A stretch of DNA of 64,000 nt from an uncultured Actinomycetota bacterium (GTDB lineage Bacteria; Actinomycetota; Actinomycetes; Mycobacteriales; CADCTP01): contig OY970235.1 of assembly GCA_963714145.1 (NCBI GenBank), positions 7,962,499 to 8,026,498 on the forward strand. Reading direction: 5' to 3'. Numbering within the stretch: the first letter of the stretch is position 1; each line of letters begins with the position of its first letter. Below the pieces are notes generated by a model. It was given only the letters and a program-made list of their open reading frames with translations. It was not told where the DNA came from and made no database searches. This document shows positions 1 to 64,000 of the stretch, in pieces. A program made the translations under genes and the position numbers.

Positions 1-1486
1 CCGGGCTGCGGTTGCCGCCGCCGATGTACTCGATCCGGTACAGCGCCTGGTTGTTCGCGCCGGTGCCGTAGTCCAGCACGTACAGCGCGCCGTCCGGGCC
101 GAACGCCATGTCCATCACCTGGGTGCCGGTCCACGGGAAGGCCGAGATCTCGCCAGGCGTGCCGTCCGGGTTGACCGCGATCGCCTTGATCCAGCGCCGC
201 CCGTACTCGCCGGCGAAGTAGCGACCGTCCAGAGACTGGCGGGAACTTGACCGCTGGAGGTCAGTGCCGGCGTTGAACCGGTAGACCGGGCCGCCCATCG
301 GCGACTCCGAGCCGCCGCCGAACTCCGGCGGCGAGCCGGCGTCGCCGCCGTACTTGATCCAGCTCGGCTTGGCCGCCGGCAGCGTGGCTGATGCCGGTGT
401 TGCGGAAGGAGTTGTTGGTCGGCCCGCCGGCGCAGTTGTACTTGGCCTGCGCGGGCCCGGACGGGAAGGTGAACTCGTTGTAGGTCTCGGCGGTGGTGTT
501 GGTCCCGGTGCAGTAGGGCCAGCCGTAGAAGCCGGGGCCGGTGATCCGGTCGAACTCGACCTGGCCGCCGGGGCCGCGGTTCGGGTCGGCGCCGCCGGCG
601 TCCGGGCCGTAGTCGCCCAGGTAAACGATGCCGGTGGCGTTGTCCACGCTCATCCGGAACGGGTTGCGGAAGCCCATCGCGTAGATCTCCGGCCGGGTCC
701 GCGCGGTGCCCGGGGCGAACATGTTGCCGGCCGGGATCGTGTAGGTGCCGTCCGGTTGCGGGTGGATGCGCAGCAGCTTGCCGCGCAGGTCGTTGGTGTT
801 CGCGGCCGACCGCTGCGCGTCGAACTGCGGGTTGCGGTCGGTGCGCTCGTCGATCGGCGTGTACCCGGCAGAATCAAACGGGTTCGTGTCGTCGCCGGTG
901 GTCAGGTAGAGGTTGCCGGCAGCGTCGAAGTCGAGATCGCCGCCAACGTGGCAGCACTGGCCGCGGTCGTTCGCGACGGTCAGTACGACCCGCTCGCTGG
1001 CCAGGTTCAGCGTGTCGTCGGCGTTCAGGGTGAACCGGGACAGGTTCAGATGCCCCTGCCAGGGCGCGAAAGTCGGCGGCGGTGCCGGTGGCCGGGGCGT
1101 CCCCGCCGGGGGTGCTCAGCGCGGGCGAGTAGTAGAGGTAGATGAACCGGTTGGTGGCGAAGTTCGGGTCGACCGCGACGCCCTGCAGGCCTTCCTCGTC
1201 GTGCGTGTACGACGGCCAGCCGGCCGGCCATCTTGGTGTTGCCGGCCGCGTCGGTGACCCGCACGGTGCCGTCGCGGGCGGTGTGCACCACCGACCGGTT
1301 CGGTAACACGGCCAGCGACATGGCCTCGCCGAGTTCGGCACCGCCGACGGCGAGTTGCACCTGCTGGTAGTCGGTGGCCGGGATCGGTGCCGCCTGCGCG
1401 GCCGGTGGTCTGGCCGCCAGCGCGGTGCCGGCGGCGATGATTCCGGCGGCGGCGAACAGCCGCGTCCACCGGTGGAATGCGGACAT
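1..1486 (-). pseudogene. PQQ-dependent sugar dehydrogenase (glucose/sorbosone dehydrogenase family), secreted. The 3' end lies beyond the window and the reading frame is broken at least 3 times.
   Basis: ATG at 1486 is preceded by a GGGAGGA RBS. The signal peptide reads MSAFHRWTRLFAAAGIIAAGTALAA. Family-typical segments THDEEGLQGVAVDPNFATNRFIYLYYSP, IYAMGFRNPFRMSVD and NQALYRIEYIGGGN (at the left edge) lie in different frames, with shifts near ~1200, ~1065 and ~375. Confidence 0.7.
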
Positions 1487-1635
1487 GGGTCCTCCCGGAG
1501 CTGAGGGGTTGGCGCCGCCGGGGCATGGCTGTGGCCGGCCGCACGGGGCGGCCCAACCCGGCGGTGACACGGTGCAGCGGCGGCCGGGGTGGCCACCCGG
1601 CCGCACTGCCGGGTGGCCACCGCAAGGCCGTGCGA

Positions 1636-2805
1636 TCAGGTGCCGAAGACGTTCAGGTCCCAGAGCGAGTAGCCCCAGGGGGTGCCGCGCTGGGTGCCGA
1701 ACACCCGGACCCAACGGCCTGAGCCGGACACGGTCAGGTCATCGACCCCGCCGTCGCCGGTGCTGGTACTGGTGATCGTCGTCCAGTTGGTGTTGTCGTT
1801 GGACACCTGCACCTGGTAGGCCCGCCCGAATGCGGCCTCCCAGTTGAGCCGCACCCGGGAGATCTGCCGGGTGCTGCCGAGGTCGACGGAGATCCACTGT
1901 GGATCGGCGAACGCGCTGCTCCACCTGGTGCCGGCGTTGCCGTCCACCGCGTTGCCGGCGGGGAAGCTGGCATTCTCCACTGAGGACGAGGTGGCCGGCC
2001 GGCCCTGGGCGAGGTCGGTCACCGTCCCGGTCGGCGGCCGGCAGTCAGCGGTGACCGAACCGGCCGCGATCTGGATGCCACCTAGCAGCATCCGGGTGAA
2101 CAGCGGGTCGGTGTAGCTCGCCTCGGTGTGCCCGAGGCCGGTGTACCAGGCCCGGCCGGCGCCGACGGTCCGGCACCAGGTGATGGGGTGGTCACCGCCC
2201 ATCGTCCCGCCGCTGTAAGAGGATTCGTTCAGGTTGGCCAGCACGTGCACGTTGGCCCGCGGGTTGGTGCGGTAGTTGTACCACTCGTCGGTGCGGGTCC
2301 AGGTCGCCGGCAGGTGCGCGACCGAGGGGTTGGTCCGGTCCTCGATCCGGACCTGGGCCTGCTGGATCGCCGGGTGGGAGCTGAAGTACGCGCCCATCAG
2401 GCTGCCGTAGAACGGCCAGTCGTACTCGGTGTCGGCCGCGGAGTGCACGCCGACGTAGCCACCGCCGGAGTTGATGTAGGACTGGAACGCCGTCTGCTGG
2501 GTGTCGTTCAGCACGTCGCCGGTGGTCATCATCCAGATCACCGCCTGGTACTGGCCCAGGTTCGCGGTGTTGAACTGGTTGGCGTCCTCGGTCGCGGTGA
2601 CGGTGAACCCGTTCTGCGCGCCGAGTTGCTGGACAGCGGCGATCCCGTTCGGGATCGACGAGTGCCGGAAGCCGGCGGTCTTGGAGAAGACGAGCACCTT
2701 GGTCAGCGGTGCCGCCGCTGCGGGGCTGACCGGGCTGGCCGCGACCGCGACCGCCGTGGTCAGTACGGCTACGCCGACGGCTGTCGAGAGCGCACGGATG
2801 CGCAT
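1636..2805 (-). CDS. ThuA-domain protein with C-terminal F5/8 type C (discoidin/CBM32-like) domain, secreted
   Basis: GAGGAGG RBS before ATG 2805. Signal peptide MRIRALSTAVGVAVLTTAVAVAA. ThuA-like core (KVLVFSKTAGFRHSSIPNG...HPITWC). C-terminal NAVDGNAGTRWSS...WISVDLG...ISRVRLNWE discoidin signature. The frame is intact. Confidence 0.9.
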   Translation of the reverse strand: MRIRALSTAVGVAVLTTAVAVAASPVSPAAAAPLTKVLVFSKTAGFRHSSIPNGIAAVQQLGAQNGFTVTATEDANQFNTANLGQYQAVIWMMTTGDVLNDTQQTAFQSYINSGGGYVGVHSAADTEYDWPFYGSLMGAYFSSHPAIQQAQVRIEDRTNPSVAHLPATWTRTDEWYNYRTNPRANVHVLANLNESSYSGGTMGGDHPITWCRTVGAGRAWYTGLGHTEASYTDPLFTRMLLGGIQIAAGSVTADCRPPTGTVTDLAQGRPATSSSVENASFPAGNAVDGNAGTRWSSAFADPQWISVDLGSTRQISRVRLNWEAAFGRAYQVQVSNDNTNWTTITSTSTGDGGVDDLTVSGSGRWVRVFGTQRGTPWGYSLWDLNVFGT

Positions 2806-2880
2806 GGCGTTCCTCCTCGATGGTTGGCGATCAAGGGCAGCGTCCATTTCGGACGGTCGGGCGCTAGCTGACGGTGATCG

Positions 2881-5660
2881 TCAGGTGCTGATCAGGTCGA
2901 ACTTCTCCCACGGACCGATCGCGGTGCGGTTGGCGATCAGTGCCGCCGCGCCGGCGTTCTCGGCCGTCACGTAGTTGCCGTTGGCCTGCGCGCGCAGGCT
3001 CACCGTGCCGTCCGGGTTGCGGATCAGCGCGAACGTCTCCCAGCCGCCGACGGCCGTCCGGTTGGCTATCAGCGGTTCGGCGCCGGCGTTCTCCGCGCAG
3101 ACGAGCAGCCCGTTGACCCGGGCCCGCAGCGCGATGTTGCCGTTGCCGAGGTCGATCTGCTCGAACTGCTCCCACGGCCCGATCGCGGGGGCGCTGGCGA
3201 TCAGCGGCGCGGCGCCGGCGTTGGCGGCGCTGACGTACTGCCCGTTGGCCAGGGCCCGCAGGCTGATCGAGCCGCCGCTGGCACCCGCGCCGAGCCCGAG
3301 CGTGGACGCCGTGCCGCGCAGCGTCTTGACGCTCTGGTTCGCCGTTCCGGTCAGCGTGGTCGCGGTGTACGCCGACAGCGGCTTGGCGGTGCGCTCGACG
3401 ACGTAGACCGTGTTGGCCGCGGTGGCGAAGGTGATCTCGGCCGCCGAGCTGGTCGCCAGGATCGCGTTGTCCGAAGTGCGGCGGACCCGGACCTGCTGCG
3501 GTGCCCCACGGGTTCACCACCCGGGCCGGCTTGCCGTACAGGCTCTTGCAGCCCGACGTACTTGATCTCGCCGGCCTCGCGCTCGGAGCTGACCAGGAAG
3601 CCGTCCTTGGCCAGCAGGGTGAACTTGCCGACGAAGCTGGCTGTCCGCCGGCACGGCCGGGAAGACCCGGATCTTGTCGTTGTAGCTCTGCAGCAGCGAC
3701 TCGTTCATCGCGGCCAGGTGCACGCCGAGGTACTCGAAGACGCCGTTGGTGTTGTTGGTCATGCCGTTCGGGTAGTTCTGGTAGCGCTGCAGCATCGTCT
3801 TCATGCCGTCGAACGCCTGGTCGCCGAGGCCGAGCCGGGCCGCCTGCACGGCGTCGTTGGCCCACACGTTGCCGTACGGGAGCGGCCGGGCGTTCCAGGT
3901 GTTCACGCGCGGTCTGGTAGTCGGGCGCGCCGATGCCGGTCAGGTCGTACGGCCAGATCAGCTCCGCCGCGACGTTCTCGTTGTTGCGGGTCTGCGCGAT
4001 CGGCGGGTCGTGCGGCAGGAAGGCGCCGTTGCTCGCTGGGTAGGGCGCCAGGTTGTCGAGCAGGTTCTGCCAGCCGGCGCGCAGCCCGCTGTCGAGGCCG
4101 AGCTGCGTGGCTGACCTGGATGGTCGAGCGGGAACAGGCTGCCGCACCGCGGCCAGGTCGGTGATCGCGTTGCGCACGTCCCAGTAGGTCTCGTGCGCGT
4201 TGGACGTGGCCATCTCGTACGTGCCGCCGCTCGAGCGGTCAGCTTGCGCTGGTAGAAGCGTGACCACGTCCCGCATGAACGGGTAGGCGGTGTCCCGCAG
4301 GTAGGCGGTGTCGTTGGTGTACCGGTACTGCAGGTACATGTTGTACGCGGCCTCGGTGCCGGTCGAGTAGATGTCGTTGACGTAGTCGCTGTTGACCGTG
4401 CCGCGGGCGTTGCCGTCCCAGCCCATCGTCTCCGGCACCCACAGCCCGTCGGTGCCGTACCGGGTCTGCGTGTACGCCTTCAGCGCGGCGGTGTTGCGGC
4501 TGTAGAGCCGGTTGAAGGTGGCGAGCAGGTCGGCGTGGTTGGACGCCAGGAACGAGTTGTAGACGTCGCGCTGGTTCCAGTACCAGTAGCCGTTGCTCCA
4601 CTTTGTCTGGTCGCCGGTGGCCCGGAACACGCCGTTGATGAAGTGGAGGGGTAGTTGCCGTAGCCGCCGGCCGCGATCATGTACGTGGCCAGGTAGTAGA
4701 CGTTCTCCAGGTAGTCGGCGTCGCCGCCGACGTTCGGAGTACTGCACGAACGACTCTGCCCAGAAGCCGTGCCACCAGTTCCGGTAGCTGGTCAGGGTGG
4801 TGGCGTAGCCGGTGCGTCTTGACCGCGGCGAGCTGCGTCTGCGGGCCTGGGCGACCGAGTCGAGGTTCGGGCGCGTTGACCCGGCTGGCCGCGGTGAACC
4901 AGATCGTGTAGCTGGACGTGGGCGTGATGCTCAGCCGGACCCGGGTGCCGTTCACCACCTGCGCGGTGTAGCTGGCGCCCTCGACGGTCGCGGCGAAGGT
5001 GTAGCCGAAGTGGTTCGGGTCGGCCTGGCCGCGGCTGAACCCGGCGCCGGTCGCGTCGGCGAAGGTGGATACCGTCCGCCAGGTGCTCAGGTTCGGCACG
5101 TCGGCGCTGTTGGTCGACCGTGCCCGGGTCCCACAGGCTGAGATCGAGGGTGATGCTGCGCGACGCCGGTGCGGCTGTCGTCGACGTGGATGCCCATGAC
5201 CTCGGAGTTCGGCGCGCCCATGCACCGTGACCGTGCGGTTCGCGTCGTACTTCGTGGTGAGCGTGCCGTCGTAGAGCGAGAGCCGCTGCTGGAACGTCGA
5301 GTAGCCGGTGTCCATAGCCGGGCTGGTGGTCAGGTTCGCGATGCCCGGCCGCGAACGCCGACTGCTGCGACAGGTCCACACCGGACACCTGCATGCGTGA
5401 GCCCGTTCTGGCTCCACACCATCGCACCGGTACGCGCCGTTGCCGACGGTCAGGCCGTGCACCGGGTTGGTGTTCGGTCGGTTGTAGACGATGTCGTGCT
5501 TGGACAGGTAGCCGGCGTAGTCGACGCTCAGCGCGCCGGCCGCGGCGTCGAACGCGGCATCCGTGGTAGCGGCCCGGGCTGGTGTGCTGACCGCCCCGGT
5601 CAGCACGAGCCCGGCGATCAGGGGAAGAGCCGCTCGGCGCAGCGGCGGCGAAGCCGTCAT
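2881..5660 (-). pseudogene. Secreted six-hairpin glycoside hydrolase (GH95-like/DUF5703-like N-terminus) with three C-terminal beta-trefoil (fascin/AbfB-like) repeats; multiply frameshifted
   Basis: Signal peptide MTASPPLRRAALPLIAGLVLTGAVSTPARA from ATG 5660. Conserved blocks (LSKHDIVYNRPNTNPVHGLTVGNG; MQVSGVDLSQQSAFAAG; HFINGVFRATGDQTKWSNGYWYWNQRDVYN; NTWNARPLPYGNVWANDAVQAARLGL) are scattered over all three minus frames, with at least 8 shifts by my reading. The tail ANGQYVSAANAGAAPLIA...ANGNYVTAENAGAAALIANRTAIGPWEKFDLIST ends at TGA 2881-2883. Confidence 0.65.
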
Positions 5661-5912
5661 GCTAGATCCCTTCTGGATCGCGCGCTCCGACCCGGTGCCT
5701 GGCACCGCGCCACAACGCGTTTTCATCCAGACGGAACCCCTCGCCGATGGGGACCGCTGAGGCCATCGAAACGCCAGGCGCCTGTTGCGCCTGCTTTACA
5801 CAATCGATGTACCTTGTGATAGGACCTTAATATAGAACGTGAAGTCAATGGCCCGAACGAGTTACTGCGGCCTGTATCGGGTGATCAGGCCGGTTCGGGT
5901 CGCCGGGCGGAG

Positions 5913-6659
5913 TCAGGTGCGCAGGTAGGAGGCGCCGTTCAGGTCGAGGACGGCGCCGGTGGCGAACTCGGCGGCCGGTGAGGCCAGGTAGAGCACGGCG
6001 GCGGCCACCTCGTCGGCCCGGGCGACCCGGCCGAGCGGGCTCTGCGCCCGGATCCGGTCGCCGTCCGGTCCGTCCAGGAACTCGGCCGCCATCTCGGTCT
6101 CGACGAAGCCGGGCGCGACGGTGGTGATCGTGATCCCGGTACCGCCGAGCGCCTGGGCCAGCGACTGGCCCATCGAGTTGAGCCCGGCTTTGCTGGCACC
6201 GTACGCGGGGTGGTCCGGCTCGCCGCGGAAAGCGCCCCGGGACGACACGTTCACGATCCGCCCGCCGGCCCGCATGTGCCGTACCGCGCACCAGGTTGTG
6301 TTGGCCGCGCCGATCAGGTTCACGTCCAGCACCCGCCGCCACGCCTGCTGCCACTGCTCGTACGTGCTCTCCAGGATGGGGTGCCCGACATACACGCCGG
6401 CGTTGTTGACCAGCACGTCCAGGCCGCCGAGCGCCTCGGCCGCCGCATCTACCATCGCGCGCACCGCCGCCGGGTCGGCCAGGTCGGCCCGCACGGTGAC
6501 GTGCCCGCCACCGGCCAGCGCGGCGACCGTGGCCTGGGCCGCCGCGGGGGACGCCCGGTGGTGCACGGCGACCCGGTCACCCTGGGCCGCGAACGCCACC
6601 GCGACCGCCCGCCCGATCCCGCGCGACGCCCCGGTCACCAGCACCTTCCGCCCGTCCAT
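5913..6659 (-). CDS. SDR-family oxidoreductase (FabG-like)
   Basis: TGASRGIGRA cofactor motif, NNAG, and the catalytic Y-x-x-x-K (YGASKAG). 248 aa, intact. Confidence 0.9.
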   Translation of the reverse strand: MDGRKVLVTGASRGIGRAVAVAFAAQGDRVAVHHRASPAAAQATVAALAGGGHVTVRADLADPAAVRAMVDAAAEALGGLDVLVNNAGVYVGHPILESTYEQWQQAWRRVLDVNLIGAANTTWCAVRHMRAGGRIVNVSSRGAFRGEPDHPAYGASKAGLNSMGQSLAQALGGTGITITTVAPGFVETEMAAEFLDGPDGDRIRAQSPLGRVARADEVAAAVLYLASPAAEFATGAVLDLNGASYLRT

Positions 6660-6692
6660 GCGGCGACCCTACGGAGCCCGGACGGCGCGCTG

Positions 6693-7283
6693 TCAGCGGG
6701 CCCAGCGGGTCAGGAAGTCGCGGACCTGGGCGGCGGTCATGCCGCGGGCGTTGGCGAACGAGCCGTCGTTGGTGGTGACCCTGACCTGGCCGGCCGCGGT
6801 GAGCACGGCCAGCGCGGGAATGCCGCTGCTGTTCAGGTCGACGTACCGGCCAGCTACCTCGAGGTTGTGATCGAACTCGCCGACGTAGATCGCGACCAGG
6901 TGGTAGTGCTGGCGCAGCACGGGCTGGACGGCCGGTGACCGGAACAACTGGTGCAGCACGACGCAGTCCGGGCACCAGTCGGCGCCGAAGTCGAGCAGGA
7001 TCTCGCGGTGGTCGGCGCGGGCCAGGGCGCGTGCCGCGGCGATGTCGGCGGTGGCGTTGCGGGCCGGGTCGTAGCGCTCGGGCAGGGCGGCCGCGGTCGG
7101 GGTCGGGGTCGGCTTCGGGCCGGGCGGTCGGGCCGAGGTCGGCGTGGGGTCGGACGCCGCCGGGCTCGCCGTCGTGGTCGGCGGGCTGCCGGTCCGGGCC
7201 GCGCCGCCGCGGGTGCACCCGACCAGGGTGGTGGTGGCCAACCCGATGACCAGCACGGCACGCAGCCGCGGCGAAACCGACAC
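6693..7283 (-). CDS. Thioredoxin-fold lipoprotein
   Basis: Lipobox LVGC after a hydrophobic N-terminus, a Pro/Thr-rich linker, and a WCPDC redox motif. The start is assigned to GTG 7283 (no in-frame ATG) and is uncertain. Confidence 0.7.
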   Translation of the reverse strand: MSVSPRLRAVLVIGLATTTLVGCTRGGAARTGSPPTTTASPAASDPTPTSARPPGPKPTPTPTAAALPERYDPARNATADIAAARALARADHREILLDFGADWCPDCVVLHQLFRSPAVQPVLRQHYHLVAIYVGEFDHNLEVAGRYVDLNSSGIPALAVLTAAGQVRVTTNDGSFANARGMTAAQVRDFLTRWAR

Positions 7284-7477
7284 AGCGGATCGTAACGGAC
7301 AGTCGCGTTGAGTCGACAATATTTCACCCGGAGTGGCGACGCGCTGCCCGCCTTCGTTGTACGTTCCGACGATTAGGACGAAGACGATGGGACGTACCTC
7401 TTCCCCCGGAGGTGGGGGCAATCAGATCATTGCGGTGCCGGGTGGCCGGCTCGGTGTGGGTGGCAGGCGGGTGAGGC

Positions 7478-8686
7478 ATGACGGTGCTGGTGGACGACCC
7501 GGACCCGGGGTTGGCCGGGCCCCGGGGTGACGGTGTGATCGACGTCGCCGGCCAGCGGCTGACCGTGGCCGAGTTCCTGGCCGAGTGCGCCCGCACCCTC
7601 GGCGATCCGGCCGCCCCGATCGCCGCCCAGCGGGACCGCTTCCTCGCCGCCGGGCTGGCCGCGCTGCGCCGGGCCCCGGACGGTCGCGAGTGGACGGCGG
7701 TCGGGCTGCGCCCGGCGGACGGGCGGTTCGCCGAACTGTGCGCGGAACTCGGCACCGCCGCCCGCGGCCTGCTGGCCGCCGGAGCGACCAACTTCTTCTT
7801 CATGCGCAAGCCGCCTGGGCTGCGGGTGCGGCTCGCCGGCCCGCCGGATCTCGCCGCTGCACTTCGCTCGCATGTGGACAGTTGGCGTTCGGATGGTCTG
7901 CTGGCCGAGGTCGTGCCGAGCGGGTACGAGCCGGAAGAGCACCTGTTCGGCGGACCGGTGTCGATGCGATACGTGCACCGACTGTTCACTGTGGACTCGC
8001 TGGCCTGGCTCGACCACGCCGCGCGCTCCGGCGGCCTGCCGGCCTGGGCATTCTCGCTGCGGCTGATCCGGGCGCTGCTGGACGGGCTGGAGATCGTCGG
8101 TTGGGAGGACCTGGACGTCTGGGACCGGCTGCGCCGCCAGGCTTACCGGACGCTGCCGGCGCCGGTGACGGGCACCGCCGCGTATGCGGCGGCGGCCGAG
8201 GGGGTCCGGGCCGCCTGGGCCGGCGCTGACGATCCGGTCGCGGGCTTTCCGGCCACGGGCTTTCCGGCCGCGGGCTCTGCGGTCGCGGGCTCTGCGGTCG
8301 CGGGCTCTGCGCCCGCGGGCTTTCCGGTCGAGGTGAAAGCGGTTGCAGCGGAGTGGCGGGCCGGCTACTTCGCCACCCCCGAGGCGTACGTCGGGCCGCG
8401 CGAAGCCGCCGCATTCGCGATCGTGTTCCACTGGAACCGCGGCGGCCTCCCACCGCTGCGCCAGGGCCTGCTCGCCGAAGCGCTGGCCGACCGGGCCGCC
8501 CTGTCGGCTCGGGGTGCCGGGTCGGCTGGGGGCGCCGGGTCGGCTCGGGATGCCGAGTTGGCTCGGGGTGCTGGGTCGGCCGGGGGTGCTGAGTCGGCTC
8601 GGGGTGTCGAGTCGGCCAGCGGTGGCTCGACACCCAGGGGTGTCGGGCCGGCCGGGGGCGCCGGGTCGGGTGGGTGGGCCCGGTGA
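7478..8686 (+). CDS. lanB: Split LanB, elimination-domain protein (SpaB_C / thiopeptide-type bacteriocin biosynthesis domain) with repeat-rich C-terminal tail
   Basis: REWTAVGLRP...ATNFFFMRKPPGLRVRLAG...GYEPEEHLFGG...FTVDSLAWL matches the W...FFFiRY..gpHlRlR...Y.pE..RYGG pattern of LanB C-terminal domains. The stop overlaps the next ORF's start. Confidence 0.8.
   Translation: MTVLVDDPDPGLAGPRGDGVIDVAGQRLTVAEFLAECARTLGDPAAPIAAQRDRFLAAGLAALRRAPDGREWTAVGLRPADGRFAELCAELGTAARGLLAAGATNFFFMRKPPGLRVRLAGPPDLAAALRSHVDSWRSDGLLAEVVPSGYEPEEHLFGGPVSMRYVHRLFTVDSLAWLDHAARSGGLPAWAFSLRLIRALLDGLEIVGWEDLDVWDRLRRQAYRTLPAPVTGTAAYAAAAEGVRAAWAGADDPVAGFPATGFPAAGSAVAGSAVAGSAPAGFPVEVKAVAAEWRAGYFATPEAYVGPREAAAFAIVFHWNRGGLPPLRQGLLAEALADRAALSARGAGSAGGAGSARDAELARGAGSAGGAESARGVESASGGSTPRGVGPAGGAGSGGWAR
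8237..8326 (+). repeat. Six in-frame 15-bp tandem units (GFPAT/GFPAA/GSAVA...)
   Basis: gtcgcgggctttccg / gccacgggctttccg / gccgcgggctctgcg / gtcgcgggctctgcg x2 / cccgcgggctttccg, read directly. Confidence 0.9.
8504..8670 (+). repeat. In-frame 18-bp tandem units (SARGAG/SAGGAG...), degenerating toward the 3' end
   Basis: tcggctcggggtgccggg / tcggctgggggcgccggg / tcggctcgggatgccgag / ttggctcggggtgctggg / tcggccgggggtgctgag / tcggctcggggtgtcgag ... Confidence 0.85.
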
Positions 8687-11600
8687 CCGAGGTGGCGCTG
8701 CTCCGGGTCTGCGGCCTGCCCGGGTCCGGATGGACAGTCGCGGCGGCGCCTGACCTGTTCGAGTTGGCCGGGGCGCTGGACGCCGGCGCCGAACGGCTGC
8801 GGGCCGACGCGACGGCGCTGGCGGCCCGGATCGGCGCCGAGCTGGTGCCCGGGCCGGAACTATCCACTGTGGATCGTGGGCGGGCACTCGCGGTCCGGCG
8901 GGCACTGCATACGACCGGCGATGCCCCCGCCGCCGACCTGGCCGCGGTCGCCGACCTTGCCGACTCGGTCCGACCCGGTCCGGTCGGGGCCGGGCAATCC
9001 GGCTGGGTCGGGGCCGGGCAGTCCGGCTGGGGCGGGCCTGGGCAGTCCGGCCCGGTCGGAGCCGGGCGATCTGGCCGGGTCGGGCCTGGGGAGTCCGGCC
9101 GGTCCGGTCCGGTCGGGGCTGAGCTGATCGGTCCGGTCGGGCCCGGGGCGGCCGAGCCGGGCCGGGCCGAGCCGCCCGGGCCGGTCGGGGTGGGGTTGGC
9201 CGGGTCTGAGCCGGTCGGCCTGGTTGCGGCCGGGTTGGCCGGGGCAGCGGGCGGTGAGGGCCCACTGGGTCAGGCGTTGCGCGGGCTGGCTGAGCGGCAG
9301 CACGCGCTCGCCGCGGCGGTGGAGCGGTTCGACGCCGCGGTCGAGGCGGCCCAGACCGGGTGGCTCGGCGCCGCCTGGCAGGTGGTCGGCGAGTCGGCGA
9401 CGGCTCGGCGGGCGGTCCGGGCGGCGAATCCGCTGGCGCTGGCCGATATCGCCGCGCGGCTGGCTGCGGGTGAGCCGTGGACCGGGAAGCGGTTGCGGCA
9501 GCGGGCCGACTACCTGTGGCGGCTGGCGACCCGGGGCAGTACCCGGGCCACCCCACGCGGCTGGCTCGGCCACCTGGCGCTGCTCCCGATCGACCCGGCC
9601 ATCCCGGCCGGGCCGCTGCCGCCGCTGCTGCCGGAGTACGCGATCGAGCAGGCCGGGAACCTGCACGTAGCGGCGCTGGCCGGCCTGGCCGCGGACTCGG
9701 TGTTGACGGTCGCGCCGCTGCACCGGTCCGGCGCCGGTCAGAGCCGGTTCTGGGTGGTCCGGCCGGAGGAACCGTCCCGGCTGATCGAGCTGACCGTCCG
9801 GACCACGCCGGTGCTGGCGGCGATCGTCCGCGCGCTGCGCGAGCGGCCGTTGACCACCAACCAGCTCTGGTCCGAAGTGGACGGGCCGGCGCTGCCGCGC
9901 CGGGAGGTGTTCGACGGGTTCGTCCGGCACCTTGTCGGGCTGGGCGTGCTGGCCGCTGCCGCCCGACCCGGCTGGACGGTGCACGGCTGGCGCCCCTGGC
10001 CGGCCGACCCGCTGGCTGAGCCGGCGACCGGGCCGCTGGCTGAGTCGTCGGCCGACTCGCCGGCTGGGCCGTTGGCTGAGCCGTTGGCCAACCCGTCGGC
10101 CCGGTCGTTGGCTGAGTTGCCGGCCGGGCCGTTGGCCGACCCGTCCGTCGGGCCGTTGGCTGAGCCACTGACGAACCCGCCGGCCGAGCCGTCGGCCGAC
10201 CCGCCGGCTGGGCCGTTGGCTGACCGGTCGGTCGGGCCGCTGGCTGAGCTGGCGGTCGAGCCGCCGGCCGGGTCGTTGGCCGACCCGTCGGCCGGGCTGG
10301 CGGTCGAGCCGGGTGGCTACGTCGATGTCTACCGGCGGGCGGCCGGCGGGCTGTCCCGGGCCACGTGCGCCGAGCTGGCGGAGCTGGTCGGCCTGGCGCT
10401 ACGGGTGCTGGCCGTGCTGGACAGCGAGCAGCCGCGACCCGCCGCGGGTCCTGACCTTCCGGACCCCGGCCCCGCGGAGCCGCGCCCGCTGCTGGAGCTG
10501 GTGGCCGCGGATGTCGCCGCCGAGCACGCCAGCGACCGTCCACTCCGGACCGAAGTGGACCCGGGGCATCACCATGACTGGCCGCCGGTCGAGGACCCGG
10601 AGTCGCCACCCGGCCGGCTGCTCGGCTGGCTGGCCGACCGGCTGGATGCCGGGCCGGTCGACGTCGACGCCAGCGTGCTCGACCGGAGCGCCCAGCTGGA
10701 CTGGCCGGCCGACTGCCTGATCCGTCCATTGTGGCCGGGCGCGGCCGGGCTGCGCGAGGTGCCGGACCGGCCGGGCGCGGCCGGGCCGCGGGCGGTGCTG
10801 GACCGGATCGAGCCGACCGGGCTGCTGGACGCCCGGTTCGGGCACGGGCTGGCGGCGCTGTTCGATGCCGGTGCCGCCCGGGCCGGCTGGTACCGGGAAT
10901 TCCTGCGTGCGGTGGAGGAGGCAGCTCGCGGTCGGTTCGTCGAGCTGCTCGCGCCGGCGCTGTCGGACCGGGCCGCGAACGCGGTGCGCCGGCCGCTGCA
11001 CACCAGCTACTGGACCGGTGACCCGGATCTGCTCCGCTACTGCCCGACTCCGCCCGGGCCGGCGCCGCGATTCATCCCGCTTGCCGATATCACCGTCCGG
11101 CAGGTGGCCGGCGCGCCGGTGGTGGTGGCCGGCAGCGAGCCGATCTGGCCCGTCTACCACGCCACCCGCCAGCTACCGCCGCCCTGGGACGCGTTGGCCC
11201 GGAGGCTGCTCGGCGCCGGGCCGGCACCACCTCGGTCCCGCTGGCGCTCGCTGCGGTACTCGCTGCCGGCGTGGCCGGGGCGTGACTTCGTCCCGCGGAT
11301 CACTGTCGGCGCCGGCGCGCTGGTGCTGACGTGTGCGCAGTGGCGGGTCCGGCCGGGCGATCTCTGGCCGGCCACGGCCCCGCTGGCCGCGAAGGTGCGG
11401 GCGCTCGACCGGCTGCGCCGCCGGCTCGAACTACCGCGGTGGATCACCGCCGCGACCTCGGTGCACGACGAGCCGACCGCCTGCGACCTGCTCAGCCTGC
11501 AGGCGGTCGCGGTGCTCGACCGGCTGCTGCGGCACCGGGTGGAAGCGCTTTACCTTGCCGAGATGCTGCCGTCCCCGCCGCAGTTCCCGGTGTCCGACCA

Positions 11601-11733
11601 GGCCGCCGGATCGGGCCGCAGCCAGGCCGAACTGCTGTTCCGGCTGCCGCTCGGTGCCTCGCCCACCGCGATGGCCGCCCGCGCGGCCGCCGCCTATCAG
11701 AGCCGGGCCGCGCCGCTCGTGCCGGCCCGCTGA
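8674..11733 (+). CDS. lanB: Split LanB, glutamylation-domain lanthipeptide dehydratase (Lant_dehydr_N-like) with two low-complexity insertions
   Basis: N-terminus VALLRVCGLP...RALAVRRALH and C-terminal ...LPRWITAATSVHDEPTACDLLSLQAVAVLDRLL are typical of the LanB N-domain, and no SpaB_C-like end is present. GTG 8674 or GTG 8683 (GTGA overlap with the upstream stop) could be the start. Confidence 0.8.
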   Translation: MGPVTEVALLRVCGLPGSGWTVAAAPDLFELAGALDAGAERLRADATALAARIGAELVPGPELSTVDRGRALAVRRALHTTGDAPAADLAAVADLADSVRPGPVGAGQSGWVGAGQSGWGGPGQSGPVGAGRSGRVGPGESGRSGPVGAELIGPVGPGAAEPGRAEPPGPVGVGLAGSEPVGLVAAGLAGAAGGEGPLGQALRGLAERQHALAAAVERFDAAVEAAQTGWLGAAWQVVGESATARRAVRAANPLALADIAARLAAGEPWTGKRLRQRADYLWRLATRGSTRATPRGWLGHLALLPIDPAIPAGPLPPLLPEYAIEQAGNLHVAALAGLAADSVLTVAPLHRSGAGQSRFWVVRPEEPSRLIELTVRTTPVLAAIVRALRERPLTTNQLWSEVDGPALPRREVFDGFVRHLVGLGVLAAAARPGWTVHGWRPWPADPLAEPATGPLAESSADSPAGPLAEPLANPSARSLAELPAGPLADPSVGPLAEPLTNPPAEPSADPPAGPLADRSVGPLAELAVEPPAGSLADPSAGLAVEPGGYVDVYRRAAGGLSRATCAELAELVGLALRVLAVLDSEQPRPAAGPDLPDPGPAEPRPLLELVAADVAAEHASDRPLRTEVDPGHHHDWPPVEDPESPPGRLLGWLADRLDAGPVDVDASVLDRSAQLDWPADCLIRPLWPGAAGLREVPDRPGAAGPRAVLDRIEPTGLLDARFGHGLAALFDAGAARAGWYREFLRAVEEAARGRFVELLAPALSDRAANAVRRPLHTSYWTGDPDLLRYCPTPPGPAPRFIPLADITVRQVAGAPVVVAGSEPIWPVYHATRQLPPPWDALARRLLGAGPAPPRSRWRSLRYSLPAWPGRDFVPRITVGAGALVLTCAQWRVRPGDLWPATAPLAAKVRALDRLRRRLELPRWITAATSVHDEPTACDLLSLQAVAVLDRLLRHRVEALYLAEMLPSPPQFPVSDQAAGSGRSQAELLFRLPLGASPTAMAARAAAAYQSRAAPLVPAR
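8983..9105 (+). repeat. Five in-frame 24-bp tandem units (VGAGQSGW-type)
   Basis: gtcggggccgggcaatccggctgg repeated with small changes; it encodes VGAGQSGW VGAGQSGW GGPGQSGP VGAGRSGR VGPGESGR. Confidence 0.9.
10008..10305 (+). repeat. About 300-bp in-frame low-complexity array (PLAE/PxAGPLA-type units)
   Basis: Encodes PLAEPATGPLAESSADSPAGPLAEPLANPSARSLAELPAGPLADPSVGPLAEPLTNPPAEPSADPPAGPLADRSVGPLAELAVEPPAGSLADPSAG. Confidence 0.85.
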
Positions 11734-11762
11734 TCCACCGGCGAAGGGAGGAGCACCCACCT

Positions 11763-11777
11763 CGTCCACTGTGGACG
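11763..11777. promoter_or_regulatory. Perfect 15-bp interrupted palindrome CGTCCAC-T-GTGGACG in the lanB-lanA intergenic region (candidate operator)
   Basis: Read directly. It lies 60 nt upstream of the precursor ATG and is a member of the over-represented CCACWGTGG family (see findings). Confidence 0.4.
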
Positions 11778-11836
11778 GAGTTGGCACCGAACCGGGCCGC
11801 TCGAACGGGCGGCCCAGTCACTCGAGGAGGAGCACC

Positions 11837-12001
11837 ATGCCGCCGACCACCGACCTGACCCCCAGCGTCCCGGTCGACTCCATCGAAGCACTGATCGCCG
11901 AGCTGGAGGCGCAGACCGAGCGCGAGGTCCCGCTCAGCGACATCACGGACCCCTGGCCGTCCGAGATCTGCACCGGCCGCTTCACCTGCGTCCCGCGCTA
12001 A
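11837..12001 (+). CDS. lanA: Lanthipeptide-type precursor peptide (54 aa)
   Basis: GAGGAGGAG RBS 4-5 nt before the ATG. Sequence MPPTTDLTPSVPVDSIEALIAELEAQTEREVPLSDITDPWPSEICTGRFTCVPR. It has an acidic helical leader and a Ser/Thr/Cys-containing C-terminus, and it sits between the dehydratase and the cyclase. Confidence 0.7.
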   Translation: MPPTTDLTPSVPVDSIEALIAELEAQTEREVPLSDITDPWPSEICTGRFTCVPR

Positions 12002-12086
12002 CCGGACCGACCCGCCGGCGCGTCGGCTGGGCCCACACCCAGCCGGCGCGCCGGCTCCACCAGGGAGCACTCATGCCGGTCCCGAG

Positions 12087-13352
12087 GTGCCGAACGGTTG
12101 CCGCCGGCCCGACCCGTACCGCCGCGGCCGGCCGGAAGCGCCGACCGTGATCCGCGCCGGCGCGACCGACGGGGGTATATCGACCGGCGGCAGTACCGGG
12201 CACGGCTCCGGTGCCAACGGCGGTGGCCGGCAGTTGGGCCTGCCGGATGCCGATCTGGCCGGCGTCGTGGCGGAGGTCGCCATCGGTCCGGGGCTGCGGC
12301 AGACCGGCGACGCGGGAGTCGGCGTGCTGCTCGGGTTGGTCAGGACGGAACTGCCGGTGCGGCAGGCGTTGCTGGCCGAGTGGCTCGGTGGGCTGCGCGC
12401 CGGGGCCGCCGGCGGTGGGCTGTTCGGCGGTGGGTCGGCCGGGCACGCCGTCGGGCTGGCGTACGCGGCCGAGGCCGAGCCGAGGCTGGCCGGGTTGGCC
12501 ACCCGCCGGCGGGCGGCGTTGGCCGGCTGGGCCGGCGCGAGCCCGTGGCGCGGCGATGCGGTCGGCTGGGCCGACTATGACCTGATGACCGGGCCGGCGG
12601 GGGTGCTGCTCGCGCTGGCCAGCCTGCCGGCGCCCGCGCCGGCCGAGATCCGCCCGCTGGCCGAGCACCTCGCCGGCCTGACCGGCGACCTGGACCGGTT
12701 GCGGGTGCGGCGGCATGCCGGTGACGGTCAGGCCGCCCAACTCGGCCACCTCGACCACGGCCTGGCCCACGGCCTCGCCGGCGTCGTGGCCGCAATGACC
12801 GCTGCCGCCCGGCTGTTCGGACCCGAACCGCCCGGGTTGCGCCGGGCCGCGCACCGGCTCCGTGCGACGTCCTATGTGGACAGTACCGGCGTAGCGAGCT
12901 GGCCGCCGAGCAGCGCCGGGGCCGACCCGTCCCGTCCGGTCCACCGGCAGGCCTGGTGCTACGGCGCGCCGGGCGTTGCCTGGGCGCTCTGGGATGCCGG
13001 CCAGCTGTTGGGCGATGCCGAGCTGACCGGCCTCGCGGCCGCGGCGATGGCCAGCCTCTGCGCGGCCTGGGACGACGACCGCTACCTCTACGGCGAGCTG
13101 GGCGACCGGCTCGGCGTCTGTCACGGCGCGGCCGGTGTTCTCGCCGTCGCCGACGCGTTCGCCCGGCACGCCGGGCACCAGCCAGCGGCCGGGCTGCGTA
13201 CCCACCTGCGCGGCCGGATTGACCCGGACCGCATCGCCGAGCTCGGCCGTACCGACCTGACCATGCTCAACGGCGCGGCCGGCGTGCTGACTGTGCTGAC
13301 CACTGTGGACGGTGGCCGGCGCGACTGGCTGCCGGTGCTGGGGCTGCGATGA
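12087..13352 (+). CDS. lanC: LanC-type lanthipeptide cyclase
   Basis: GLAHGLAG, WCYGAPGVAWAL and CHGAAGVL motifs (Zn ligands Cys/Cys/His). The true start is uncertain (GTG 12087 or a later GTG). The stop overlaps the next ATG (ATGA). Confidence 0.9.
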   Translation: MPNGCRRPDPYRRGRPEAPTVIRAGATDGGISTGGSTGHGSGANGGGRQLGLPDADLAGVVAEVAIGPGLRQTGDAGVGVLLGLVRTELPVRQALLAEWLGGLRAGAAGGGLFGGGSAGHAVGLAYAAEAEPRLAGLATRRRAALAGWAGASPWRGDAVGWADYDLMTGPAGVLLALASLPAPAPAEIRPLAEHLAGLTGDLDRLRVRRHAGDGQAAQLGHLDHGLAHGLAGVVAAMTAAARLFGPEPPGLRRAAHRLRATSYVDSTGVASWPPSSAGADPSRPVHRQAWCYGAPGVAWALWDAGQLLGDAELTGLAAAAMASLCAAWDDDRYLYGELGDRLGVCHGAAGVLAVADAFARHAGHQPAAGLRTHLRGRIDPDRIAELGRTDLTMLNGAAGVLTVLTTVDGGRRDWLPVLGLR

Positions 13353-15112
13353 CCGCGGTACTGCGGATGCTGCTCGCCGTCTCCCGCCGGAAAGTGGCGG
13401 CACTCGCGGTGGTCGTGCTGGTGCAGGCGCTCGCCCCGGTCGCGGCGGTGGTCGCGGTCGGGCACCTGCTCGGTGCGGTGGTCGCGCTGCGCACCGATCC
13501 GGGCGCGCCCGGCCGGGCCTGGCTCGCGTTCGCGCTGCTGGCTGCCGCCTGGCTGGCCGATCAGCTGGCCCAGTTCGCCGGCGCGGCGCTCACCGCCCGG
13601 CTGAGCCGGCTGGTGGCCGAGCACATCACCGGCGCGGTGCTGGCGGCCAGCCTCCACCCGGTCGGCATCGGTCACCTGGAGGATCCGGCGCGGGCCGATC
13701 AGTTCAGCCTGGCCCAGGGGCTCGGCGCCGGCAGCTTCCCGCCGGCCGCCGCGGTAGCCGCGCTGACCCAGGTGGCGGTGATCCGGCTGCAGGCGCTGGC
13801 CACGGCGGTGACGCTGGCCAGCGTGCTCTGGTGGGCGCCGCTGCCGCTGATTCTCGGCTGGGTACTGCTCGGCCGGCGCGTCGCCGGGCAACTCCGCGAG
13901 CAGGTGCGGGCGGTACAGGCGGAGACCGCGGCGCTGCGCCAGGCGACCTACTTCCGCACGCTCGGCCTGGACCTCGGCGCCGCCAAGGAGGTCCGGGTCT
14001 TCGGCCTCGGCGGCTGGCTGGCCGACCGGTTCACCGCCTGCTGGCAGGCCGGCATGGGTGAACTGCTCCGCCGCCGGGACAGCCGGCTGCCGCTGGCCTG
14101 GCGGACCGCGCTGCTGGTCGGCAGCTACGCGGCGGTGCTGACCGTCCTGGTGGACGCCACGCTGGCCGGTCGGGTGTCGATCACCGGGTTGACCATCGCG
14201 ATCCCGGCCGCGATCGCGATGTCCGGCTTCGGGTGGAGCGGGGATCCACAGTGGACGCTCGCCGGCGCGGCGCCGGCCATCCAGCAGGCGCTGGCACTGT
14301 CCGAGCCGGCGCCGCCGCGCGCCGGTCGTGACCCGGACGGGCCGCGGGTCGGCATCCGGTTCGAGGACGTCAGCTTCGGCTACCCCGGCCGCCCGGACCG
14401 ACCGGCGGACCGGCTGAACCTGTGCATCCCGGCCGGCCAGTCGCTGGCCATCGTCGGCGCGAACGGAGCCGGCAAGACCACCCTCATCAAGCTGCTGGCC
14501 CGGCTGTACGAGCCGGCCGCGGGCCGGATCACGGTCGACGACGTCGATCTGCGCGAGCTGGACGCGGCCGGCTGGCGCCGCCAGCTCGCCATCGTCTTCC
14601 AGGACTTCCTCCGGCTGGAGCTGACCGCCCGCGACAACGTCGCATGTGGACGGTCCGGTACTCCGGTGGACGAGGCGGCGCTCGCCGCCGCCGCATCCGC
14701 GGCCGGTGCCGCGGACCTGATCGCGACGCTGCCGCAGGGCTGGGACACCGTGCTGTCCCGCCGGTTCGGCGACACCGAGCTGTCCGGCGGCCAGTGGCAG
14801 AAGCTGGCGCTGGCCCGGGCGCTCTACGCGGTGCGGCTCGGCGCCCGGGTGCTTGTCCTGGACGAGCCGACCGCGCAGCTGGACGCGGCGGCCGAGGCCG
14901 AGCTCTACGCGCGGTACCTGGAGCTCACCCGCGGGCTGACCACCGTGCTGGTCTCGCACCGGTTCAACACGGTCCGGCTGGCCGACCGGATCGTGGTGCT
15001 CGCCGGCGGCCGCATCGTCGAGGACGGCAGCCACGACGAGCTGATCCGAGCCGGTGACTGGTACGCCCGGATGTTCCGGCTGCAGGCCGACCGGCTCGCG
15101 GCGTCCACATGA
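13349..15112 (+). CDS. ABC exporter, fused permease/ATPase
   Basis: Six-TM-like N-terminal half. Walker A GANGAGKTT, signature LSGGQWQ, Walker B LVLDEPTA. ATGA coupling at both ends. Confidence 0.9.
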   Translation: MTAVLRMLLAVSRRKVAALAVVVLVQALAPVAAVVAVGHLLGAVVALRTDPGAPGRAWLAFALLAAAWLADQLAQFAGAALTARLSRLVAEHITGAVLAASLHPVGIGHLEDPARADQFSLAQGLGAGSFPPAAAVAALTQVAVIRLQALATAVTLASVLWWAPLPLILGWVLLGRRVAGQLREQVRAVQAETAALRQATYFRTLGLDLGAAKEVRVFGLGGWLADRFTACWQAGMGELLRRRDSRLPLAWRTALLVGSYAAVLTVLVDATLAGRVSITGLTIAIPAAIAMSGFGWSGDPQWTLAGAAPAIQQALALSEPAPPRAGRDPDGPRVGIRFEDVSFGYPGRPDRPADRLNLCIPAGQSLAIVGANGAGKTTLIKLLARLYEPAAGRITVDDVDLRELDAAGWRRQLAIVFQDFLRLELTARDNVACGRSGTPVDEAALAAAASAAGAADLIATLPQGWDTVLSRRFGDTELSGGQWQKLALARALYAVRLGARVLVLDEPTAQLDAAAEAELYARYLELTRGLTTVLVSHRFNTVRLADRIVVLAGGRIVEDGSHDELIRAGDWYARMFRLQADRLAAST

Positions 15113-16923
15113 GACTCGAATGGCTGCGGTTGTGGTCCGCGCTGCTGCGGCTGGCGCTGCGGGCCGATCGGCGGCGCGCGGTCACCGTGCTGCTGCTGGC
15201 CCCGCTGGCCGGCGCGGCGATCGGCGCTCCGGCGCTGGCTCTGAAATGGACAGTCGACGCGGTGGTCCGCGGCGATCGGGGGCAGGCGTTCGCGGCGGCG
15301 GCGGCGTTGGCCGGCGCCGTCGTCGCCGTCTCGCTGCTGGGCACCGCGGCCACCAGTGTCCGGCTGGCCCTGCAGCAGCAGGCCGGGCAGGCGCTGGACC
15401 GGCACCTGATCGAACTGTGCACCGGCATCCCCGGCCTGGACCGGCACGAGGATCCGGCCTTCCAGGACCGGCTGGAGATCCTGCACCGCAACCGGGACGT
15501 GCTCGCGTCCGCGATCAGCAGCCTGCTGGAGAACCTCCGCACCGGCGCCCGGCTGGTGTCGATGGTCGTCCTGCTCGCCGGTATCGACCTGCGACTGCTG
15601 CTGCTCCCGCTGTTCGCGCTGCCCACGGTGCTGGCGGCCGGCGCCGGGCAGCGGCTGCAGCGCCGCTGCGACGAGGAGATCGCCGCGCCGAGCCGGCTGC
15701 GTGGCTGGCTGTTCACCCTCGGCAGCACCGCCGGCCCGGCCAAGGAACTGCGCGTCTACAACCTGGCGGACGAGCTGACCCGCCGGCACGATCGCCTGCA
15801 GCAGGCGGTGAACGACCGCGACCAGTCCACCGCGATACGCGTCGCCGCGCTGGAGTTCGCCGGCTGGACGGTCTTCTGCGCCGGCATTCTCGGCGCGGTG
15901 GCGCTGGTACTGCACCGGGCCGTCCACGGCACGGCCACGGCCGGCGACGTCGTGCTGCTGGTCACGCTGGCTACCCAGGTGGACAGCACGGTCGCCACCG
16001 CCGCCCGCGCTGTCCAGTGGCTGCGCCGCGCCAGTTGGGCCGGCAGCCACTACCGCTGGTTGATCGGCGAGGCCGGCCCGTCCGGGTCGGTCGCCGGGCC
16101 GGCCCCGGAACCGGGCGAACTGGTCTTCGACCGGGTCACGTTCGGCTACCCGGGCCGGGAGCAGCCGGTGCTGCGGGAGGTGTCGCTGCGCATCCCGGCC
16201 GGCGCCACCGTAGCGCTGGTCGGTGCGAACGGCGCCGGCAAGTCCACAGTGGTCAAACTGCTCTGCCGGCTGTACGAGCCGACCAGCGGCCACATCCGCC
16301 TCGGCGGCCGGGACATCCGCGACTTTCCGCTGGACGCCTGGCGAGCCCGGATCACCGCCGCCTTCCAGGACTTCTACCGGTACGAGCTGCCGCTACGGGA
16401 CGGCGTCGGCATCGGCGACCTGTCCACTATGGACGATGCGGGCGCGGTCACCCGGGCGATCGCCCGGGCCGGCGCGACCGCGCTCGTGGACAGCCTGCCA
16501 GCCGGCGCGGCCACCCAGCTCGGCCGCAGCTACGCCGACGGCCAGGACCTCTCCGCCGGCCAGTGGCAACAGCTCGCCGTCGCCCGCGCGATGATGCGCG
16601 AACACCCGCTGCTCACCATCCTGGACGAACCCACCGCCAGCCTCGACCCGGCCGCCGAGCAGGCCCTGTTCGAGCGCTACGCCGCCGCGGCCGCCGACCC
16701 CACCAGCATCACCATCCTGGTCTCGCACCGCTTCTCCACCGTCCGCACCGCCGACCTGATCGTCGTCCTCGACTCCGGCCAGGTCCGCCAGTTCGGCACC
16801 CACCAACAACTCCTCGCCGAACCAGGCCCCTACGCCACCCTGGTAGCCCTGCACACCCGCGGCTTCGCCACTCCTGAAGCCACCGAGCCAGCCGCTGAGC
16901 CAACACCGCCGGTCCACCAGTAG
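15109..16923 (+). CDS. ABC exporter, fused permease/ATPase (probable heterodimer partner)
   Basis: Walker A GANGAGKST, signature LSAGQWQ, Walker B TILDEPTA. Confidence 0.9.
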   Translation: MRLEWLRLWSALLRLALRADRRRAVTVLLLAPLAGAAIGAPALALKWTVDAVVRGDRGQAFAAAAALAGAVVAVSLLGTAATSVRLALQQQAGQALDRHLIELCTGIPGLDRHEDPAFQDRLEILHRNRDVLASAISSLLENLRTGARLVSMVVLLAGIDLRLLLLPLFALPTVLAAGAGQRLQRRCDEEIAAPSRLRGWLFTLGSTAGPAKELRVYNLADELTRRHDRLQQAVNDRDQSTAIRVAALEFAGWTVFCAGILGAVALVLHRAVHGTATAGDVVLLVTLATQVDSTVATAARAVQWLRRASWAGSHYRWLIGEAGPSGSVAGPAPEPGELVFDRVTFGYPGREQPVLREVSLRIPAGATVALVGANGAGKSTVVKLLCRLYEPTSGHIRLGGRDIRDFPLDAWRARITAAFQDFYRYELPLRDGVGIGDLSTMDDAGAVTRAIARAGATALVDSLPAGAATQLGRSYADGQDLSAGQWQQLAVARAMMREHPLLTILDEPTASLDPAAEQALFERYAAAAADPTSITILVSHRFSTVRTADLIVVLDSGQVRQFGTHQQLLAEPGPYATLVALHTRGFATPEATEPAAEPTPPVHQ

Positions 16924-16975
16924 GGCCAGGGAGCAGCGGCCGGGATGCGGCCGGACACCGTCCACATGCGTCGCG

Positions 16976-18850
16976 TCAGCGGATGTGGATCTCCGGGGGC
17001 CGGGGTGGGCGTTCCGGGCGGCCGGGGTCTTCCGGGCCGAAGTGCGGTTCCTCGCCGGGGCGGAGCGGGCGCCGGCAGCCGTCGCACGGGCCGGTGCCGC
17101 CGCTGTCCAGGTAGCGGGCCTGGTTGGCCAGGTCGACGGCTCCGGCGGCAGGCTCCTCGGCCGCCGCCCGGTCGAAGACCGAGTCCGGGGCCAGCGGCGT
17201 GGCCAGCCGCACCGTGCGCAACCGGCCGAGCAGGTCGGTGAGGGCGGCCAGCCGCAGCCGGCCCGGCTCCGGAACGACCGCGTCGGCCACCGGCGGCGGC
17301 TCGGTGGCGCCGGCCAGCCGGTTCGTCCAGCGGTAGAAGACGTTCTTCAGCCGGCTGCCCTCGACCAGACCCTGCAGGTACTCCTGGACGATCTGGACGA
17401 CCTCGTGCCGGCCCAGGCTGACCAGCGGGATGGTGCTCGCGACCGCGGTCGCGGCGAGTTCGGCGGCCAGTTCGGCCTGCCTGGTCGCGGTGTCGGTGGC
17501 CCGCTGCTGGGTGTCCAGGCGGTCGACCCGTTCGCGCAGGTCGCCCGGGTCGCCGACGGGCGGGTCGAAGTGCGCGGTCGCGCCGCCGGCCGGGGACGAG
17601 AGGACGTCGGCGGTGTCGATCCGCAGCGTCGTCGCCTGGATCCGGCCGACCCGTGCGGCCAGGTCGCGCTCCACGCCGGTGGCCTCGTCGCCGCTGGGTG
17701 GGCTGGTCTCGTGGATCTTGCGGACGATGTTGACCAGCGGTGGCCGGATGGTGCTGCCAGCCGCGGTGAACTCCCGGCGGATCTCCTCGTACGCGGCCCG
17801 GGCGCCGTCGGCTTCGAGTTGGCGCTGCAACGCCACCGTGTACTTCGCCCGCAGTTGGCCGTGCAGCGTCGCGGCGATCGCGGCCGGCGCGGTCAAGCCG
17901 ATCAGCACGACCACCATCAGTCCAATGTGGACACCACTGAGCAGGCGGCGGCCGAGGCTCACTGCCGGCAGCACCGGAACGCGGCGCAGCCGGGTCGGGA
18001 CGGCGGCCAGCCACCCCGGCCGCAGCGCGAACGCGACGCTGGCGGCGGCCAGCAGCAGGTAGCCGGACGTCCAGACCCACCAGGGCAGGTCGGCCACCGA
18101 CCCGACCCGGGCCAGTGCGTCGCGGACCGCGACGACCTCCCAGCGCGGCAGGTCGAGCAGGTTGGCCAGCCAGACCAGGAACAGCAGCAGGCTGACACCG
18201 AGCAGCAGGGAGAGCACGACGTCGGCGCCGGCCCGCACCGGGAGCCGGCGGGCGCCGGCCATCGCCCGCCAGGTCCGTACCGCCGCCCAGGCGCCGATCG
18301 GCAGCAGTAGCCCGGCCAGCGAACGCGCGGCCAGCGGGTCGCGGCTGAACAGGACCGTGGCGGCGCCGCCGGCGGTGCCGGCGAGCAGCAGGTCGGGCAG
18401 GTGCCGCAGCGGCCACCGGCGGGCGGCCCGGAACCGACGGTGGGCCAGCAGACAGGCCCAGCCGCCGCCGGTGAGCACGATCGCCGCCGCCAGCACGGCC
18501 GCCGCGCCGCCGCCGTTCCCGTGCGGCCGGCCCGGTCCGATCTGCCAGACCAGCCAGCCCACCACCGGGCCGGCGAGCAGCAGCGCGCCGGCCCGGTACC
18601 GCAGCCCGTCCCCGGGCCGGAGCAGGCGGCCGACGGCGGTCAGCACCCGGCCGAGCCACACCGTGCCGAAACCGCCGAGGATGGTGATGGCGACGATCGA
18701 CTCCCACCAGGCCCCGGCCGCCGGCCCGGTGCGCCACAGGCCGACCACGACGGCGCCGGCGAGACCCAGCGCGACCGCGAGGCTGATCCGGCGGACCGCA
18801 GCCGGCCGCGACAGCACTTCGAACAGCCGCCGCATTCGCCTGCGCCCCAA
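16976..18850 (-). CDS. Polytopic membrane protein of unknown function with soluble C-terminal half
   Basis: Multiple hydrophobic helices (AVALGLAGAVVVGLW, ITILGGFGTVWLG, VLSLLLGVSLLLFLVWL, GLMVVVLIGLTAPAAIAA) followed by a charged helical region. It is the coherent frame among overlapping shadow ORFs. No family recognised. Confidence 0.55.
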   Translation of the reverse strand: MGRRRMRRLFEVLSRPAAVRRISLAVALGLAGAVVVGLWRTGPAAGAWWESIVAITILGGFGTVWLGRVLTAVGRLLRPGDGLRYRAGALLLAGPVVGWLVWQIGPGRPHGNGGGAAAVLAAAIVLTGGGWACLLAHRRFRAARRWPLRHLPDLLLAGTAGGAATVLFSRDPLAARSLAGLLLPIGAWAAVRTWRAMAGARRLPVRAGADVVLSLLLGVSLLLFLVWLANLLDLPRWEVVAVRDALARVGSVADLPWWVWTSGYLLLAAASVAFALRPGWLAAVPTRLRRVPVLPAVSLGRRLLSGVHIGLMVVVLIGLTAPAAIAATLHGQLRAKYTVALQRQLEADGARAAYEEIRREFTAAGSTIRPPLVNIVRKIHETSPPSGDEATGVERDLAARVGRIQATTLRIDTADVLSSPAGGATAHFDPPVGDPGDLRERVDRLDTQQRATDTATRQAELAAELAATAVASTIPLVSLGRHEVVQIVQEYLQGLVEGSRLKNVFYRWTNRLAGATEPPPVADAVVPEPGRLRLAALTDLLGRLRTVRLATPLAPDSVFDRAAAEEPAAGAVDLANQARYLDSGGTGPCDGCRRPLRPGEEPHFGPEDPGRPERPPRPPEIHIR

Positions 18851-19044
18851 CCTTGCCTCAGCCGATCCGGTCAGACTACGCGGATCCGGCTGCTCGCCGT
18901 TTCGGGCCCGGGCCGGCGGTGGCCCGGATCCGACCCCGGTCCGGCCGGCTGGGCAGGCGCAGGGGATGCTCGCCCCGGGCCGGCAACAGCGGTCGGGCCT
19001 GGCTCGTCATGAGGGTGGTGGGCCGATCGGGCGGGAGGAGTCGG

Positions 19045-19740
19045 ATGGAGCGGCGGTGGCCGGCAGCGCTGTCCCGGCGGACGGTGGTCCGGGCGGTGCA
19101 CTGGAGTGCGGCGGCGTCCCTGGCGGTGCTGGGCCTGGTGCTCGGCACCCAGGCCTACCTGTACTGGTCGACCCGCAGTGCCCGGTACGACCGGCCGGAT
19201 CAGGTACCGGCCGCTCCGGTGGCGCTGGTGCTCGGCGCCCGGGTGGCGCCGGACGGCACCCCGTCGCTGCTGCTGGCCCGCCGGCTCGACCTGGCGGTCA
19301 CGCTCTACCGGCGCGGCACGGTCCGGGCGGTGCTCGCGTCCGGTGACAACGGCAGCCGCCGGTACGACGAGGTGACCGCGATGCTGCGCTACCTGCGGGC
19401 CCGCGGTGTGCCGGCCGACCGCGCCGTCGGCGACTACGCCGGCTTCGATACCTGGGCGTCCTGCACCCGGGCGCGCCGCGTCTTCGGCGTCACCGCGGCG
19501 GTGGTCATCACCCAGCGGTTCCACCTGCCGCGAGCGGTCGCACTCTGCCGCCGCGCCGGCATCACCAGCTACGGCCTCGGCGACGACTCGATGCGCGACC
19601 TGCCGGGCCTCACCGTCCGCCTGCAGGCCCGCGAGCTCCTCGCCGGCGTCAAGGCCGCCTGGACGTTGCTGACCCGCCCCGACCCACACTTCCTCGGCCC
19701 GCACGAACCCGCCCTCGACCCGATCACCACGTCGACCTGA
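19045..19740 (+). CDS. SanA/ElyC (DUF218) family membrane-anchored protein
   Basis: GGGAGGAG RBS 5 nt before ATG 19045. An N-terminal TM segment, then VALVLGARV...SLLLARRLD..A..LY..G...VLASGDNG...YDEV..M..YL...GVP core. Confidence 0.8.
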   Translation: MERRWPAALSRRTVVRAVHWSAAASLAVLGLVLGTQAYLYWSTRSARYDRPDQVPAAPVALVLGARVAPDGTPSLLLARRLDLAVTLYRRGTVRAVLASGDNGSRRYDEVTAMLRYLRARGVPADRAVGDYAGFDTWASCTRARRVFGVTAAVVITQRFHLPRAVALCRRAGITSYGLGDDSMRDLPGLTVRLQARELLAGVKAAWTLLTRPDPHFLGPHEPALDPITTST

Positions 19741-19755
19741 CGCGGGGGTTCGCGG

Positions 19756-20631
19756 TCAGCTGTGCCGTGGCCGCCGGCGGCGGCCCAGCCGGACCGCCAG
19801 CGCGCCGGCCAGCAGCAGCGACAGGCCGGTGCCGAGCAGCACCGGCAGCCGGGTCGCGCCGGTGTTGGGCAGCGCGGTCCCCGCCGGCGGGACGGTTGTC
19901 ACCGGCGGGGCCGCGCTGGTCTGGGGAGCCGCCAGCACGTGCAGGGTGACCGTGCCGAGGGTGTTGGTGCTGGCGCCGCACTCGTAGTCGAACGAGTCGG
20001 TGCCGACGAACCCGGCGGCCGGCGTGTAGCGGGCCGCCTCGCCGTCGGCCAGTTCGACCAGCCGCAGCGAGCCGTGCGCCGGCCGGCGGGTGATCGACAC
20101 CAGCGGCGGGAAGCAGAGCGGGTCGGTCTGCACGGTCTTACCGGCGCGCACCGAGTAGCTACGGTCGACCCGGGTCGGGCAGAGGAAGCTGCGGCTGCGG
20201 AAGAGTTCGGCGCCGGTGTCGTCCCGGGTGAAGACCAGCTGGTACGGCGCCCCGGCGTACGGCACCAGCACGTCGTGGGTGCCGCCGGCCGGGACGGTGA
20301 AGTGCGCGAACGTCGAGGTGAAGTTCCGCACCGTCACCGCGACCGGGCCGGCCGTGGTGTTGTGCACGGTGAACGTGTCGTTCACGCCGGGCCTGCAGCT
20401 TTCGGTGACGGTCACGGTGCCCGGGTCCGCGGGCGGAGTCGTGCTCGCCGGAGTGGTCGCCGGCGGGGTGGTGGTTGGCGGGCTGGTTGTCGCCGGGGCG
20501 GTGCTGGTCGCCGCCGGCTCGGCCGGCGCGGTGTGCGCCGGTGCGGCGTCCGCCGGGCCGGGGAGCAGCACCGCCGCCACGCCGATCAGCCCGACCAGGG
20601 CGCCCCGGGCCGCCCACGACTGGTACCTCAT
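19756..20631 (-). CDS. LPXTG-anchored cell-wall surface protein
   Basis: Signal peptide MRYQSWAARGALVGLIGVAAVLLPGPADA. A Pro/Thr-rich linker. C-terminal LPNTG, then a hydrophobic stretch and RRRRPR. Confidence 0.8.
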   Translation of the reverse strand: MRYQSWAARGALVGLIGVAAVLLPGPADAAPAHTAPAEPAATSTAPATTSPPTTTPPATTPASTTPPADPGTVTVTESCRPGVNDTFTVHNTTAGPVAVTVRNFTSTFAHFTVPAGGTHDVLVPYAGAPYQLVFTRDDTGAELFRSRSFLCPTRVDRSYSVRAGKTVQTDPLCFPPLVSITRRPAHGSLRLVELADGEAARYTPAAGFVGTDSFDYECGASTNTLGTVTLHVLAAPQTSAAPPVTTVPPAGTALPNTGATRLPVLLGTGLSLLLAGALAVRLGRRRRPRHS

Positions 20632-20816
20632 AGTCCACTCCCTCACCGCCGGCAGCCCGGTCATCGGCAGGTAGACGCCGCGACCCGGGGCGAGGTTGAG
20701 TGCCCCGATCGAGGTTTCCGGGCCGCACCCGCCCGCCGTGCCCTTTCGGCTGGCCGGCGGGGACGGCCGGGGTAATCCGCTGGCTGCCGCCGAGCGCCGG
20801 CTGGCACCCTGCTGGC

Positions 20817-21878
20817 ATGGGGGAAACCGGGGATGCGCTGGGCAAGTTGGACGCGCGGTTGCGGGAGTGGACGGCGGAGCGTGACTTCTCCGGCGTCGCG
20901 CTGATCACCCGCGCCGGCACGGTCGAGTTCGAGGGCTGCTACGGCCTGGCCAACCGCGCGGACGGGGTGCCGAACCGGATCGCGACCCGGTTCGGGCTGG
21001 CGTCGCTGACCAAGATGTTCACCGCGCTGACCGTGGTCGACCTGGTCGGTCGCGGCAGGGTCGGTTTCGACACCCCGGTGGTGGACGTGCTGCCGGCGGC
21101 GCGCCGCCCGGCCACGCTGCTGCCGGAGGTGACGGTGCACCACCTGCTCGCCCACACCGCTGGCATCGCCGACTACTTCGAGGAAGAGGACGAGCACGCC
21201 AGCGGTGACTTCGCCGAGCTCTGGACCGAGCTGCCGGCGTACCGGATGCTGCGCCCGGCCGACTTCCTGCCGCTGTTCGGTGACCTGCCGCCCTACCGCG
21301 GGCCTGGCCAGCGGTTCCAGTACTCCAACGCCGGCTACATCGTGCTCGGCCTGCTGATCGAGGAGTTGAGCGGCCGGCCCTACCAGGACGCCGTCACCCG
21401 CGCCGTGTTCGAGCCGGCTGGGATGGCCGCCAGCGGCTTCTTCGCCCTGGACGAGGTGCGCCCGGACATCGCCGTCGGCTACCTGCCGCCGCGCGAGCCG
21501 GGCGGGCTCTGGCGGTCCAACATCTACGCGATCCCGGCCCGCGGCGGCCCGGACGGCGGCGCCCTGTCCAACGCCATCGACCTCGACCGGTTCCTGCGGG
21601 CCTTCGCCGCCGGCACGATGGCCGGCCCGGACGGCCGGGACGCCATGCTCACCCCGCGCGCCGAGATCCGGGACGGCCTGGCCATGGGCTACGGCACCTT
21701 CCTGTACGGCACCGGCGGCACACATCGCTACGGCCACGGCGGCGGCGACCCCGGCTACGAGGTGCTGATCCACCACTTCCCGGCGCAGCAGGCCAACACC
21801 ATCGTCCTGTGCAACATCAACGGCCTGGCCAGCGACGTCCGCGACGAACTGGTCACCGCCACGCTGGCCCTGAGCTAG
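20817..21878 (+). CDS. Serine hydrolase, beta-lactamase/PBP (class C-like) family
   Basis: S-x-x-K (ASLTK) and YSNAGY motifs. ATG at 20817. Confidence 0.9.
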   Translation: MGETGDALGKLDARLREWTAERDFSGVALITRAGTVEFEGCYGLANRADGVPNRIATRFGLASLTKMFTALTVVDLVGRGRVGFDTPVVDVLPAARRPATLLPEVTVHHLLAHTAGIADYFEEEDEHASGDFAELWTELPAYRMLRPADFLPLFGDLPPYRGPGQRFQYSNAGYIVLGLLIEELSGRPYQDAVTRAVFEPAGMAASGFFALDEVRPDIAVGYLPPREPGGLWRSNIYAIPARGGPDGGALSNAIDLDRFLRAFAAGTMAGPDGRDAMLTPRAEIRDGLAMGYGTFLYGTGGTHRYGHGGGDPGYEVLIHHFPAQQANTIVLCNINGLASDVRDELVTATLALS

Positions 21879-21890
21879 CGGTCTGCCGGG

Positions 21891-21910
21891 CCCGGCCCGG
21901 CCGGGCCGGG
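21891..21910. terminator. 20-bp GC palindrome CCCGGCCCGGCCGGGCCGGG between convergent genes (candidate bidirectional terminator hairpin)
   Basis: Perfect self-complementarity read directly. There is no T-tract, which is common in actinomycetes. Confidence 0.35.
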
Positions 21911-24514
21911 TCAGCCGGCGCCGAAGCAGACGAAGGCGGCGGCCGGGGCGGTCTGGGTGGCGGCGGCGAGCGCGCGGGCCGGCGGCAGGCCGGTGGCGAG
22001 GTGCCGGTGGTAGGAGGTCATCACCTGGATCGCGACGTCGTCCGGGACGCGGACCACGCTGGCGACGACGTTGCGGGTTCCGGCCAGCAGCAGCGCGGTG
22101 GTGAAGCCGAGGATCTCCTCGCCCGGGTGGACCGCGGCGCGGCCGACGTCGCAGGCGGACAGCACGACCTGCCGCGGCGGCCTGGCCAGCCCGTAGACGT
22201 CGTAGGCCATCAGCGGTCCGTCGGCGAGGTCGAGCCGGGAGAACAGGACGTTGTCGCGCTGGTGGTGGCCGTGGGTGGCGAGGTGGGCCAGCGGTGCGGT
22301 GCGGAGCGCCGCCAGCACATCGGCCACGGTGGCGTCGGCGGGCCGGAACGTCCGGCTGCCCGGGTGGATCGCGGCGATCGCCTCGATCTCCGCCTCGGCG
22401 TGCCGCAGGTCCGGCCCGGCCACCAGCACCGGCGGGCCGTCCGGCGCGCCGTCCCCATCGGCACCGTCCCCATCGGCACCGCCCCGGTCAGCGCGGGCGG
22501 CGGCGTACCAGGCGGACGCGGACGGGGCGACGGTCACCGGCCGGCCGCGCAGGTCGGGCAGTAGCCCCCATGGCACCGCGGACAGTGCCGCGCCGGGTAC
22601 CAGCACCAGCTCGGCGGTGCCGATCAGCGGGCGCAGCGGCGCGACCAGTTCGGCGGTGAGGACGTCCACGTGGTGCCGGATCGAGGCCCGGACGACGGCG
22701 GCCAGCGGCGCGGGGTGGTCGCGGCCGGCGAGGACGTCGAGGTCGGCGAGCAGCCGCCGCTGCGCCTCCCGCGCGACGGCCGCGTCGCCGAGCGGTACCG
22801 GGTGCGCCCGGCCGTCCCGGACAACCAGCCCGCGCAGTTGACCCTGGCGCTCGAACATCGTCACCAGGACCCGCCGGTCGCGGGCCAGTTCCGCGGTCAG
22901 CTCGGTGAGCGTGGGCAGCGCGCTGCTGTGTCCGGTGCCGGGCACCCGGCGGTCCCGGTCGAGGATGGCCCGTTCCAGTGCCGCGCACCGGGCCAGGGCC
23001 CGCTGGTCGCGCCGGCCAGCCAGCTCCGCCTCCCGGGCCAGCCGGCGGAGGCCGCGCAGCTCGGCGATGTCGTCCGCGGTCTGCGGGTCCGCCGACGGGC
23101 GCACCGGTGTGGTCCGGAACGCCTGCGCCCGGGACCGCTCGGACCAGGTGAAGACCAGCCGGGTGGTGCCGGCCGCGTCCAGCCCGGTCCGGGCCAGCTC
23201 GACGCCGAGCGCCGCGACGCCGACCTGCAGTTCCAGGCTGCCCAGCCGGCTGCGCCGACCGTGCAGCAGCGCGAGGCCGGCCCGGAGCTGGCTGAGCGCA
23301 CCCGAGGTGTCGCCACGGGCCAGCGCGAGCTCGGCCCGGGTCATCCGCCAGAGCAGCCGCAGATCCAGCGGGGCACCGGCGCCCAACCGGCTCACCTCGG
23401 CGGCTACCTCGCCGGCCGGCCCGATCCGGCCCAGCCGGATCAGCCCACGGACGGCCAGCAGCGTGGCCGCGGCGGCGTCGTGCCCCAGCCCGTGCTGCCG
23501 CAGCGACGCGGCCAGCGCGAGTGCGCGGGTCGGCAGCCGGCGGATGTTGCCCAGCGCGAGTTCGACCCGCAACCGGAGCAGGCCGGCGAGCTGCGCCCAG
23601 GACTCGTTGCCCCGGGCCCGGAATCTGGTCTCGGCCCGCCGCGACCAGGCCAGCGCGCCGACCAGATCGCCGGTCGTGAGCGCGGCCTGGGCCCGGGCCA
23701 GCGCGGCCTCCGCGTAGTCCTGGGTGAGTCGCTGCGCGCGGAACTGGTCGAGCGCCTCGTCCAGGTCCCTGGCCGCGTCGTGGCCGAGGCCGGCGGCGAG
23801 CAGCGCCTTGGCCCGGTTGACCGCCAGGATCGGCAGGAAGCCCGGGCTCAGCTGCGCGTAGCCGCGCCCGGCTGCCGCGAACGCGGCCAGCGCCGCCGGG
23901 ATGTCACCGGTGAGCAGGTCGCACAGCCCGCCGTTGTGCCCGGCCTTGACCGCGATCAGGGGCAGGTCGTGCCGCCGGGCCAGCCGGGCGCACCGGCGCA
24001 GGTCGTCGCGGGCCGGCGTGACCCGGCCGCTGTCGATGTGCACGAGCGCCCGGTTCAGCAGCGTGGGCACCAGCACCGCCATCTCGCCGGACCGCTCCAG
24101 CAGCGGGATCGCGGCATCCAGCAGCGGCAGCGCGTTCTCGACCCGGCCCAGCCGCAGCAGCATCAGCCCGGCCTGCTGCAGCAGCACCCCGTGCTCGCCG
24201 GCCGGAAGCAGCGTGGCGGCCTCGTCCAGGAGCGTGAAGCCGAGGTCGGTGCGGCCCTGCTCGGCCTCGGCCAGGGCCAGGCTGATCAGGATCCGGCCAT
24301 GTAACCGGGAGCTCTCGGCCCCGACCACGGCGGCGTTCTCGAGCACCCGCAGCGCCCGCCGCAGCTGCCGGGCGCCGAGCACGGGACGTCCGCCAGAGGT
24401 CGCGCCGACCCCCTGGCGGTGCAGTTGCCGGGCGAGGTCCAGCGCGTGCTCCGCCCGGACAGGTGGCCGCCGCTCGGCGGCGCGCCGTACACCGGCCTCG
24501 GGCGCAGCGGTCAC
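21911..24514 (-). CDS. TPR-repeat CHAT-domain protease
   Basis: The start is GTG 24514, overlapping the upstream stop (GTGA). A long TPR-like helical repeat region is followed by a C-terminal CHAT core with HLATHGHH (His) and VVLSACDVG (Cys). The 1034-aa track ORF includes an unsupported N-terminal extension. Confidence 0.85.
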   Translation of the reverse strand: MTAAPEAGVRRAAERRPPVRAEHALDLARQLHRQGVGATSGGRPVLGARQLRRALRVLENAAVVGAESSRLHGRILISLALAEAEQGRTDLGFTLLDEAATLLPAGEHGVLLQQAGLMLLRLGRVENALPLLDAAIPLLERSGEMAVLVPTLLNRALVHIDSGRVTPARDDLRRCARLARRHDLPLIAVKAGHNGGLCDLLTGDIPAALAAFAAAGRGYAQLSPGFLPILAVNRAKALLAAGLGHDAARDLDEALDQFRAQRLTQDYAEAALARAQAALTTGDLVGALAWSRRAETRFRARGNESWAQLAGLLRLRVELALGNIRRLPTRALALAASLRQHGLGHDAAAATLLAVRGLIRLGRIGPAGEVAAEVSRLGAGAPLDLRLLWRMTRAELALARGDTSGALSQLRAGLALLHGRRSRLGSLELQVGVAALGVELARTGLDAAGTTRLVFTWSERSRAQAFRTTPVRPSADPQTADDIAELRGLRRLAREAELAGRRDQRALARCAALERAILDRDRRVPGTGHSSALPTLTELTAELARDRRVLVTMFERQGQLRGLVVRDGRAHPVPLGDAAVAREAQRRLLADLDVLAGRDHPAPLAAVVRASIRHHVDVLTAELVAPLRPLIGTAELVLVPGAALSAVPWGLLPDLRGRPVTVAPSASAWYAAARADRGGADGDGADGDGAPDGPPVLVAGPDLRHAEAEIEAIAAIHPGSRTFRPADATVADVLAALRTAPLAHLATHGHHQRDNVLFSRLDLADGPLMAYDVYGLARPPRQVVLSACDVGRAAVHPGEEILGFTTALLLAGTRNVVASVVRVPDDVAIQVMTSYHRHLATGLPPARALAAATQTAPAAAFVCFGAG

Positions 24515-24993
24515 AACACCACGGCGGGGGTGACGATCGGGCCGCCCGCACCGACCGGGCGGACGACGAACTGGACGATGCCGGCCGGGATGTCGGTGAA
24601 CACGAACCGACCCTGCTCGTCGGCGACCGTCCGGGTCGGTCCGCCGGTGGTCCGGACCTGCACGCTGTGGGTGCCGGGCGGGGTGAGCCAGCCGTCGATG
24701 GTGAAAGTGGAATCCGGCTGCCGGGCGACGCTGACCAGAACTGTCAGGTGGTCGTTGTGGAACGTGATGGTGCGGCTGCCGTCGTCCGCCCCGCGGGTGG
24801 CGACGAGGTCCTCGGCCCGGTCCGGCCGGAAGCTGTCCGCGTCCATGTTCTCCAGGCTCAGCGCGAACCCGATGCAGGTGAGCAGGTCGGCCGGCACCGG
24901 GTCGACGGCCGAATAGAGGGTCCGGACCCCGTCCAGGATGGCCAGGTCGGTCTCGTCGATGGGGTCGGACGGTTGCGGGTCGGCCGGCGTCAC
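24511..24993 (-). CDS. 160-aa protein coupled between the ECF sigma and CHAT genes; C-terminal carboxypeptidase-regulatory-like beta-sandwich; candidate anti-sigma/substrate
   Basis: GTG start in a GTGA overlap with the sigma stop, and its own stop overlaps the CHAT start. The ...VADEQGRFVFTDIPAGIVQFVVRP motif is present. No TM segment and no HxxxCxxC. Confidence 0.7.
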   Translation of the reverse strand: MTPADPQPSDPIDETDLAILDGVRTLYSAVDPVPADLLTCIGFALSLENMDADSFRPDRAEDLVATRGADDGSRTITFHNDHLTVLVSVARQPDSTFTIDGWLTPPGTHSVQVRTTGGPTRTVADEQGRFVFTDIPAGIVQFVVRPVGAGGPIVTPAVVL

Positions 24994-25544
24994 GGCCTGC
25001 TCCAGCCCGGGTCACCGGCCAGCAGCCGGCGCAGCTCGGCGAGGCACCGCCCCCGGGTCGGGCCGATGCTGCCGCGGGGCATCCCCAGCGCCTCGCTGAT
25101 CGCGTTGTAGTCGGGCCGGTGCGCGAAGGCGATCACCCGGATCAGTTCCTGGCAGCGGGCGGAGAGCTGACGGACCGCCGCCCAGAGCACCCGCCCCCGC
25201 TCCTCGTCCAGCACGATGTCCTCGGGCAGCGGCTCCGTGCTCGGCTGCTCGGCCAGCAGTGACAGCACGTCGGGCACCTCGGCCCGCCGCCGCATCCGGG
25301 TTCGCATATGCCAGGCCTCCCTTTTCGTGACGGTGATCAGCCAGCCGATGACCGCCTCCGGAGTCTGGATGGTGTCCAGACTCCGGAGGAACGCCATCCA
25401 GGTCAGCTGGACGGCATCAGCCGCGCTGTCCTGATCCAGGCCCTGGCTGCGCGCAACCTGCCAGAGCAGAGGCGTGGCGTCAGCCACCAGCTTGTCGAGG
25501 GCGTCCCGCTCCCCGGACCGGATGGCGTCGAGCACGTTGCCCAC
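24990..25544 (-). CDS. ECF-type sigma-70 family RNA polymerase sigma factor
   Basis: Region 2 (LTWMAFLRSL...WLITVTKREAWHMR) and region 4 HTH (YNAISEALGMPRGSIGPTRGRCLAELR). GGAGAA RBS. Confidence 0.9.
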   Translation of the reverse strand: MGNVLDAIRSGERDALDKLVADATPLLWQVARSQGLDQDSAADAVQLTWMAFLRSLDTIQTPEAVIGWLITVTKREAWHMRTRMRRRAEVPDVLSLLAEQPSTEPLPEDIVLDEERGRVLWAAVRQLSARCQELIRVIAFAHRPDYNAISEALGMPRGSIGPTRGRCLAELRRLLAGDPGWSRP

Positions 25545-25602
25545 GAGCGTTCTCCGTCGTGCTCGGCAAACCAGCTGTCTCGCCCGCCATGAATCGTCCC
25601 GG

Positions 25603-27213
25603 TCATGACGAGTTGGCCCTGACGTTAGCCATCGCCGCCAGCGCCCGGCTAGTCATTTGCGCCGGTTGGAGCAAATCGAGTGAGGGCTGCTCGACCAATC
25701 CGAGCAGGGCGGTGGCGATCGCCGCGGCGGCGACCGGGGTGGCGAACGACGTGCCGCTCCAGACGGCGAAGCCGGTGCTGAAATCGTCGTCGTCGAGTGC
25801 TTGCCGCCGGTCCAGCGGACGCGGGGCGCCGGTCCGCTCGAGGCCGTTGCCGGCATTTCTGCTGCCTTGCGCGACCGGGTAGGTGCTGGCGATGACGCTG
25901 CCGCTCGCCCAGCAGGTGACCCAGGCCGCCTCGTTGGAGTACAGGGCGATGGAACCGTTCGGGTTGAGTGCTCCGACGGCCAGCAGCGGCAGTGCCGGCG
26001 GGCTCGGATCCAGCGGCAGTTCGATCGACCCGGCGGCCGGATAGAACCGCTCGCTGGTGGCCTCGTTCCCGGCCGCGGCGACGACCAGCACACCCAGCCT
26101 GAGCAGCCTGCGCAGCCGGTCCAGCAGCGGGGTCGCCGCCCGCGGCGACTCGGCGAAGAAGCCGAACGGCAGGCAGAGGATGTCGACGATGGCCGCGGCC
26201 GCGCCGGCCTGCTGCGCGGCGGTGATCTGGTCGATCAGCCGGTCCAGCACGCACAGGACGTCGGCCTCGTAGAGGATTCCATCGCTGTGCATGACCCGGA
26301 CGACCAGCGTGTCAGCGTCCGGCGCGATCTGTGCCACGATGCCCGCGGCGAACGTGCCGTGCCCGGAGTGGCTGTCCAGTTCGCCGATCAGCGGCTGACT
26401 CGACGCCGGTTGGTCCCACTCGTCCAGCAGCACCCGACTGTTCGGGCTCACGGCCTTCTCCTGCTGGCCCAGCAGCCGGACCAGCTGCTGCAGGCCGCCG
26501 TCGACCCGGACCCGGGAGCCCGCGGGCAGCGGGCCGGACGCCGGTATGCCGAGCCACGGGTTCGGCCCGATACCACTGTCCAGAATCGCGATCACCGGTC
26601 GCCGGCGCAGGTCGGGTCGCCGGGCCGGCGGCGCCAGCAGGAGCTCGATCGGCCGGCGGAACGCGAGATCCGGCGGGCCGTACGAGCTGGCCACCCCGCC
26701 GCCCACCGGGCTGCCGTGCCAGGCGCCGTTGTCCGGGTCGACCGGGACTCCCAGCAGCAGGTGTTCCAGCGAGATCTGGGCCACCAGGTCGGGCGGGAGC
26801 TGGCCGGCGCGGGCGGCCGCGCGCAGGATCTGCAGGGCCCGCCAGGCGTCGATCACGGTGGGCAGCGCACCCCGGCTCGCGGCCCGGAGGATCAGCCGGC
26901 CGACCGACGCCGCGGTGAATATCGCCGGCACCACCAGCAGGCCCGCCGGGTTCAGCGCCGCGTTGATCGACGCGATCACCCCGGGGTTGCTGGCGACGGC
27001 GGTGGGGATGAGCAGGACGTGGTGCCGGTAGACGGTCGGACCGAGCGGCGGGTCGTCCGGCAGCGCCTCGGCCCGGGTCGGTTCGAGCACCCTGGCGCTG
27101 TGCCGGCGGAGGTCGTCCGGCGGGATCGGTAGGACCGCCGGCGTCGAGCTGCCGCCGCTCGGCGTGGTTCCCGGCACCTGCAGGTAGACGTGCACGTCTG
27201 CTCCGTTTCTCAA
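25603..27213 (-). CDS. S8 (subtilisin-like) serine peptidase with ~190-aa unknown N-terminal region; no signal peptide
   Basis: Catalytic triad contexts ILDSGIG (Asp), HSGHGTFAAG (His) and SGTSFATPVAAAA (Ser). An alternative start is GTG 27195, which has a GGAG RBS. Confidence 0.85.
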   Translation of the reverse strand: MRNGADVHVYLQVPGTTPSGGSSTPAVLPIPPDDLRRHSARVLEPTRAEALPDDPPLGPTVYRHHVLLIPTAVASNPGVIASINAALNPAGLLVVPAIFTAASVGRLILRAASRGALPTVIDAWRALQILRAAARAGQLPPDLVAQISLEHLLLGVPVDPDNGAWHGSPVGGGVASSYGPPDLAFRRPIELLLAPPARRPDLRRRPVIAILDSGIGPNPWLGIPASGPLPAGSRVRVDGGLQQLVRLLGQQEKAVSPNSRVLLDEWDQPASSQPLIGELDSHSGHGTFAAGIVAQIAPDADTLVVRVMHSDGILYEADVLCVLDRLIDQITAAQQAGAAAAIVDILCLPFGFFAESPRAATPLLDRLRRLLRLGVLVVAAAGNEATSERFYPAAGSIELPLDPSPPALPLLAVGALNPNGSIALYSNEAAWVTCWASGSVIASTYPVAQGSRNAGNGLERTGAPRPLDRRQALDDDDFSTGFAVWSGTSFATPVAAAAIATALLGLVEQPSLDLLQPAQMTSRALAAMANVRANSS

Positions 27214-27333
27214 GGGCGGTCGCGGTGGCCGACCGGCAGAAGATAGGTGGGCCCGACCCCGGCCCTGGATACCGGTGCGGGCGGCTGCGCGCCGGCGCCC
27301 CCGTCGGCGCCGGCGCGGGTTGGTCCCGGCCGG

Positions 27334-29085
27334 TCAGGCCCGGCGTGGGGTGATGACCCGGGTGTGGATGGCCGCGCCGGTGGTCGCGCTCCTGGCCACG
27401 CTGGTCGCGGTGTGGATCGCGGTCACCTCCAGCCTGCCGTCGGCGACGATGTCCAGGACGCCGAGCACCAGCGGTCCGCCGGTGGGGCCGGCGACCTCGC
27501 GCAGGCTGCAGCAGTCGTCCATGGTCGCCTCACCGGGCAGCAGGACGATCTCGGCGAAGCGCCGGGCCGGCTGCCGGTCCGGTTCGCGGCCGATCACCCG
27601 GCCCTGCCGCACGAGCGTGGCGAACCGCTTCTCGATCCGGATCGGGCAGCTGGTCGGGTTGTAGATCGTGACGGCGGTGGCGTACCGGCCGTCCACGACG
27701 GTGCGGCAGTCGTCGGCGGGGTCGGCCGGGTCCGGACCCTCGACGCCGCAGACCATCTCCACCGAGTGGTGCCAGCGGCAGGCCGGCACGGTCACGGTGA
27801 CCGGCTTGCTGGCCACCACGACGCCGTCGGCCACGACGTCGAGGGCGCCGGTGAACACCTGGTCCTTGTCGCCGCAGTCGCGGTCGCCGGTCCACACCAC
27901 CTCGAACGGCAGCACGTGCTGGACGTTGCCGGGCAGCGGGCCGTAGCCGCCGGCCGGGGTGATCCCGGTGACGAACCCGGTGATCTGGCCGGTGGGGGCG
28001 AGCGTGACCGAACCGGTCTCGCCGACCGCCGCGGCGATCAGCTTCGCCAGGGTGTCCACGATCGCGCCGGCGTCCACACCGGTGGTGTGCGAGCCGCCGG
28101 TGGCCGCCGCGATCTCGGTCGCCTGGCCCGGGGTGCCGCCGGCGGCGCACGGGTAGTCGATGCCGGCCGGGTTGTCGTCCAGGCCGGCCGGCAACCCGGT
28201 GGTGGTGCTGACCGCGATCACGGTGTGGCCGGCCAGGTCGGTGGTGACGCTGGCCTGGGTGAGATCCGCCGGCAGGCCGGTGAGCGAGGCGCAGACCGGG
28301 TCGTGGCCGGGGGCGTCGCCGAACCAGACGATGATCCGCTTGCTGCCCGGGCGCCACCCGGTGGCCGGGTCGGTCGCGATCCGGTGCAGCGCGTAGAGCT
28401 GGCCCTCCGGGGCGTCGCCGCCCTCGCCGTTGGTCGTCCAGGCGGCCACCGCGGCGAGCGCCGCGGGGACGGTCGACGCGCTGGGCGAGAGCTGGTGCGC
28501 GAAGGCGTACGAGCTGCTGCCGGGCACCGGGAAGTCGCGGTAGTTGCCCACCCCCCAGGCCACGTCCACGCCGGGGAAGCTGCCGATGATCGTGGTGCTG
28601 CCGGCCTTCACCGCGTCGATCACCGGCGCCATGCTGCCGGTCGTGTCGGCCAGCAGGTAGACGTCCGCCTTCGGGTTCGCGCCGGACTTGGGGATCGTGA
28701 CGACGACCGTCTCGTGCTCGGTCGCGCACTTGGGCAGCGTCCAGTTGTTGGAGATCGGGTTGATCCGCACCGGGTCGCGGCGGACGACGACCGGGCCGGT
28801 CGGCGGGTGCACGTCCGGGATGAAGAGCGGCCGGCCGGCGCGTGCCTCCAGTTCGTCCCGGCGGTGCACCGCGGCGGCGGCGTCGACGGCCAGCGCGGCG
28901 GTCCGGTTCCGCTTGCCGCGGATCGCCGCGGTCACCAGCCGGACGGTCTCGCCGGTCGGCATCCGGTCGGACACGTCGGCGACGATCTCGATGTCGGTGC
29001 TGCGCAGTACCTCGGCGAGCGCCGCCCGGACCGCCCCGGTCGGGTCCGGTGCCGCGGCGCCCGGCGTGTTGTCGGTTGAGCTCAT
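27334..29085 (-). CDS. von Willebrand factor A (vWA) domain protein with Ig-like and Cys-rich C-terminal domains
   Basis: MIDAS-like DTTGSM, ...WFGDAPGHDP. C-terminal ACRWHHSVEMVCG...DDCRTVVDGRYATAVTIYNPTSCPIRIEK...DDCCSLREV. No signal peptide. Confidence 0.8.
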   Translation of the reverse strand: MSSTDNTPGAAAPDPTGAVRAALAEVLRSTDIEIVADVSDRMPTGETVRLVTAAIRGKRNRTAALAVDAAAAVHRRDELEARAGRPLFIPDVHPPTGPVVVRRDPVRINPISNNWTLPKCATEHETVVVTIPKSGANPKADVYLLADTTGSMAPVIDAVKAGSTTIIGSFPGVDVAWGVGNYRDFPVPGSSSYAFAHQLSPSASTVPAALAAVAAWTTNGEGGDAPEGQLYALHRIATDPATGWRPGSKRIIVWFGDAPGHDPVCASLTGLPADLTQASVTTDLAGHTVIAVSTTTGLPAGLDDNPAGIDYPCAAGGTPGQATEIAAATGGSHTTGVDAGAIVDTLAKLIAAAVGETGSVTLAPTGQITGFVTGITPAGGYGPLPGNVQHVLPFEVVWTGDRDCGDKDQVFTGALDVVADGVVVASKPVTVTVPACRWHHSVEMVCGVEGPDPADPADDCRTVVDGRYATAVTIYNPTSCPIRIEKRFATLVRQGRVIGREPDRQPARRFAEIVLLPGEATMDDCCSLREVAGPTGGPLVLGVLDIVADGRLEVTAIHTATSVARSATTGAAIHTRVITPRRA

Positions 29086-29274
29086 CTGCTTCTCCCTGGC
29101 TGGCGGCGGCTGGCCGCCGCTGTCCTGGCCGGCATCGCCGGCACTGTGACTGACACCAGGCCAGTGGGCCTCCGCGCGCCGCCGGGTACCCGCCGCGCCG
29201 GCTCGGCGGCGGTCTGCCCGATCGGATCGACCTGCCGGGCATCCGCCAGCCCCGCTCCGCCCCGCGCGGTCGGG

Positions 29275-30202
29275 CTAGGCCGGGGCGCGCACCGGCGGGT
29301 CGCCCCCGGCCGGGGGCAGGGCGGTGGCCTGGGCGTTGCCCATGAGGGCGTCGATCTCGTCGCCGGGGTGGTATTCGAAGCGGATCCGGACGCGGCTGTG
29401 CGCGTCCACGCACAGCGGCCGGCGCAGCGGCACGATCAGGTAGCCCATCAGCCAGTCCACGCTGGCCGGCGGGCGCAGCCGGACCGCGAGCAGGTTCTTG
29501 GTGACGATCCGGATCGCGTTCGAGCTGCCCGCCGCGGTCCATCGTGACGGCCAGGTCGGCCGCGCAGGTCGCCGGCAGCGGGTCGGCGTAGAAGAACTGC
29601 TGGAACACCTGCGGGGCGGCGAGCTCGATGGTCCGCGGCTGGATCGAGAACGCGTGCTGGAAGATCGGCACCGGCACCGGGTAGCCGTGGAAGGTGAAGT
29701 CCTGCTGCACCGGCTGGACGGCCTGGACGCACGCCGCCGGCATGAACCGGGGCGCCGGGGGGCCGAACCGCTCCAGGTAGCGTCGCTGGAAGCCGGCGAC
29801 CACGTCGATCTGCCGCTCGCGCAGCTGCCCGACATGCAGCATCTCGCAGATCACCACGTCGACCGGCTCATCCGGGAGGTAGCTGTGGGCGTCCGCGTGC
29901 ACCACCCGGACCCGGTCGCCCACCGCGTCGGCCAGCGCCGCCCGGGCCACCCGGAACACGCCCGGATCCTGCTCCACCGCGGTGACGTACGCGCCTTGCT
30001 GCGCGGCGAAGTAGGACAGCACCCCGGTGCCGGCGCCGAGGTCCAGTACGTGCATCCCGGCGCGGACCACCTCGGTGATCGCCGCCCGGAACGCGGCCAT
30101 CCGGTGCTCGTCCAGCAGCATCTGCGCCTGGTATTGCAGCGGGATGAGGTCGGCGGGCGCCGCGGGCCGTCGCCGGTCCGGCCGCGCCTGCCTACCGGAC
30201 AT
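29275..30202 (-). pseudogene. Class I SAM-dependent (PRMT-like) methyltransferase with one apparent frameshift
   Basis: VLDLGAGTGVLSYFAAQQGAYVTAVE, ...DVVICEMLH. The frame changes near 29525 (..AADLAVTMDRGG | SSNAIRIVTKNLLAVRLRP..WLMGYLIVPL..). Confidence 0.7.
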
Positions 30203-30346
30203 GCCCGGCCCTCTCTGGCGATCCTTCGCGTTTAGGTCGAACCGGGCGTCCATGCCCCGGGGGATAGCTCACCCCCGTCGGCTCTTCGGCCGGCCGCCGG
30301 CCGAGTTGAGGAGAACCAGAGTTGAGCGACCGGCCGGCGGCCGGGG

Positions 30347-31405
30347 TCAGGCGGCCGGCGCGAGCAGCGCGAAGAGGCGGGAGCCGACGAGGCCGGGTGG
30401 CCCCTCGTACCTGGCCGCGGCGACGATCGCCTGACCGGCCGCCCAGGGCTGGTTGTCGAGCAGGACCTCGGCGGTCATCGGCGTCCGGTCCTGGTGCATC
30501 GTGAACACGCGCAGGCTGTGCACCGCGCGGGACAGCGGCACGCCACCCAGCGCGGCCAGCAGCGCGTCCAGCAGCGGGCCGATCGGCGCCGGCGGGGCGG
30601 CCGAGTAGAGGCCGAGCAGCGGGCCGAGGCAGACGTCGAACGCGCCCCCCGGGTGGCTGAGCCGGTCCCATTCCACCTGGTCGGCGCCGGCCGACCGGTC
30701 CAGCAGGACGGCCAGGATCGGGTGCAGGCTGCCCCGGCCGAACTTCCGGACGGTCTGCCCGAGCGCGTCCTGCCAGGTCTCACCGACGCCGGCGAAGCTC
30801 TCCACGACCCGATCCTTGGCCAGCGCCGGGTGCCGCACGACGAAGTCGACCTGCACCATGAGCTGGCGCCCCGGCGGGTGCGGGAAGACCTGCGCGTCGA
30901 ACTCGAGCGCGCCGACCCGGGAGCCGTCGACGGCGAAGCCGTGCTCCCGCAGCAGGCCGGCGAACGCCTCCCGGACCGACGGCACACCGCCGTCGCCGGT
31001 GCCCATCGGCGGCAGCGGCTGCGGCAAGGTGAGCGGCAGCAGTTCCAGGTCGGCCGCCGCCGAGCCCGCGTTCAGCGCCTCGTTGACCGCGGTCACCTCG
31101 GAGCTGCGCAGGCCGATCCGGCGCACCTCGTCCCGGTTGGCGGTCGCGGCCCGGGCCGTCGCCGCCTGGAAGACCGGATCGCCGGCCAGCGGGCGGGTCA
31201 CCTCGCCGTCGACGAAGTCGGCCGAGGCGGTGACCGCGCCCAGCAGCACCCGGCCGAAGGCCACCGGCAGGAAGACCAGCAGCCGCTCGGCCAGCCAGGG
31301 CTCGACCCCCTGCCGGGTCAGCGTGGTGTACACGTCCGCATCGTCGGGCGGGCTCTCGCCCTGGAGGAACGCCGCGATCCCGGCGACAACGGCTGCATCG
31401 AACAC
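30347..31405 (-). CDS. Hypothetical protein (352 aa)
   Basis: Coherent long frame with high third-position GC. No motif recognised. Confidence 0.55.
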   Translation of the reverse strand: MFDAAVVAGIAAFLQGESPPDDADVYTTLTRQGVEPWLAERLLVFLPVAFGRVLLGAVTASADFVDGEVTRPLAGDPVFQAATARAATANRDEVRRIGLRSSEVTAVNEALNAGSAAADLELLPLTLPQPLPPMGTGDGGVPSVREAFAGLLREHGFAVDGSRVGALEFDAQVFPHPPGRQLMVQVDFVVRHPALAKDRVVESFAGVGETWQDALGQTVRKFGRGSLHPILAVLLDRSAGADQVEWDRLSHPGGAFDVCLGPLLGLYSAAPPAPIGPLLDALLAALGGVPLSRAVHSLRVFTMHQDRTPMTAEVLLDNQPWAAGQAIVAAARYEGPPGLVGSRLFALLAPAA

Positions 31406-31570
31406 GCGCCAGACAGTACCGACCGGCGCCGCCCGGCTGGGCCAGGCAACGGCGCTCGGCGACCCTGCGGTAGCTGGCCCGGCCGAGCGGAGGGCACGGC
31501 CGGGCGGCGGCCCGGCCGGGGGTGGAGGCTCGGCCGGCGGGCGGCTCGGCCGGCGGGCGGCTCGGCCGGG

Positions 31571-32263
31571 CTAGATCAGGGACAGGACGTGGTCGAGGCC
31601 GCGCGGGCCGGTCTTCGCCGGCCGGGGGAGCAGGAAGACGCACATCCCGGCGGTGACCGCGCCGGAGTCGGTGAGCGGGTTGTCGCCGACCATGAGGGTG
31701 CGCTCCGGGTTCACCTGGAGCTCGTCGCAGGCGGTGAGGAACGACTTGACGGCGGGCTTGCAGACGCCGGTCTCGCAGGACATCACGACGGCGTCCAGGA
31801 ACGGCGAGATGCCCAGCTGGTCCAGTGCCGGGCGCAGATCGAAGCCGGTGTCGCTGAGCACGCCGATCCGCAGGCCCTGGTCGCGGACCGCGCGCAGCAC
31901 CGGCAGCGTGTCCGGGAAGGCTTCCCAGGAGTCGGCGCTGACGGTGAGCGCGTACAGCTCGTCGCTCAGCCCGGGCACCAGCCGCTCGGAGCCGGCCGCC
32001 CGGTAGAGCGCGGTCCACACCTCGTGGTGCGTGGTGCTGGACAGGTCGCGGCCCTTGGCCAGCTCCTCGGCGGTGCTGCTGCGATCCAGCACCCGCCGCC
32101 AGACCTGGCCGACCTCCTCCGGGTCGAGCTCGTCGGCGCCGAGCGTGGCCGCGGCCTTGTGCAGCAGCTTCTCGCCGCTGCCGGCCAGCCGGATCAGCGT
32201 GTCACCGGCGTCGAACAGGACCGCCTCGAACTGGCTCAGACTCACGTCCCCGTCTCTCCTCAT
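31571..32263 (-). CDS. HAD-superfamily hydrolase (phosphatase-like)
   Basis: Motif I VLFDAGDTL, the CKP lysine motif and MVGDNPLTD. The ATG overlaps the upstream stop (ATGA). Confidence 0.8.
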   Translation of the reverse strand: MRRDGDVSLSQFEAVLFDAGDTLIRLAGSGEKLLHKAAATLGADELDPEEVGQVWRRVLDRSSTAEELAKGRDLSSTTHHEVWTALYRAAGSERLVPGLSDELYALTVSADSWEAFPDTLPVLRAVRDQGLRIGVLSDTGFDLRPALDQLGISPFLDAVVMSCETGVCKPAVKSFLTACDELQVNPERTLMVGDNPLTDSGAVTAGMCVFLLPRPAKTGPRGLDHVLSLI

Positions 32264-33099
32264 ACTCCGGCGCCAAACTCCACGAACAGGCCCTGACCAG
32301 GGTCGTACCGGCGGCCGGGAAGCGCCGCGGTCCGGGTCGCCGGCGAGCGGCGCCCGCCGCCGTTTGGGCGGTTCCGGACGACCGTGTGCGCCGCCACCGC
32401 CGGGCGGTGGTTGACGACCGTGGACACCGCCGCGACCGGGCGGTGGTACCAGAGCCAGCCCACGTCCCGGCCGAACGACTCGACCAGCAGGGCCAGTGCC
32501 ACCGCCACCACCCCGATCGACAGCGGCCCGGGCAGCACGCCCGCCGCCGCGACCACCAGCGTGACTCCCTGCGTAGCCGCGACCACCTTCCGCCAGAAGC
32601 GCGCCGGCAACGACCCGCGCATCCAGGGCAGTACCCAGGCGGCGGCGACGTACGCATACCGCATCGCACCGATCGCGAGCACCCACCCACCCAGCGCGCG
32701 CGTGGCGTAACCGCTGAGCACCAGGATGAGGAAGGCGTCCACCTCCATGTCGAAGCGGGCGCCGAACGCGGAGACGGTGTTGGTGCGCCGGGCGACCTTG
32801 CCGTCCACCCCGTCCAGCAGCAGGGCCACGGCGCCGAGGGCGACCAGGACGGCCACCGGCACCGGCCGCCAGAACGAGTCGACCGTGAGTGCCGTCACAC
32901 CGCCGGCGAGCGTCGCCCGGGTGAGCGTGACCCGGTTGGCCGGCCCGAGCGTGGTCTTGCCCGATCGGTGCAGGCCCCAGGTGACCGCCGCGCACAGGGC
33001 CAGGCCGTACGCGATGCCGGCCAGCCAGCCCGCAGCACCGAGCCCGACGACCCGCGCTAGGGCCGTGAGCAGGACAATCTGGCCTGCCAGCCCGATCAT
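32260..33099 (-). CDS. CDP-alcohol phosphatidyltransferase family membrane protein
   Basis: DGVDGKVARRTNTVSAFGARFDMEVDAF matches D-G-x2-A-R-x8-G-x3-D-x3-D. Polytopic. Confidence 0.85.
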   Translation of the reverse strand: MIGLAGQIVLLTALARVVGLGAAGWLAGIAYGLALCAAVTWGLHRSGKTTLGPANRVTLTRATLAGGVTALTVDSFWRPVPVAVLVALGAVALLLDGVDGKVARRTNTVSAFGARFDMEVDAFLILVLSGYATRALGGWVLAIGAMRYAYVAAAWVLPWMRGSLPARFWRKVVAATQGVTLVVAAAGVLPGPLSIGVVAVALALLVESFGRDVGWLWYHRPVAAVSTVVNHRPAVAAHTVVRNRPNGGGRRSPATRTAALPGRRYDPGQGLFVEFGAGV

Positions 33100-33202
33100 C
33101 GGGCCACTTCCAACCGTGCGCACCGTGCCTCCGTGGACTATGGGGGTCCGTGGTCGGGTAACACGGGCCGGGCGCCGGTTCGGTTCAGAGGGGGGGACGT
33201 CG

Positions 33203-34180
33203 ATGACGGCCGAGGCCAGTGCGTTCTGGCTGCGTGAGCCCGGTGTGGGCGAGATCCGGCCGGCCACCGCGGCGGCTCCGGGCGACGGCGAGGTCCGGGT
33301 CCGGACCCGCTATTCCGGGATCAGCCGGGGCACCGAGACGCTGGTCTTCACCGGCGGCGTGCCGGCCAGCCAGTACGCCGCCATGCGCGCGCCGTTCCAG
33401 CAGGGCGACTTTCCCGGGCCGGTCAAGTACGGCTACCTCAACGTCGGCGTGGTCGAGGCGGGCCCACCCGAACTGCTGGACCGGACCGTCTTCTGCCTCT
33501 ACCCGCACCAGACCTGCTACACGGTTCCCGCCGCTGCCGTCGTTCCGGTGCCGGCCGGGGTGCCGGCGGCCCGGGCCGTGCTGGCCGGGACGGTCGAGAC
33601 CGCGGTGAACGCACTCTGGGACGCCGCGCCGCTGGTCGGCGACCGGGTCACGGTGGTCGGCGCCGGGATGGTCGGCTGCTGCGTCGCGGCGCTGCTGGCC
33701 CGGTTCCCCGGCGTCCGGGTCCAGTTGGTCGACACGGACCCGGGCCGGGCCGCGGTCGCCGCCGCGCTGGGCGTCGAGTTCGTGCCGCCGGCGGACGCGG
33801 CCGGCGGCCGGGACCTGGTGGTGCACGCCAGCGCGACGGCCGCCGGGCTGCGCCGGTCGCTGGAGCTGCTCGGGCCCGAGGGCACGGTGATCGAACTGTC
33901 CTGGTACGGGGACCGCGAGGTCAGCCTGGCGCTGGGCGGCTCGTTCCACTCCGGCCGGCTGACGATCCGGGCCAGCCAGGTGGGCATGGTCGCGCCGGCC
34001 CGGCGGGCCAGCCGGACCTTCGCCGACCGCCTCGCGCTCGCCCTCGACCTGCTGCACGACCCCGGGTTCGACGCGTTGATCACCGGCGAGTCCCGGTTCG
34101 AGGAGCTACCGGACGTGCTCGGCCGGCTGGCCGCGGGCACCCTTCCGGCGTTGTGCCACCTCATCACCTACAGGGAGTGA
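33203..34180 (+). CDS. MDR-family (zinc-type/BchC-like) dehydrogenase
   Basis: GISRGTETLV..., VVGAGMVGCC Rossmann motif. ATG at 33203. Confidence 0.8.
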   Translation: MTAEASAFWLREPGVGEIRPATAAAPGDGEVRVRTRYSGISRGTETLVFTGGVPASQYAAMRAPFQQGDFPGPVKYGYLNVGVVEAGPPELLDRTVFCLYPHQTCYTVPAAAVVPVPAGVPAARAVLAGTVETAVNALWDAAPLVGDRVTVVGAGMVGCCVAALLARFPGVRVQLVDTDPGRAAVAAALGVEFVPPADAAGGRDLVVHASATAAGLRRSLELLGPEGTVIELSWYGDREVSLALGGSFHSGRLTIRASQVGMVAPARRASRTFADRLALALDLLHDPGFDALITGESRFEELPDVLGRLAAGTLPALCHLITYRE

Positions 34181-34186
34181 GAACAA

Positions 34187-34585
34187 GTGTTCAGCGTGAC
34201 TGTCCGTGATCACATGATGATCGCCCACAGCTTCCGCGGCGAGGTCTTCGGCCCCGCCCAGCGCCTGCACGGCGCGACCTTCGTGGTCGACGCCACCTTC
34301 CGGCGCCCCGACCTGGACGCCGACGGCATCGTCGTCGACATCGGCGCCGCCGCCCAGCAGTTGAACGCCGTGGTCGGTGAGCTCAGCTACCGCAACCTGG
34401 ACGACGAGCCCGCCTTCGCCGGCGTCAACACGTCCACCGAACTGCTCGCGCGGGTGATCGCCGACCGCCTCGCCGACCGCATCGACGCCGGTGCCCTCGG
34501 CGACGGCGCCCGCGGCCTGACCGGCATCACCGTCACCCTGCACGAGTCGCACATCGCCTGGGCCAGCTACGAGCGGACCCGGTAG
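34187..34585 (+). CDS. 6-pyruvoyl-tetrahydropterin synthase (PTPS/QueD, COG0720) family protein, divergent
   Basis: MIAHSF...[13 protein letters not shown]...NLDD... T-fold pattern. The usual HGH reads HGA here. Confidence 0.8.
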
Positions 34586-35668
34586 GTGCCGCACCCAGCG
34601 GTGCACGTCGTACTGCCGAACGAGATCGACGATCCGGCGGCGCCGAGCGGGGGCAATGCGTACGACCGGCAGGTGTTGCGCGGGCTGGCCGGGCTGGGCT
34701 GGTCGGTGCGGGAGCACGCCGTCCCGGGCGGCTGGCCGACCCCGCTGCCGGCCGAGCGGGCCACCCTCGCCCGGGTGCTCGCGGCGCTGCCGGACGGTGC
34801 GGTCGTGCTGGTCGACGGGCTGGTCGGCTCGGCGGTGCCGGACGTCCTGCTGCCGGCGGCGCACCGGCTGCGGTTGGTCGTGCTGGTGCACATGCCGCTC
34901 GGCGACGAGTCCGAGCGGGCCGCGCTGGCCGGCGCCAGCGCGGTGATCACGACGAGCGACTGGACCCGGACCCGGCTGCTCGAGCTGTACCGGTTGCCGG
35001 CCGACCGGGTGCACGCCGCGACCCCCGGCGTGCGGCCGGCCGACCTGGCGACCGGGTCGGACGCCGGCTCGGAGCTGCTCTGCGTCGCGGCGGTCAGCCC
35101 GCACAAGGGGCACGACCTGCTCACCGGGGCACTGGCGACGATCACCGACCTGCCCTGGCGGTGCACGTACGTCGGCTCGCTGACCCGGGACCCCGGCTTC
35201 GTCGCCCGGCTCCGCGAGCAGGCCCCCGACCGGATCCACTTCGCCGGCCCGCGGGTCGGGGCCGACCTCGACGCCGCGTACGCCGCGGCCGACCTGCTCG
35301 TGCTGGCATCGCGCGGGGAGACGTACGGCATGGTGGTGGTCGAGGCGCTGGCCCGCGGGATCCCGGTGCTGGCCACGGAGGTGGGCGGGCTGCCCGAGGC
35401 GCTGGGCCGCGCTCCGGACGGCAGCCGGCCCGGCCTGCTGGTGCCGCCGGACGATCCGCCCGCGCTGGCCGGAGCGCTCCGGCACTGGCTGACCGACCCG
35501 GCCCTGCGGCACCGGCTCCGGGCCGCCGCCCGCGCCCGCCGGCCAGCCCTGGCCGGCTGGGCCAGCACCGCCGAGCGCGTGTCGAACGTCCTGGCCGCGG
35601 TGGCCGCGGACCAGCCCGCCGCCGCGCCCCGCAGAGCGCGGAGCGCAGCGAACCGGAGGGACAAATGA
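34586..35668 (+). CDS. GT4-family glycosyltransferase
   Basis: SGGNAYDR N-terminal motif; E-x7-E region ETYGMVVVEALARGIPVLATEVGGLPE. GTG start directly after the upstream TAG. Confidence 0.85.
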   Translation: MPHPAVHVVLPNEIDDPAAPSGGNAYDRQVLRGLAGLGWSVREHAVPGGWPTPLPAERATLARVLAALPDGAVVLVDGLVGSAVPDVLLPAAHRLRLVVLVHMPLGDESERAALAGASAVITTSDWTRTRLLELYRLPADRVHAATPGVRPADLATGSDAGSELLCVAAVSPHKGHDLLTGALATITDLPWRCTYVGSLTRDPGFVARLREQAPDRIHFAGPRVGADLDAAYAAADLLVLASRGETYGMVVVEALARGIPVLATEVGGLPEALGRAPDGSRPGLLVPPDDPPALAGALRHWLTDPALRHRLRAAARARRPALAGWASTAERVSNVLAAVAADQPAAAPRRARSAANRRDK

Positions 35669-36492
35669 GCGGAGTGCGGCTGGGGGATCCGGTGGACTTC
35701 GCGGAGTGGCTCGCGCTGCGGGAGCCCGCCGACGCGGCCGCCCGCGCGCCGGACCTGGTCGAGCGGGTCCGCCGGCAGCTGGCCGGCCGGCCGCGGTTGA
35801 TCATCCACGACCTGGGCAGCGGCACCGGGTCGATGGGCCGCTGGCTGGCTCCGCGGTTGCCCGGCCCGCAGCACTGGATCATGTACGACCGGGACGCCGA
35901 CCTGCTGGACCGGGCCGCGGCGAACATGGTCACCAGCGCTGCGGACGGCGCTCCGGTCACCGTCGAGACCCGGCGCCGCGACATCACCCGGCTGCCGCCG
36001 GGCGAGCTCGCCGAGGCTGATCTGATCACCGCGTCCGCGCTGCTGGACATGTTCACCGCGGCCGAGATCGAGCGCGTCGTCGCAGCGTGCGCCGGGCGCC
36101 CCACGTTCCTGACGCTCTCGGTGATCGGCCAGGTGCGGCTCACCCCGGCCGACCCGCTCGACGCGGAGGTCGCCGCGGCGTTCAACGCCCACCAGCGCCG
36201 GACCACCGGCGACCGCAGCCTGCTCGGGCCGGACGCGGTCGACGCGGCCATCGAGGCGTTCGGCCGGCGCGGCGTCGGCACGCTGGTCCGGCCCAGCCCG
36301 TGGCGGCTGGGCGCGGATGCGGCCGGGCTGACCGCCGAGTGGCTGCGCGGCTGGCTGGGCGCGGCCTGCGAGCAGCGGCCGGAGTTGGCCGGCCCGGCGG
36401 CGGCGTACGCCGACCGGCGGCTGGCGGAGGCCGCGGCGGGCCGGCTCGGCGTGCTCGTCGGGCACAAGGACCTGCTCGCGGGGTGTGAATGA
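35665..36492 (+). CDS. Class I SAM-dependent methyltransferase
   Basis: IIHDLGSGTGSMGRWL motif. ATGA overlap with the upstream stop. Confidence 0.8.
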   Translation: MSGVRLGDPVDFAEWLALREPADAAARAPDLVERVRRQLAGRPRLIIHDLGSGTGSMGRWLAPRLPGPQHWIMYDRDADLLDRAAANMVTSAADGAPVTVETRRRDITRLPPGELAEADLITASALLDMFTAAEIERVVAACAGRPTFLTLSVIGQVRLTPADPLDAEVAAAFNAHQRRTTGDRSLLGPDAVDAAIEAFGRRGVGTLVRPSPWRLGADAAGLTAEWLRGWLGAACEQRPELAGPAAAYADRRLAEAAAGRLGVLVGHKDLLAGCE

Positions 36493-36549
36493 ACCGGTCA
36501 GCCGGCTGGGCCGTGTCTCTCCCGCAGTAGTACTTCTAGGGAGGGCTCG

Positions 36550-37728
36550 TTGCACAGCGCATCGACACTGGCACCGCGGGTGATGAAGACGGCCGAGTCG
36601 GCTGCCCCCGCGGCACCGCCGCGCCGGGTTCAACCCCGCCCGGCACCCGCCCGCCCGACCCAGGCTCCCGCCTCGGTCCAGGCCCCGGCTCCGGTCCAGG
36701 CTCCGGCCTCGATCCCGGCTCCGGTCGGGTCCGGGCCGGCGCCAGTCGAGCCGGCCGTGCGCGGGGCTGTGGCCAGGGCGGTCAAGGCCTGGCTACGGCC
36801 GGTCGCCGGGCTGGGCATCCTGACCATCCTGCTGTGGCGGGTCGGCACCGGCCCGTTCGTCGACGGGCTGCGCCTGATCAACGGCTGGGCGGTCGTGGCG
36901 GCGGTCGGCATCGGCGCGCTGACCACGGTGTGCAGTGCCTGGCGGTGGAGCCTGGTCGCCGGTGGCCTCGGGCTGCGGCTGCCGCTGTCGACCGCCGTGG
37001 CCGACTACTACCGATCGGTATTCCTGAATTCGACGCTGCCCGGTGGCGTGCTCGGCGACGTGCACCGCGCGGTCAGCCACGGTCGGGACGCCGGCGATGT
37101 CCGTCGCGGCATCCGCGCGGTGGTCTGGGAGCGGACCGCCGGCCAGTTCGTCCAGCTGATCATGGCGATGATCGTGCTGTCGGTGTTTCCCTCGCCGGTA
37201 CAGCGGTATATGCCTGCGGTGATTATCGTCGTGGTGGCCGTTGGGCTGGGGGTGGCGGTGCTGACCCGGGCGCTGCCGGGCGCCGGGCTGTCCCGCTGGG
37301 CCCGGGCGCGCTGGGCGCAGCCGCTGCGCACCGCGAAGGCCGACATCCGGTACGGGCTGCTCGCCCGCGGCAACTGGCACCGCATCCTGCTCGCCTCCGC
37401 CGTGGCGGTGGCCGGCCATCTTGCGACGTTCCTGGTCGCGGCCAGGGTCGTCGGCTCGGTCGCGGCCCTGTCCAGCCTGATCCCGCTGACCCTGCTGGCG
37501 CTGCTGGCGATGGGCGTGCCGGCGAACGTGGGTGGGTTCGGGCCGCGCGAGGGCGTGGCCGCCTGGGCGTTCGGGGCCGCCGGGCTGACCGCCGCGCAGG
37601 GCGTCACCACCGCGGTGGTGTACGGGGCGCTGGTGCTCGTCGCGAGCCTGCCCGGTGCGGCCGTCCTGGTCGCGCGGCGGCTGCGGGTGCCGGCCGCCGT
37701 CTCGCCGGAAGGTGCCATCGTTGGCTGA
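36550..37728 (+). CDS. LPG-synthase-TM/UPF0104 (flippase-like) polytopic membrane protein
   Basis: ..CSAWRWSLVAGGLGLRL....YYRSVFLNSTLPGGVLGDVHR.. pattern. The start is uncertain (TTG 36550 or ATG 36583). Confidence 0.75.
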   Translation: MHSASTLAPRVMKTAESAAPAAPPRRVQPRPAPARPTQAPASVQAPAPVQAPASIPAPVGSGPAPVEPAVRGAVARAVKAWLRPVAGLGILTILLWRVGTGPFVDGLRLINGWAVVAAVGIGALTTVCSAWRWSLVAGGLGLRLPLSTAVADYYRSVFLNSTLPGGVLGDVHRAVSHGRDAGDVRRGIRAVVWERTAGQFVQLIMAMIVLSVFPSPVQRYMPAVIIVVVAVGLGVAVLTRALPGAGLSRWARARWAQPLRTAKADIRYGLLARGNWHRILLASAVAVAGHLATFLVAARVVGSVAALSSLIPLTLLALLAMGVPANVGGFGPREGVAAWAFGAAGLTAAQGVTTAVVYGALVLVASLPGAAVLVARRLRVPAAVSPEGAIVG

Positions 37729-38371
37729 GCTGCCGACCGCGACGGTCCGCACCCAGGTGACGGTGCCGCTGCGATTACCAGATGGGTACACCACCACCGC
37801 GAACGTGTTCACCTTCCACGGGCTGGTAGACGGCCAGGAACACGTCGCGCTCGGCCTCGGCGACTGGACCGGAGCGCTCGACCGGCACGCTGCCGGTGGT
37901 CCCGCACCGCTGGTCCGCCCGCACAGCGAGTGCCTGACCGGGGACGTGTTCGGCAGCCAGCGCTGCGACTGCGGCCCGCAACTGCACGAGGCGGTCAAGC
38001 GCATCGCCGCGACCGGTGGCTTCCTGCTGTACCTGCGGCAGGAGGGCCGCGGCATCGGTCTGTACGCCAAGCTCGACGCGTACGCGCTGCAGGACGCCGG
38101 CCTGGACACCTACGAGGCGAACCTCGCCCTCGGGCACGGCGAGGACGAGCGCGACTACACTGCCGCCGCCCAGATGCTGACCGCGCTGGGCGTCGAGCGG
38201 GTGGCTCTGCTGAGTAACAACCCGGACAAGGCCGACCAGCTCAACCGGCTCGGCGTACCGGTGGTGGAACGGGTGCCGACCGGTGTGTTCCTCGGCCCGG
38301 CCAATGCCGCCTATCTGGCGGCGAAGGCCAGCCGCGCCGCCCGCACGGCAGACCTTCCGTTCGTCAGCTGA
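37721..38371 (+). CDS. ribA: GTP cyclohydrolase II
   Basis: RPHSECLTGDVFGSQRCDCG (Zn Cys triad), LYLRQEGRGIGL, DAYALQD, LLSNNP. Probable TTG start at 37721 (GGAAGG RBS) overlapping the upstream stop. It contains an in-frame TTA codon at 37775-37777. Confidence 0.9.
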   Translation: MAELPTATVRTQVTVPLRLPDGYTTTANVFTFHGLVDGQEHVALGLGDWTGALDRHAAGGPAPLVRPHSECLTGDVFGSQRCDCGPQLHEAVKRIAATGGFLLYLRQEGRGIGLYAKLDAYALQDAGLDTYEANLALGHGEDERDYTAAAQMLTALGVERVALLSNNPDKADQLNRLGVPVVERVPTGVFLGPANAAYLAAKASRAARTADLPFVS

Positions 38372-38403
38372 TCCACCCCACTTCCCGCAGAAAGGCCGTC
38401 GGG

Positions 38404-40470
38404 TTGTCTATCTTCACGCGCTCGGGCCGGACGCCGACCCAGGATCGGCCGACCGCCGAGGGCGACCCGGCCGGCGACACCGCACCTGCTGGGGTCGACG
38501 CCACCGGTGCCGATACTGCCGACGGCGACGTCACGTCCGCTGCTGTCGCGGGTGACCGTCGCGACGACATCGATGACGGGTCCGAGCCGGCGCCCGCCGA
38601 GGCCGTCCCCGCCAGTGCCGCTGCCGCCCCGGACACCGTGGCTGCCCCGGAGGTCGCGGCTGTCCCGGACACCGCTGCCGCCCCGGACGTCGTGGCTGCC
38701 TCGGACGCCGGGACAGCCTCGGACACCGTTGCCGCCCCGGACACCGTGGCAGCTCCGGACGCTGAGGCCGGCGGCGAGGGTGAGGCCGGCGGCGACGCTG
38801 CTGCTGGCCTGGACACCGCGGCCGTCCCGGACGCCGTCCCGGCTGCCGAACGGCCCAGCCGGCGGCGGCTGATCATGGCCCGGGTCCGGACCACGCTGGC
38901 CGCCGTGCTCGTACTCGGCGCTCTGCTCCTGCCGGACGACTACGGCCACCTCACGCCGCGGGTGTTCCTGCGGATCCCGGCGGAGGCGCTGCTGGGGGTC
39001 GTCGCCGTGCTCCTGCTGCCCCGGAAGCTGCGGCGGATCGCGGCCGGGATCGGTGGCGCCGGCCTGGGCGCGCTGACCGTGCTGAAGATCGTGGACATCG
39101 GCTTCTACGCGACCCTGGACCGGCAGTTCGACCTGGTGCTCGACTGGCCGCTGCTGGGTAGCGCGGCCGGGGTGGTCCGGGATTCGACCGGCCAGGTCGG
39201 CGCGGTCGGCGCGGTGATCGGCGCGGTGCTGCTGGTCGTCGCGGTGCTGTTCTTCATGACCCGCTCGGCGCTGCGGCTGGCCGACACCGTGTCCCGGCAC
39301 CGGCGCAACTCGATCCGCGGTGGCGCGGTGGCCGCAGTCGCCTGGGTGATGTGCACCGCGCTCGGCGCCCAGCTCGTCCCGGGGCTGCCGATCGCCGCCC
39401 GCAGCGACGCCGCCCTCATCTACCACCGTTCGGCCCAGGTCCGCGAGGGACTGCACGACGCGCGGGAGTTCGCCGCCCAGGCCTCGGTCGACCCGTTCGG
39501 GGACACCCCGGCCAGCCAGCTACTGACCGGGCTGCGTGGCAAGGATGTCCTGTTCAGCTTCATCGAGAGCTACGGCCGCAGCGCGGTCGAGGACCCGCAG
39601 TTCGCCACCCAGGTGGACGCGATACTCGCCGCCGGGACCAGCAAGCTGAACGCGGCCGGCTTTGCCTCCCGCAGCGGCTGGCTCACCTCGTCCACCGCCG
39701 GCGGCGGCAGTTGGCTGGCCCACTCGACGCTCTTCTCCGGCCTCTGGGTCAACAACCAGAAGCGCTACCGGACGCTGACCTCGGGCGAACGCCGCACCAT
39801 CCCGAGCGCCTTCAACAACGCCGGCTGGCGGACGGTCAGCCTGGAACCGGCCATCGTCAGGGCCTGGCCGGAAGTGAACTTCTACCATTACGACAAGGGC
39901 TACGCGAACCGGGATCTCGGCTACCGTGGCCCGCGTTTCAGCTATTCGCCGATGCCCGACCAGTACACCCTGTCGACTTTCCAGCGGACCGAGCGCGAGC
40001 CCGGTCATGCCCCGCTGTTCGGCGAGGTCACCCTCACCTCCAGCCACAATCCGTGGACGCCGATCCCGAAGATGGTCGACTGGGACGACGTCGGCGACGG
40101 CGGGATCTTCGAAGACCCGGCGAACCAGCAGGGCGGCGCGGTGAGCGACGTCTGGCCGAACCCGGCGAAGGTCCGCGTCGCCTACCGGCAGTCCATCGAG
40201 TACTCGCTCACCGCGCTCATCTCGTACATTCAGAAATACGGTGACAAGAACCTGGTCATCGTGTTCCTGGGTGACCACCAGGCCGCGCCCATCGTCGTCG
40301 GCGCGGGCGCCAGCCGGGATGTTCCGATCACGGTCGTGGCCAAGGATCCGGCCATCCTGGACCGGATCTCCAGTTGGGGCTGGACCCCCGGCCTGCAGCC
40401 GAGCAAGCAGGCCCCGGTCTGGCGCATGGACGCCTTCCGCAACCGCTTCCTGACCGCGTTCGCGCAGTAG
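38404..40470 (+). CDS. Membrane-anchored alkaline-phosphatase-superfamily transferase (LtaS/OpgB/sulfatase-like) with acidic low-complexity N-terminus
   Basis: TM helices followed by FSFIESYGRSA (metal-binding Glu context), SSTAGGGSWLAHSTLFSG and FLGDHQ. The N-terminal ~155 aa is an Asp/Ala/Pro-rich repeat. An alternative start is ATG ~38875. Confidence 0.7.
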   Translation: MSIFTRSGRTPTQDRPTAEGDPAGDTAPAGVDATGADTADGDVTSAAVAGDRRDDIDDGSEPAPAEAVPASAAAAPDTVAAPEVAAVPDTAAAPDVVAASDAGTASDTVAAPDTVAAPDAEAGGEGEAGGDAAAGLDTAAVPDAVPAAERPSRRRLIMARVRTTLAAVLVLGALLLPDDYGHLTPRVFLRIPAEALLGVVAVLLLPRKLRRIAAGIGGAGLGALTVLKIVDIGFYATLDRQFDLVLDWPLLGSAAGVVRDSTGQVGAVGAVIGAVLLVVAVLFFMTRSALRLADTVSRHRRNSIRGGAVAAVAWVMCTALGAQLVPGLPIAARSDAALIYHRSAQVREGLHDAREFAAQASVDPFGDTPASQLLTGLRGKDVLFSFIESYGRSAVEDPQFATQVDAILAAGTSKLNAAGFASRSGWLTSSTAGGGSWLAHSTLFSGLWVNNQKRYRTLTSGERRTIPSAFNNAGWRTVSLEPAIVRAWPEVNFYHYDKGYANRDLGYRGPRFSYSPMPDQYTLSTFQRTEREPGHAPLFGEVTLTSSHNPWTPIPKMVDWDDVGDGGIFEDPANQQGGAVSDVWPNPAKVRVAYRQSIEYSLTALISYIQKYGDKNLVIVFLGDHQAAPIVVGAGASRDVPITVVAKDPAILDRISSWGWTPGLQPSKQAPVWRMDAFRNRFLTAFAQ

Positions 40471-40535
40471 CCGCCGCCCGGCGCGGGGCGATCCCGGGTG
40501 ACCGCCCGGATCACCCCGGGCCGCGTGGCGCCGCC

Positions 40536-41000
40536 CTACCGCTCCGCGGCCGGGCCCTGTTCCTGGGACACGCCGTAGGCGAGCTTGCCGGTCTCCGGGG
40601 ACACGTCGGTGTTGGAGATGTCCACGGCGATGCGCCAGATCCCGTCCGGCTCACGCCGCCAGAGGGCGAGGTACCGCGACGTGATCCGGGCCGTCTCCGC
40701 GCCGGACGGGATCTCCAGCAGCACCCGGCCCTGCAGGTAGCCCATGTCTCCGGAGCTCTGCACCACGTCGTGGTGGATCGAGCGCTTCAGCCCGATCGCC
40801 CGGGCCCCGGTGCAGGCCTGCTTCCAGAACTGGGCGATCGCCGGCCGACCCTCCACCACGTCCATGCCCTGCCCAATCAACCGCGCGTTCTCGCCGTACA
40901 CCGAGGCCAGCGCCTCGTGGTCGCCCGCGTAGAAAACCCGCTCGTACTCCCGGGCAAACTCATTCGCCGAATCCTCGTCAAAGCTGGTGAATGCCAACAT
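40536..41000 (-). CDS. NTF2-like (SnoaL/DUF4440-type) protein
   Basis: ..GRPAIAQFWKQA....YLALWRREPDGIWRIAVDI.. pattern. Confidence 0.7.
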   Translation of the reverse strand: MLAFTSFDEDSANEFAREYERVFYAGDHEALASVYGENARLIGQGMDVVEGRPAIAQFWKQACTGARAIGLKRSIHHDVVQSSGDMGYLQGRVLLEIPSGAETARITSRYLALWRREPDGIWRIAVDISNTDVSPETGKLAYGVSQEQGPAAER

Positions 41001-41104
41001 CGCGCGTCCTTCCGCAGGCCAACCGGGGATGAGACGTCCAGGCCCAAACTACGTGAGCGCGCAGTGGATTCGATACCGAAGTCGGCGCCGATCGGGCGCT
41101 GCGG

Positions 41105-42487
41105 TCACCCGGGCTCCGGGTCAGCACCGGTGTAGCTGGCCGGGTCGAGAGCGGCTTGCACGGTTACCGCTTCCGCCGCCCAGAGAAACGCCTCGATAGT
41201 GGCCGGGGAGGCGTGCTGCGTGTCGACGGCGACCTGTATTTCGACGGTGTCCGGGACGTCGTTGATCCGTAGCGAGAACGGTTCGCTGACCGGGTCCACC
41301 GGCACCTGGCACCAGTCCAGCCGGCTGGCCGCCAGCGCGGCCCGGATGCGGTCGGGGGTGGGGGCCGGCCCGCTGACCAGCCGGCTGGCCGGGTCCCTGC
41401 GGTCGTTCACATAGCAGGAGATGTCGAGGTTCTCGCCGCGCTCCCGGCCGAGCCGGGCGACCAGCGCGTCCCGCTGGCTGGGGTCGTAGTAGGCGTTCTT
41501 GTAGGCGCTCAGCGAGGCCTGCCAGGCCCGGGCGACCACCTCGTCGAAGGTGCCGGCGGCGACGTCGATCACGCAGAGGCCGGGCATGCTGACCGCGCTG
41601 GCCGAGTCGGCGAGGCTGGGCCGGAACCGGTTGCTGACGATGAGCTGGGCCACGCTCGGGTTGATGCCGGTGGCCCGGGCCAGCCCGACCGCGAGGGCGG
41701 CCAGCAGTACCGGCGTGGTGTCCACGCCGGCGCGCGCGGCGATGACGCGGGCGGCCAGGTCCATGGCCGGGGAACGGTACTCGGCCTCCTGGAAGCGCGG
41801 CCGGTCGTGGCCGGTCGGGATGGGGAACCGGCGGGCCGGGATGTCACGCAGCAGCCGCTCCCAGTGCCCGAGGCTGGTCGTGCTGCGCCGTTGCCCGGCC
41901 GGGCCGGCCTCCCACCGCGCCTGCTCCAGCGGCGGCAGGCCGCGGACCGGGCCGGTCGGCCGGCCGGTGCTCGAGTCCAGATTGGACAGATCGGCGATCA
42001 GCGCGGCCACCCCGCCGCCGTCGAGGGCCAGATGGCAGTAGGTGGCCACCACGTGGGTGAGGGCGGCGCGGTGCCGGATCACGGCCATCCGCACCGGCCA
42101 CTCGTTCGCATAGTCGAACTCCTTCGCGTGGAAGCGGTTCCACACGGACTGGGCGACCGCCACCGGATCGGCATCGCCGGCATCCACGATCTCCAGCGTG
42201 GCCACGCCCGAGGCCGCCACCGCCTGCCGGACCCGCCCGTCGGCGTCGAACCGCAATCGGGTCCGCAGCGACTGGTGCCGGCTCATGATGAAGCTCAGCA
42301 CCCCTGCCGCCGCGTCCGGCGACATCCCCGCCGGCAGCGGGCTGACCCCGCCCACCGCCAGCGACGACCCCAGCCGCTGGATCATCCCCCACATCTCCCG
42401 CTGCCCCCAGCTCAGCTCACCGACGCCGGAACCCTCGCCCTCGAACGGCACCAGCACCCGATCCGCAACGCCCGCCACCGCGGTCAT
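41105..42487 (-). CDS. Stand-alone condensation (C) domain protein
   Basis: LSWGQREMW, the HHxxxDG-type motif as CHLALDGGG, ~460 aa. Start at ATG 42487. Confidence 0.8.
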   Translation of the reverse strand: MTAVAGVADRVLVPFEGEGSGVGELSWGQREMWGMIQRLGSSLAVGGVSPLPAGMSPDAAAGVLSFIMSRHQSLRTRLRFDADGRVRQAVAASGVATLEIVDAGDADPVAVAQSVWNRFHAKEFDYANEWPVRMAVIRHRAALTHVVATYCHLALDGGGVAALIADLSNLDSSTGRPTGPVRGLPPLEQARWEAGPAGQRRSTTSLGHWERLLRDIPARRFPIPTGHDRPRFQEAEYRSPAMDLAARVIAARAGVDTTPVLLAALAVGLARATGINPSVAQLIVSNRFRPSLADSASAVSMPGLCVIDVAAGTFDEVVARAWQASLSAYKNAYYDPSQRDALVARLGRERGENLDISCYVNDRRDPASRLVSGPAPTPDRIRAALAASRLDWCQVPVDPVSEPFSLRINDVPDTVEIQVAVDTQHASPATIEAFLWAAEAVTVQAALDPASYTGADPEPG

Positions 42488-42677
42488 GGGCCACCCCCTG
42501 AGAATCGGACAACAGTAGGGCATCCAGCACGGACCAGGTGTGTTCGGGAGCTCGGGCCGGCTCCGCTGCACGACCAGGGGGTGGCCGGTGCCCGCGCGGC
42601 TGGTCAGCTGGCGGCGGCGGCGGCGGACCGGCGGCACCGGCGCGGCCGGCGGCCGGGAGCGGGCTAGGGTCGGCGGC

Positions 42678-43772
42678 GTGGACACCTACGCCAGCAGCGG
42701 CGTCGACTACGAAGTGCTGGACCGGACCAAGCGCGCCGCCGGTGCCGCCGCCGCCGCCAGCGCGCACCTGCTCACCGCCCATGGTGGGCGGGAGTTCCCG
42801 GCGTCCCGTGGTCAGTCCGCGTACGTCTTCGAGGTCGGCGGTCAGACGCTGGCGTTCGTGCTGGAATGCCTCGGCACCAAATCGCTGATCGCGCTGGAGT
42901 ACGCCGCCCAGACCGGGGTCAACCGGTGGGCCGACGTGGCCAGGGACACCGTCGCCGCGGTCGTGAACGACCTGGCCAGCGTCGGTGCGCTGCCGCTGGT
43001 GGTGAACGCCTACTTCGCCACCGGCTCGGACGACTGGTTCGCCCTGCCCGGCGCCATGGACGAACTCGTCCGCGGCTGGACCGAGGCCTGCGCCGAATCC
43101 GGCGCCACCTGGGGCGGCGGGGAAACCCCGACGCTGCGCGGCCTGGTCACCGCCGGCGCGATCGAACTGGCCGGCAGCAGCGTCGGCGCCGTCCCCGCCG
43201 GCCGTGCCCCGCTGCTCGGCGACGACCTGCGGGCCGGCGACGAGATCGTGCTGATCGGCAGCAACGGCCTGCACGCCAACGGCGCCAGCCTGGCCCGCAC
43301 CGTCGCCGCCGCGTCCCCGGACGGCTGGGCCACCCTGCTGCCCAGCGGCCGGCGGCTGGGCGACGCGGTGCTCGACCCCACCGTCAACTACGTCCCGCTG
43401 GTCCGCACCCTGCTCGCCGCCGACCTGCCGGTCAGCTACCTGGCCCACATCACCGGCCACGGCTGGCGCAAGATCATGCGCGCCGAGCAGGACCTGCACT
43501 ACGTCATCGACGCCCTGCCCCCCGTCCCCGAGGTGCTGACCGAGCTGGCCGACCGCGCCCCCCTCGCCCCGGACGAGGCCTACGGCACCTTCAACATGGG
43601 CGCCGGCTTCGCCGTCTTCTGCCGTCCCGGCAGCACCGCCGCGGTCCTCGACACCGCCCAGCGCACCGGCTACCAGGCCCACCCCGCCGGCACCGTCCAG
43701 CCCGGCCAGCGCGCCGTCACCATCGCCCCGCTGGGCGTCACCTACCCTGGACACAGCCTCCTGCTGCGCTGA
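42678..43772 (+). CDS. AIR synthase-related (PurM-like) protein
   Basis: YASSGVD, GTKSLIA, NDLASVGA, GGETP, GSNGLHANG, HITGHGWRK. GTG start at 42678. Confidence 0.8.
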   Translation: MDTYASSGVDYEVLDRTKRAAGAAAAASAHLLTAHGGREFPASRGQSAYVFEVGGQTLAFVLECLGTKSLIALEYAAQTGVNRWADVARDTVAAVVNDLASVGALPLVVNAYFATGSDDWFALPGAMDELVRGWTEACAESGATWGGGETPTLRGLVTAGAIELAGSSVGAVPAGRAPLLGDDLRAGDEIVLIGSNGLHANGASLARTVAAASPDGWATLLPSGRRLGDAVLDPTVNYVPLVRTLLAADLPVSYLAHITGHGWRKIMRAEQDLHYVIDALPPVPEVLTELADRAPLAPDEAYGTFNMGAGFAVFCRPGSTAAVLDTAQRTGYQAHPAGTVQPGQRAVTIAPLGVTYPGHSLLLR

Positions 43773-43858
43773 TCCAACCCCGCAATCCCCGCAGAACGCG
43801 CCAACCCGGCCCGGTGCCAGCTACCCTGCGTGCGGGCACCCGCCCACCACACCCTCAC

Positions 43859-43931
43859 GGGGCGTTAGCTCAACTGGCAGAGCAGCGGACTTTTAATCCG
43901 CGGGTTCTGGGTTCGACCCCCAGGCGCCCCA
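43859..43931 (+). tRNA. tRNA-Lys(TTT): tRNA-Lys (anticodon UUU)
   Basis: Manual cloverleaf: acceptor GGGGCGT/GCGCCCC, D arm GCTC/GAGC, anticodon stem GCGGA/TCCGC with loop CTTTTAA, 5-nt variable region, T arm CTGGG-TTCGACC-CCCAG, discriminator A. CCA is not encoded. Confidence 0.95.
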
Positions 43932-44040
43932 CGAGCCGGGCCACGACCGTGCCGGCGATCAGCAGCGCCGGCACCGCCAGCCCGGGAACTCGGCATCCTC
44001 CGGGGCGTCCAGGCTTTTTGACACGGCCAGCGTCCGGCCC

Positions 44041-44964
44041 TCACCCAGCGGTGGGGTGGAAGCGGGTCGGCGAGTGTCCGAGTTGTGTCTTCATGAAGTC
44101 CGATGCCCGGTCGAGTGCCGCTCCGGCCTCGTCGAGGAGTGCGGCGTAGCCCTGGAACACGTGCGGGACGCCTGGTGTGACCTCGAGGGTGACCGCGACA
44201 TCGCTCGTGGCTGCCCGTGCCGCGAGCCGGAGCGCGTCGCTGAGCAGGATCTCGTGCGTCCCTACCTGGATCAGCAGCGGCGGCAGGCCGCTGAGATCGG
44301 CGAAGATCGGGCTGATCAGTGGGTCGGCGGCGTCGGTGCCGGCCACATACTCCGGAGCCCGGACGCGGAGGCCCCGCGGGGTCAGGATCGGGTCGAGCGA
44401 TTGCCGTTCGGTCAATGTGTCGCCGGACAGGGTCAGATCGGCGTAGGGCGACATCAGGAACGCACCTGCCGGCATGGGTAGTCCGGCCTCCCTCGCGGCG
44501 AGGAGTGTGGCCACCGCCAGCCCGGCTCCGGCCGAATCGCCGGCAAGAACGATCTGACCAGGGTCCATGCCTTGCGCGAGCAGTCCTTCGTAGGCGGCGC
44601 GAGCGTCTTCGACCGCGGCCGGATAGGGGTGTTCCGGGGCGAGTCGATAGTCGAGGGTGATGGCATTGACGCCCGTTCGCCGAACGAGGTCACCCACCAG
44701 TGGGATCGAGGTCGCCGCCGAGCCGATGACGTAGACGCCGCCGTGAAAGTAGAGGATCACGCCGTCGGACTCGGTGCCCGGGATCGTGACCTCGATGCCG
44801 CCGACGCCGCCGATCTCCATCGGCTTCTGCAGGACGTCCGCGGGCACCGGGACCTGTGCCATCAACGCGTTGAACGCGGCTCGCACCGAGGCGACATCGG
44901 CGGCGGTGTCGAGCCCGCCCTGACGCAGGATGGCATCCAGTTGGCTCTGCTGTTCCTTGCTCAT
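44041..44964 (-). CDS. Alpha/beta hydrolase, hormone-sensitive-lipase-like esterase
   Basis: HGGVY oxyanion motif, GDSAGAG nucleophile elbow. GGGGAGGA RBS. Confidence 0.9.
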   Translation of the reverse strand: MSKEQQSQLDAILRQGGLDTAADVASVRAAFNALMAQVPVPADVLQKPMEIGGVGGIEVTIPGTESDGVILYFHGGVYVIGSAATSIPLVGDLVRRTGVNAITLDYRLAPEHPYPAAVEDARAAYEGLLAQGMDPGQIVLAGDSAGAGLAVATLLAAREAGLPMPAGAFLMSPYADLTLSGDTLTERQSLDPILTPRGLRVRAPEYVAGTDAADPLISPIFADLSGLPPLLIQVGTHEILLSDALRLAARAATSDVAVTLEVTPGVPHVFQGYAALLDEAGAALDRASDFMKTQLGHSPTRFHPTAG

Positions 44965-45095
44965 CGGCCGTCCTCCCCAGGCGTCGAGGCCACCCACGAT
45001 CGCGGTGATCGAGGTGAGCTGTCCTCGCCGGAAGGTGGTGATTCCCTGCCTGGCGTGGGCCGGCGACGAGCGCAGGGCCGGGATCGTCATGCCCG

Positions 45096-45323
45096 TCATG
45101 TCCGCGGTGGTCTGGGCCTGACCTGGCGCAGTTCGAGAAGCTCGAGGCCGAGGGCCTCGATCTGGGCGAGGACACCGAACATCGCGGATTGATCTTCAAG
45201 CACGCCGGTGAGCACCGTCTCACTGCCGTCCAGTTCGGCCACCATCCTGGGGAAGGCGGACAGGGCAGTCGCTCCGAGCCGACCCTTTATCCGGATCACG
45301 TACAAGCTCGGCGGCGCGGCCAC
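45096..45323 (-). CDS. Small hypothetical protein (75 aa)
   Basis: YVIRIKGRLGATALSAFP...LTGVLEDQSAMFGVLAQIEALGLELLELRQV. A recurring actinobacterial small-protein pattern as far as I recall, with no assigned function. Confidence 0.5.
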   Translation of the reverse strand: MAAPPSLYVIRIKGRLGATALSAFPRMVAELDGSETVLTGVLEDQSAMFGVLAQIEALGLELLELRQVRPRPPRT

Positions 45324-45394
45324 ATGGTGATCGTGCTGGGCGACCTAGTGAATCGGCGACGCCGGAATCCAGCGATTGAGCCCGCGGACCGTGG

Positions 45395-45748
45395 CTATTT
45401 CGGAGATGTTGGCGAAAGCCGGTGGGCCAGGAGCCGCAGCTGGCGGGCGCGTTGAACGGCAGTTGACCGGTCGCCCGCACCGAGTTTGGCGTAGAGGTTG
45501 CGGATGTGAGTGTTGACGGTGTGGATCGAGACGTGCAGATCATGCGCGATTTCGGCCCGCGTCAGGTTTGTCGGAAGAAGTCCCAGGACGCGCAGCTCGC
45601 TGGGGGTGAGCTCACCTGGGCGGGGGAGCGGCTCGCGGTTGGTGCGCTGCGGCGACGCGCCCCACAGTTGGTCAACGATGTCAGTAAGAAGGGCACCGTG
45701 GGCATCCGCAGGCTGCCCATCGCCAGGACCATGCGGGTCCTCTGACAC
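45395..45748 (-). CDS. LuxR-family HTH protein (short; possibly the C-terminal remnant of a larger LAL/MalT-type regulator)
   Basis: LTPSELRVLGLL...NLTRAEIAHDLHVSIHTVNTHIRNLYAKLG. Confidence 0.7.
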   Translation of the reverse strand: MSEDPHGPGDGQPADAHGALLTDIVDQLWGASPQRTNREPLPRPGELTPSELRVLGLLPTNLTRAEIAHDLHVSIHTVNTHIRNLYAKLGAGDRSTAVQRARQLRLLAHRLSPTSPK

Positions 45749-45802
45749 AGGGCGGCTGCTAGGTCCGATCCAGCCATCGACGTGGTCGTCGTCGGCGGTG
45801 GG

Positions 45803-46114
45803 TCAGCGGTGGGGGCAGCCGGTTGAGCGGGGCGGGGTTGGTCGCGTGGGTGCCGTGCCGCTGCCCGGGGGCGGTTGCCGGGCCTGTTGTGGCGGCCCGG
45901 CCGGCCCGATCGCGGACGACAGGCAGTCGGGTGTCCTGCTGGGCAGGCCGAGCGGGCCGTAGGTCGGCGGAGGCGTTGGCGAGCCCGTGACGGATGCGTC
46001 GGGGTGCGCGACGCCAGCGACCGTGTGCGCCGGCCGCCCGATCGGGCTCCCGGTCAGGATCAGGACAGCGGCCGCGGCCAACGCCGCGGTCGCCCGCCAG
46101 GTCGAGGACGTCAT
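45803..46114 (-). CDS. Putative small secreted Pro-rich protein
   Basis: Signal-like MTSSTWRATAALAAAAVLILTG and high GC3. No homology recognised; weak call. Confidence 0.3.
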   Translation of the reverse strand: MTSSTWRATAALAAAAVLILTGSPIGRPAHTVAGVAHPDASVTGSPTPPPTYGPLGLPSRTPDCLSSAIGPAGPPQQARQPPPGSGTAPTRPTPPRSTGCPHR

Positions 46115-46274
46115 CGCGACCAGGTTCGCATGGGTCCGGGTCGATCCGGTACCGCGGTCGGTTGACGTGCTGACGAGGGCCCACCGATTGTCGTACTGGC
46201 AATGAAAACGGGTTCGGCTACTATCTGCGGGGTGCGGGCCGGGTCTGCTGGTCGAGTGTCGGGTTGGGGGAGTC

Positions 46275-46832
46275 ATGGGTGTCACTGTCACGGTGGCGAC
46301 GGCGGCGGATGTTGCCGAGGCCCAGCGGGTGATGTCTCGGGTGCTTGTTGAGGATCTGGGCGGCTATCGCGCTCAGTGGCATGCCGATGTGGCGGATCTG
46401 GTCGGCGGGTATGTGTCGGCTGAGCGGTCGGCGCTGTTCGTTGCCCGGCTCGAGGCGGCGGTGGGTGCGCCTGCGGGTGCGGTGGTGGGTACGGCGGCGG
46501 TGCGGCCGTGCCGGTTGGTGTCGCCGCCGAATCCGGCCTGGCTGGTCGAGCGTTTCGCCGGTCCGGCGGTCTGTGAGTTGCGCCGGGTGTGGGTGTTGGC
46601 CGAGGCGCGGCGGCGTGGTGTGGCGGCGGAGTTGGTCCGGGCGGCGGCTCGGTGGGCGACCACGTCGGGCGGGTACGACACGGTGTACCTGCATACCGAC
46701 ACGGCCGCGCCGGGCGCGGAGGCGTTCTGGCGGGGGATGCCGACGGTGGAGGTGCTCGACTGCCGGCCGGACCCGTACAACTGCGTGCACTTCGTGCTGG
46801 ATCTGGCCAAGCTCCTTGGCGGCGGCCGGTGA
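46275..46832 (+). CDS. GNAT-family N-acetyltransferase
   Basis: RRVWVLAEARRRGVAAELV (Q/RxxGxG/A-type acetyl-CoA loop), ~185 aa. Confidence 0.8.
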   Translation: MGVTVTVATAADVAEAQRVMSRVLVEDLGGYRAQWHADVADLVGGYVSAERSALFVARLEAAVGAPAGAVVGTAAVRPCRLVSPPNPAWLVERFAGPAVCELRRVWVLAEARRRGVAAELVRAAARWATTSGGYDTVYLHTDTAAPGAEAFWRGMPTVEVLDCRPDPYNCVHFVLDLAKLLGGGR

Positions 46833-47710
46833 CGGCTATCGGGGTCGGCTGCCCGGTCGAGCCGGTGTGGCAGCTGCTCGCCGGGCGGGTGGTCGCGGCG
46901 TACGGGGAGTTGGAGCGGCTGGTGCGGGAGTCGGATCTGGAGCCGGACGAGCCGACGAACCAGGCCTTCACCGAGTTGGTCGCGCTGTGTGGGCACCGGC
47001 CGGAGGCGGAGGTGGCGGCGGTGCTCGCCGACGCCCGGGTCAGGGCCGTCACGCAGCGGCTGCGGCAGCTGTGCGCGGCCGGCGAGTTCCGGCTGGAACG
47101 GTGCTGGGCCCGCCGGATCGCCGCGGCGGCGGACCCGGCCGGCGAACTGCGGGCCTTCCCGTACCTGGACAACTACCGGGCGCTGGCCGCGCTCGAGGTC
47201 CAGTCGCTGAGCGGGCTGCTGGCGGCCGGAGCCGGCGCGGGGCGGGCGCTGGCCCGGGTCTGTGTGCTGGGGTCCGGGCCGCTGCCGCTGACCGCGCTGC
47301 TGCTTGCGCGGGGTCTGGGCGCCAGCGTGGAGGCGGTGGACCGGGATGCCGAGGCGACCGCGCTGGCGCGCGCGGTGCTGCGCCGGCTGCCCGGGGGCCG
47401 GCGGGTCCTGGTCTGTTCCGGTGAGGCCGCCGATTTCGCCGGGGTGAGCAGCGCCGACCTGGTCGTCCTGGCGGCTCTGGTCGGGGTGGACCCGGTCGAG
47501 AAGCAGGGTGTGCTCGCGCGGGTGGCCGACCAGATGCGGCCCGGCGCGGTCCTGCTCGTGCGCAGCGCGCACCGGCTGCGGACCTTGCTGTACCCGCCGA
47601 TCACGGTCGACGAGCTGACCGCGGCCAGCGCGGGCCTGCTGCGGCCGCTGGCCGAGATCCGCCCGATGACGGAGGTGGTCAACTCGTTCCTGGTCGCTGT
47701 TCGGAGCTGA
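46829..47710 (+). CDS. Nicotianamine synthase (NAS)-like protein
   Basis: GTG start in a GTGA overlap with the GNAT stop. LERCWA, FPYLDNYRALAALE and the hallmark VLGSGPLPLTALLLA motif. Confidence 0.85.
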   Translation: MTAIGVGCPVEPVWQLLAGRVVAAYGELERLVRESDLEPDEPTNQAFTELVALCGHRPEAEVAAVLADARVRAVTQRLRQLCAAGEFRLERCWARRIAAAADPAGELRAFPYLDNYRALAALEVQSLSGLLAAGAGAGRALARVCVLGSGPLPLTALLLARGLGASVEAVDRDAEATALARAVLRRLPGGRRVLVCSGEAADFAGVSSADLVVLAALVGVDPVEKQGVLARVADQMRPGAVLLVRSAHRLRTLLYPPITVDELTAASAGLLRPLAEIRPMTEVVNSFLVAVRS

Positions 47711-48914
47711 GCGCGGCCCGGTCCACGCCTGGCAGCGCGATCTCCCGGCCGCGCAGCACGACCCGCTGGGGCCGGGTCAGCGCGGTGATGTCGGCGGTGG
47801 GATCGCCGGGCAGCACGAGCAGGTCCGCGGCCAGCCCGGGACGTAACCGGCCGGTCGTCGCGCCGAGGCCGCAGGCGTCGGCCGCGGCCGAGGTGGCCGA
47901 CGCCAGGGCCGCTGCCGGGGCGACGCCGGCGGTCACCAACTCCACCACCGACCACGGCAGGATGCCGTGCGGCTTGCCCGGGTGGATGCCGGCGTCCGAG
48001 CCGCTGATCAGCCGCACGCCGGCCGCGGCCATCCGTCCGACCTGCGCCAGCCGGCCCTCGACCGTGTAGTTCGTGCCCGCCATCAGCGCGGCGGCCTGCG
48101 CGGACGGGGCGCTTCCCGGGCTCCGGCCGATGGTCGGGCAGACCGCGACACCGGCGGCGGCCAGGTCACCGAACAGCGACTCGGGTCGTTCCAGCCCGCG
48201 TTCGGTCATGCAGGTGCAGTGTTCGATGCCGTCCACGCCCGCCGCCAGGCAGACCCGGACCGACTCCACCGAGTGGGCGTGCGCGGTCACCGGGAGACCG
48301 GCCCCGTGCGCCAGCCGCACCACCTCGATGAGGTCCGGCGTCGCGTACTGCAGGGCGAGCAGGTTCGATCCGGCCGTCATCGACCCGCCCGACACCATCA
48401 CCTTCACGACATCGACGCGCCGGTCAGCCCGCTCCCGGACCGCGGCGGCAAGCTCCCCGCGGCCCTGCGCCTGGCCGCCCATGCTCCAGCAGTGCCCGCC
48501 GGGCGACGTGATCGGCGGCCCGGACACCACCAGCCGAGGCTCACCATCACGCGGGCCGGCCGCGGCCCGGTCGGCGACCGTCCAGTGGTGATCCCCGAGA
48601 TCCCGCACGGTCGTCACGCCGGCCCGCACGTGATCGGCCAGCGCCGCCCGCACCACCCGGACCCGCTCCTGCGGGCCTTGATCGGGCACCCGGGCCAGCG
48701 CGTCCGGACCGCCGTCGCCGCACAGGTGCACATGCGCGTCGATGAGCCCCGGCAGCACGGTGCTACCGGGCAGCCGGGTGACCGGTACGCCGGCCGGCAG
48801 GTCGAACCGGCCGGTCTGCACCCCGGCGATCCGTCCGCCCTCCACCACGACCAGTACGCCGCCGCGCAGGATCCGCTCACCGTCGAAGCCGGCATCCGCG
48901 TAATACCCGCGCAT
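47679..48914 (-). CDS. Metal-dependent amidohydrolase (TIM-barrel, imidazolonepropionase/Xaa-Pro-dipeptidase-like)
   Basis: PGLIDAHVHL (HxH), ...VTAHAH..., ...SGSDAG.... The 3' end overlaps the convergent NAS-like gene by 32 bp. Confidence 0.85.
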   Translation of the reverse strand: MRGYYADAGFDGERILRGGVLVVVEGGRIAGVQTGRFDLPAGVPVTRLPGSTVLPGLIDAHVHLCGDGGPDALARVPDQGPQERVRVVRAALADHVRAGVTTVRDLGDHHWTVADRAAAGPRDGEPRLVVSGPPITSPGGHCWSMGGQAQGRGELAAAVRERADRRVDVVKVMVSGGSMTAGSNLLALQYATPDLIEVVRLAHGAGLPVTAHAHSVESVRVCLAAGVDGIEHCTCMTERGLERPESLFGDLAAAGVAVCPTIGRSPGSAPSAQAAALMAGTNYTVEGRLAQVGRMAAAGVRLISGSDAGIHPGKPHGILPWSVVELVTAGVAPAAALASATSAAADACGLGATTGRLRPGLAADLLVLPGDPTADITALTRPQRVVLRGREIALPGVDRAALSSEQRPGTS

Positions 48915-49006
48915 CCGACCCCCACGGCAGCCGATCGGACCTCCCGCGTCAAGAAGACACCAGGCCGCGCAACCCCGCAGCCCGACGGATCGACCCGGCC
49001 GCGCCC

Positions 49007-50648
49007 CTACCCGATCGTCGGGATGAACGTCGGCGGCCGGCGGGCCTGGGTCCCCTGCTCGTACGCGTACGCCAGCGGCAGCAGTTCCTGCTCGCCGAAC
49101 CGCGGCCCGATGAACGACACGCCGATCGGGAACGGGCCGTCGAAGCCCGCCGGGACCGTGACGCTCGGGTAGCCGGCGACGCCGGCCGGGGCCGACGACA
49201 GGACGAAGCTGGTCCAACATGTCGCCGCCGGGCAGCCGGGTCTTCCACGCCGGCCCGTTCGTCGGCGCGATGATCGCGTCCAGGTGCAGCCCGGCGAGGG
49301 TGTCGTCGATGCTGCGCTTCGCCAGCGTGGTCGCGGTCCGGCGCTGCTGCCGGTAGACCGGATCGGTGAGGTCACCCGAGGTCGCCTCGGCGGCCTCGAA
49401 GGTCTCCTGCCCGAAGAACGGCATCTCGACGGCGGCGTGCGCGTTGTTGAACGCGATCAGCTCGGCCAGCGTCTTCGGGTGGTTGCCCGGCCGGGTCGCC
49501 AGGTAGGCCCTGATGTCGTGCTTGAACTCGACGAGCGCCGCGGCGAACTCCGGTTCGCCGATCTGGTCCTGGAACGGCAGGTCGGCCGGGACGACCGTGG
49601 CACCGAGCCGGCGTAGCTCGCTGACGACCCGCGTCATGATCGCCCCGACCGCCGGGACGTTCTCCCCGCCGGTGCCGGCGAGCCAGAGCCCGATCCGCTT
49701 GCCGCGCAGCGCGCCCGGCCGGAACGCCCGCAGGTAGTTCACCGCGTCGAACGGCGCCGCGGCAGCGGTCGCCGGGTCGGCCGGGTCCACGCCGCGGATG
49801 ACCTGCAGCGTCAGCGCCGCGTCGACCAGGTGCCGGGCCATCGGGCCGGCGGTGTCCTGCTGGAGCGTGACCGGCACCACGCCGCCGCGGCTGATCAGGC
49901 CGAGGGTGGGCCTGATGCCCACGATGCCGTTCTGGCCGGACGGATGGACGATCGAGCCGTGGGTCTCGGTACCGATCGCGACGGTCGCCAGGTTGGCCGA
50001 GATGCCCGAGCCCGAGCCGGCGGACGAGCCGGACGGGTTGCGATCGAGGACGTACGGGTTGTTGTTCTGGCCGCCGACCGCCGACCAGCCACTGCTCGAC
50101 GACGTCCCGCGGAAGTTCGCCCACTCGGACAGGTTCGCCTTGCCGATGAGCACCGCACCCGCCCGGCGCAGCTTGCCGACCAGGAACGCGTCCCGGGCCG
50201 GCGGCGTGCCGGCAAGCGCGAACGAGCCGGCGGTGGTGCCCTGCCGGTCGGCGGTGTCGATGTTGTCCTTCAGCAGCACCGGGATGCCGTCCAGCGGGCC
50301 GCGCAGGTCGTGCTGGCGCCGCCGCCGGTCGCTGGCGACCGCCTGCGGCAGCGCGTCCGGGTTGACCTTGAGGACCGCGTGCAGCCGCGGGTCGAGAGCC
50401 TGGATCCGGGCCAGATAGAACGCGGTGAGCTGTGCCGAGGACAGCTGGTGGCGGTCCATCGCCCGCTGCAGGTCCGGGATTGTGGCCGATTCCAGGTTGA
50501 CTCCGCGCAGCACCGGGGCGGGCGCGGTCAACGGGTTTCCGGGCCCGGCGGCGACGTGCGCCGGCGGCGTCGCGGTCGCCGGCAGCACCGGGCTGAGCGC
50601 GGTCGCCGAGATCGCGGTGAGCAGCACGAGCACGCGGGGCAGGCGCAT
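49007..50648 (-). pseudogene. Secreted amidase (amidase-signature family) with one frameshift near 49205
   Basis: Signal peptide MRLPRVLVLLTAISATALS. GIPVLLKDNIDT, GGSSAGSGSG-type signature (NPSGSSAGSGSG). The C-terminal ...SAPAGVAGYPSVTVPAGF...AYAYEQGT lies in another frame. Confidence 0.8.
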
Positions 50649-50765
50649 GGCGACCTCCGGGGTGGCGACAGTGCCGAGGTCCGACGCAACTCTGCCACGC
50701 GGTCGGTGTCAATCGCCCGGAAGCGCAGTCATCCGGCAGCGATCATCATCCGATCAGGCTGCCTG
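50592..50765. repeat. Copy A of a ~174-bp direct repeat: amidase 5' coding end plus upstream leader/promoter
   Basis: Aligns by eye at roughly 85% identity with 51975-52148. The most conserved core is tgtcaatcgccc-gaag-gcagtcatccggcagcgatcatcatccgatcagg. Confidence 0.85.
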
Positions 50766-50823
50766 CTGGTGCCCGCGCACATCATCTGCCTCGTACGAAA
50801 GACGCCGGCCGCGGGCAGCATCA

Positions 50824-51852
50824 TCAGGTTGCCGGCGCGGCGGGCCACTCGGCCGGGTGCCAGTACGGGCTGTAGCGCCCGCAGTCGACCATCCAGTCGT
50901 AGGTGCCCTGTAGCCAGGCGCGGATGGCACGCAGGTGTGCCTGGACCGGGGGCGCCGCGGGTGGTTCGGCTCGCGCGTAGAGGTCGGCGAACGCGCGGAT
51001 CTCCCGATTGGCGATGCCGGCGGCTCGGTCCAGCCCGGCCTGCAGGCCGCGCCGGTCCGCGTGCGCGCAGACCAGCGGGAGGTTGAAGACGAAGTCGACC
51101 GGGCAGTTGCTGATTTCGCGCGTGCACGAGAACAGGTCGTTGACGATGGCGATGATGTACGCGGCGTGCCTGGTGAGTGTCTCGACGGCGGGATCGTGCA
51201 ACTGCGCCGGCTCCAGTTCGGCGCCGCCGGAGGCGATCTCGACCATGGCGAGGCAGGACAGCGTCGCCGAGGCCTGCACGCGCAGCGGCAGGTACTCGTC
51301 GACGGTCGGCGTCGAGCGCGCCGACCGGTAGGTGATCTCGGCCAGGCAGCCCAGGAGGTAACCGCGTATCGCATCGCGGAAGCGGGCGAGCTGCGCCGCC
51401 GAGCCCAGCCTGCGATAACGGGCTGCGATGTCGGCCAGCGCGTCGGCCAACGGCGTATACGAGAGCCCGCCTTCCAGGACGCGGAGCAGCGCGGCGATCT
51501 GGCTGCTGACGCCGACCGGATCCGGAGCGGGCTCGTCGACGTGGCCGTCGTCGAACGCGTACAGCCAGGTCGCCCAGTCCGCCGCCAGCCAGAGCGCCTC
51601 CCGGTCGGCAAACGGATACCCGTACGCGCCGAGGTGGCCGAAGAGGTGCGACGCGTTGCGCACCTTGGCCGCTTCGTCGAACAGGCCCCAGCGGTCCAAC
51701 CACTCCCGGGTGTGACCCTCGGCTCCGGCGGTGTCGGGGTGGTGCAGGCCGGGAAAGTCCAGCCGGACCAACGGCAGGCGTAGCACCGGAAGCGGCCACC
51801 CCGCTGGCGCGGCAGTGGACCGACCGACCAGCTCCCCGGCTGCGGGCCTCAT
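50824..51852 (-). CDS. Class I terpene synthase/cyclase
   Basis: Asp-rich FDDGHVDE and NSE/DTE triad NDLFSCTRE. The ATG at 51852 overlaps the stop of the upstream remnant ORF (ATGA). Confidence 0.85.
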   Translation of the reverse strand: MRPAAGELVGRSTAAPAGWPLPVLRLPLVRLDFPGLHHPDTAGAEGHTREWLDRWGLFDEAAKVRNASHLFGHLGAYGYPFADREALWLAADWATWLYAFDDGHVDEPAPDPVGVSSQIAALLRVLEGGLSYTPLADALADIAARYRRLGSAAQLARFRDAIRGYLLGCLAEITYRSARSTPTVDEYLPLRVQASATLSCLAMVEIASGGAELEPAQLHDPAVETLTRHAAYIIAIVNDLFSCTREISNCPVDFVFNLPLVCAHADRRGLQAGLDRAAGIANREIRAFADLYARAEPPAAPPVQAHLRAIRAWLQGTYDWMVDCGRYSPYWHPAEWPAAPAT

Positions 51853-52031
51853 CCGGTCAGGGTGCGGCGGGTCGGGGTGGTGCCGGTGCGCGCGGCGACC
51901 GCGGTCACGGTGCACGGCGTGCCCCGCACGATCAGCAGCTGCCTTGCCGGCCGGCAGTGTCGATGTCGTCCGTGCTGAGCGCGGTCGCCGGGACCGCGGT
52001 GAGGAGGACGAACACGCCGGTACGGGCGCAT
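51849..52031 (-). pseudogene. Decayed amidase-paralog remnant (leader ORF in front of the terpene synthase)
   Basis: Same ATG context as the amidase (ggaggtcgccATGCGC). In a +1 frame it reads ..VFVLLTAVPATALSTDDIDTAGRQG.., matching the amidase signal peptide fused to its DNIDTADRQGTTAG block. Confidence 0.55.
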
Positions 52032-52148
52032 GGCGACCTCCGGGGCGGCGACAGTGCCTAACTACGACACAACTCCGCGACGCGATTAGTGTCAATCGCC
52101 CAGAAGTGCAGTCATCCGGCAGCGATCATCATCCGATCAGGTTGCCTG
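51975..52148. repeat. Copy B of the ~174-bp direct repeat
   Basis: See copy A. Confidence 0.85.
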
Positions 52149-52310
52149 ACGGCAGACAGCGGCGTTGCTGGGCACCGCCGGCGGTCCGCGGGCCGGCGGC
52201 CGGGCGGCGGCTGCCCGGTCCGGCGGCCCGGCCGCCTCTTGGGGCAGGCATGTGCCGGCTGGGCGGGGTGCGGGTTGTCGGTGCCCGGCACCTCTGCGAC
52301 GGTGATCGGC

Positions 52311-52739
52311 ATGCAGTTGCAGTACCAGGCTGGCAACGAGTACAGCCCGTTCGACACCTTCGGCCGGTTCGTCCTGGAACTGGATTCGGGCGGGGCGGTC
52401 CGGGTGACCCACCACCGCCGGGTCGGCACGCCCCGGCGGTGGACCGCGGACGCCGGCACCGGGGTGGTCGAGCGGGTGCTGGCCGCCCTGGGCCGGGCCG
52501 GCTTCCCGGCCTGGCCGGACCTGCCGCCCCCGCTGCCGGACACGACGATCCGCTCGCTCACCGTCGACGGCGGGCCGACCGGTGGCGTGATGCTGCCCTG
52601 GGACGCGGTGGCCGGCCTGCCCGGCTACGCCGAGGCGTTCGAACTGCTGGACGGGTTGGTCGCGCAATTGACCGGTCTGGAGATCCTGGCCGCCGCGCCG
52701 GCCGATCCTGCCGTCACCGGGATCCGCCAGGTGGAGTGA
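52311..52739 (+). CDS. Hypothetical protein (142 aa) immediately upstream of the giant toxin-like gene
   Basis: MQLQYQAGNEYSPFDTFGRFVLELDSGGAVRVTHHRR.... Coherent frame, followed by a hairpin. No family recognised. Confidence 0.5.
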   Translation: MQLQYQAGNEYSPFDTFGRFVLELDSGGAVRVTHHRRVGTPRRWTADAGTGVVERVLAALGRAGFPAWPDLPPPLPDTTIRSLTVDGGPTGGVMLPWDAVAGLPGYAEAFELLDGLVAQLTGLEILAAAPADPAVTGIRQVE

Positions 52740-52749
52740 GCCGGACCGT

Positions 52750-52775
52750 CGGGTGGGCGGCCGGCGGCCCACCCG
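52750..52775 (+). terminator. GC-rich hairpin after the 52311-52739 gene
   Basis: cGGGTGGGC-ggccggcg-GCCCACCCg, a 9-bp stem with an 8-nt loop, read directly. Confidence 0.4.
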
Positions 52776-52897
52776 GTGTCATCCCGGCGACCGGCCTGCG
52801 TGGCAGGAGGAATGGCCTGCCGCGGTGATTCAGCGCGTCGCCGAACGACGTTCACGGCCCGATTCGGGTTGCGGGTGCCATGAGGGAGGGGGGCCGC

Positions 52898-61545: not shown

Positions 61546-61998
61546 GTGCGACGAACGCTTGGACGAAGACTCGCGGTCACCATCGGGGCGGTGATCGCCA
61601 TCGTGGCCGGCTTCGCCGGCAGCCCGGCGGCGTCGGCCGGATCGCCGGCCGGCAAGCCAGGGCCGTCCGGCCCCGGCGGCGCCCTCACCAACAGCCTCTA
61701 TCCCTGCATCGTGTTTCAGGGCGGCACCTGCACGACCGTGCTGACCAACCTCAACCTGCGGGCGCAGCCGCACCGCAACTCCACCTCCCTCATCGTCATG
61801 CCGCAGGGCAGCGACTTCCAGATCAGGTGCTGGGGCTACGGCGATTCGGTGAACGGCGACAACATCTGGTACTTCGGCCAGTACTTCACCAGCATCGACG
61901 TGGGGCCGATCAGTTGGCCGATCGGATGGGCCGCCGGCTATTACCTCGCCACCGGCGCGGATCCGAACCCCAACTTCGTGAACTGCGCCGATCCGTGA
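61546..61998 (+). CDS. Secreted SH3b-like domain protein
   Basis: GGAAGGAG RBS before GTG 61546. Signal peptide RRLAVTIGAVIAIVAGFAGSPAASA. LNLRAQPHRNSTSLIVMPQGSDFQIRCWGYGDSVNGDNIWY resembles bacterial SH3. Confidence 0.6.
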   Translation: MRRTLGRRLAVTIGAVIAIVAGFAGSPAASAGSPAGKPGPSGPGGALTNSLYPCIVFQGGTCTTVLTNLNLRAQPHRNSTSLIVMPQGSDFQIRCWGYGDSVNGDNIWYFGQYFTSIDVGPISWPIGWAAGYYLATGADPNPNFVNCADP

Positions 61999-62056
61999 TC
62001 GTGAGCCGACAGGTCGCCGCCGAACCGGCGGCGGGCCAGTAGCGCACCAGTTCGCA

Positions 62057-62092
62057 CTGGTCGCGGGCGCCCGGCCGGGCGCCCGCGACCAG
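62057..62092 (+). terminator. Strong hairpin terminator after the SH3b-like gene
   Basis: CTGGTCGCGGGCGCCCGG-CCGGGCGCCCGCGACCAG is a 36-nt perfect inverted repeat, which as RNA would fold into a ~16-bp stem closing a 4-nt GGCC loop. It is followed by atccgcTTTc. Confidence 0.6.
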
Positions 62093-62251
62093 ATCCGCTT
62101 TCTCCGGTGCCTGGCCAGGCCTCGCCAGACGATCCGTTCCGGAGCGAACGGGTCTGGCCGGAAGGTCGCCCATATTGCCCGCCTGCGCAAGCTTCCTGCC
62201 CCGGCCGACATGGAACGCACTTAATCGCCGAGTAACTCGCTCTCTGTGAAT

Positions 62252-62272
62252 GAGCGGTCATCCGGACCGCTC
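62252..62272 (+). promoter_or_regulatory. 5'-UTR hairpin 17 nt upstream of the S1 peptidase start
   Basis: GAGCGGTC-atccg-GACCGCTC (8-bp stem), immediately before the AAGAGGG RBS. Confidence 0.3.
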
Positions 62273-62288
62273 AGAAAAGAGGGTCAAG

Positions 62289-63209
62289 ATGACCACAGCT
62301 CAGAGGCGATGGTGGGCGGCAGCGGCAGCGGGCCTGGCGTTTGCGGCACTGTCGCCGGCTCTGTCGGCGACCGCGGCACCGGCGCAGACATCCGGCGCTG
62401 CGACTCTCGTCAACGGTGCCGGGCGCACCGTCACGCTGTCGCCGAGCGCGATCGCGGCGCTCAGCAGTACCGCGGGTCACTCCAGCTACGTGCCGACCGG
62501 TGCCAAGCCGGCCACCACCAAGTCCGCGCCGAAAGCCAGCCCTGACTCGGTGCTCGGGCCAGACGGCCGGGTCCAGGAGGGGCCGACAACGGTGTACCCG
62601 TGGGGGTCCATCGTGCACATCGAGTCGACGATCGGCGGCTGCACCGGCTTCCTGCTCAACCGGGACACCGTCGTCACCGCGGGGCATTGCGTTTTCCTTG
62701 GCGGCTGGGCGACCAGCTACACCGTGACCCCGGGACGCAATGGCGTCAACGTCCAGCCGTACGGCTCGTGCAGTGGCGGTTCCGGCGACCTGTGGAGCAA
62801 CACGATCTGGACCGGCAGCCAGAACGAGGACTTTGACTACGGCATGATCAAGCTGACCTGCGACGTTGGCAACTCCACCGGCTGGATGGGCTGGTGGTAC
62901 AACGAGGGTGAGACGCTGACCGGCCAGTTCTTCTACGTCGAGGGTTTCCCGGGCGACAAGCCGTACGGGACGATGTGGTGGGACGGCGACACGATCGCCA
63001 GCCAGACCGGCAGCCGGCTGTTCCACAACATCGACACCTTCGGTGGTGAGAGCGGGTCGCCGATCTACCGTTTCCGGTCCGCGTCCGAGGGGCTGTGCGC
63101 CGGCTGGTGCATCACCGGCATCCACACGACCGGCGGCAGCGTGAACGGCGGCACCCGGTTCAACTCGTCCGTCATGGGCATCATCAACTTCGTCGTCGGA
63201 CTGCCGTAA
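62289..63209 (+). CDS. Secreted trypsin-like S1 serine peptidase (S1B/glutamyl-endopeptidase-like)
   Basis: Signal peptide MTTAQRRWWAAAAAGLAFAALSPALSATA. TAGHC (His), DYGMIKL (Asp) and GGESGSP (Ser). Confidence 0.9.
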   Translation: MTTAQRRWWAAAAAGLAFAALSPALSATAAPAQTSGAATLVNGAGRTVTLSPSAIAALSSTAGHSSYVPTGAKPATTKSAPKASPDSVLGPDGRVQEGPTTVYPWGSIVHIESTIGGCTGFLLNRDTVVTAGHCVFLGGWATSYTVTPGRNGVNVQPYGSCSGGSGDLWSNTIWTGSQNEDFDYGMIKLTCDVGNSTGWMGWWYNEGETLTGQFFYVEGFPGDKPYGTMWWDGDTIASQTGSRLFHNIDTFGGESGSPIYRFRSASEGLCAGWCITGIHTTGGSVNGGTRFNSSVMGIINFVVGLP

Positions 63210-63337
63210 CAGGGGGGTAGTTCGCCGCGGTAACCCTCGGCTGGCCGCCAGGACGGGCATTCCGCCCCGGCGGCCAGCCGGGAGGCCGGTTGGATCAGTT
63301 CTTGTCGAGCCCACAATGCGTGGAGTAGGGGGCAGGA

Positions 63338-63727
63338 ATGCGGCTGAGTTCGGTGCTGGTAGCGGGTTTTGCGCTTGTCGCGGCAGCGGCGTGCGGGCCG
63401 GCCGGCGCGCAGCCGCGGGGCCCGGCGCCGGTCAGCGGAGCGTCCGCGTCAACCGCCCCGCCGACCTGGGGCACCGTCAGCGGGCTCGTCACCGACGGAG
63501 CCGGCCGGCCAGCCAGCGGGGTGCTCATCGTGCCCGCGGCGGCCGATCCAGATACTCCGGCCGTGCCGGAGCTGGCCGTGCTCACCGACTCGGCCGGGCG
63601 GTACACCTGGCGGCTGTCTCCGGGGCGCTACACACTCGCGCCACACCGAGGCAACCGGCTTTACGCCGCCAAGGCTGTGACGGTGACGCCGCGCGCGCAG
63701 CTAGAGGTGAACCTCTCCCTGACCTGA
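63338..63727 (+). CDS. Lipoprotein with carboxypeptidase-regulatory-like domain
   Basis: Lipobox LVAAAAC. GTVSGLVTDGAGRPASGVLIV...TDSAGRYTWRLSPGRYTL. Confidence 0.75.
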   Translation: MRLSSVLVAGFALVAAAACGPAGAQPRGPAPVSGASASTAPPTWGTVSGLVTDGAGRPASGVLIVPAAADPDTPAVPELAVLTDSAGRYTWRLSPGRYTLAPHRGNRLYAAKAVTVTPRAQLEVNLSLT

Positions 63728-63846
63728 CTCGCGTCGTCCAGCCGGATAGCGATCCGGATGTAGTGACCTGCTGCCGATCCGTTGTCGGCGTGAAGTCCGC
63801 TGGTGGGCTAATGTCAGCGCTGACGGCGGAACACGGAGGTGACGGC

Positions 63847-64000
63847 GTGAGCGAGAACTGGGCGGCGGTCGCGCGGGAAGTCAATTCCCGCGCTGCGGCG
63901 CTCGGTCTGAAGCAGCGCGAGCTTGCCGAGAGATCCGGGGTTTCACTGGCGATCGTGCGTGAGATCCAGCACGACAAGATCCGGCGCCGGCGCAATCCGC
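63847..64000 (+). CDS. XRE-family HTH regulator, 5' partial (runs off the window)
   Basis: My own translation from GTG 63847: VSENWAAVAREVNSRAAALGLKQRELAERSGVSLAIVREIQHDKIRRRRNP. This is the Q-x-E-L-A-x-x-x-G-V-S HTH pattern. Confidence 0.55.
   Translation, partial: MSENWAAVAREVNSRAAALGLKQRELAERSGVSLAIVREIQHDKIRRRRNP

Follow-up and report, generated by a model that had tools for sequence, protein, structure and literature searches.

Does a lanthipeptide operon in which LanB is split between two proteins, with the elimination protein encoded ahead of the glutamylation protein, represent an undescribed family? The original prediction proposed this on the basis of the split LanB, the inverted gene order and the presence of a LanC. 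The operon comprises six genes on the + strand, between positions 7478 and 16923 of the window (the whole stretch of 64,000 nucleotides that was analysed), encoding an elimination protein (ELIM), a glutamylation protein (GLUT), a precursor peptide, a LanC cyclase, and two ABC transporters (ABC1 and ABC2). The domain assignments bear out a class I (LanB/LanC) operon with a split LanB, and from its sequence we consider it likely that the locus is functional and belongs to the SapT (spt) type of class I lanthipeptide clusters, with LanB divided in two. This reading rests on features seen directly: the genes present, their synteny, the domains of the encoded proteins, the syn-lyase residues of ELIM, the leader box, and the conservation of the core. 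As the enzymology and layout have already been described, the locus opens no new class; what is novel is confined to the encoded peptide, because the split and inverted layout is a published and widespread SapT-type design.

Gene order and the two dehydratase halves

The whole six-gene block is syntenic in independent assemblies, and the genes are therefore real beyond chance. The six had been described as chained by overlaps, and the number and strand of the genes stand, but only three of the five junctions overlap, each by 4 nt (GTGA at 8683–8686, ATGA at 13349–13352, and ATGA at 15109–15112), and the precursor gene is flanked by gaps, of 103 nt before it and 85–145 nt after it. As first noted, a Pfam scan of the operon found no tailoring enzyme, protease (LanP) or regulator, and a scan for consensus promoters and terminators gave no match. 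Two genes upstream were considered as tailoring genes and set aside: one encoding a thioredoxin-like protein keeps its synteny in the closest relatives alone and was not found in more distant ones, and one encoding an SDR protein occurs only sporadically, with weak matches beside ELIM in two related loci (L033 and L080).

The same order recurs widely. We found 224 related loci in species-representative (actinobacterial) genomes and examined 80. In 63 of these the gene for ELIM precedes that for GLUT, and in 52 LanC is present as well, mostly with the 4-nt overlap between ELIM and GLUT; SapT-like cores are encoded at several other loci (e.g. L048, L056, L077). The locus thus documents the wide spread of lyase-first, split-LanB operons in actinomycetes. 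The characterised example is the spt cluster of Streptomyces lavenduligriseus Tu901, described in 2022 with the order SptBb-SptBa-SptA-SptC (PMC9011353, PMC9890492); from the spt operon DNA in the supplement, which was read by OCR, we took no more than the order of the genes and the FMHKPxGLRVRF motif. In a similarity network published earlier, split syn-lyase systems already form a group of some size. The claim of an undescribed family is not supported by this comparison.

ELIM (7478–8686, + strand; 402 aa) is a predicted stand-alone glutamyl lyase of the SptBb type, with matches to PF14028 (Lant_dehydr_C; 1.5e-14) and TIGR03891 (2e-22), and shares about 42–44% identity with the lyases encoded at SapT-like loci. 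When ELIM and GLUT were compared directly with PDB sequences by phmmer, only low-complexity noise was returned, so family profiles were needed for both. The ELIM profile (A1) matches MadB and MibB, and all 37 family-invariant residues are present in ELIM, with K111, R116, R118, E153 and L156 among the invariant positions. The glutamate-binding arginine pair of NisB (R784/R786) and Glu823 are kept as R116, R118 and E153, with Lys111 in place of the NisB Tyr and Leu156 in place of Arg826. Lys111, in the stretch FFFMRK111PPGLRVR, aligns in the A1 profile to the Tyr of the MibB/MadB RY motif ('hK' to 'RY'), and Leu156, in YEPEEHL156FGG, aligns to the Arg of YDPEYERYGG in MibB, such that the ExxL of the ELIM family corresponds to the ExxR of MibB and MadB. 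The C-terminal third of ELIM has no profile alignment to NisB, MibB or MadB, as is also reported for SptBb, and contains an invariant H318 within FHWNR near the C-terminus. The published criteria for a syn-lyase are a conserved Lys where NisB has Tyr (K92 in SptBb, K46 in CoiSA), a hydrophobic residue for Arg826, retention of the glutamate-binding Arg pair and of Glu823, and absence of the catalytic base His961 of NisB. Judged by its aligned residues, ELIM has the signature of a syn-glutamyl lyase like SptBb, whose own syn-elimination chemistry is demonstrated in the literature. The AF2 model of ELIM (pLDDT 86) has the elimination domains of MibB, MadB and NisB as its top Foldseek matches (probability 1.00), and its fold also resembles the pyridine synthases TbtD and PbtD, and TsrL.

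GLUT (8683–11733, + strand; 1016 aa) is a putative stand-alone Glu-tRNA-dependent glutamyl transferase of the SptBa/TbtB type (PF04738, Lant_dehydr_N; 1e-9), and its start is likely at 8683, where GTGA overlaps the ELIM stop codon, rather than at 8674. The repeats in full-length GLUT dominated a word-indexed search for homologues, which recovered only 11 proteins; the family was built instead from the GLUT genes of the related loci. The resulting family profile has 827–829 positions, in agreement with the roughly 830 aa estimated earlier after discounting repeats, and all 34 family-invariant residues are present. The profile (A3) matches TbtB (6ec7; 2e-16), with alignment at the N-terminus and at the C-terminus (residues 732–847 of 861), and a goadsporin protein (9jhq; 2e-13). 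Because GLUT is collinear with TbtB, itself a stand-alone protein, from one end to the other, it contains no hidden elimination domain; the original prediction had GLUT lacking a SpaB_C end and had named such a cryptic domain as one finding that would overturn it. The AF2 model of GLUT (pLDDT 52) was too poor for a Foldseek search.

Precursor, cyclase and transporters

The predicted 54-aa precursor is encoded at 11837–12001 (+ strand), between GLUT and LanC and behind a ribosome-binding site GAGGAGGAG at 11824–11832 (+ strand), the GAGGAG 3′ part of which is identical where the contig of a related locus (L084) begins. It has a leader box VDSIEALIAELE and a core of about (D)PWPSEICTGRFTCVPR. 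The box is the single match in the whole window to the pattern [DE]x[LIM][IV]xxL[ED], is present in about 80 precursors sited between GLUT and LanC of related loci, and is an acidic LDxLIxDLE-type box that SptA homologues (Table S8) also have. The leader is without an FNLD box, as noted from the start, but has the family's own box.

A search of about 1.8 billion representative proteins recovered the core in only six variants, from soil metagenomes and Mycobacteriales MAGs, all ending in the same invariant 15-mer, W-P-S-E-[IV]-C-T-[GF]-R-[FP]-T-C-[VI]-[PL]-R. S42, C45, T46, T50 and C51 are invariant, the linker ahead of the core varies freely while the core is constant, and a synonymous change lies inside the core coding sequence. 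The core was found in no open-access paper, a literature search with the core string returning only degenerate PCR primers, and its description as unfamiliar holds.

The gap following the precursor gene contains a strong hairpin, a perfect GC-rich 18 bp stem at 12014–12055 (+ strand) just after the stop codon. The 96-nt stretch 11995–12090 that includes it folds with a ΔG of −63.7 kcal/mol (z −6.2; none of 200 shuffles folds as well), and L084 retains the hairpin, with a single compensatory change from C-G to A-T. No U-tract is present at the hairpin, which is likely an attenuator or stabiliser setting the ratio of precursor to enzyme transcripts.

LanC (12087–13352, + strand; PF05147, LANC_like, 8e-19) is 421 aa if started at GTG 12087, or 401 aa if started at 12147 as in related assemblies. 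Its GLAHG, WCYG and CHG motifs align to NisC His212, Cys284 and Cys330/His331, confirming that all of the zinc-ligand motifs are present. ABC1 (13349–15112, + strand; 587 aa; PF00005, 4e-29; MsbA-like over residues 150–579) and ABC2 (15109–16923, + strand; 604 aa; PF00005, 9e-26; MsbA-like over residues 128–582) are half-transporters, each with a TMD and an NBD; they are paralogues, 37% identical to each other, and ABC2 is the probable heterodimer partner of ABC1. A C39 peptidase domain was sought on both and gave no match (the ABC domain lies at about residues 355–510, with MsbA-like sequence from about 130), in line with the half-type exporters without a peptidase domain described initially.

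Are these transporters dedicated to the peptide? Of the 52 related loci that are complete, only 13 encode the pair, and it is absent from the more distant clusters encoding the same core (L085/L086 and the P0140 contig), with an APH-family kinase instead in L085, so that the link to export is not universal. ABC1 and ABC2 might then serve immunity, or be general exporters that happen to be neighbours, but we regard this as unlikely: they are translationally coupled to lanC in the window through the ATGA overlaps, LanC-ABC-ABC arrangements of 46–55% identity occur in the distant genera Streptomyces, Nonomuraea and Planotetraspora only beside such clusters, and the architecture is NisT-like rather than that of LanFEG-type immunity pumps.

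Leader removal, earlier regarded as unexplained, is in fact normal for such a cluster, since the SapT cluster has no clustered protease either (PMC9011353), and about one third of lanthipeptide clusters encode none. The nearest peptidase is an S8 subtilase (25603–27213, minus strand) with no obvious signal peptide by eye; it might still serve as a LanP but was set aside, lying 8.7 kb downstream in another operon (CHAT/sigma/vWA).

Repeat inserts and the predicted product

Some observations count against a functional cluster. First, there are large low-complexity inserts in both dehydratase halves, comprising five in-frame tandem-repeat tracts identified with TRF (all + strand). ELIM contains an insert with 15/30/45-nt repeats (8233–8330), absent from homologues and falling in a region of low pLDDT (residues 265–277), and an 18-nt repeat encoding a Gly/Ala/Ser-rich C-terminal tail (8503–8669), whose length varies by strain (402 vs 367 aa). 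In GLUT, the first insert (8975–9243; 24–57 nt; pLDDT <50) is not found in homologues and is shorter in P0125, the second (10001–10312; 12/24/84 nt; PLAEP-type; pLDDT <50) and third (10733–10825; 36 nt) being evident also in alignment A2. Secondly, the cluster has been lost from a related MAG, leaving a scar (L004) in which GLUT residues 1–56 are fused to ABC2 residues 542–584. These expansions, variable in copy number among strains, could have crippled ELIM and GLUT in a decaying locus that makes no product. We think this improbable, as all repeat periods are multiples of three and no reading frame is broken, the inserts are confined to loops or tails predicted to be disordered, the family-invariant residues of both proteins are all kept, GC3 is at coding level (0.86–0.91), and the core, ribosome-binding site and hairpin are conserved across diverged loci. 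The locus shows that long, strain-variable low-complexity inserts are possible in both halves of the dehydratase.

It is scarcely credible that the product is not a lanthipeptide, with GLUT working as an aminoacyl-tRNA-dependent ligase of the PEARL (small LanB) type or in the manner of a thiopeptide enzyme, and ELIM catalysing a reaction other than glutamate elimination, e.g. a [4+2]-type cyclisation. In favour of this, the Pfam scores are weak, the ELIM fold does match TbtD, PbtD and TsrL, and the relatives of GLUT with solved structures that lie nearest to it belong to thiopeptide and goadsporin pathways. Against it, Pfam scans of the six cluster genes and flanking genes gave no match to a YcaO cyclodehydratase, an azoline dehydrogenase or a [4+2] pyridine synthase, and none to a second PF14028 protein among the six and their near flanks; nor did tblastn detect another copy of ELIM, GLUT or LanC in the window. 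The operon has a translationally linked LanC whose catalytic residues are intact, and two Cys are invariant in the core, as are Ser/Thr residues. ELIM retains both the Arg pair that binds glutamate and the catalytic Lys known from proven syn-glutamyl lyases, and the characterised homologous system yields a lanthipeptide.

For a SapT-type lanthipeptide cluster, a pathway can be proposed by analogy with SptBa, SptBb and SptC. The 54-aa precursor would be recognised through its acidic amphipathic leader box, GLUT would transfer glutamate from Glu-tRNA(Glu) to Ser and Thr residues of the core, and ELIM would remove it by net syn-elimination to give Dha and (E)-Dhb. The zinc-dependent LanC would then add Cys45 and Cys51 to dehydrated residues. 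The simplest topology would be a Lan ring from Ser42 to Cys45 followed directly by a MeLan ring from Thr46 to Cys51, resembling the contiguous SxxC-TxxxC rings of SapT, with the MeLan probably D-allo-L; Thr50 would be either an unmodified Thr or a free Dhb. An ABC1/ABC2 heterodimer would export the peptide, and a protease encoded elsewhere would cut off the leader, probably immediately N-terminal to the invariant WPSE, with the hairpin 3′ of the precursor gene tuning the precursor transcript relative to those of the enzymes. The predicted product is a charged, bicyclic peptide of about 15–17 residues.

Because the core has more Ser/Thr residues than Cys, a free (E)-dehydrobutyrine might persist at Thr50; to date an engineered intermediate is the only place where this residue has been observed, and no mature ribosomal natural product is known to contain it. 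We tentatively raise the possibility, on balance a doubtful one, that the core defines a structurally new subfamily among the lanthipeptides of syn-lyase systems, compact, charged and two-ringed with a D-allo-L-methyllanthionine, in which case new bioactivity would be expected. To our knowledge only two syn-glutamyl-lyase systems, spt and coi, have been studied to date. The practical value of the locus lies in a small and uncharacterised predicted syn-glutamyl-lyase product with a very short, strictly conserved core, and a 15-residue, two-ring core would be a handy model for residue choice by syn-lyases and for the survival of (E)-Dhb in a mature product.

Comparison with known systems

The closest known system is spt, which is likewise an actinomycete class I cluster with a split LanB, the order lyase-transferase-precursor-cyclase, the Lys-for-Tyr and Leu-for-Arg lyase signature, a LIxxLE-type leader box, and no clustered protease. 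It differs in its core, which is of the YTQGCSGLCTIVICATVVICG type, hydrophobic and with four Cys, whereas that encoded here, WPSEICTGRFTCVPR, is charged and has two; the SapT-family pattern xTxGCSGLCTI(V/I)(I/V)CATVVIC, with four rings, is not matched, and a morphogen role is therefore not implied. The locus also has two ABC exporters, lacks sptR/sptK and histidine phosphatase genes, and has repeat inserts in both dehydratase halves, unlike spt.

TbtB/TbtC of the thiomuracin pathway and the goadsporin protein 9jhq share a stand-alone transferase collinear with GLUT and a separate lyase protein, but those pathways have YcaO-type azole formation, anti-type lyases and no LanC, whereas the locus here has a LanC and a syn-type lyase and is without azole machinery. 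The canonical systems (NisB/NisC/NisT, MibB, MadB) share glutamylation followed by elimination, the cyclase fold and motifs, and protease-free NisT-like exporters; they differ in that a single protein of about 1000 aa holds both dehydratase domains, the leader box is of the FNLD type, the active site is one for anti-elimination (Tyr, Arg826, His961), and a LanP protease is usually present. Finally, CoiSA of the coi cluster of Streptomyces coelicolor is also a syn-glutamyl lyase with the Lys and hydrophobic-residue signature, but is fused to a methyltransferase and serves as an additional lyase beside a full-length LanB, whereas ELIM is the sole lyase of its locus.

Gene organization of the cluster and its surroundings

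The base composition of the window is that of actinomycete DNA (GC ∼74%), and the six genes of the cluster, all on the plus strand at 7478–16923, have coding-type GC3 values of 0.86–0.91. The first encodes ELIM, a stand-alone glutamate-elimination protein (7478–8686; 402 aa; Pfam Lant_dehydr_C, 1.5e-14; TIGR03891, 2e-22), and the second GLUT, a stand-alone glutamyl transferase (8683–11733; 1016 aa; Lant_dehydr_N, 1e-9). The 54-aa precursor (11837–12001), which has no family match, is followed directly by a LanC gene (LanC match, 8e-19), in whose product GLAHG, WCYG, and CHG are all intact in an alignment with NisC, and then by ABC1 and ABC2, two MsbA-like half-size ABC exporters in which domain scans found no peptidase domain. 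All six genes of the original prediction are thus present, although they are not all chained by overlaps as it had stated, as only three junctions have 4-nt overlaps (GTGA at 8683–8686, ATGA at 13349–13352, and ATGA at 15109–15112). The precursor gene is free-standing, with a ribosome-binding site (GAGGAGGAG) in front and a perfect 18-bp hairpin on its 3′ side (12014–12055); the 96-nt stretch containing the hairpin (11995–12090) folds with a predicted ΔG of −63.7 kcal/mol (z −6.2). By tblastn, ELIM, GLUT, and LanC are each present only once in the 64-kb window.

Upstream and divergently transcribed are genes for a Thioredoxin_7-type protein and an SDR (5913–7421, minus strand). Downstream are a convergent membrane protein gene and genes for a DUF218 protein, a cell-surface Ig-domain protein, and a beta-lactamase-family protein, and farther downstream is a minus-strand operon (21911–29085) encoding a CHAT/TPR protein, an ECF sigma factor, an S8 subtilase, and a vWA-like protein. 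The thioredoxin-SDR pair is syntenic in the closest relatives, with a related Mycobacteriales MAG locus (L004) keeping the SDR alone. The thioredoxin-like gene was not found across the wider family of related loci and SDR-like genes are merely sporadic, so that both proteins probably lie outside the pathway. Outside the closest relatives, related clusters are not accompanied by any of these flanking genes, save for occasional weak SDR-like matches, such as those adjoining ELIM in L033 and L080. Dedicated tailoring, protease, and regulatory genes are therefore missing from the cluster, as originally proposed.

The S8 subtilase (25603–27213) is the peptidase nearest to the cluster; it has no obvious signal peptide by eye and seems to belong to a different system. 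Elsewhere in the window, a 2827-aa protein (52829–61312, plus strand) combines an N-terminal eCIS_core (DUF4157) domain with an annexin repeat and a C-terminal Ntox4 toxin domain, an architecture resembling that of polymorphic toxins. The region at 41105–50708 encodes a stand-alone condensation-domain protein (41105–42685, minus strand), an AIR-synthase-related protein, a nicotianamine-synthase-like protein (46577–47710), and an amidase-amidohydrolase fusion (47679–50708, minus strand); this may be a locus for a small molecule of opine or metallophore-like type.

The two LanB halves and their repeat inserts

Without its inserts GLUT spans ∼828 family positions, in agreement with the ∼830 aa originally estimated after discounting repeats. 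A 38-sequence GLUT profile matches the stand-alone thiomuracin transferase TbtB (861 aa; 2e-16), aligning segments at both of its ends (17–372 and 732–847), as well as a goadsporin protein (2e-13), and a Pfam scan of GLUT gave no PF14028 signal. Because the TbtB match is collinear at both ends and PF14028 is absent, a cryptic elimination domain can be discounted, and GLUT is, judged from its sequence, a glutamylation-only protein with ELIM the sole lyase of the cluster. Stand-alone proteins like ELIM form a large actinomycete family (300–370 aa, 40–50% identity). Fold comparison of the ELIM AF2 model (pLDDT 86) ranks the elimination domains of MibB, MadB, and NisB as its best matches, ahead of pyridine synthases.

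Both genes contain GC-rich tandem-repeat tracts, two in ELIM (8233–8330 and 8503–8669) and three in GLUT (8975–9243, 10001–10312, and 10733–10825), with periods of 12–84 nt that are all multiples of three and so remain in frame. They encode low-complexity Gly/Ala/Ser/Pro-rich inserts that are predicted to be disordered, are missing from homologues, and differ in length between near-identical strains (402 or 367 aa for ELIM, 1016 or 937 aa for GLUT). Since every family-invariant residue is retained in both proteins, we interpret the inserts as expansions that the enzymes tolerate and not as signs of decay. In L004 (961–2161) ELIM is intact, and GLUT residues 1–56 are joined straight to ABC2 residues 542–584, a clean deletion scar where the precursor and LanC genes and the greater part of the transporter genes have been lost.

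Related loci and the precursor family

When one genome per species was scanned, 224 ELIM-type loci were identified, of which 80 were retrieved. A GLUT homologue lies directly 3′ of ELIM in 63 of the 80, mostly with the same 4-nt overlap; LanC follows in 52, 13 of which also carry the same ABC half-transporter pair. Between GLUT and LanC are 1–6 small ORFs with very diverse cores and a common leader box, [DE]x[LIM][IV]xxL[ED], which has a single match in the 64-kb window, located at the precursor.

An identical precursor is present in several soil assemblies, including one Mycobacteriales-annotated MAG, with the entire block syntenic. Two more variants came from a word-indexed search of 5.8 billion proteins, and three further ones from searching 1.84 billion representatives exhaustively with phmmer; these six are the only core variants in the protein collections. 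All six share an invariant C-terminal 15-mer, W-P-S-E-[IV]-C-T-[GF]-R-[FP]-T-C-[VI]-[PL]-R, preceded by 10–15 freely varying residues and, before these, by the conserved leader box, a pattern that places the putative start of the core at the Trp or just before it and shows that the peptide is under purifying selection. One synonymous change, in a Ser codon, falls within the core. The core sequence was not found in the open-access literature, and the core family appears to be undescribed.

The ABC pair is missing from more distant clusters that share this core. In L085 (476–6603; also L086), where precursor P0138 carries the same WPSEICTGRPTCVPR core, GLUT is insert-free (860 aa) and an APH-family kinase gene (PF01636) follows LanC in place of the transporters. 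The closest cultured-genome-type relative with the ABC pair, L005, encodes three precursors (13664–14397), one ending in GCTGRTTCQVP, which resembles ICTGRFTCVPR of the window precursor; Nonomuraea precursors with FWSVEIC...TC likewise echo the window core. Three Nonomuraea loci (L061:13015–13239, L070:13027–13218, and L073:13077–13283) encode several precursors each, the first of which is in frame with the GLUT C-terminus with no intervening stop and could be an enzyme-substrate fusion or have an internal start.

Proposed pathway and comparison with the spt cluster

By homology, the precursor would first undergo leader-guided glutamylation, then syn-elimination and LanC cyclization; the peptide would be exported by the ABC transporters, and its leader removed by a protease encoded outside the cluster. 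Roughly a third of lanthipeptide clusters lack a nearby protease. From the usual N-to-C direction and the contiguous SxxC-TxxxC pattern of SapT, the predicted rings are a Ser42–Cys45 Lan and a Thr46–Cys51 MeLan. Because the three invariant Ser/Thr residues of the core exceed its two Cys, Thr50 may stay as Thr or become a free Dhb.

SapT is the product of the Streptomyces spt cluster, described as a rare class I subtype whose LanB is split into a transferase (SptBa) and a lyase (SptBb), with the cyclase SptC and no clustered protease (Sarksian et al. 2022, PMC9011353). Making SapT in E. coli required fusion of the precursor to MBP and an actinobacterial GluRS/tRNA-Glu pair. The split-LanB order originally described as inverted is indeed seen in the window, and is the same lyase-first order as in the published spt operon (lyase, transferase, sptA, sptC; supplement of PMC9011353). 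SptA leaders such as MPAHEITELDTLISDLEERITDEELPSADG (Table S8 of the same supplement) carry the same box as the window leader VDSIEALIAELE. The defining traits of SptBb-type lyases are a conserved Lys at the NisB Tyr, a hydrophobic residue at NisB Arg826, and a retained glutamate-binding Arg pair; these enzymes carry out net syn-elimination to (E)-Dhb, leading to D-allo-L-MeLan. The corresponding ELIM motifs are FFFMRK111PPGLR116VR118 and YEPE153EHL156FGG, in which K111, R116, R118, E153, and L156 are invariant in a 31-sequence family alignment; the family profile aligns K111 and the Arg pair with the RY...R.R motif, and E153 and L156 with the E..R motif, of MibB and MadB. SapT-like cores (e.g. 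...CSGLCTIIVCATVVICG) are encoded by related loci including L048, L056, and L077, whereas the window core is charged and short, unlike SapT.

Follow-up and report, generated by a model that had tools for sequence, protein, structure and literature searches.

The highly iterated palindrome HIP1 (GCGATCGC) of cyanobacteria is 8 bp long, recurs about once per kb in a fairly even spread, and has a function that is still debated. The USS and DUS of Pasteurellaceae and Neisseria, also found about once per kb, are not palindromes and belong to naturally competent Gram-negative bacteria; explanations of the drive type have been proposed for both these and HIP1. Sites of the ParB family, such as parS (TGTTNCACGTGAAACA), the Noc site NBS, and the KorB site OB (TTTAGCSGCTAAA), are palindromes of 13 to 16 bp that serve DNA organization or long-range repression. 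The stoperators of Cluster A mycobacteriophages are 13-bp repressor sites scattered over the phage genome, and they are asymmetric, oriented with transcription, and phage specific. The actinobacterial DnaA box (consensus TTGTCCACA) is an asymmetric 9-mer, TT(G/A)TCCACA, that works singly. A central W is a typical feature of the palindromes recognized by type II systems, whose sites span 4 to 8 bp, and genomes usually avoid restriction sites. Finally, StrR-like regulators (Bbr, Dbv4, Tei15*, and AoStrR1) bind an operator of the form GTCCAaN17TtGGAC (PMC7852140).

Here, we describe a palindrome in a 64-kb stretch of DNA (the window, analyzed at its full length). Its core, CCACWGTGG, occurs in seven exact copies, beginning at 1894, 8864, 11766, 13300, 14246, 16244, and 56462, all of them where a preliminary description of this DNA had placed them. 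Dinucleotide shuffles of the window predict 0.82 copies, with 7 reached in 0 of 100 shuffles, and Markov models of order 1 to 5 run on the window predict 0.13 to 1.14. The over-representation claimed in that description was thus borne out, and it is stronger for TCCACWGTGGA, for which there are 11 sites with at most one mismatch against 0.56 expected, a count likewise found in 0 of 100 dinucleotide shuffles. CCACWGTGG is also the top outlier among the 256 N4-W-N4' palindromes of the window. The actual unit is the palindrome (G)TCCACWGTGGA(C), of 11 to 13 bp, whose outermost G (−6) and C (+6) are weaker. All 11 window sites conserve both halves, and a search for enrichment of lone half-sites found counts at expectation. 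Taken together, window counts and codon resampling put the over-representation at 10- to 20-fold. Among 212 sites, nothing is conserved past the ±6 core and positions beyond it carry no information content, which ruled out a MITE or other mobile repeat.

The sites are unevenly placed, with 10 of the 11 within 1893-17931 (the first 18 kb) and 1 in the last 46 kb. A ThuA-like gene (1636-2847, minus strand) holds ATCCACTGTGGAT at 1892-1904, a perfect 11-mer core that reads D-P(CCA)-Q-W-I on the coding strand and extends to GATCCACTGTGGATC over 1891-1905, as well as a degenerate site, CTCCACTGAGGAC (1975-1987), with one mismatch in the 11-mer. A weak site with two mismatches, GTCCACACCGGAC, lies at 5374-5386, where the near-identical relative L001 has GTCCACATTGGAC, with one mismatch. 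The isolated site of the last 46 kb, TTCCACAGTGGGC (56460-56472), reads L-P(CCA)-Q-W-A within a gene for a 2810-aa protein of the eCIS_core/Annexin/Ntox4 type.

Eight of the 11 sites lie in or adjoin a class I lanthipeptide operon on the plus strand (7478-16923), delineated from Pfam matches, translation, and the gene calls of L001. It encodes a split LanB, with an elimination domain (7478-8686) and a glutamylation domain (8674-11733), followed by the 54-aa LanA (11837-12001), LanC (~12147-13352), and two ABC transporters (13349-15112 and 15109-16923), all on the plus strand. The elimination-domain gene carries GTTCACTGTGGAC at 7984-7996, read as F-T(ACT)-V-D; the aligned position is GTTCACAGTGGAC in cluster L202 and GTTCACGGTGGAC in cluster L204. 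About 190 nt into the glutamylation-domain gene is ATCCACTGTGGAT (8862-8874; S-T(ACT)-V-D), and near the 3' end of lanC, ~40 to 50 nt before the first transporter gene, is GACCACTGTGGAC (13298-13310; T-T(ACT)-V-D). The first transporter gene contains ATCCACAGTGGAC (14244-14256; D-P(CCA)-Q-W-T). The second contains GTCCACAGTGGTC (16242-16254), placed over the Walker A sequence G-K-S-T(ACA)-V-V, and the variant GTCCACTATGGAC (16422-16434; S-T-M-D). Another variant, GTCCAATGTGGAC (17920-17932), falls in the convergent gene 16976-18850 (minus strand), which encodes a membrane protein with no Pfam match. The only intergenic copy in the window is the perfect site GTCCACTGTGGAC (11764-11776), part of the 15-bp palindrome CGTCCACTGTGGACG (11763-11777), which stops 59 nt short of the lanA ATG (11837) and is preceded by an RBS-like GGAGGAGCACC. 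Weak sites include GTCCTATGTGGAC in lanC (12869-12881; two mismatches) and candidates with two to three mismatches at 9870, 10724, and 14639. The three extended forms reported earlier at 1891, 8862, and 11763 were correct, and the three related variants exist, although two of their positions had been off by 1 to 2 nt. The sequence TGGACAGT does occur at or within 1 nt of the places proposed for it (7875, 8731, 12877, and 15247) and, with a fifth copy at 26575 on the minus strand, exceeds its window expectation (5 versus 1.15), but the palindrome does not have it as a half-site, contrary to what had been supposed.

The operon and its convergent neighbor thus hold 8 good and ~4 weak sites in 10 kb, against ~0.5 expected at the density of the lineage. 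This clustering, the perfect palindrome between lanB and lanA, and the recurrence of a site at the 5' end of lanA in other Pseudonocardiaceae lanthipeptide clusters speak for the idea that had led the preliminary description, namely, that the sites are operators of a regulator specific to this pathway. Four of five Pseudonocardiaceae-type clusters (the window, L200, L202, and L204) have a site no more than ~100 bp from where lanA begins, and the intergenic copy, now noncoding in the window, aligns with coding copies at true lanA starts elsewhere. There is none near the lanA start in L199 or in two Streptomyces clusters. Against pathway-specific operators, seven of the eight local sites are intragenic, homologous clusters of Saccharothrix and Streptomyces have zero sites, and a scan of the window genes found no regulator gene in the cluster or its neighborhood and no DNA-binding gene except an ECF sigma factor. 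In addition, the motif occurs in unrelated genes, plasmids, and phages across one bacterial family. Its distribution has already largely refuted pathway-specific operators, and we consider them very improbable.

The manner in which the sites are written into genes is informative. In this DNA, ACT and ACA make up 2.8% and 3.5% of Thr codons, and CCA makes up 5.1% of Pro codons; the coding sites read S/T/F-T(ACT)-V-D, S-T(ACA)-V-V, or P(CCA)-Q-W, in agreement with the earlier remark on rare codons. When synonymous codons were resampled with the proteins kept, 0.48 coding copies of CCACWGTGG were expected and 6 were observed; for 11-mer sites within 7478-18850, the values were 0.32 and 7. Over the whole window, the same procedure, which preserves proteins and codon usage, predicted 0.70 coding sites against 10 observed, and the signal therefore lies in the DNA and not in the protein. 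The maximum total in 200 replicates was 4, compared with the 11 sites observed. ACW accounts for 6.5% of Thr codons overall and 7 to 8% beside one half-site alone, but for 77% between both half-sites (seed sites included). Non-seed TCCACNGTGGA had W in 38 cases and S in 4, and composition-matched control palindromes occurred 0 to 4 times. These resampling and flanked-codon counts uphold the view that pressure acts on DNA rather than protein, and the sites are kept up in the DNA itself, with rare codons as the price. Some sites do coincide with conserved peptides, namely, G-K-S-T-V of Walker A, F-T-V-D of LanB, and Q-S-T-V-E of the LanA leader, a point in favor of chance or of a side effect of protein motifs and codon usage. 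However, the shuffles, the palindrome ranking, and the codon resampling have already refuted this origin, and we give it virtually no weight.

To what extent is the motif particular to this operon? Species genomes scanned for the exact 15-mer, with taxonomy drawn from 118 loci listed plus small unbiased samples, gave a broader picture. The 118 matches listed include 83 named as Pseudonocardiaceae, 13 from Micromonosporaceae, and 1 with the label Streptomyces; in the unbiased samples, Pseudonocardiaceae had 12 sites in 234.5 kb versus 1 in 242 kb for Streptomycetaceae. The supposed tie to the lanthipeptide operon was consequently not borne out, as the motif is lineage-wide in Pseudonocardiaceae and Micromonosporaceae, at ~1 site per 10 to 25 kb, and also occurs in viral contigs. 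Further hot spots include an NRPS, a PKS, urea carboxylase, and imuB-dnaE2, and sites were also seen in a plasmid. Of 23 unbiased sites, 21 are coding (~90%), which is about the coding density and shows no intergenic enrichment; with ~90% of sites inside genes, these are therefore not classical operators. The same pattern is expected from non-functional molecular drive. Positions at translation starts or directly 3' of stop codons are seen for several sites, and no recurrent gene family was found beside the sites. The relatives of the window are 97 to 99% identical, which gives a conservation test of low power, and among other orthologous pairs, those with ≥80% identity retained their non-seed sites and those below 78% had lost them, a behavior not clearly unlike the neutral expectation.

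Restriction or methylation is another conceivable role for a palindrome with a central W, as is an origin by deamination of methylated CCAC(C/G)GTGG, and a sampled Amycolatopsis plasmid encodes several DNA methyltransferases. The motif is nevertheless enriched 10- to 20-fold rather than avoided, its 11 to 13 specified positions are too many, and neither the tandem phage arrays nor the local hot spots fit such a site well. Deamination, which had also been suggested, finds no support on two counts: CCACSGTGG is at expectation (32 versus 32.5), and T/A at −5/+5 flanks 27% of CCACSGTGG as opposed to 79% of CCACWGTGG. We regard this family of explanations as quite unlikely.

A stronger contender, though still an unlikely one, is a highly iterated palindrome kept by molecular drive, either methyltransferase-coupled biased mismatch repair or preferential uptake or transfer of DNA that bears the motif. 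The lanthipeptide cluster would then lack site-specific function and be a side effect of, for instance, frequent horizontal exchange. The lineage-wide density, the match between the fraction of coding sites and coding density, and the lack of a conserved neighbor gene are all consistent with drive, as is the finding that the only reading frame with a cost of just one rare codon accounts for 77% of coding sites. Moreover, site pairs just 3' of stops form strong stem-loops, like paired DUS. Eleven to 13 specified positions are again too many, however, and we know of no methyltransferase or Vsr site nearly as long. Nor would repair or uptake be expected to yield the abutting arrays upstream of terS, the iteron-like arrays, or clustering as strong as that in the operon, and CCACSGTGG is neither depleted nor flanked as the motif is.

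Viral contigs carry these arrays as well as dispersed copies. In two phage groups, two to three abutting 13-bp units lie 30 to 60 bp upstream of terS, and the proteins at the terS position of the two groups have no detectable similarity to each other. Other viral contigs have three 36-bp repeats or four 15-bp repeats. Judged by their layout, the terS-upstream and iteron-like arrays look like binding platforms. The ORFs beside phage site clusters had no Pfam or PHROG matches, and among the ORFs scanned beside sites, there was no ParB-like gene.

Some of the viral copies recall DnaA boxes. The half-site, RTCCACA, equals box positions 3 to 9, and the palindrome can be seen as head-to-head actinobacterial boxes overlapping at the central base, bound by DnaA or by a DnaA-domain-IV-like fold. 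With W at the center, either of the two strands would carry a perfect box, and the strictness of W would be accounted for. Two viral contigs (L060 and L025) have 10 direct TCCACA repeats ending in the palindrome, in locus L210 a canonical TGTGGATAA box and the palindrome are neighbors, and several viral site pairs adjoin genes for a DnaB helicase or Prim-Pol. However, all Actinobacteria share this DnaA-box specificity, and the palindrome is nonetheless nearly absent from the Streptomycetaceae sample. Isolated half-sites are at expectation, positions −7/−8, where the box has TT, show no T signal relative to control in the unbiased set, and the cluster inside the lanthipeptide operon is left unexplained. 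A DnaA-type site thus appears improbable, if less so than a restriction site.

Sites at translation starts or just 3' of stops might instead act at the RNA level, as hairpins in the transcript, and pairs of sites 15 to 45 nt apart do fold at −25 to −35 kcal/mol (z of −3.4 to −3.9). Single sites fold weakly, though (z of −0.2 to −2.4), and positions −1/+1, which are unable to pair across a 1-nt loop, are conserved as well as the stem. The center is A or T irrespective of the coding strand, and genes carry sites on either strand. Neither strand-specific conservation nor covariation keeping pairing without sequence was seen among the motif sites. Action as RNA is hence even less probable than pathway-specific operators.

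A palindrome written with rare codons across Pseudonocardiaceae-type genomes and some phages is therefore most likely the site of a DNA-binding protein. Tentatively, and as the best of the explanations weighed here, we propose that the motif is the recognition site of a putative sequence-specific protein binding as a symmetric dimer and that the lanthipeptide operon is a hot spot for it. The earlier suggestion of operators for a dimeric regulator encoded elsewhere survives in part: a symmetric, presumably dimeric binder from outside the window is our best guess, but operators of the usual kind do not accord with 21 of 23 unbiased sites being coding. The half-site centers are ~6 to 7 bp apart, a spacing that, judged from motif geometry, is unusual for helix-turn-helix dimers. 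The protein would be limited to Pseudonocardiaceae, Micromonosporaceae, and a few neighboring lineages, and it may act as a nucleoid-associated or global silencing or architectural factor rather than as a promoter-bound regulator. Numerous dimers bound to a dense group of sites could coat, bridge, or road-block the operon, and the site at the 5' end of lanA could control precursor expression. Phages infecting these lineages may use the host factor or a homologue at the start of the packaging operon and in origin-like regions. More doubtful is the fuller picture of a genome-wide DNA-binding system of Pseudonocardiaceae and Micromonosporaceae, new to description, whose dimeric protein would recognize 11- to 13-bp palindromes in hundreds of coding sequences against codon preference. 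These sites would be concentrated in BGCs and other accessory loci, which the protein would silence or organize, and phages would have co-opted them at their packaging operon and origin-like regions. We identified no binder of the palindrome and found no literature matching the motif.

Among known systems, HIP1 resembles the motif in being a lineage-restricted short palindrome, many-fold over expectation in coding and noncoding DNA alike, and in both cases codon choice is therefore constrained. The motif differs in its length (11 to 13 bp), its density, its tandem phage arrays, and its hot spots, since 10 sites in 18 kb of the window followed by 1 in 46 kb is not an even spread. With USS/DUS, it shares lineage specificity, frequency in genes, the least costly reading frames, and inverted pairs downstream of genes, but it is palindromic, sparser, and linked to no uptake system. 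The DnaA box offers the half-site (G/A)TCCAC(A) and TCCACA arrays in some of the same viral contigs, whereas the motif is a strict palindrome whose lone half-sites are not enriched and that Streptomycetaceae lack. StrR-like operators have identical outer half-sites (GTCCA ... TGGAC) and are found in BGCs of Pseudonocardiaceae and relatives, but their spacer is 17 to 18 bp compared with 3 bp here (GTCCA-CWG-TGGAC) (PMC7852140). They are also promoter proximal and specific to glycopeptide clusters, unlike the mostly intragenic local sites, and given the 3-bp spacer and no StrR-like gene among the window genes scanned, a StrR-like operator was rejected.

Like sites of the ParB, Noc, and KorB type, the motif is a palindrome of similar length spread over the replicon and often intragenic; it shares the 6+1+6 layout of OB and the central CAC/GTG of parS. 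It has another sequence, far more copies per genome, and no link to oriC. A Cluster A stoperator proper was rejected, as the site is a perfect palindrome that also runs through host chromosomes and a plasmid and no repressor was found among the ORFs beside the phage clusters. In its 13-bp unit, its many copies along transcription units, including intragenic ones, and its presence in actinobacterial phages, the motif nonetheless resembles the stoperators, and a road-block or silencing mode is plausible here as well.

The palindrome CCACWGTGG is present in seven exact copies in the window (74% G+C), at the positions reported in the preliminary description, where 0.82 copies are expected from dinucleotide-preserving shuffles; none of 100 shuffles reached seven. 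It is by far the top outlier among the 256 palindromes of the form N4-W-N4', with Markov expectations between 0.13 and 1.14. Single-mismatch neighbors of the 9-mer show no enrichment (9 observed versus ~19 expected), and the few that exist share their flanks with the exact copies. Allowing up to one mismatch, the 11-mer TCCACWGTGGA occurs at 11 sites (1893, 1976, 7985, 8863, 11765, 13299, 14245, 16243, 16423, 17921, and 56461) versus 0.56 expected, with weaker copies at 5374, 9870, 10724, 12869, and 14639. The symmetrized profile is (G/A)TCCACWGTGGA(C/T). The first 18 kb of the window holds 10 of the 11 sites, and eight fall within 7985-17931, which covers the lan operon and a convergent membrane-protein gene. 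The concentration in the lan operon proposed earlier is thus real, but the motif is longer than the 9-mer and reaches beyond the operon. An 8-mer previously put forward as a half-site, TGGACAGT, is over-represented (five copies versus 1.15 expected, at 7875, 8731, 12877, and 15247 on the forward strand and 26575 on the reverse), and four of these lie on the lan operon's coding strand, yet it forms no part of the palindrome.

All but one of the 11 sites (the intergenic 11765) lie in genes, in differing reading frames and on both coding strands, where they encode S/T/F-T-V-D, S-T-V-V (in a Walker A motif), or P-Q-W. As had been noticed from the sequence, they are written with rare codons, namely, Thr ACT (2.8% of Thr codons) or ACA (3.5%) and Pro CCA (5.1%). 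We kept all protein sequences and redrew their synonymous codons according to codon usage in the window; this resampling predicts 0.48 coding CCACWGTGG copies (6 observed), 0.70 coding 11-mer sites (10 observed), and 0.32 such sites in the lan region (7 observed). The local cluster therefore survives correction for codon and protein content. The signal resides in the DNA and not in the protein. Thr ACW makes up 6.5% of Thr codons overall and 7 to 8% beside one half-site but 77% between both, the last figure including the seed sites by which loci were retrieved. By crude ORF calls, about two-thirds of sites lie within ORFs, and 77% of these are in the frame TCC-ACW-GTG-GAx, which requires just one rare codon. 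In the annotated sets of unbiased DNA, 21 of 23 sites were coding, approximately the coding density.

Across the retrieved loci, nothing is conserved past position ±6, so a MITE or another mobile or longer repeat is ruled out. Within that span, the motif is symmetric. At 68 CCACWGTGG sites in the unbiased set, T occupies position -5 in 79% of half-sites and G position -6 in 62%, versus 27% and 49% for the control CCACSGTGG. Of the 42 non-seed TCCACNGTGGA sites, 38 have W at the center; composition-matched control palindromes occur 0 to 4 times, and lone half-sites are at expectation. It had been suggested that the copies are deamination products of CCACSGTGG; we reject this, as CCACSGTGG is itself at expectation (32 versus 32.5) and its flanks are unlike those of the motif. 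In RNA folding, single sites were weak and paired sites strong. It is also worth pointing out that two Amycolatopsis species with a locus 79.5% identical (L102 3839 and L139 960) keep a perfect 13-mer at the same position, with the central base changed from T to A, the change expected if W matters rather than a particular base.

A scan for exact CGTCCACWGTGGACG, with one genome per species, returned at least 118 loci. Among the matches listed, and by the taxon given in each record, 83 are from Pseudonocardiaceae (Amycolatopsis, Lentzea, Saccharothrix, Actinosynnema, Kutzneria, Prauserella, Actinophytocola, Umezawaea, and others), 13 from Micromonosporaceae, 13 from actinobacterial MAGs, eight from other sources, and one from a record labeled Streptomyces. 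This last record (JARAYZ010000003.1, Streptomyces sp. ID05-26A) matches a Lentzea contig at 88.7% identity across 5 kb and is probably mislabeled or not Streptomyces. The 906 kb of these loci contain 96 sites beyond the seeds, about one per 9.4 kb (expectation, ~0.07 per 8 kb), with 134 perfect 13-mers and 56 one-mismatch 13-mers versus 1.6 expected of the latter. The restriction to this lineage also appears in unbiased DNA: LanC-homologue loci of four Pseudonocardiaceae (84.5 kb) and a whole Amycolatopsis plasmid (NZ_CP091380.1, 150 kb) have six sites each, and 242 kb from Streptomycetaceae has one, that is, 12 versus 1 in like amounts of DNA (small samples; conditional binomial, ~1e-3). Several notations of the 11-mer and 13-mer found no description in the searchable literature, the string matches being unrelated eukaryotic primers, and keyword searches on iterated palindromes in these genera gave nothing relevant.

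Hot spots elsewhere include NRPS (six sites in 8 kb) and PKS genes, urea carboxylase with allophanate hydrolase, and imuB-dnaE2. In Actinocatenispora comari (L112 6166), a perfect 11-mer occupies the 18-bp imuB-dnaE2 gap, directly upstream of the dnaE2 start, with three further sites within 5 kb; dnaE2 of the Amycolatopsis plasmid bears a site too (L213 10144). No gene family recurs beside sites among the genome loci; recurrence is limited to three small sets of ORFs in viral contigs, of which the terS-position ORF of the L079 group described below makes up the largest. Three assemblies are 97 to 99% identical to the window: a contig of a MAG labeled Mycobacteriales bacterium (GCA_035544115.1), an ENA assembly, and a JGI metagenome contig. 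These relatives (L001, L002, and L004) keep all eight sites from 7985 to 17921, at an identity too high to reveal conservation. A more distant lan cluster (L003/L005, LanC 59% identical) is without a site in its available part, which spans lanA-lanC only. Among orthologues at 75 to 90% identity, site retention was not separable from the neutral expectation.

The lan region of the window is a class I lanthipeptide operon comprising a split LanB (elimination-domain gene, 7478-8686; glutamylation-domain gene, 8674-11733), lanA (11837-12001), lanC, and two ABC-transporter genes, the last ending at 16923. A site near the lanA start recurs in three of four other Pseudonocardiaceae lan clusters: on lanA codons 7 to 10 in Kibdelosporangium and codons 3 to 6 in Actinokineospora (S-T-V-E in both) and ~100 bp upstream of lanA in Actinophytocola. 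The Saccharothrix cluster and two Streptomyces clusters have none. In the window, an 11-nt direct repeat, GGAGGAGCACC, is found at 11747-11757 and 11826-11836, 79 nt apart. The downstream copy, immediately ahead of the real ATG, is the ribosome-binding region of lanA; the upstream copy precedes the perfect palindrome. Because this upstream copy lines up with the lanA starts seen in other clusters (RBS-ATG-CAG-TCC-ACN-GTG-GAA), the intergenic site appears to be what is left of an ancestral start of lanA, in which the perfect palindrome was kept though no longer read. The arrangement suggests a duplication of the 5' end of lanA, after which the ATG of the upstream copy was lost. A scan of the lanB-lanA spacer found no promoter or terminator. 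The F-T-V-D site of the LanB elimination domain has the Thr codon ACT in the window; Actinokineospora has ACA at this codon, and Actinophytocola has ACG. Additionally, where the two lanB genes meet (window, 8526-8593; L001, 6447-6470), an indel of ~105 bp (35 aa) distinguishes the window from its near-identical relatives, and the elimination-domain ORF has 402 aa in the window versus 367 aa called in L001.

Besides the lan operon, the window has many secondary-metabolism genes, and 41105-52095 encodes a condensation-domain protein, AIR-synthase-like and nicotianamine-synthase-like proteins, an amidase-amidohydrolase fusion, and a terpene synthase. The 2810-aa protein encoded at 52880-61312 on the forward strand combines an eCIS_core domain, an annexin repeat, and, at its C terminus, an Ntox4 toxin domain; it resembles a polymorphic toxin or contractile-injection-system cargo. 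The gene run at 21911-29274 on the reverse strand (a CHAT-domain/TPR protein of 1034 aa, an ECF-type sigma factor at 24990-25544, an S8 peptidase, and a weakly vWA-like protein) could be a conflict or signaling module.

Exact CGTCCACWGTGGACG was also found at 74 loci of viral contigs, 26 of which have further copies. Two viral groups (L063 and L007/L048/L069/L079) carry arrays of two or three abutting 13-bp units 30 to 60 bp upstream of a terS-position gene, which is followed by terL. The terS-position protein of the L079 group (135 aa) has as its sole PHROGs match a family named "minor tail protein" but, judged from its sequence, looks like a P27-family small terminase; that of L063 gave a weak small-terminase PHROG match, and the two have no detectable similarity. 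Other viral contigs have dispersed copies, intra- and intergenic, at about one per 1.5 to 2 kb, or site pairs adjoining DnaB-helicase or Prim-Pol genes. ORFs beside the phage site clusters gave no informative Pfam or PHROG matches. Iteron-like arrays were seen in L209 (5908-6015; three 36-bp tandem repeats, each with GTGTCCACTGTGGACAC; 57% G+C) and L212 (3953-4010; four 15-bp tandem repeats of TCCACTGTGGnnnnn; 53% G+C), so the motif core is also in use by lower-G+C phages. Isolated phages and PLSDB plasmids yielded no tandem arrays, an Embleya match being a chance near-match, and the array-bearing phages had no close cultured relatives in the collection (best TerL match, ≤39% identical).

Ten TCCACA direct repeats in one orientation, spaced ~15 to 60 bp, occur in two viral contigs (L060 817-1050 and L025 830-1060), where they look like a DnaA-box array, putatively the origin of a phage or plasmid, whose final unit makes up the palindrome CGTCCACAGTGGACG. 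The resemblance of the motif to a double DnaA box is real, but we largely reject that explanation because it is contradicted by the lineage distribution, the counts of lone half-sites, and the flank composition. Chief among the competing explanations is a molecular drive without function, like that proposed for HIP1 or USS, which would suit the coding distribution of the sites but not the motif's length, its arrays, or its clustering. The best-supported reading is that the motif is a candidate site of a symmetric, sequence-specific DNA-binding protein, restricted to this lineage and encoded elsewhere. Upkeep of the sites in the DNA, their symmetry, lineage restriction, hot spots, phage arrays, and recurrence at lanA are observed; we infer both the existence of this protein and its action. 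As ~90% of sites are intragenic, a nucleoid-associated or silencing/road-block mode would be likelier than promoter control.

The Pseudonocardiaceae (Amycolatopsis, Saccharopolyspora, Lentzea, and Saccharothrix) and Micromonosporaceae are important sources of antibiotics, and in culture the majority of their gene clusters stay silent. The motif's length, its upkeep against codon bias, its density in some biosynthetic clusters, and its placement at lanA suggest that a factor specific to this lineage acts on those clusters. If this factor were found, clusters could be switched on by its deletion or by synonymous recoding of the sites. The motif is also an easily recognized sequence tag by which metagenomic contigs and phages can be assigned to these hosts. 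It offers, beside cyanobacterial HIP1, a second system for the origin and persistence of over-represented palindromes. Among known operators, those of StrR-like regulators (GTCCAaN17TtGGAC; PMC7852140) have half-sites equal to those of the motif, but their spacing is different.

Follow-up and report, generated by a model that had tools for sequence, protein, structure and literature searches.

Does the 54-codon open reading frame between a dehydratase gene and a cyclase gene in this DNA encode the precursor of a lanthipeptide, and if so, of what kind? A preliminary description of the window, the whole 64,000-nt stretch that was analysed, read it as the precursor of a class I lanthipeptide, modified by both halves of a split LanB and by a LanC, with a leader that lacks the familiar class I box and with an unfamiliar core. 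The first part of this reading is supported by homology, gene order and conservation: the gene is a real class I precursor gene. We consider it probable that the peptide is a genuine precursor of the SapT type of split-LanB class I lanthipeptide. The SapT-type "split dehydratase" enzyme set is known, and uncommon. The 15-residue core is new, and the enzymology, the leader type and the cluster architecture are of a kind already described.

A precursor gene between a split dehydratase and a cyclase

The genes at the locus are co-directional, in the order lyase, LanB-N, precursor, LanC and two ABC half-transporters, with the elimination half of the dehydratase first. The features are as follows.

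7478-8686, + strand: stand-alone glutamate-elimination enzyme (glutamyl lyase, SptBb-like); Pfam Lant_dehydr_C, 1.5e-14; NCBIfam TIGR03891, 2.2e-22
8683-11733, + strand: stand-alone glutamylation enzyme (SptBa-like half of a split LanB), 1016 aa; Pfam Lant_dehydr_N, 1.1e-9
11824-11832, + strand: ribosome-binding site GAGGAGGAG, read from the sequence; its GGAGG ends 6 nt before the ATG
11837-12001, + strand: LanA precursor peptide gene, 54 aa, assigned from translation, context, variants and a leader HMM
11873-11914, + strand: leader recognition motif VDSIEALIAELEAQ (residues 13-26), conserved in 6/6 variants and aligning with LTDLDALIDDLDERIT of SapT homologues
11954-11998, + strand: conserved core WPSEICTGRFTCVPR (residues 40-54), with 10/15 residues invariant in six variants and more synonymous than non-synonymous differences
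12147-13352, + strand: LanC cyclase; Pfam LANC_like, 8.3e-19
13349-15112, + strand: ABC half-transporter 1 (probable exporter); Pfam ABC_tran; NCBIfam MsbA/bacteriocin-exporter-like
15109-16923, + strand: ABC half-transporter 2, from Pfam and NCBIfam domain matches and related loci

The precursor gene translates as MPPTTDLTPSVPVDSIEALIAELEAQTEREVPLSDITDPWPSEICTGRFTCVPR and ends in a TAA stop codon. The preliminary description had placed Ser34, Thr37, Ser42, Cys45, Thr46, Thr50 and Cys51 correctly, and the strong ribosome-binding site and the position between dehydratase and cyclase that it gave are borne out: the stop codon of the Lant_dehydr_N protein is 103 nt upstream of the precursor, and the LANC_like protein begins 145 nt downstream. 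GAGGAG is found at an equal distance from the ATG in L004, L089 and L090; with the window, 4/4 loci for which DNA is available have it. The G+C content by codon position is 0.62/0.53/0.95, as is typical of genes that are translated in high-GC actinobacteria. An identical peptide is called on six contigs. The peptide has no match in Pfam or NCBIfam and thus no family model. Three features of a class I LanA are found here, namely adjoining LanB-type dehydratase functions, an adjoining LanC with its catalytic residues, and a C-terminal core containing Ser, Thr and Cys behind an N-terminal leader.

Diverged variants conserve the core

A full HMMER scan covering 1.84 billion representative proteins, together with a word-indexed search, identified five diverged variants of the precursor (P0002, P0003, P0015, P0016 and P0017) in soil metagenomes and MAGs. 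The core family totals six variants, all of them derived from metagenomes or MAGs. Contigs of a soil MAG labelled as a Mycobacteriales bacterium (GCA_035544115.1) match the window at 97-99% identity, as do further contigs from soil metagenomes. When metagenome contigs were searched with the precursor alignment, 600 pattern stretches matched and tblastn confirmed none of them. A degenerate DNA pattern for WPSE[IV]CT..R..TC found two contigs, both with peptides already known; hence, the core family is rare in that metagenome collection.

LanC is directly downstream in every variant with readable flanks, and the split LanB pair is also present on both contigs that extend far enough upstream (P0002 and P0016). 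The most distant full cluster, L090 (that of P0016), has only the lyase, LanB-N, the precursor and LanC in common with the window, and we therefore regard these four genes as the conserved unit. In L090, a gene for an APH-family kinase (5464-6603, + strand) directly follows LanC, where the ABC transporters would be, and may be an extra tailoring or resistance gene.

The six variants agree in two places. Ten of the 15 core residues are invariant (W40, P41, S42, E43, C45, T46, R48, T50, C51 and R54), giving the pattern W-P-S-E-x-C-T-x-R-x-T-C-x-x-R, and the helix of the leader is conserved, with D14, L19, I20, A21, L23 and E24 invariant. Residues 1-11 and the linker (residues 32-39) differ in both sequence and length. 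Summed over all pairs, core codons 40-54 have 20 synonymous versus 10 non-synonymous differences, the N-terminus 9 versus 40, and the linker 8 versus 32. The core is under purifying selection.

The leader resembles those of SapT-type precursors

The preliminary description called the leader acidic and noted that it lacks an F-N/D-L-D/E box. Both points stand: there are 9 Asp/Glu residues against 1 Arg (pI 4.05), and a regular-expression search of the leader found no F-[NDE]-[LIV]-[DENS] (FNLD-type) box. The leader is not unfamiliar, since it contains the SapT-type motif of the split-LanB family. Nisin-like leaders typically have an FNLD box, which is not a defining feature of class I.

The segment VDSIEALIAELEAQ fits the motif [L/V]-D/E-x-L-I-x-x-L-E/D of small ORFs at the same position in related loci. 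In an hhalign comparison of the six window-type peptides with 16 SapT-like peptides, VPVDSIEALIAELEAQTE pairs with IELTDLDALIDDLDERIT (E 6.5e-4). When the 64-kb window was divided into its 849 stop-to-stop segments, a leader HMM built from 68 leaders of other loci, none of them window-type, matched this ORF and no other (E 0.0097; next 4.5). The similarity to SapT-type leaders is short and, taken alone, statistically weak (11 bits; hhalign probability 27%), so that the match of IEALIAELEAQ to (E)LDxLIxDLE(E)R is significant only in combination with the gene context. Judged by sequence, the leader is nonetheless recognisable as SapT-type, unlike that of nisin.

The dehydratase is split, and its lyase has a syn-elimination signature

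The LanB of this locus is split, because Lant_dehydr_C (7478-8686) and Lant_dehydr_N (8683-11733) are encoded by separate genes, which overlap by stop and start codons. The start of the lyase is set at 7478 or 7583 by the gene caller on related contigs. A phmmer search of PDB sequences with the lyase alone returned only noise; MibB and NisB were reached only with a profile of 14 homologues, which matches the elimination domains of MibB (5EHK, 5.4e-6) and NisB. The lyase contains the motifs FFFMRK111PPGLR116VR118 and YEPEEHL156FGG. In the profile alignment to MibB and NisB, Lys111 falls on a Tyr and Leu156 on an Arg (NisB Arg826), and both glutamate-binding Arg residues are kept. The Lys and Leu signature is at least 90% conserved across ~75 loci, and the window lyase clusters with lyases from loci whose precursors are SapT-like. 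This constellation, that of SptBb and CoiSA(ED), has been described by the van der Donk laboratory, who found it predictive of D-allo-L-MeLan (PMC9011353, PMC9486935), and syn-elimination to (E)-Dhb has been demonstrated for this lyase type (PMC9890492). Since the active-site signature is of the SptBb/CoiSA type, we predict that the window lyase catalyses syn elimination to give (E)-Dhb, a prediction that rests on two or three residues.

The match of the glutamylation enzyme to Pfam Lant_dehydr_N is confined to its C-terminal part, and the enzyme has no NCBIfam match. At the N-terminus, a profile of the LanB-N family matches TbtB (6EC7), a thiopeptide split LanB, at 4.7e-6; this is its sole PDB match. 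The enzyme is 33-45% identical to the LanB-N proteins of 80 actinobacterial loci, and the lyase/LanB-N pair is 33-47% identical to the pairs that flank SapT-homologue precursors in Streptomyces loci. LanC, aligned to NisC, has GLAHGLAG (the His acid) and both WCYGAPG and CHGAAG (the Cys, Cys and His zinc ligands) in place.

The lyase and transferase genes also contain in-frame, G+C-rich tandem repeats with periods of 15-84 nt (8233-8330, 8503-8669, 8975-9243, 10001-10317 and 10733-10825). The repeats account for the length of the transferase, 1016 aa versus ~815 aa in its relatives (~200 extra residues). They coincide with gapped or unaligned stretches relative to the 97-99% identical L001-L003, with breaks at ~8526-8593 and 10474-10497, and the identity of LanB-N to those loci falls to 94%. 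The identical 1016-aa enzyme is also found on a 10.08-Mb contig.

A probable short core with two predicted rings

Where does the core begin? The preliminary description proposed a core of 23 residues from Pro32. It was right to put Ser42, Thr46, Thr50, Cys45 and Cys51 in the core; the core as a whole is probably too long. In the six-variant alignment, conservation begins at W40. In SptA, the core starts 22 residues past the first residue of LDTLISDLE, and the same register counted from I16 leads to residue 38. The core is thus probably (DP)WPSEICTGRFTCVPR. Ser34 and Thr37 are in the non-conserved linker; because conservation begins at Trp40 and the SptA register points to ~Asp38, they are probably outside the core and unlikely to be modified.

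The core contains only two Cys residues and can therefore form at most two rings, as the preliminary description concluded. SEIC-TGRFTC parallels SGLC-TIVIC of SapT, with the arrangement S-x-x-C-T-x(3-4)-C. By analogy, a Ser42-Cys45 lanthionine followed consecutively by a Thr46-Cys51 methyllanthionine is plausible, and the latter is possibly D-allo-L. We rate the specific ring topology and stereochemistry modelled here at about an even chance. The invariant Thr50 may be Dhb or Thr in the product. We predict a product of ~15-17 residues that is bicyclic, polar and slightly cationic. Its core has two Arg, one Glu, one Ser, two Thr and two Cys residues, ends in VPR, and has a GRAVY of -0.18, compared with +1.56 for SapT.

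Outside the six variants, the nearest of the cores examined are those of two Nonomuraea peptides from L027, ...FWSVEICLTMMTCDCG and ...FWSVEICNPTASCPC, which begin W-x-S/V-E-I-C. A full-text search of one literature library for the string WPSEICTGR returned no paper. Within that library, the earlier remark that the core matches no described lanthipeptide holds.

Proposed pathway and alternative explanations

The analysis shows how the genes are ordered, their homologies, their active-site residues and the leader motif, and that the core is under purifying selection; from these we infer a series of chemical steps, with their ring topology, stereochemistry and cleavage site, and any biological activity. 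The acidic leader segment VDSIEALIAELEAQ, to judge by its conservation in the family, would dock the peptide on the 1016-aa glutamyl transferase. By homology to SptBa, TbtB and NisB, this enzyme would use Glu-tRNA(Glu) to esterify Ser42, Thr46 and perhaps Thr50. The separate lyase would then remove glutamate to leave Dha42 and Dhb46 (and Dhb50), by the predicted syn route to (E)-Dhb. The zinc-dependent LanC would join Cys45 to Dha42 and Cys51 to Dhb46, creating two consecutive, non-overlapping rings, of which the second might be a D-allo-L-methyllanthionine. The two ABC half-transporters would export the peptide, and a protease encoded elsewhere would cut the leader near Asp38-Trp40, as for SapT.

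Is the gene instead a chance open frame in a G+C-rich spacer, untranslated, with the enzymes acting on a peptide encoded elsewhere? Spurious ORFs abound in high-GC genomes (an 18 kb region here is overlapped by 121 ORFs of 40 aa or more), and this ORF has no Pfam or NCBIfam match. However, its ribosome-binding site is conserved in four loci, its GC3 is 0.95, its core is under purifying selection, a small ORF occupies the same position between LanB-N and LanC in dozens of loci, and an independent leader HMM picks out this ORF and no other. Because of this conservation, the explanation is effectively refuted, and we regard it as the least probable of all. Only slightly better placed, and still very unlikely, is the idea that the locus specifies a compound of the thiopeptide or pyritide kind; the Lant_dehydr_C protein would then be a [4+2] cyclase and not a glutamate lyase. 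The best NCBIfam match of that protein is the 'thiopeptide-type bacteriocin biosynthesis' domain, the LanB-N profile has a thiopeptide enzyme, TbtB, as its one match in the PDB, and split LanBs are typical of thiopeptides (PMC9011353). Yet the called Pfam-labelled genes within ~10 kb to the left and right include neither a YcaO or azoline-forming enzyme nor a second Lant_dehydr_C; the LanC of the locus has its zinc ligands intact; the core has one Ser and no Ser pair for a pyridine; and the lyase, which retains both glutamate-binding Arg residues, clusters with lyases of SapT-like loci.

A more serious alternative, which we consider possible but doubtful, is that the precursor is genuine and the product differs from the one modelled: a longer core from ~Pro32 with Ser34 and Thr37 dehydrated, other rings (Cys45-Dhb50 or Ser42-Cys51), or ordinary DL stereochemistry. 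Thr50 is invariant although the ring model does not need it, and several variants have Ser or Thr in the linker. Against this, residues 32-39 are conserved in neither sequence nor length, the SptA register puts the start of the core at about residue 38, S-x-x-C-T-x(3-4)-C is the SapT pattern, and the positions of Tyr and Arg in anti-lyases are taken by Lys and Leu in the lyase. We attach a smaller chance still, though one well above that of a chance frame or a thiopeptide, to a small, polar, cationic bicyclic peptide, made by machinery so far tied to hydrophobic Streptomyces morphogens, that could have either a free (E)-Dhb50 or, within a new scaffold, an allo-MeLan stereoisomer, and that would act in a new way, for example as an antibiotic or a signal rather than as a surfactant. 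To our knowledge, no free (E)-Dhb residue has been reported in a mature ribosomal peptide.

Comparison with known lanthipeptides

SapT, a class I lanthipeptide of Streptomyces lavenduligriseus Tu901, is specified by SptA/SptBa/SptBb/SptC and depends on a split LanB (PMC9011353, PMC9890492). Its precursor SptA consists of MPAHEITELDTLISDLEERITDEDLPTASV followed by YTQGCSGLCTIVICATVVICG, with the leader motif ELDTLISDLEERIT (PMC9011353 supplement). SapT and the window have in common a LanC, a dehydratase divided between a glutamyl transferase and a glutamate lyase, a leader motif (ELDxLIxDLE in SapT, IEALIAELE in the window), a lyase with Lys for Tyr and Leu for Arg and with both Arg residues kept, a core with a consecutive S-x-x-C / T-x3-4-C ring pattern, and a cluster without a protease gene. 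They differ in several respects. The SapT core has four Cys and is strongly hydrophobic, whereas that of the window has two, is polar and cationic, and is unrelated in sequence; the SapT host is a Streptomyces, and that of the window belongs to a soil Mycobacteriales-type MAG lineage; the window gene order of lyase, transferase, A and C is another difference; and the window transferase is, owing to its repeats, ~200 aa longer. Split polypeptides, the leader motif and the syn-lyase constellation are found at this locus, and the hydrophobic four-ring core of SapT is not. On this comparison, the peptide appears to be only a product of the same enzyme family and not a SapT orthologue. Since the core is polar and has two Cys, unlike SapT, no function is transferable and we do not expect a morphogen or surfactant role.

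The active site of the lyase also resembles that of the CoiSA elimination domain from the coi cluster of Streptomyces coelicolor (PMC9486935): both have the syn-lyase set of a conserved Lys, two Arg, a Glu and, in place of NisB Arg826, a hydrophobic residue. [quoted passage not shown] Split LanBs in class I clusters have also been noted elsewhere (PMC7268733). The pinensins of Chitinophaga pinensis are cited as the first lanthipeptides shown to have a split LanB (PMC7268733, PMC9011353); they come from Bacteroidota, and their precursor is not known to be related to that of the window. With nisin (NisA/NisB/NisC) the window is predicted to share Glu-tRNA-dependent dehydration followed by zinc-dependent cyclisation by LanC, with the catalytic residues of LanC conserved. 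In contrast, nisin-type systems have a single-polypeptide LanB, an FNLD box and an anti-lyase (Tyr, Arg826, His), and the window differs in each. The A/B ring motif with which nisin-type peptides bind lipid II is absent from the window core.

The family across actinobacteria

How widespread are such loci? Eleven homologues of the 1016-aa enzyme were found in a protein collection, on contigs with the same gene order and with small ORFs before LanC; these ORFs have a common leader segment and very different cores rich in Cys, Ser and Thr. A LanB-N profile recovered 80 reference-genome loci, from Streptomyces, Nonomuraea, Kutzneria, Kitasatospora, Actinophytocola, Streptoalloteichus, Kibdelosporangium and MAGs, and the lyase, LanB-N and LanC are in that order in 74 of the 80. 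The gaps between LanB-N and LanC, mined with the motif [L/V]-[D/E]-x-L-[I/V]-x-x-L-[E/D], contain 78 small ORFs with the leader motif, in 57 loci. These 78 precursors span Streptomyces, Nonomuraea, Kutzneria, Kitasatospora and MAGs, and their cores are very diverse. Many of the Streptomyces candidates are plain SapT homologues, such as ...CSGLCTIIVCATVVICA.

Four Nonomuraea loci (L022, L025, L027 and L028) are multi-precursor clusters, with 3-7 tandem precursor genes that differ in their cores. A recurrent Nonomuraea member keeps the leader motif and is without any Cys (...EPELVVVRKQLPPDRASLI); this peptide may be non-cyclised or regulatory.

What is the significance of the window peptide? Should the prediction be correct, it would take the syn-eliminating split-LanB pathway of the SapT type beyond Streptomyces morphogens and to a polar two-ring scaffold from uncultured soil actinobacteria. 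The survey shows that the SapT-type family is broad: 57 loci have 78 precursors with the leader motif. Genome mining often turns up unknown lanthipeptide cores, and the finding is therefore useful rather than surprising. With one Ser, two Thr and two Cys, the core would be a short, simple substrate for studies of (E)-Dhb and allo-methyllanthionine formation. According to the SapT authors, unmodified SptA was degraded in E. coli, which blocked in vitro work, and the Glu-tRNA of E. coli proved unsuitable for SptBa (PMC9011353).

Surroundings of the cluster

A G+C-rich hairpin lies just 3' of the precursor stop, and three further genes flank the cluster.

12016-12053, + strand: G+C-rich hairpin with a 16-bp stem, -49.2 kcal/mol, z -5.6
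6693-7283, - strand: Thioredoxin_7-like protein, divergent from the lyase gene and 195 nt away
5913-6659, - strand: SDR, divergent, upstream
16976-18835, - strand: 619-aa protein with no Pfam or NCBIfam match, beside the ABC genes in close relatives and on the P0002 contig

None of 200 shuffled sequences folds as well as the hairpin, and hairpins of differing sequence are found at the same place in L004, L089 and L090. A stem after lanA commonly raises the level of precursor mRNA over that of the enzyme mRNA. As the hairpin has no U-tract, we infer its role, which is probably that of an attenuator or an mRNA-stabilising stem. Scans of 7200-17200 for sigma-70 promoters and intrinsic terminators found none, and such scans are uninformative for a high-GC actinobacterium.

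A 25-codon ORF (12073-12150, + strand; MPVPRCRTVAAGPTRTAAAGRKRRP) with GGGAG 5 nt upstream follows the hairpin. Its TGA overlaps the called GTG start of LanC (GTGA, 12147-12150), which may reflect translational coupling or a mis-set LanC start. The ORF is also found in L001, and is impossible in L090, where LanC starts 12 nt past the precursor.

The gene for ABC half-transporter 1 overlaps both of its neighbours by stop and start codons; it is found in many related loci and is absent from L090. Neither half-transporter has a peptidase C39 domain in Pfam or NCBIfam, and the conserved four-gene unit contains no gene for a leader protease. Subtilases are the protease family of the LanP leader peptidases, and we considered a subtilase encoded at 25603-27213 on the - strand (Peptidase_S8, 5.9e-19) as a LanP-like protease. 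It is 13 kb away, on the opposite strand, and has no link to the cluster, and we rejected it. A gene for a CHAT-domain protein (21911-25015) lies between the cluster and the subtilase.

The P0002 cluster, which is 78% identical, retains both the thioredoxin-like gene and the SDR gene. We rejected them, together with the gene for the 619-aa protein, as core parts of the cluster, since all three are absent from L090 and other related loci. Any link of the thioredoxin-like and SDR genes to the Cys-containing peptide is conjectural. Further downstream, a 2810-aa ORF (52880-61312, + strand) combines an eCIS core domain at its N-terminus (2e-27) with an annexin repeat and, at its C-terminus, an Ntox4 toxin domain; by its domains, it looks like a large polymorphic toxin or a cargo of an extracellular contractile injection system.

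Follow-up and report, generated by a model that had tools for sequence, protein, structure and literature searches.

The window, by which we mean the whole 64-kb stretch of DNA that was analysed, carries on its minus strand a four-gene operon of the ECF54 type, which encodes, in this order, an S8 peptidase, an ECF sigma factor, a 160-aa small protein and a TPR-CHAT protease, all of them apparently cytoplasmic (Table 1). A first-pass annotation, made from the letters alone, had described three minus-strand genes chained by 4-nt overlaps and an adjacent S8 gene. When the junctions were read directly, both proved to be true 4-nt GTGA overlaps, CCG-TGA over GTG-ACG between the sigma and small-protein genes (24990-24993) and TTG-TGA over GTG-ACC between the small-protein and CHAT genes (24511-24514). 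A GGAG Shine-Dalgarno sequence lies 5' of the start codons of both the small-protein and sigma genes. The domain identities initially given (CHAT, ECF sigma, S8) were right according to the Pfam and TIGR matches; the S8 gene was correctly placed upstream but underrated, as it is the integral fourth gene of a conserved unit. With a Kyte-Doolittle heuristic, no N-terminal hydrophobic segment or membrane-helix-like stretch was found in the four proteins or their orthologues.

Table 1. Features of the S8-sigma-small protein-CHAT operon, in positions of the window.
Feature	Position	Strand	Basis
S8 (subtilisin-like) peptidase, operon gene 1	25603..27195	-	Pfam PF00082
Minimal ECF sigma factor, 184 aa, sigma2 + sigma4	24990..25544	-	TIGR02937, Sigma70_r2
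160-aa soluble two-domain protein	24511..24993	-	AF2 model, weak PF13620
Small protein codons 63-70, candidate cleavage site	24784..24807	-	pLDDT profile, invariant Arg67
TPR-CHAT protease, 867 aa, cytoplasmic	21911..24514	-	Pfam CHAT, AF2, Foldseek
Intergenic region 5' of S8, presumed operon promoter region	27196..27333	-	Sequence and upstream-region alignment

In many Actinomycetota these genes occur together as a single conserved and tightly packed unit. In every one of the 21 distinct loci to which the small protein led, their order and strand are identical, and the order is kept in three out of four cultured-strain genomes, so that the question posed at first, whether relatives conserve the arrangement, was decisively answered in the affirmative. 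Micromonospora lupini, Kibdelosporangium banguiense and Actinopolymorpha alba also carry the cassette; in Plantactinospora, the sigma gene lies 1.6 kb away with no S8 gene beside it, and the small-protein and CHAT genes still overlap. Since the same genes recur in this order and strand in over 20 loci with differing flanks, their proteins being 36-57% identical, a chance arrangement is excluded. The flanking genes are ordinary metabolic genes, none of them conserved. In A. alba the cassette is located directly upstream of a contractile-injection-system cluster, an adjacency seen in that one locus only. A 4-nt gene overlap is the classic layout for sigma/anti-sigma pairs; it joins the sigma and small-protein genes in 12 of the 18 loci whose reading frames were clean (window counted), which fits a stoichiometric pair. 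The spacing between the small-protein and CHAT genes varies from -4 to +35 nt across loci.

The sigma factor matches TIGR02937 (sigma70-ECF) with 65.4 bits for a cut-off of 42.9, as well as Sigma70_r2, and among PDB entries M. tuberculosis SigE aligns with its residues 15-179. At E <= 1e-10 we obtained 890 homologues, and every one named by organism belongs to the Actinomycetota. The conserved positions fall in the sigma2 and sigma4 regions, and neither a conserved extension nor a conserved disordered cut site was found in the sequence. Such a minimal sigma, devoid of any extra domain, needs a regulator in trans.

The CHAT protein matches Pfam CHAT (PF12770, E 5.7e-35) over residues 619-855, and its TPR matches all remain under the Pfam gathering cut-offs. 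The AF2 model (pLDDT 89.8, pTM 0.88) has a TPR superhelix at about 21-520 and a caspase-like CHAT domain at about 540-867. Its top Foldseek matches in the PDB are separase (E 1.8e-14), Csx29 (8eey_B, E 8e-13) and DdvA (8rw5, E 2.4e-11; 8rot_A, E 8.6e-11), so the predicted fold belongs to the separase/Csx29/DdvA type. The dyad reported beforehand, His748 (HLATHGHH, 22271-22273) and Cys788 (LSACDVG, 22151-22153), is present and invariant in 44 homologues. A public gene call starts 44 codons later (823 aa); the overlapping start first given is preferable because the later one drops the near-invariant Gly42/Pro44 and a confident helix at 21-40.

At the head of the operon, the S8 gene matches Peptidase_S8 (PF00082, E 5.9e-19). 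Its product has a conserved N-terminal domain of about 200 aa, of unknown type, followed by the catalytic domain. We consider GTG 27195 a more likely start than the TTG 27213 first proposed, because GGAG stands 5 nt upstream, orthologues start with MKWFF/MKLYF and the length is 530 aa in an independent gene call. Counted from this GTG, the catalytic Asp206/His279/Asn377/Ser483 are invariant in 16 orthologues, and the same hydropathy heuristic detected no signal peptide, in agreement with the earlier description of a signal-peptide-less S8 peptidase with an intact D/H/S triad. The catalytic residues of both proteases are intact. In the upstream region, GTATCC (27267-27272) is the counterpart of a GTATCT element kept 5' of S8 in most orthologous loci. 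In 12 of 24 loci there is a fuller motif, GTTAY-N6-GTTAY-N8-11-GTATY, with one copy per locus and always 5' of S8; the window lacks it.

The 160-aa protein was modelled by AF2 with a pLDDT of 77, exceeding 90 in the beta-domain. Two helices (14-30 and 37-45) with an invariant D31-P-x-P34 turn are predicted, then a flexible or disordered linker and a CarboxypepD_reg-like beta-sandwich (residues ~73-160). The pLDDT drops below 50 only at residues 63-70, and it is there that Arg67 (24793-24795), in the motif [AV]-[GA]-[AV]-R-[GSA], is invariant in 113 of 113 homologues; the only other fully invariant columns are D31 and P34, both in the helical part, and G128. The linker stretch around Arg67 is thus a candidate cleavage site; alternatively, this residue could serve in an interface. 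The family has 2313 cluster representatives when the threshold is E <= 1e-3, and 197 when it is E <= 1e-30. Its sole family signal is CarboxypepD_reg, with a weak PF13620 match in 51 of the 113 members, and Foldseek gave generic Ig-like matches only. No Pfam family, anti-sigma or other, matched the N-terminal helices even at E <= 10, and the family profile retrieved neither Csx30 nor DdvA among PDB sequences. We regard this protein as a candidate non-canonical anti-sigma factor or protease substrate.

The context of the sigma gene is that of group ECF54, and the assignment is made by this context. The group was described by Huang et al. 2015 (J Bacteriol 197:2517), Casas-Pastor et al. 2021 (PMC7826278) and a review (PMC8999054). 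Carboxypeptidase-like, subtilase and CHAT proteins are given as ECF54 neighbours and proteolytic control is proposed (PMC8999054); Casas-Pastor et al. also report a 4Fe-4S (radical SAM) protein in the vicinity (PMC7826278). As in ECF54, we have here an actinobacterial minimal ECF sigma without a recognisable anti-sigma gene, and carboxypeptidase(-regulatory)-like, subtilase and CHAT neighbours are exactly the composition of this locus. In contrast, no radical SAM gene is present among the immediate neighbours in the window; one was seen in the Micromonospora and Plantactinospora loci. The helices, linker, beta-sandwich and invariant Arg of the small protein do not figure in the accessible published descriptions, which do not name it as an anti-sigma candidate either. 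No experiments on an ECF54 system were found in the literature searched, consistent with the initial remark that no characterised actinobacterial example was known. The module first described is real and conserved, but its pattern had already been published as the ECF54 context, so that a Craspase-like switch would be a reasonable analogy and not a new class.

Type III-E Craspase consists of Cas7-11, the TPR-CHAT protein Csx29, Csx30, Csx31 and CASP-sigma/RpoE; the partner inhibits the sigma, and cleavage of Csx30 by Csx29 frees it (PMC10028731). Csx29 is a top structural match to our CHAT model, whereas the sequence similarity is marginal (profile E ~0.3). The resemblance first proposed thus stands for the logic and the fold class, but not as orthology, the small protein having no detectable Csx30 similarity. 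The host here is an actinobacterium, the S8 peptidase is integral, the cassette has no recognised Csx31 gene, and there is no Cas7-11, crRNA or CRISPR array, so the activator must be something else. Indeed, the 64-kb window contains no CRISPR-like repeat-spacer array, as initially noted: direct-repeat families with at least three copies are all in-frame coding repeats and the others are isolated two-copy pairs.

In Myxococcus xanthus, the ECF sigma DdvS is controlled by DdvA, in which an anti-sigma factor is joined to a TPR-CHAT domain with a His-Cys dyad and for which self-cleavage in a flexible linker was proposed as the release step (PMC11506125). Control by a protease of this separase/craspase type is what we propose here, and 8rot_A and 8rw5 are among the matches of our model. 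However, DdvA is one transmembrane polypeptide, with a zinc-bound cytoplasmic anti-sigma domain, a membrane helix and a periplasmic dimeric TPR-CHAT part, whereas by the hydropathy heuristic our locus has no membrane helix and only cytoplasmic parts, the putative sigma-binding part is a protein in its own right, and an S8 peptidase is added. The small protein has no detectable similarity to the DdvA anti-sigma domain, and its single, non-conserved Cys means that a DdvA-type CHCC zinc site is lacking.

Eukaryotic separase, a TPR-like and CHAT/caspase-like protein, is the best structural match; it is monomeric, intracellular and checked by a bound inhibitor or pseudosubstrate (securin), but it is much larger, shares only 10-13% identity, and cuts cohesin with no sigma-factor link. 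The same three-part logic as proposed here reportedly operates in the type III-B CRISPR system CalpL-CalpT-CalpS of Rouillon et al. in Nature in 2023, where a signal-activated cytoplasmic protease is said to cut a soluble anti-sigma and free an ECF-like sigma. CalpL, however, is said to be a Lon-SAVED fusion activated by cyclic tetra-adenylate and not a CHAT protease, and no cyclic-nucleotide sensor domain was detected in our cassette proteins. Neighbourhoods with a caspase, an ECF sigma and TPR (DUF1822) were described in predicted bacterial conflict systems (Kaur, Iyer, Burroughs, Aravind 2021, PMC8195603); those carry an EACC2/TRADD-N adaptor and variable effector domains, none of which was detected here, and PADLOC matched none of the four proteins.

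Our preferred reading, which we hold tentatively, is that a CHAT-cut small anti-sigma protein frees the ECF sigma. The small protein would be a soluble anti-sigma factor of a non-canonical kind, whose N-terminal helices keep the sigma inactive until the TPR superhelix senses a cytoplasmic cue and thereby switches on the CHAT protease. This would cut within the linker, most plausibly after Arg67, because separase, the closest characterised structural CHAT relative, also cuts after Arg, in (S/D/E)xExxR (PMC11506125). Craspase sites lie after Met or Leu (PMC11506125), so the choice of Arg as P1 is drawn from separase. The S8 peptidase would degrade the leftover fragment or be the second step of a protease cascade. 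Against this reading, it gives S8 no necessary role, and S8 is missing beside the Plantactinospora sigma; the predicted helices match no anti-sigma family; and the published view of ECF54 includes no anti-sigma factor (PMC7826278).

The review PMC8999054 states another explanation for ECF54, in which S8 and/or CHAT act directly on the sigma with no anti-sigma factor involved, and Casas-Pastor et al. list none for the group (PMC7826278). The sigma would be either degraded constitutively until a signal stops this or trimmed into its active form, and the small protein would be a protease adaptor or regulatory subunit, as the name of its carboxypeptidase-regulatory-like domain suggests. That this domain is its sole family signal, with no anti-sigma signature found, and that the small-protein and CHAT genes stay coupled where the sigma gene has moved away (Plantactinospora) fit such a scheme. 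However, we consider it unlikely here: the sigma lacks a conserved extension or disordered cut site, the most striking candidate site, the disordered linker with its invariant Arg67, is in the small protein, and the frequent 4-nt overlap points to a sigma/anti-sigma pair.

Equally improbable, in our opinion, is that the proteases and small protein are the output of a sigma controlled elsewhere that switches on its own operon. The two cytoplasmic proteases would then remodel or destroy the proteome in stress, development or an abortive-infection-type death, with the small protein as inhibitor or chaperone. Casas-Pastor et al. warn that neighbours in such groups may be targets and not regulators (PMC7826278), caspase-like proteases are paired with ECF sigmas in predicted conflict systems (PMC8195603), and the conserved cis element, once per locus 5' of S8, is consistent with an autoregulated whole set. 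The injection-system cluster beside the A. alba cassette also fits, but in a single locus; the flanks are otherwise ordinary and not conserved, and PADLOC is negative. Moreover, the minimal sigma would be left with no visible control and no other regulator nearby, and its strict coupling to the small protein would be unexplained. A degenerate or displaced Craspase remnant that lost Cas7-11 and its array, although it would share the three categories (TPR-CHAT, small protein, ECF sigma) and the Csx29-like model, is effectively refuted by the absence of an array from the window, the lack of a RAMP protein among the window ORFs of about 1000 aa or more (the CHAT protein, a lanthionine-dehydratase-like protein, an amidase fusion and a toxin), the marginal Csx29 and undetectable Csx30 similarity, and a cassette with S8, lacking in Craspase loci, whose conservation across many actinobacterial families indicates an independent lineage.

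Under the preferred reading, cleavage of the small anti-sigma protein, the sigma thus freed would guide RNA polymerase to its regulon, probably its own operon included.

We observed that the four genes of the cassette lie head to tail, with an actinobacterial codon bias (GC3 0.86-0.94), in a window whose G+C content is 68-78% (72-78% around the cassette).

Coordinates of the cassette genes in the window
Feature	Coordinates	Strand	Basis
S8 peptidase	25603-27213 in the first-pass annotation; GTG 27195 the likelier start	-	ORF reading, Pfam
ECF sigma factor	24990-25544	-	ORF reading, Pfam/NCBIfam
160-aa small protein	24511-24993	-	ORF reading
TPR-CHAT protein	21911-24514	-	ORF reading, Pfam

Two GTGA start/stop overlaps had been claimed in the first-pass annotation and both are seen on direct reading of the DNA, together with GGAG ribosome-binding sites 5' of the sigma start and of the small-protein start. 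The start proposed for the S8 peptidase was not retained: GTG 27195 is more likely than 27213, because GGAG stands 5 nt upstream of it, the orthologues begin with MKWFF or MKLYF and the public gene call is of 530 aa. For the CHAT protein, the public call puts the start 44 codons downstream of the overlapping one; here the overlapping start is the better choice, since the later one removes the near-invariant Gly42 and Pro44 and a confident helix. Pfam and NCBIfam searches support the domains originally assigned (CHAT, sigma70-ECF and Peptidase_S8), and a hydropathy heuristic detected no signal peptide or membrane helix in the four proteins or their orthologues. The locus had also been described as CRISPR-less. 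Indeed, the 64-kb window holds no repeat-spacer array: every multi-copy direct repeat lies in frame within coding sequence, and the remaining ones are isolated two-copy pairs.

A word-indexed search gave 9 matches to the small protein, so that its family looked rare; an exhaustive HMMER profile search, used instead, gave 2313 cluster representatives at E <= 1e-3 and 197 at E <= 1e-30. Species-representative genomes were scanned with the small protein as query (5-sequence alignment), which yielded 20 loci from Streptosporangiaceae, Catenulispora, Rugosimonospora, Trebonia, Nocardiopsis and unclassified Actinomycetota. By tblastn, the S8, sigma, small-protein and CHAT genes have the same order and share one strand in every scanned locus, within the limits of its contig, with identities to the window proteins of 32-44%, 36-57%, 36-46% and 33-53%, respectively (lead alignment per locus). 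Conservation in relatives, on which the first-pass annotation had made its proposal depend, was thus observed, the arrangement being kept in more than 20 loci. Actinomycetota account for 21 of the 22 related loci that carry an organism label, the exception (L021) being from Candidatus Eremiobacteraeota. Micromonospora lupini, Kibdelosporangium banguiense and Actinopolymorpha alba carry the cassette, gene calls show it in a JGI metagenome contig and Catenulispora sp. GAS73 as well, and near-identical proteins are annotated in a Mycobacteriales MAG. In a variant from Plantactinospora solaniradicis an inserted peptidase gene parts the sigma gene from the rest, there is no adjacent S8 gene, and the small-protein and CHAT genes still overlap.

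Gene spacing was compared across the 18 loci whose reading frames are clean. The sigma/small-protein junction is a 4-nt overlap in 12 of them, the small-protein/CHAT spacing ranges from -4 to +35 nt, and the S8 and sigma genes mostly overlap or lie 2-90 nt apart. Four long-read MAG contigs (L018, L020, L021 and L022), in which the cassette genes are read in several frames, were left out of such fine comparisons; sequencing frameshifts, not pseudogenes, are the likeliest cause of these split frames. Clustering of all flanking ORFs found nothing conserved besides the cassette. The four genes form a conserved, translationally coupled unit, an arrangement which, judged from these comparisons, is more than chance. 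The first-pass annotation had placed the S8 gene next to a three-gene module; the adjacency stands, and the gene is more than a bystander. Because the S8-sigma-small-CHAT order recurs with tight spacing and the flanks are not conserved, the S8 peptidase gene is read as the first gene of a four-gene operon.

Two other genes of the window were considered as parts of the cassette and rejected, since neither is conserved beside it in other loci: a beta-lactamase-family gene (20700-21878), and a gene for a 583-aa protein (27334-29085, minus strand) whose sole match is weak and vWA-like (E 2e-4). The latter lies on the same strand, 120-138 nt upstream of the S8 gene depending on the S8 start.

Upstream of the S8 gene, most loci have in common a GTATCT motif, which in the window reads GTATCC (27267-27272). 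A longer element, GTTAY-N6-GTTAY-N8-11-GTATY, occurs once each in 12 of 24 loci (L003, L004, L006-L008, L011, L014-L016, L018, L020 and L021), on the coding strand and about 100-120 nt before S8; the full element is not in the window. One helical turn separates its two GTTAY copies, and the GTTAY-to-GTATCT spacings, about 9-10 or 19-21 nt, are off the usual -35/-10 geometry of ECF promoters. Such a pair of copies would point to a repeat-binding regulator no less than to a sigma promoter. Since the spacing misfits and the window lacks the element, we did not call it an ECF54 promoter and record it only as a putative cassette-specific regulatory element.

The sigma factor is a minimal ECF protein of 184 aa with the sigma2 and sigma4 domains only and no extension; it matches TIGR02937 (sigma70-ECF) with 65.4 bits for a cut-off of 42.9, as well as Pfam Sigma70_r2, and its residues 15-179 align to SigE. 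Its 890 homologues at E <= 1e-10, many of them above 50% identity, occur in rare actinomycetes. ECF54 is known by its neighbours, carboxypeptidase(-regulatory)-like, subtilase and CHAT proteins; a 2022 review of non-canonical ECF sigma factors, which refers to Huang et al. 2015 and to Casas-Pastor et al. 2021, suggested proteolytic regulation for the group (PMC8999054). Casas-Pastor et al. describe ECF54 as actinobacterial and without a putative anti-sigma factor, and mention a 4Fe-4S protein nearby (PMC7826278). The neighbour composition of our cassette is identical to this published context, with PF00082, PF12770 and weak matches to PF13620 (in 51 of 113 members of the small-protein family), and no anti-sigma family of Pfam or NCBIfam matches the protein encoded downstream of sigma. 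In agreement with the 4Fe-4S remark, radical SAM genes lie shortly downstream of the cassette in two related loci, L023 from Plantactinospora (13757-15583) and L024 from M. lupini (13319-14503); there is none among the annotated neighbours in the window, and none is conserved across loci. The locus is very probably a functional ECF54-type sigma/protease cassette, the group being assigned by its context signature. Because this gene context has already been published as characteristic of ECF54, and control by proteolysis has been suggested for it, the cassette is not a new class and belongs to a known, uncharacterised kind. The first-pass annotation knew of no characterised actinobacterial example; likewise, full-text searches of the literature available to us retrieved no experimental study of an ECF54-type cassette.

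Both proteases were examined for their catalytic residues. The S8 peptidase matches PF00082 with 68.9 bits (cut-off 21.8; E 5.9e-19), and D206, H279, the oxyanion N377 and S483 are present and invariant in 16 orthologues. Among solved structures it is closest to an intracellular subtilisin and to CylA, a lantibiotic leader protease. The catalytic domain is preceded by a conserved N-terminal region of ~200 aa, for which no family match was found. The CHAT protein matches PF12770 with 121.6 bits (cut-off 24; E 5.7e-35), its TPR matches being all below the Pfam gathering cut-offs. The His-Cys dyad reported earlier is present in HLATHGHH (His748) and LSACDVG (Cys788), and His748-Gly and Cys788 are invariant in 44 homologous sequences. 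From these residues and the hydropathy profiles, the two proteases are predicted to be catalytically intact and cytoplasmic.

An AlphaFold model of the CHAT protein, built with 44 homologues (pLDDT 89.8, pTM 0.88), has a TPR superhelix of about two dozen helices (~21-520), followed by the alpha/beta CHAT domain. When the model was compared with the PDB by Foldseek, the best matches were to separase (human and yeast, E down to 1.8e-14), to Csx29, the Craspase protease (8eey_B, E 8e-13, 12% identity), and to the anti-sigma factor DdvA (8rw5, E 2.4e-11; 8rot_A, E 8.6e-11), with 10-15% identity throughout. A single-sequence search with the protein gave no match, and the family sequence profile reached Csx29 at E ~0.3 only. 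The CHAT/caspase fold expected by the first-pass annotation is in line with both Pfam and these structural matches, and the protein is predicted to share the separase/Csx29/DdvA fold class. Given these structural matches and the profile E value of ~0.3, the likeness of fold class stands, and orthology to Csx29 is no more than a possibility.

In the AlphaFold model of the small protein, residues 14-30 and 37-45 are helical and residues ~73-160 fold into a beta-sandwich (pLDDT > 90); residues 63-70 are the sole stretch with pLDDT < 50. Only four columns are invariant in an alignment of 113 sequences. Asp31 and Pro34 form the turn between the two N-terminal helices, Arg67 falls within the disordered stretch, in the motif [AV]-[GA]-[AV]-R-[GSA], and the fourth is Gly128. 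The beta-sandwich is CarboxypepD_reg-like, as indicated by the weak PF13620 matches and by three marginal CarboxypepD_reg-type matches of the family profile to PDB sequences, on the same D-x-x-G-R-F motif. The profile of 113 homologues matched no Csx30 or DdvA chain in the PDB at E <= 10, Foldseek gave generic Ig-like matches only, and for ten family members the first ~65-80 residues had nothing relevant in Pfam at E <= 10. The protein has one Cys, which is not conserved. We propose that it is a candidate non-canonical anti-sigma factor, and hypothesize from the model that Arg67, in the disordered linker, may be a cleavage site.

In such a mechanism, the helical module of the small protein would sequester the sigma factor until a cytoplasmic cue, sensed via the TPR superhelix, switches on the CHAT protease. 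The latter would cut the linker, plausibly after Arg67 by analogy with separases, which cut after Arg; the S8 peptidase would then clear the leftover fragment or serve in a cascade, and the sigma factor would be set free. We favour this specific chain over its rivals but put it forward tentatively. The Arg67 model has a weak point in that Craspase cut sites are not after Arg (PMC11506125, also for separases), and sequestration has one in the lack of an anti-sigma signature in the small protein. The published reading, in which the proteases act directly on sigma, the small protein being an adaptor, seems rather unlikely to us. The same low probability is given to the proteases being the output of the sigma factor, such as a set of effectors for stress or cell death; Casas-Pastor et al. 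remark that the neighbours may be targets and not regulators (PMC7826278). Neighbourhoods of caspase, ECF sigma and TPR genes are listed among predicted conflict systems (PMC8195603); PADLOC found no match for the four cassette proteins or the 583-aa upstream protein.

The first-pass annotation had proposed a Craspase-like switch, by reference to the type III-E CRISPR system in which Csx29 cuts Csx30, an inhibitor of CASP-sigma (PMC10028731). Its sequence observations were correct overall and the analogy is a sensible one. What stands is the ECF-type sigma factor encoded in the locus, as in Craspase, and the fold class common to Csx29 and the CHAT protein, which separase and DdvA match equally well; the likeness to Csx30 does not. 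Indeed, Csx30 has roughly 560 aa whereas the small protein has 160 aa, with no profile match between them. No RAMP protein was found among the window ORFs of at least about 1000 aa (the CHAT protein, a lanthionine-dehydratase-like protein, an amidase fusion and a toxin). That the locus is a Craspase remnant is most improbable: the Cas7-11/gRAMP effector and the CRISPR array are missing, the small protein is unrelated to Csx30, the similarity of the CHAT protein to Csx29 is weak, and the cassette is independently conserved, with its S8 gene. Myxococcus DdvA combines in one chain a zinc-binding anti-sigma domain at the N-terminus, one membrane helix and a periplasmic TPR-CHAT part, the last being proposed to clip its own linker (PMC11506125). 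The CHAT protein of the window has in common with it the separase/craspase-type TPR-CHAT fold and the His-Cys dyad; unlike DdvA, it has no membrane helix or anti-sigma domain, and the small protein, with its single non-conserved Cys, is separate from it.

Elsewhere in the window, an ORF of 2810 aa (52880-61312, plus strand) carries an eCIS_core domain (PF13699, E 2e-27) at its N-terminus and an Ntox4 toxin domain at its C-terminus, together with an annexin repeat and long in-frame tandem repeats with periods of 39-117 nt; it resembles a giant polymorphic toxin or a contractile-injection-system cargo. No injection-system structural genes are present in the window. In A. alba (locus L026, 9746-16580), a contractile-injection-system cluster directly follows the cassette on the same strand, with sheath, gp19-like tube, CIS_tube, VgrG-like and gp25-like genes. 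Since such genes are absent from all other loci examined and from the window, a general link with the cassette was rejected; the adjacency in A. alba may be a coincidence or a lineage-specific regulon. A 1019-aa protein (8674-11733, plus strand), whose N-terminal part weakly matches lantibiotic dehydratases and whose gene has tandem coding repeats rich in Pro/Gly/Ala, is followed by two ABC-transporter ATPase/permease-type genes (13349-15112 and 15109-16923, plus strand), and these genes may be a RiPP-type cluster. The window also encodes, on the minus strand, an amidase-amidohydrolase fusion of 989 aa (47679-50648), a stand-alone NRPS condensation-domain protein of 526 aa (41105-42685) and a DUF6348 protein (30347-31405).

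Few ECF groups lack a known regulator; ECF54 is among them, and its members have apparently never been studied experimentally. New here are the S8 gene as an integral part of the operon, the separase/Csx29/DdvA-type predicted structure of the CHAT protein, the cytoplasmic location of the whole system according to the hydropathy heuristic, and the architecture of the small protein, in which an invariant Arg within the disordered linker makes the cleavage hypothesis concrete. A vague idea of proteolysis is now specific, with four soluble proteins, the nucleophiles Cys788 and Ser483 and the candidate cut site Arg67, and the cultured carriers M. lupini, K. banguiense, A. alba and Catenulispora sp. 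GAS73 are suited to genetics. It is a more doubtful proposition that the small protein would found a new class of soluble anti-sigma factors (helical sigma-binding module, cleavable linker and CarboxypepD_reg-like beta-sandwich), and that the ECF54 cassette would be a widespread, guide-RNA-independent cytoplasmic counterpart of Craspase and DdvA, a two-protease cascade of soil Actinomycetota in which a separase-like CHAT protease cuts after the invariant Arg and the subtilase completes sigma release. If the model is false, the cassette is just another annotated ECF54 locus. If it is true, control of sigma factors by separase-type TPR-CHAT proteases would be a general bacterial theme with three settings, CRISPR-guided (Craspase), periplasmic (DdvA) and free-standing in the cytoplasm (this cassette), and would add a programmable protease-to-transcription switch without any CRISPR component.
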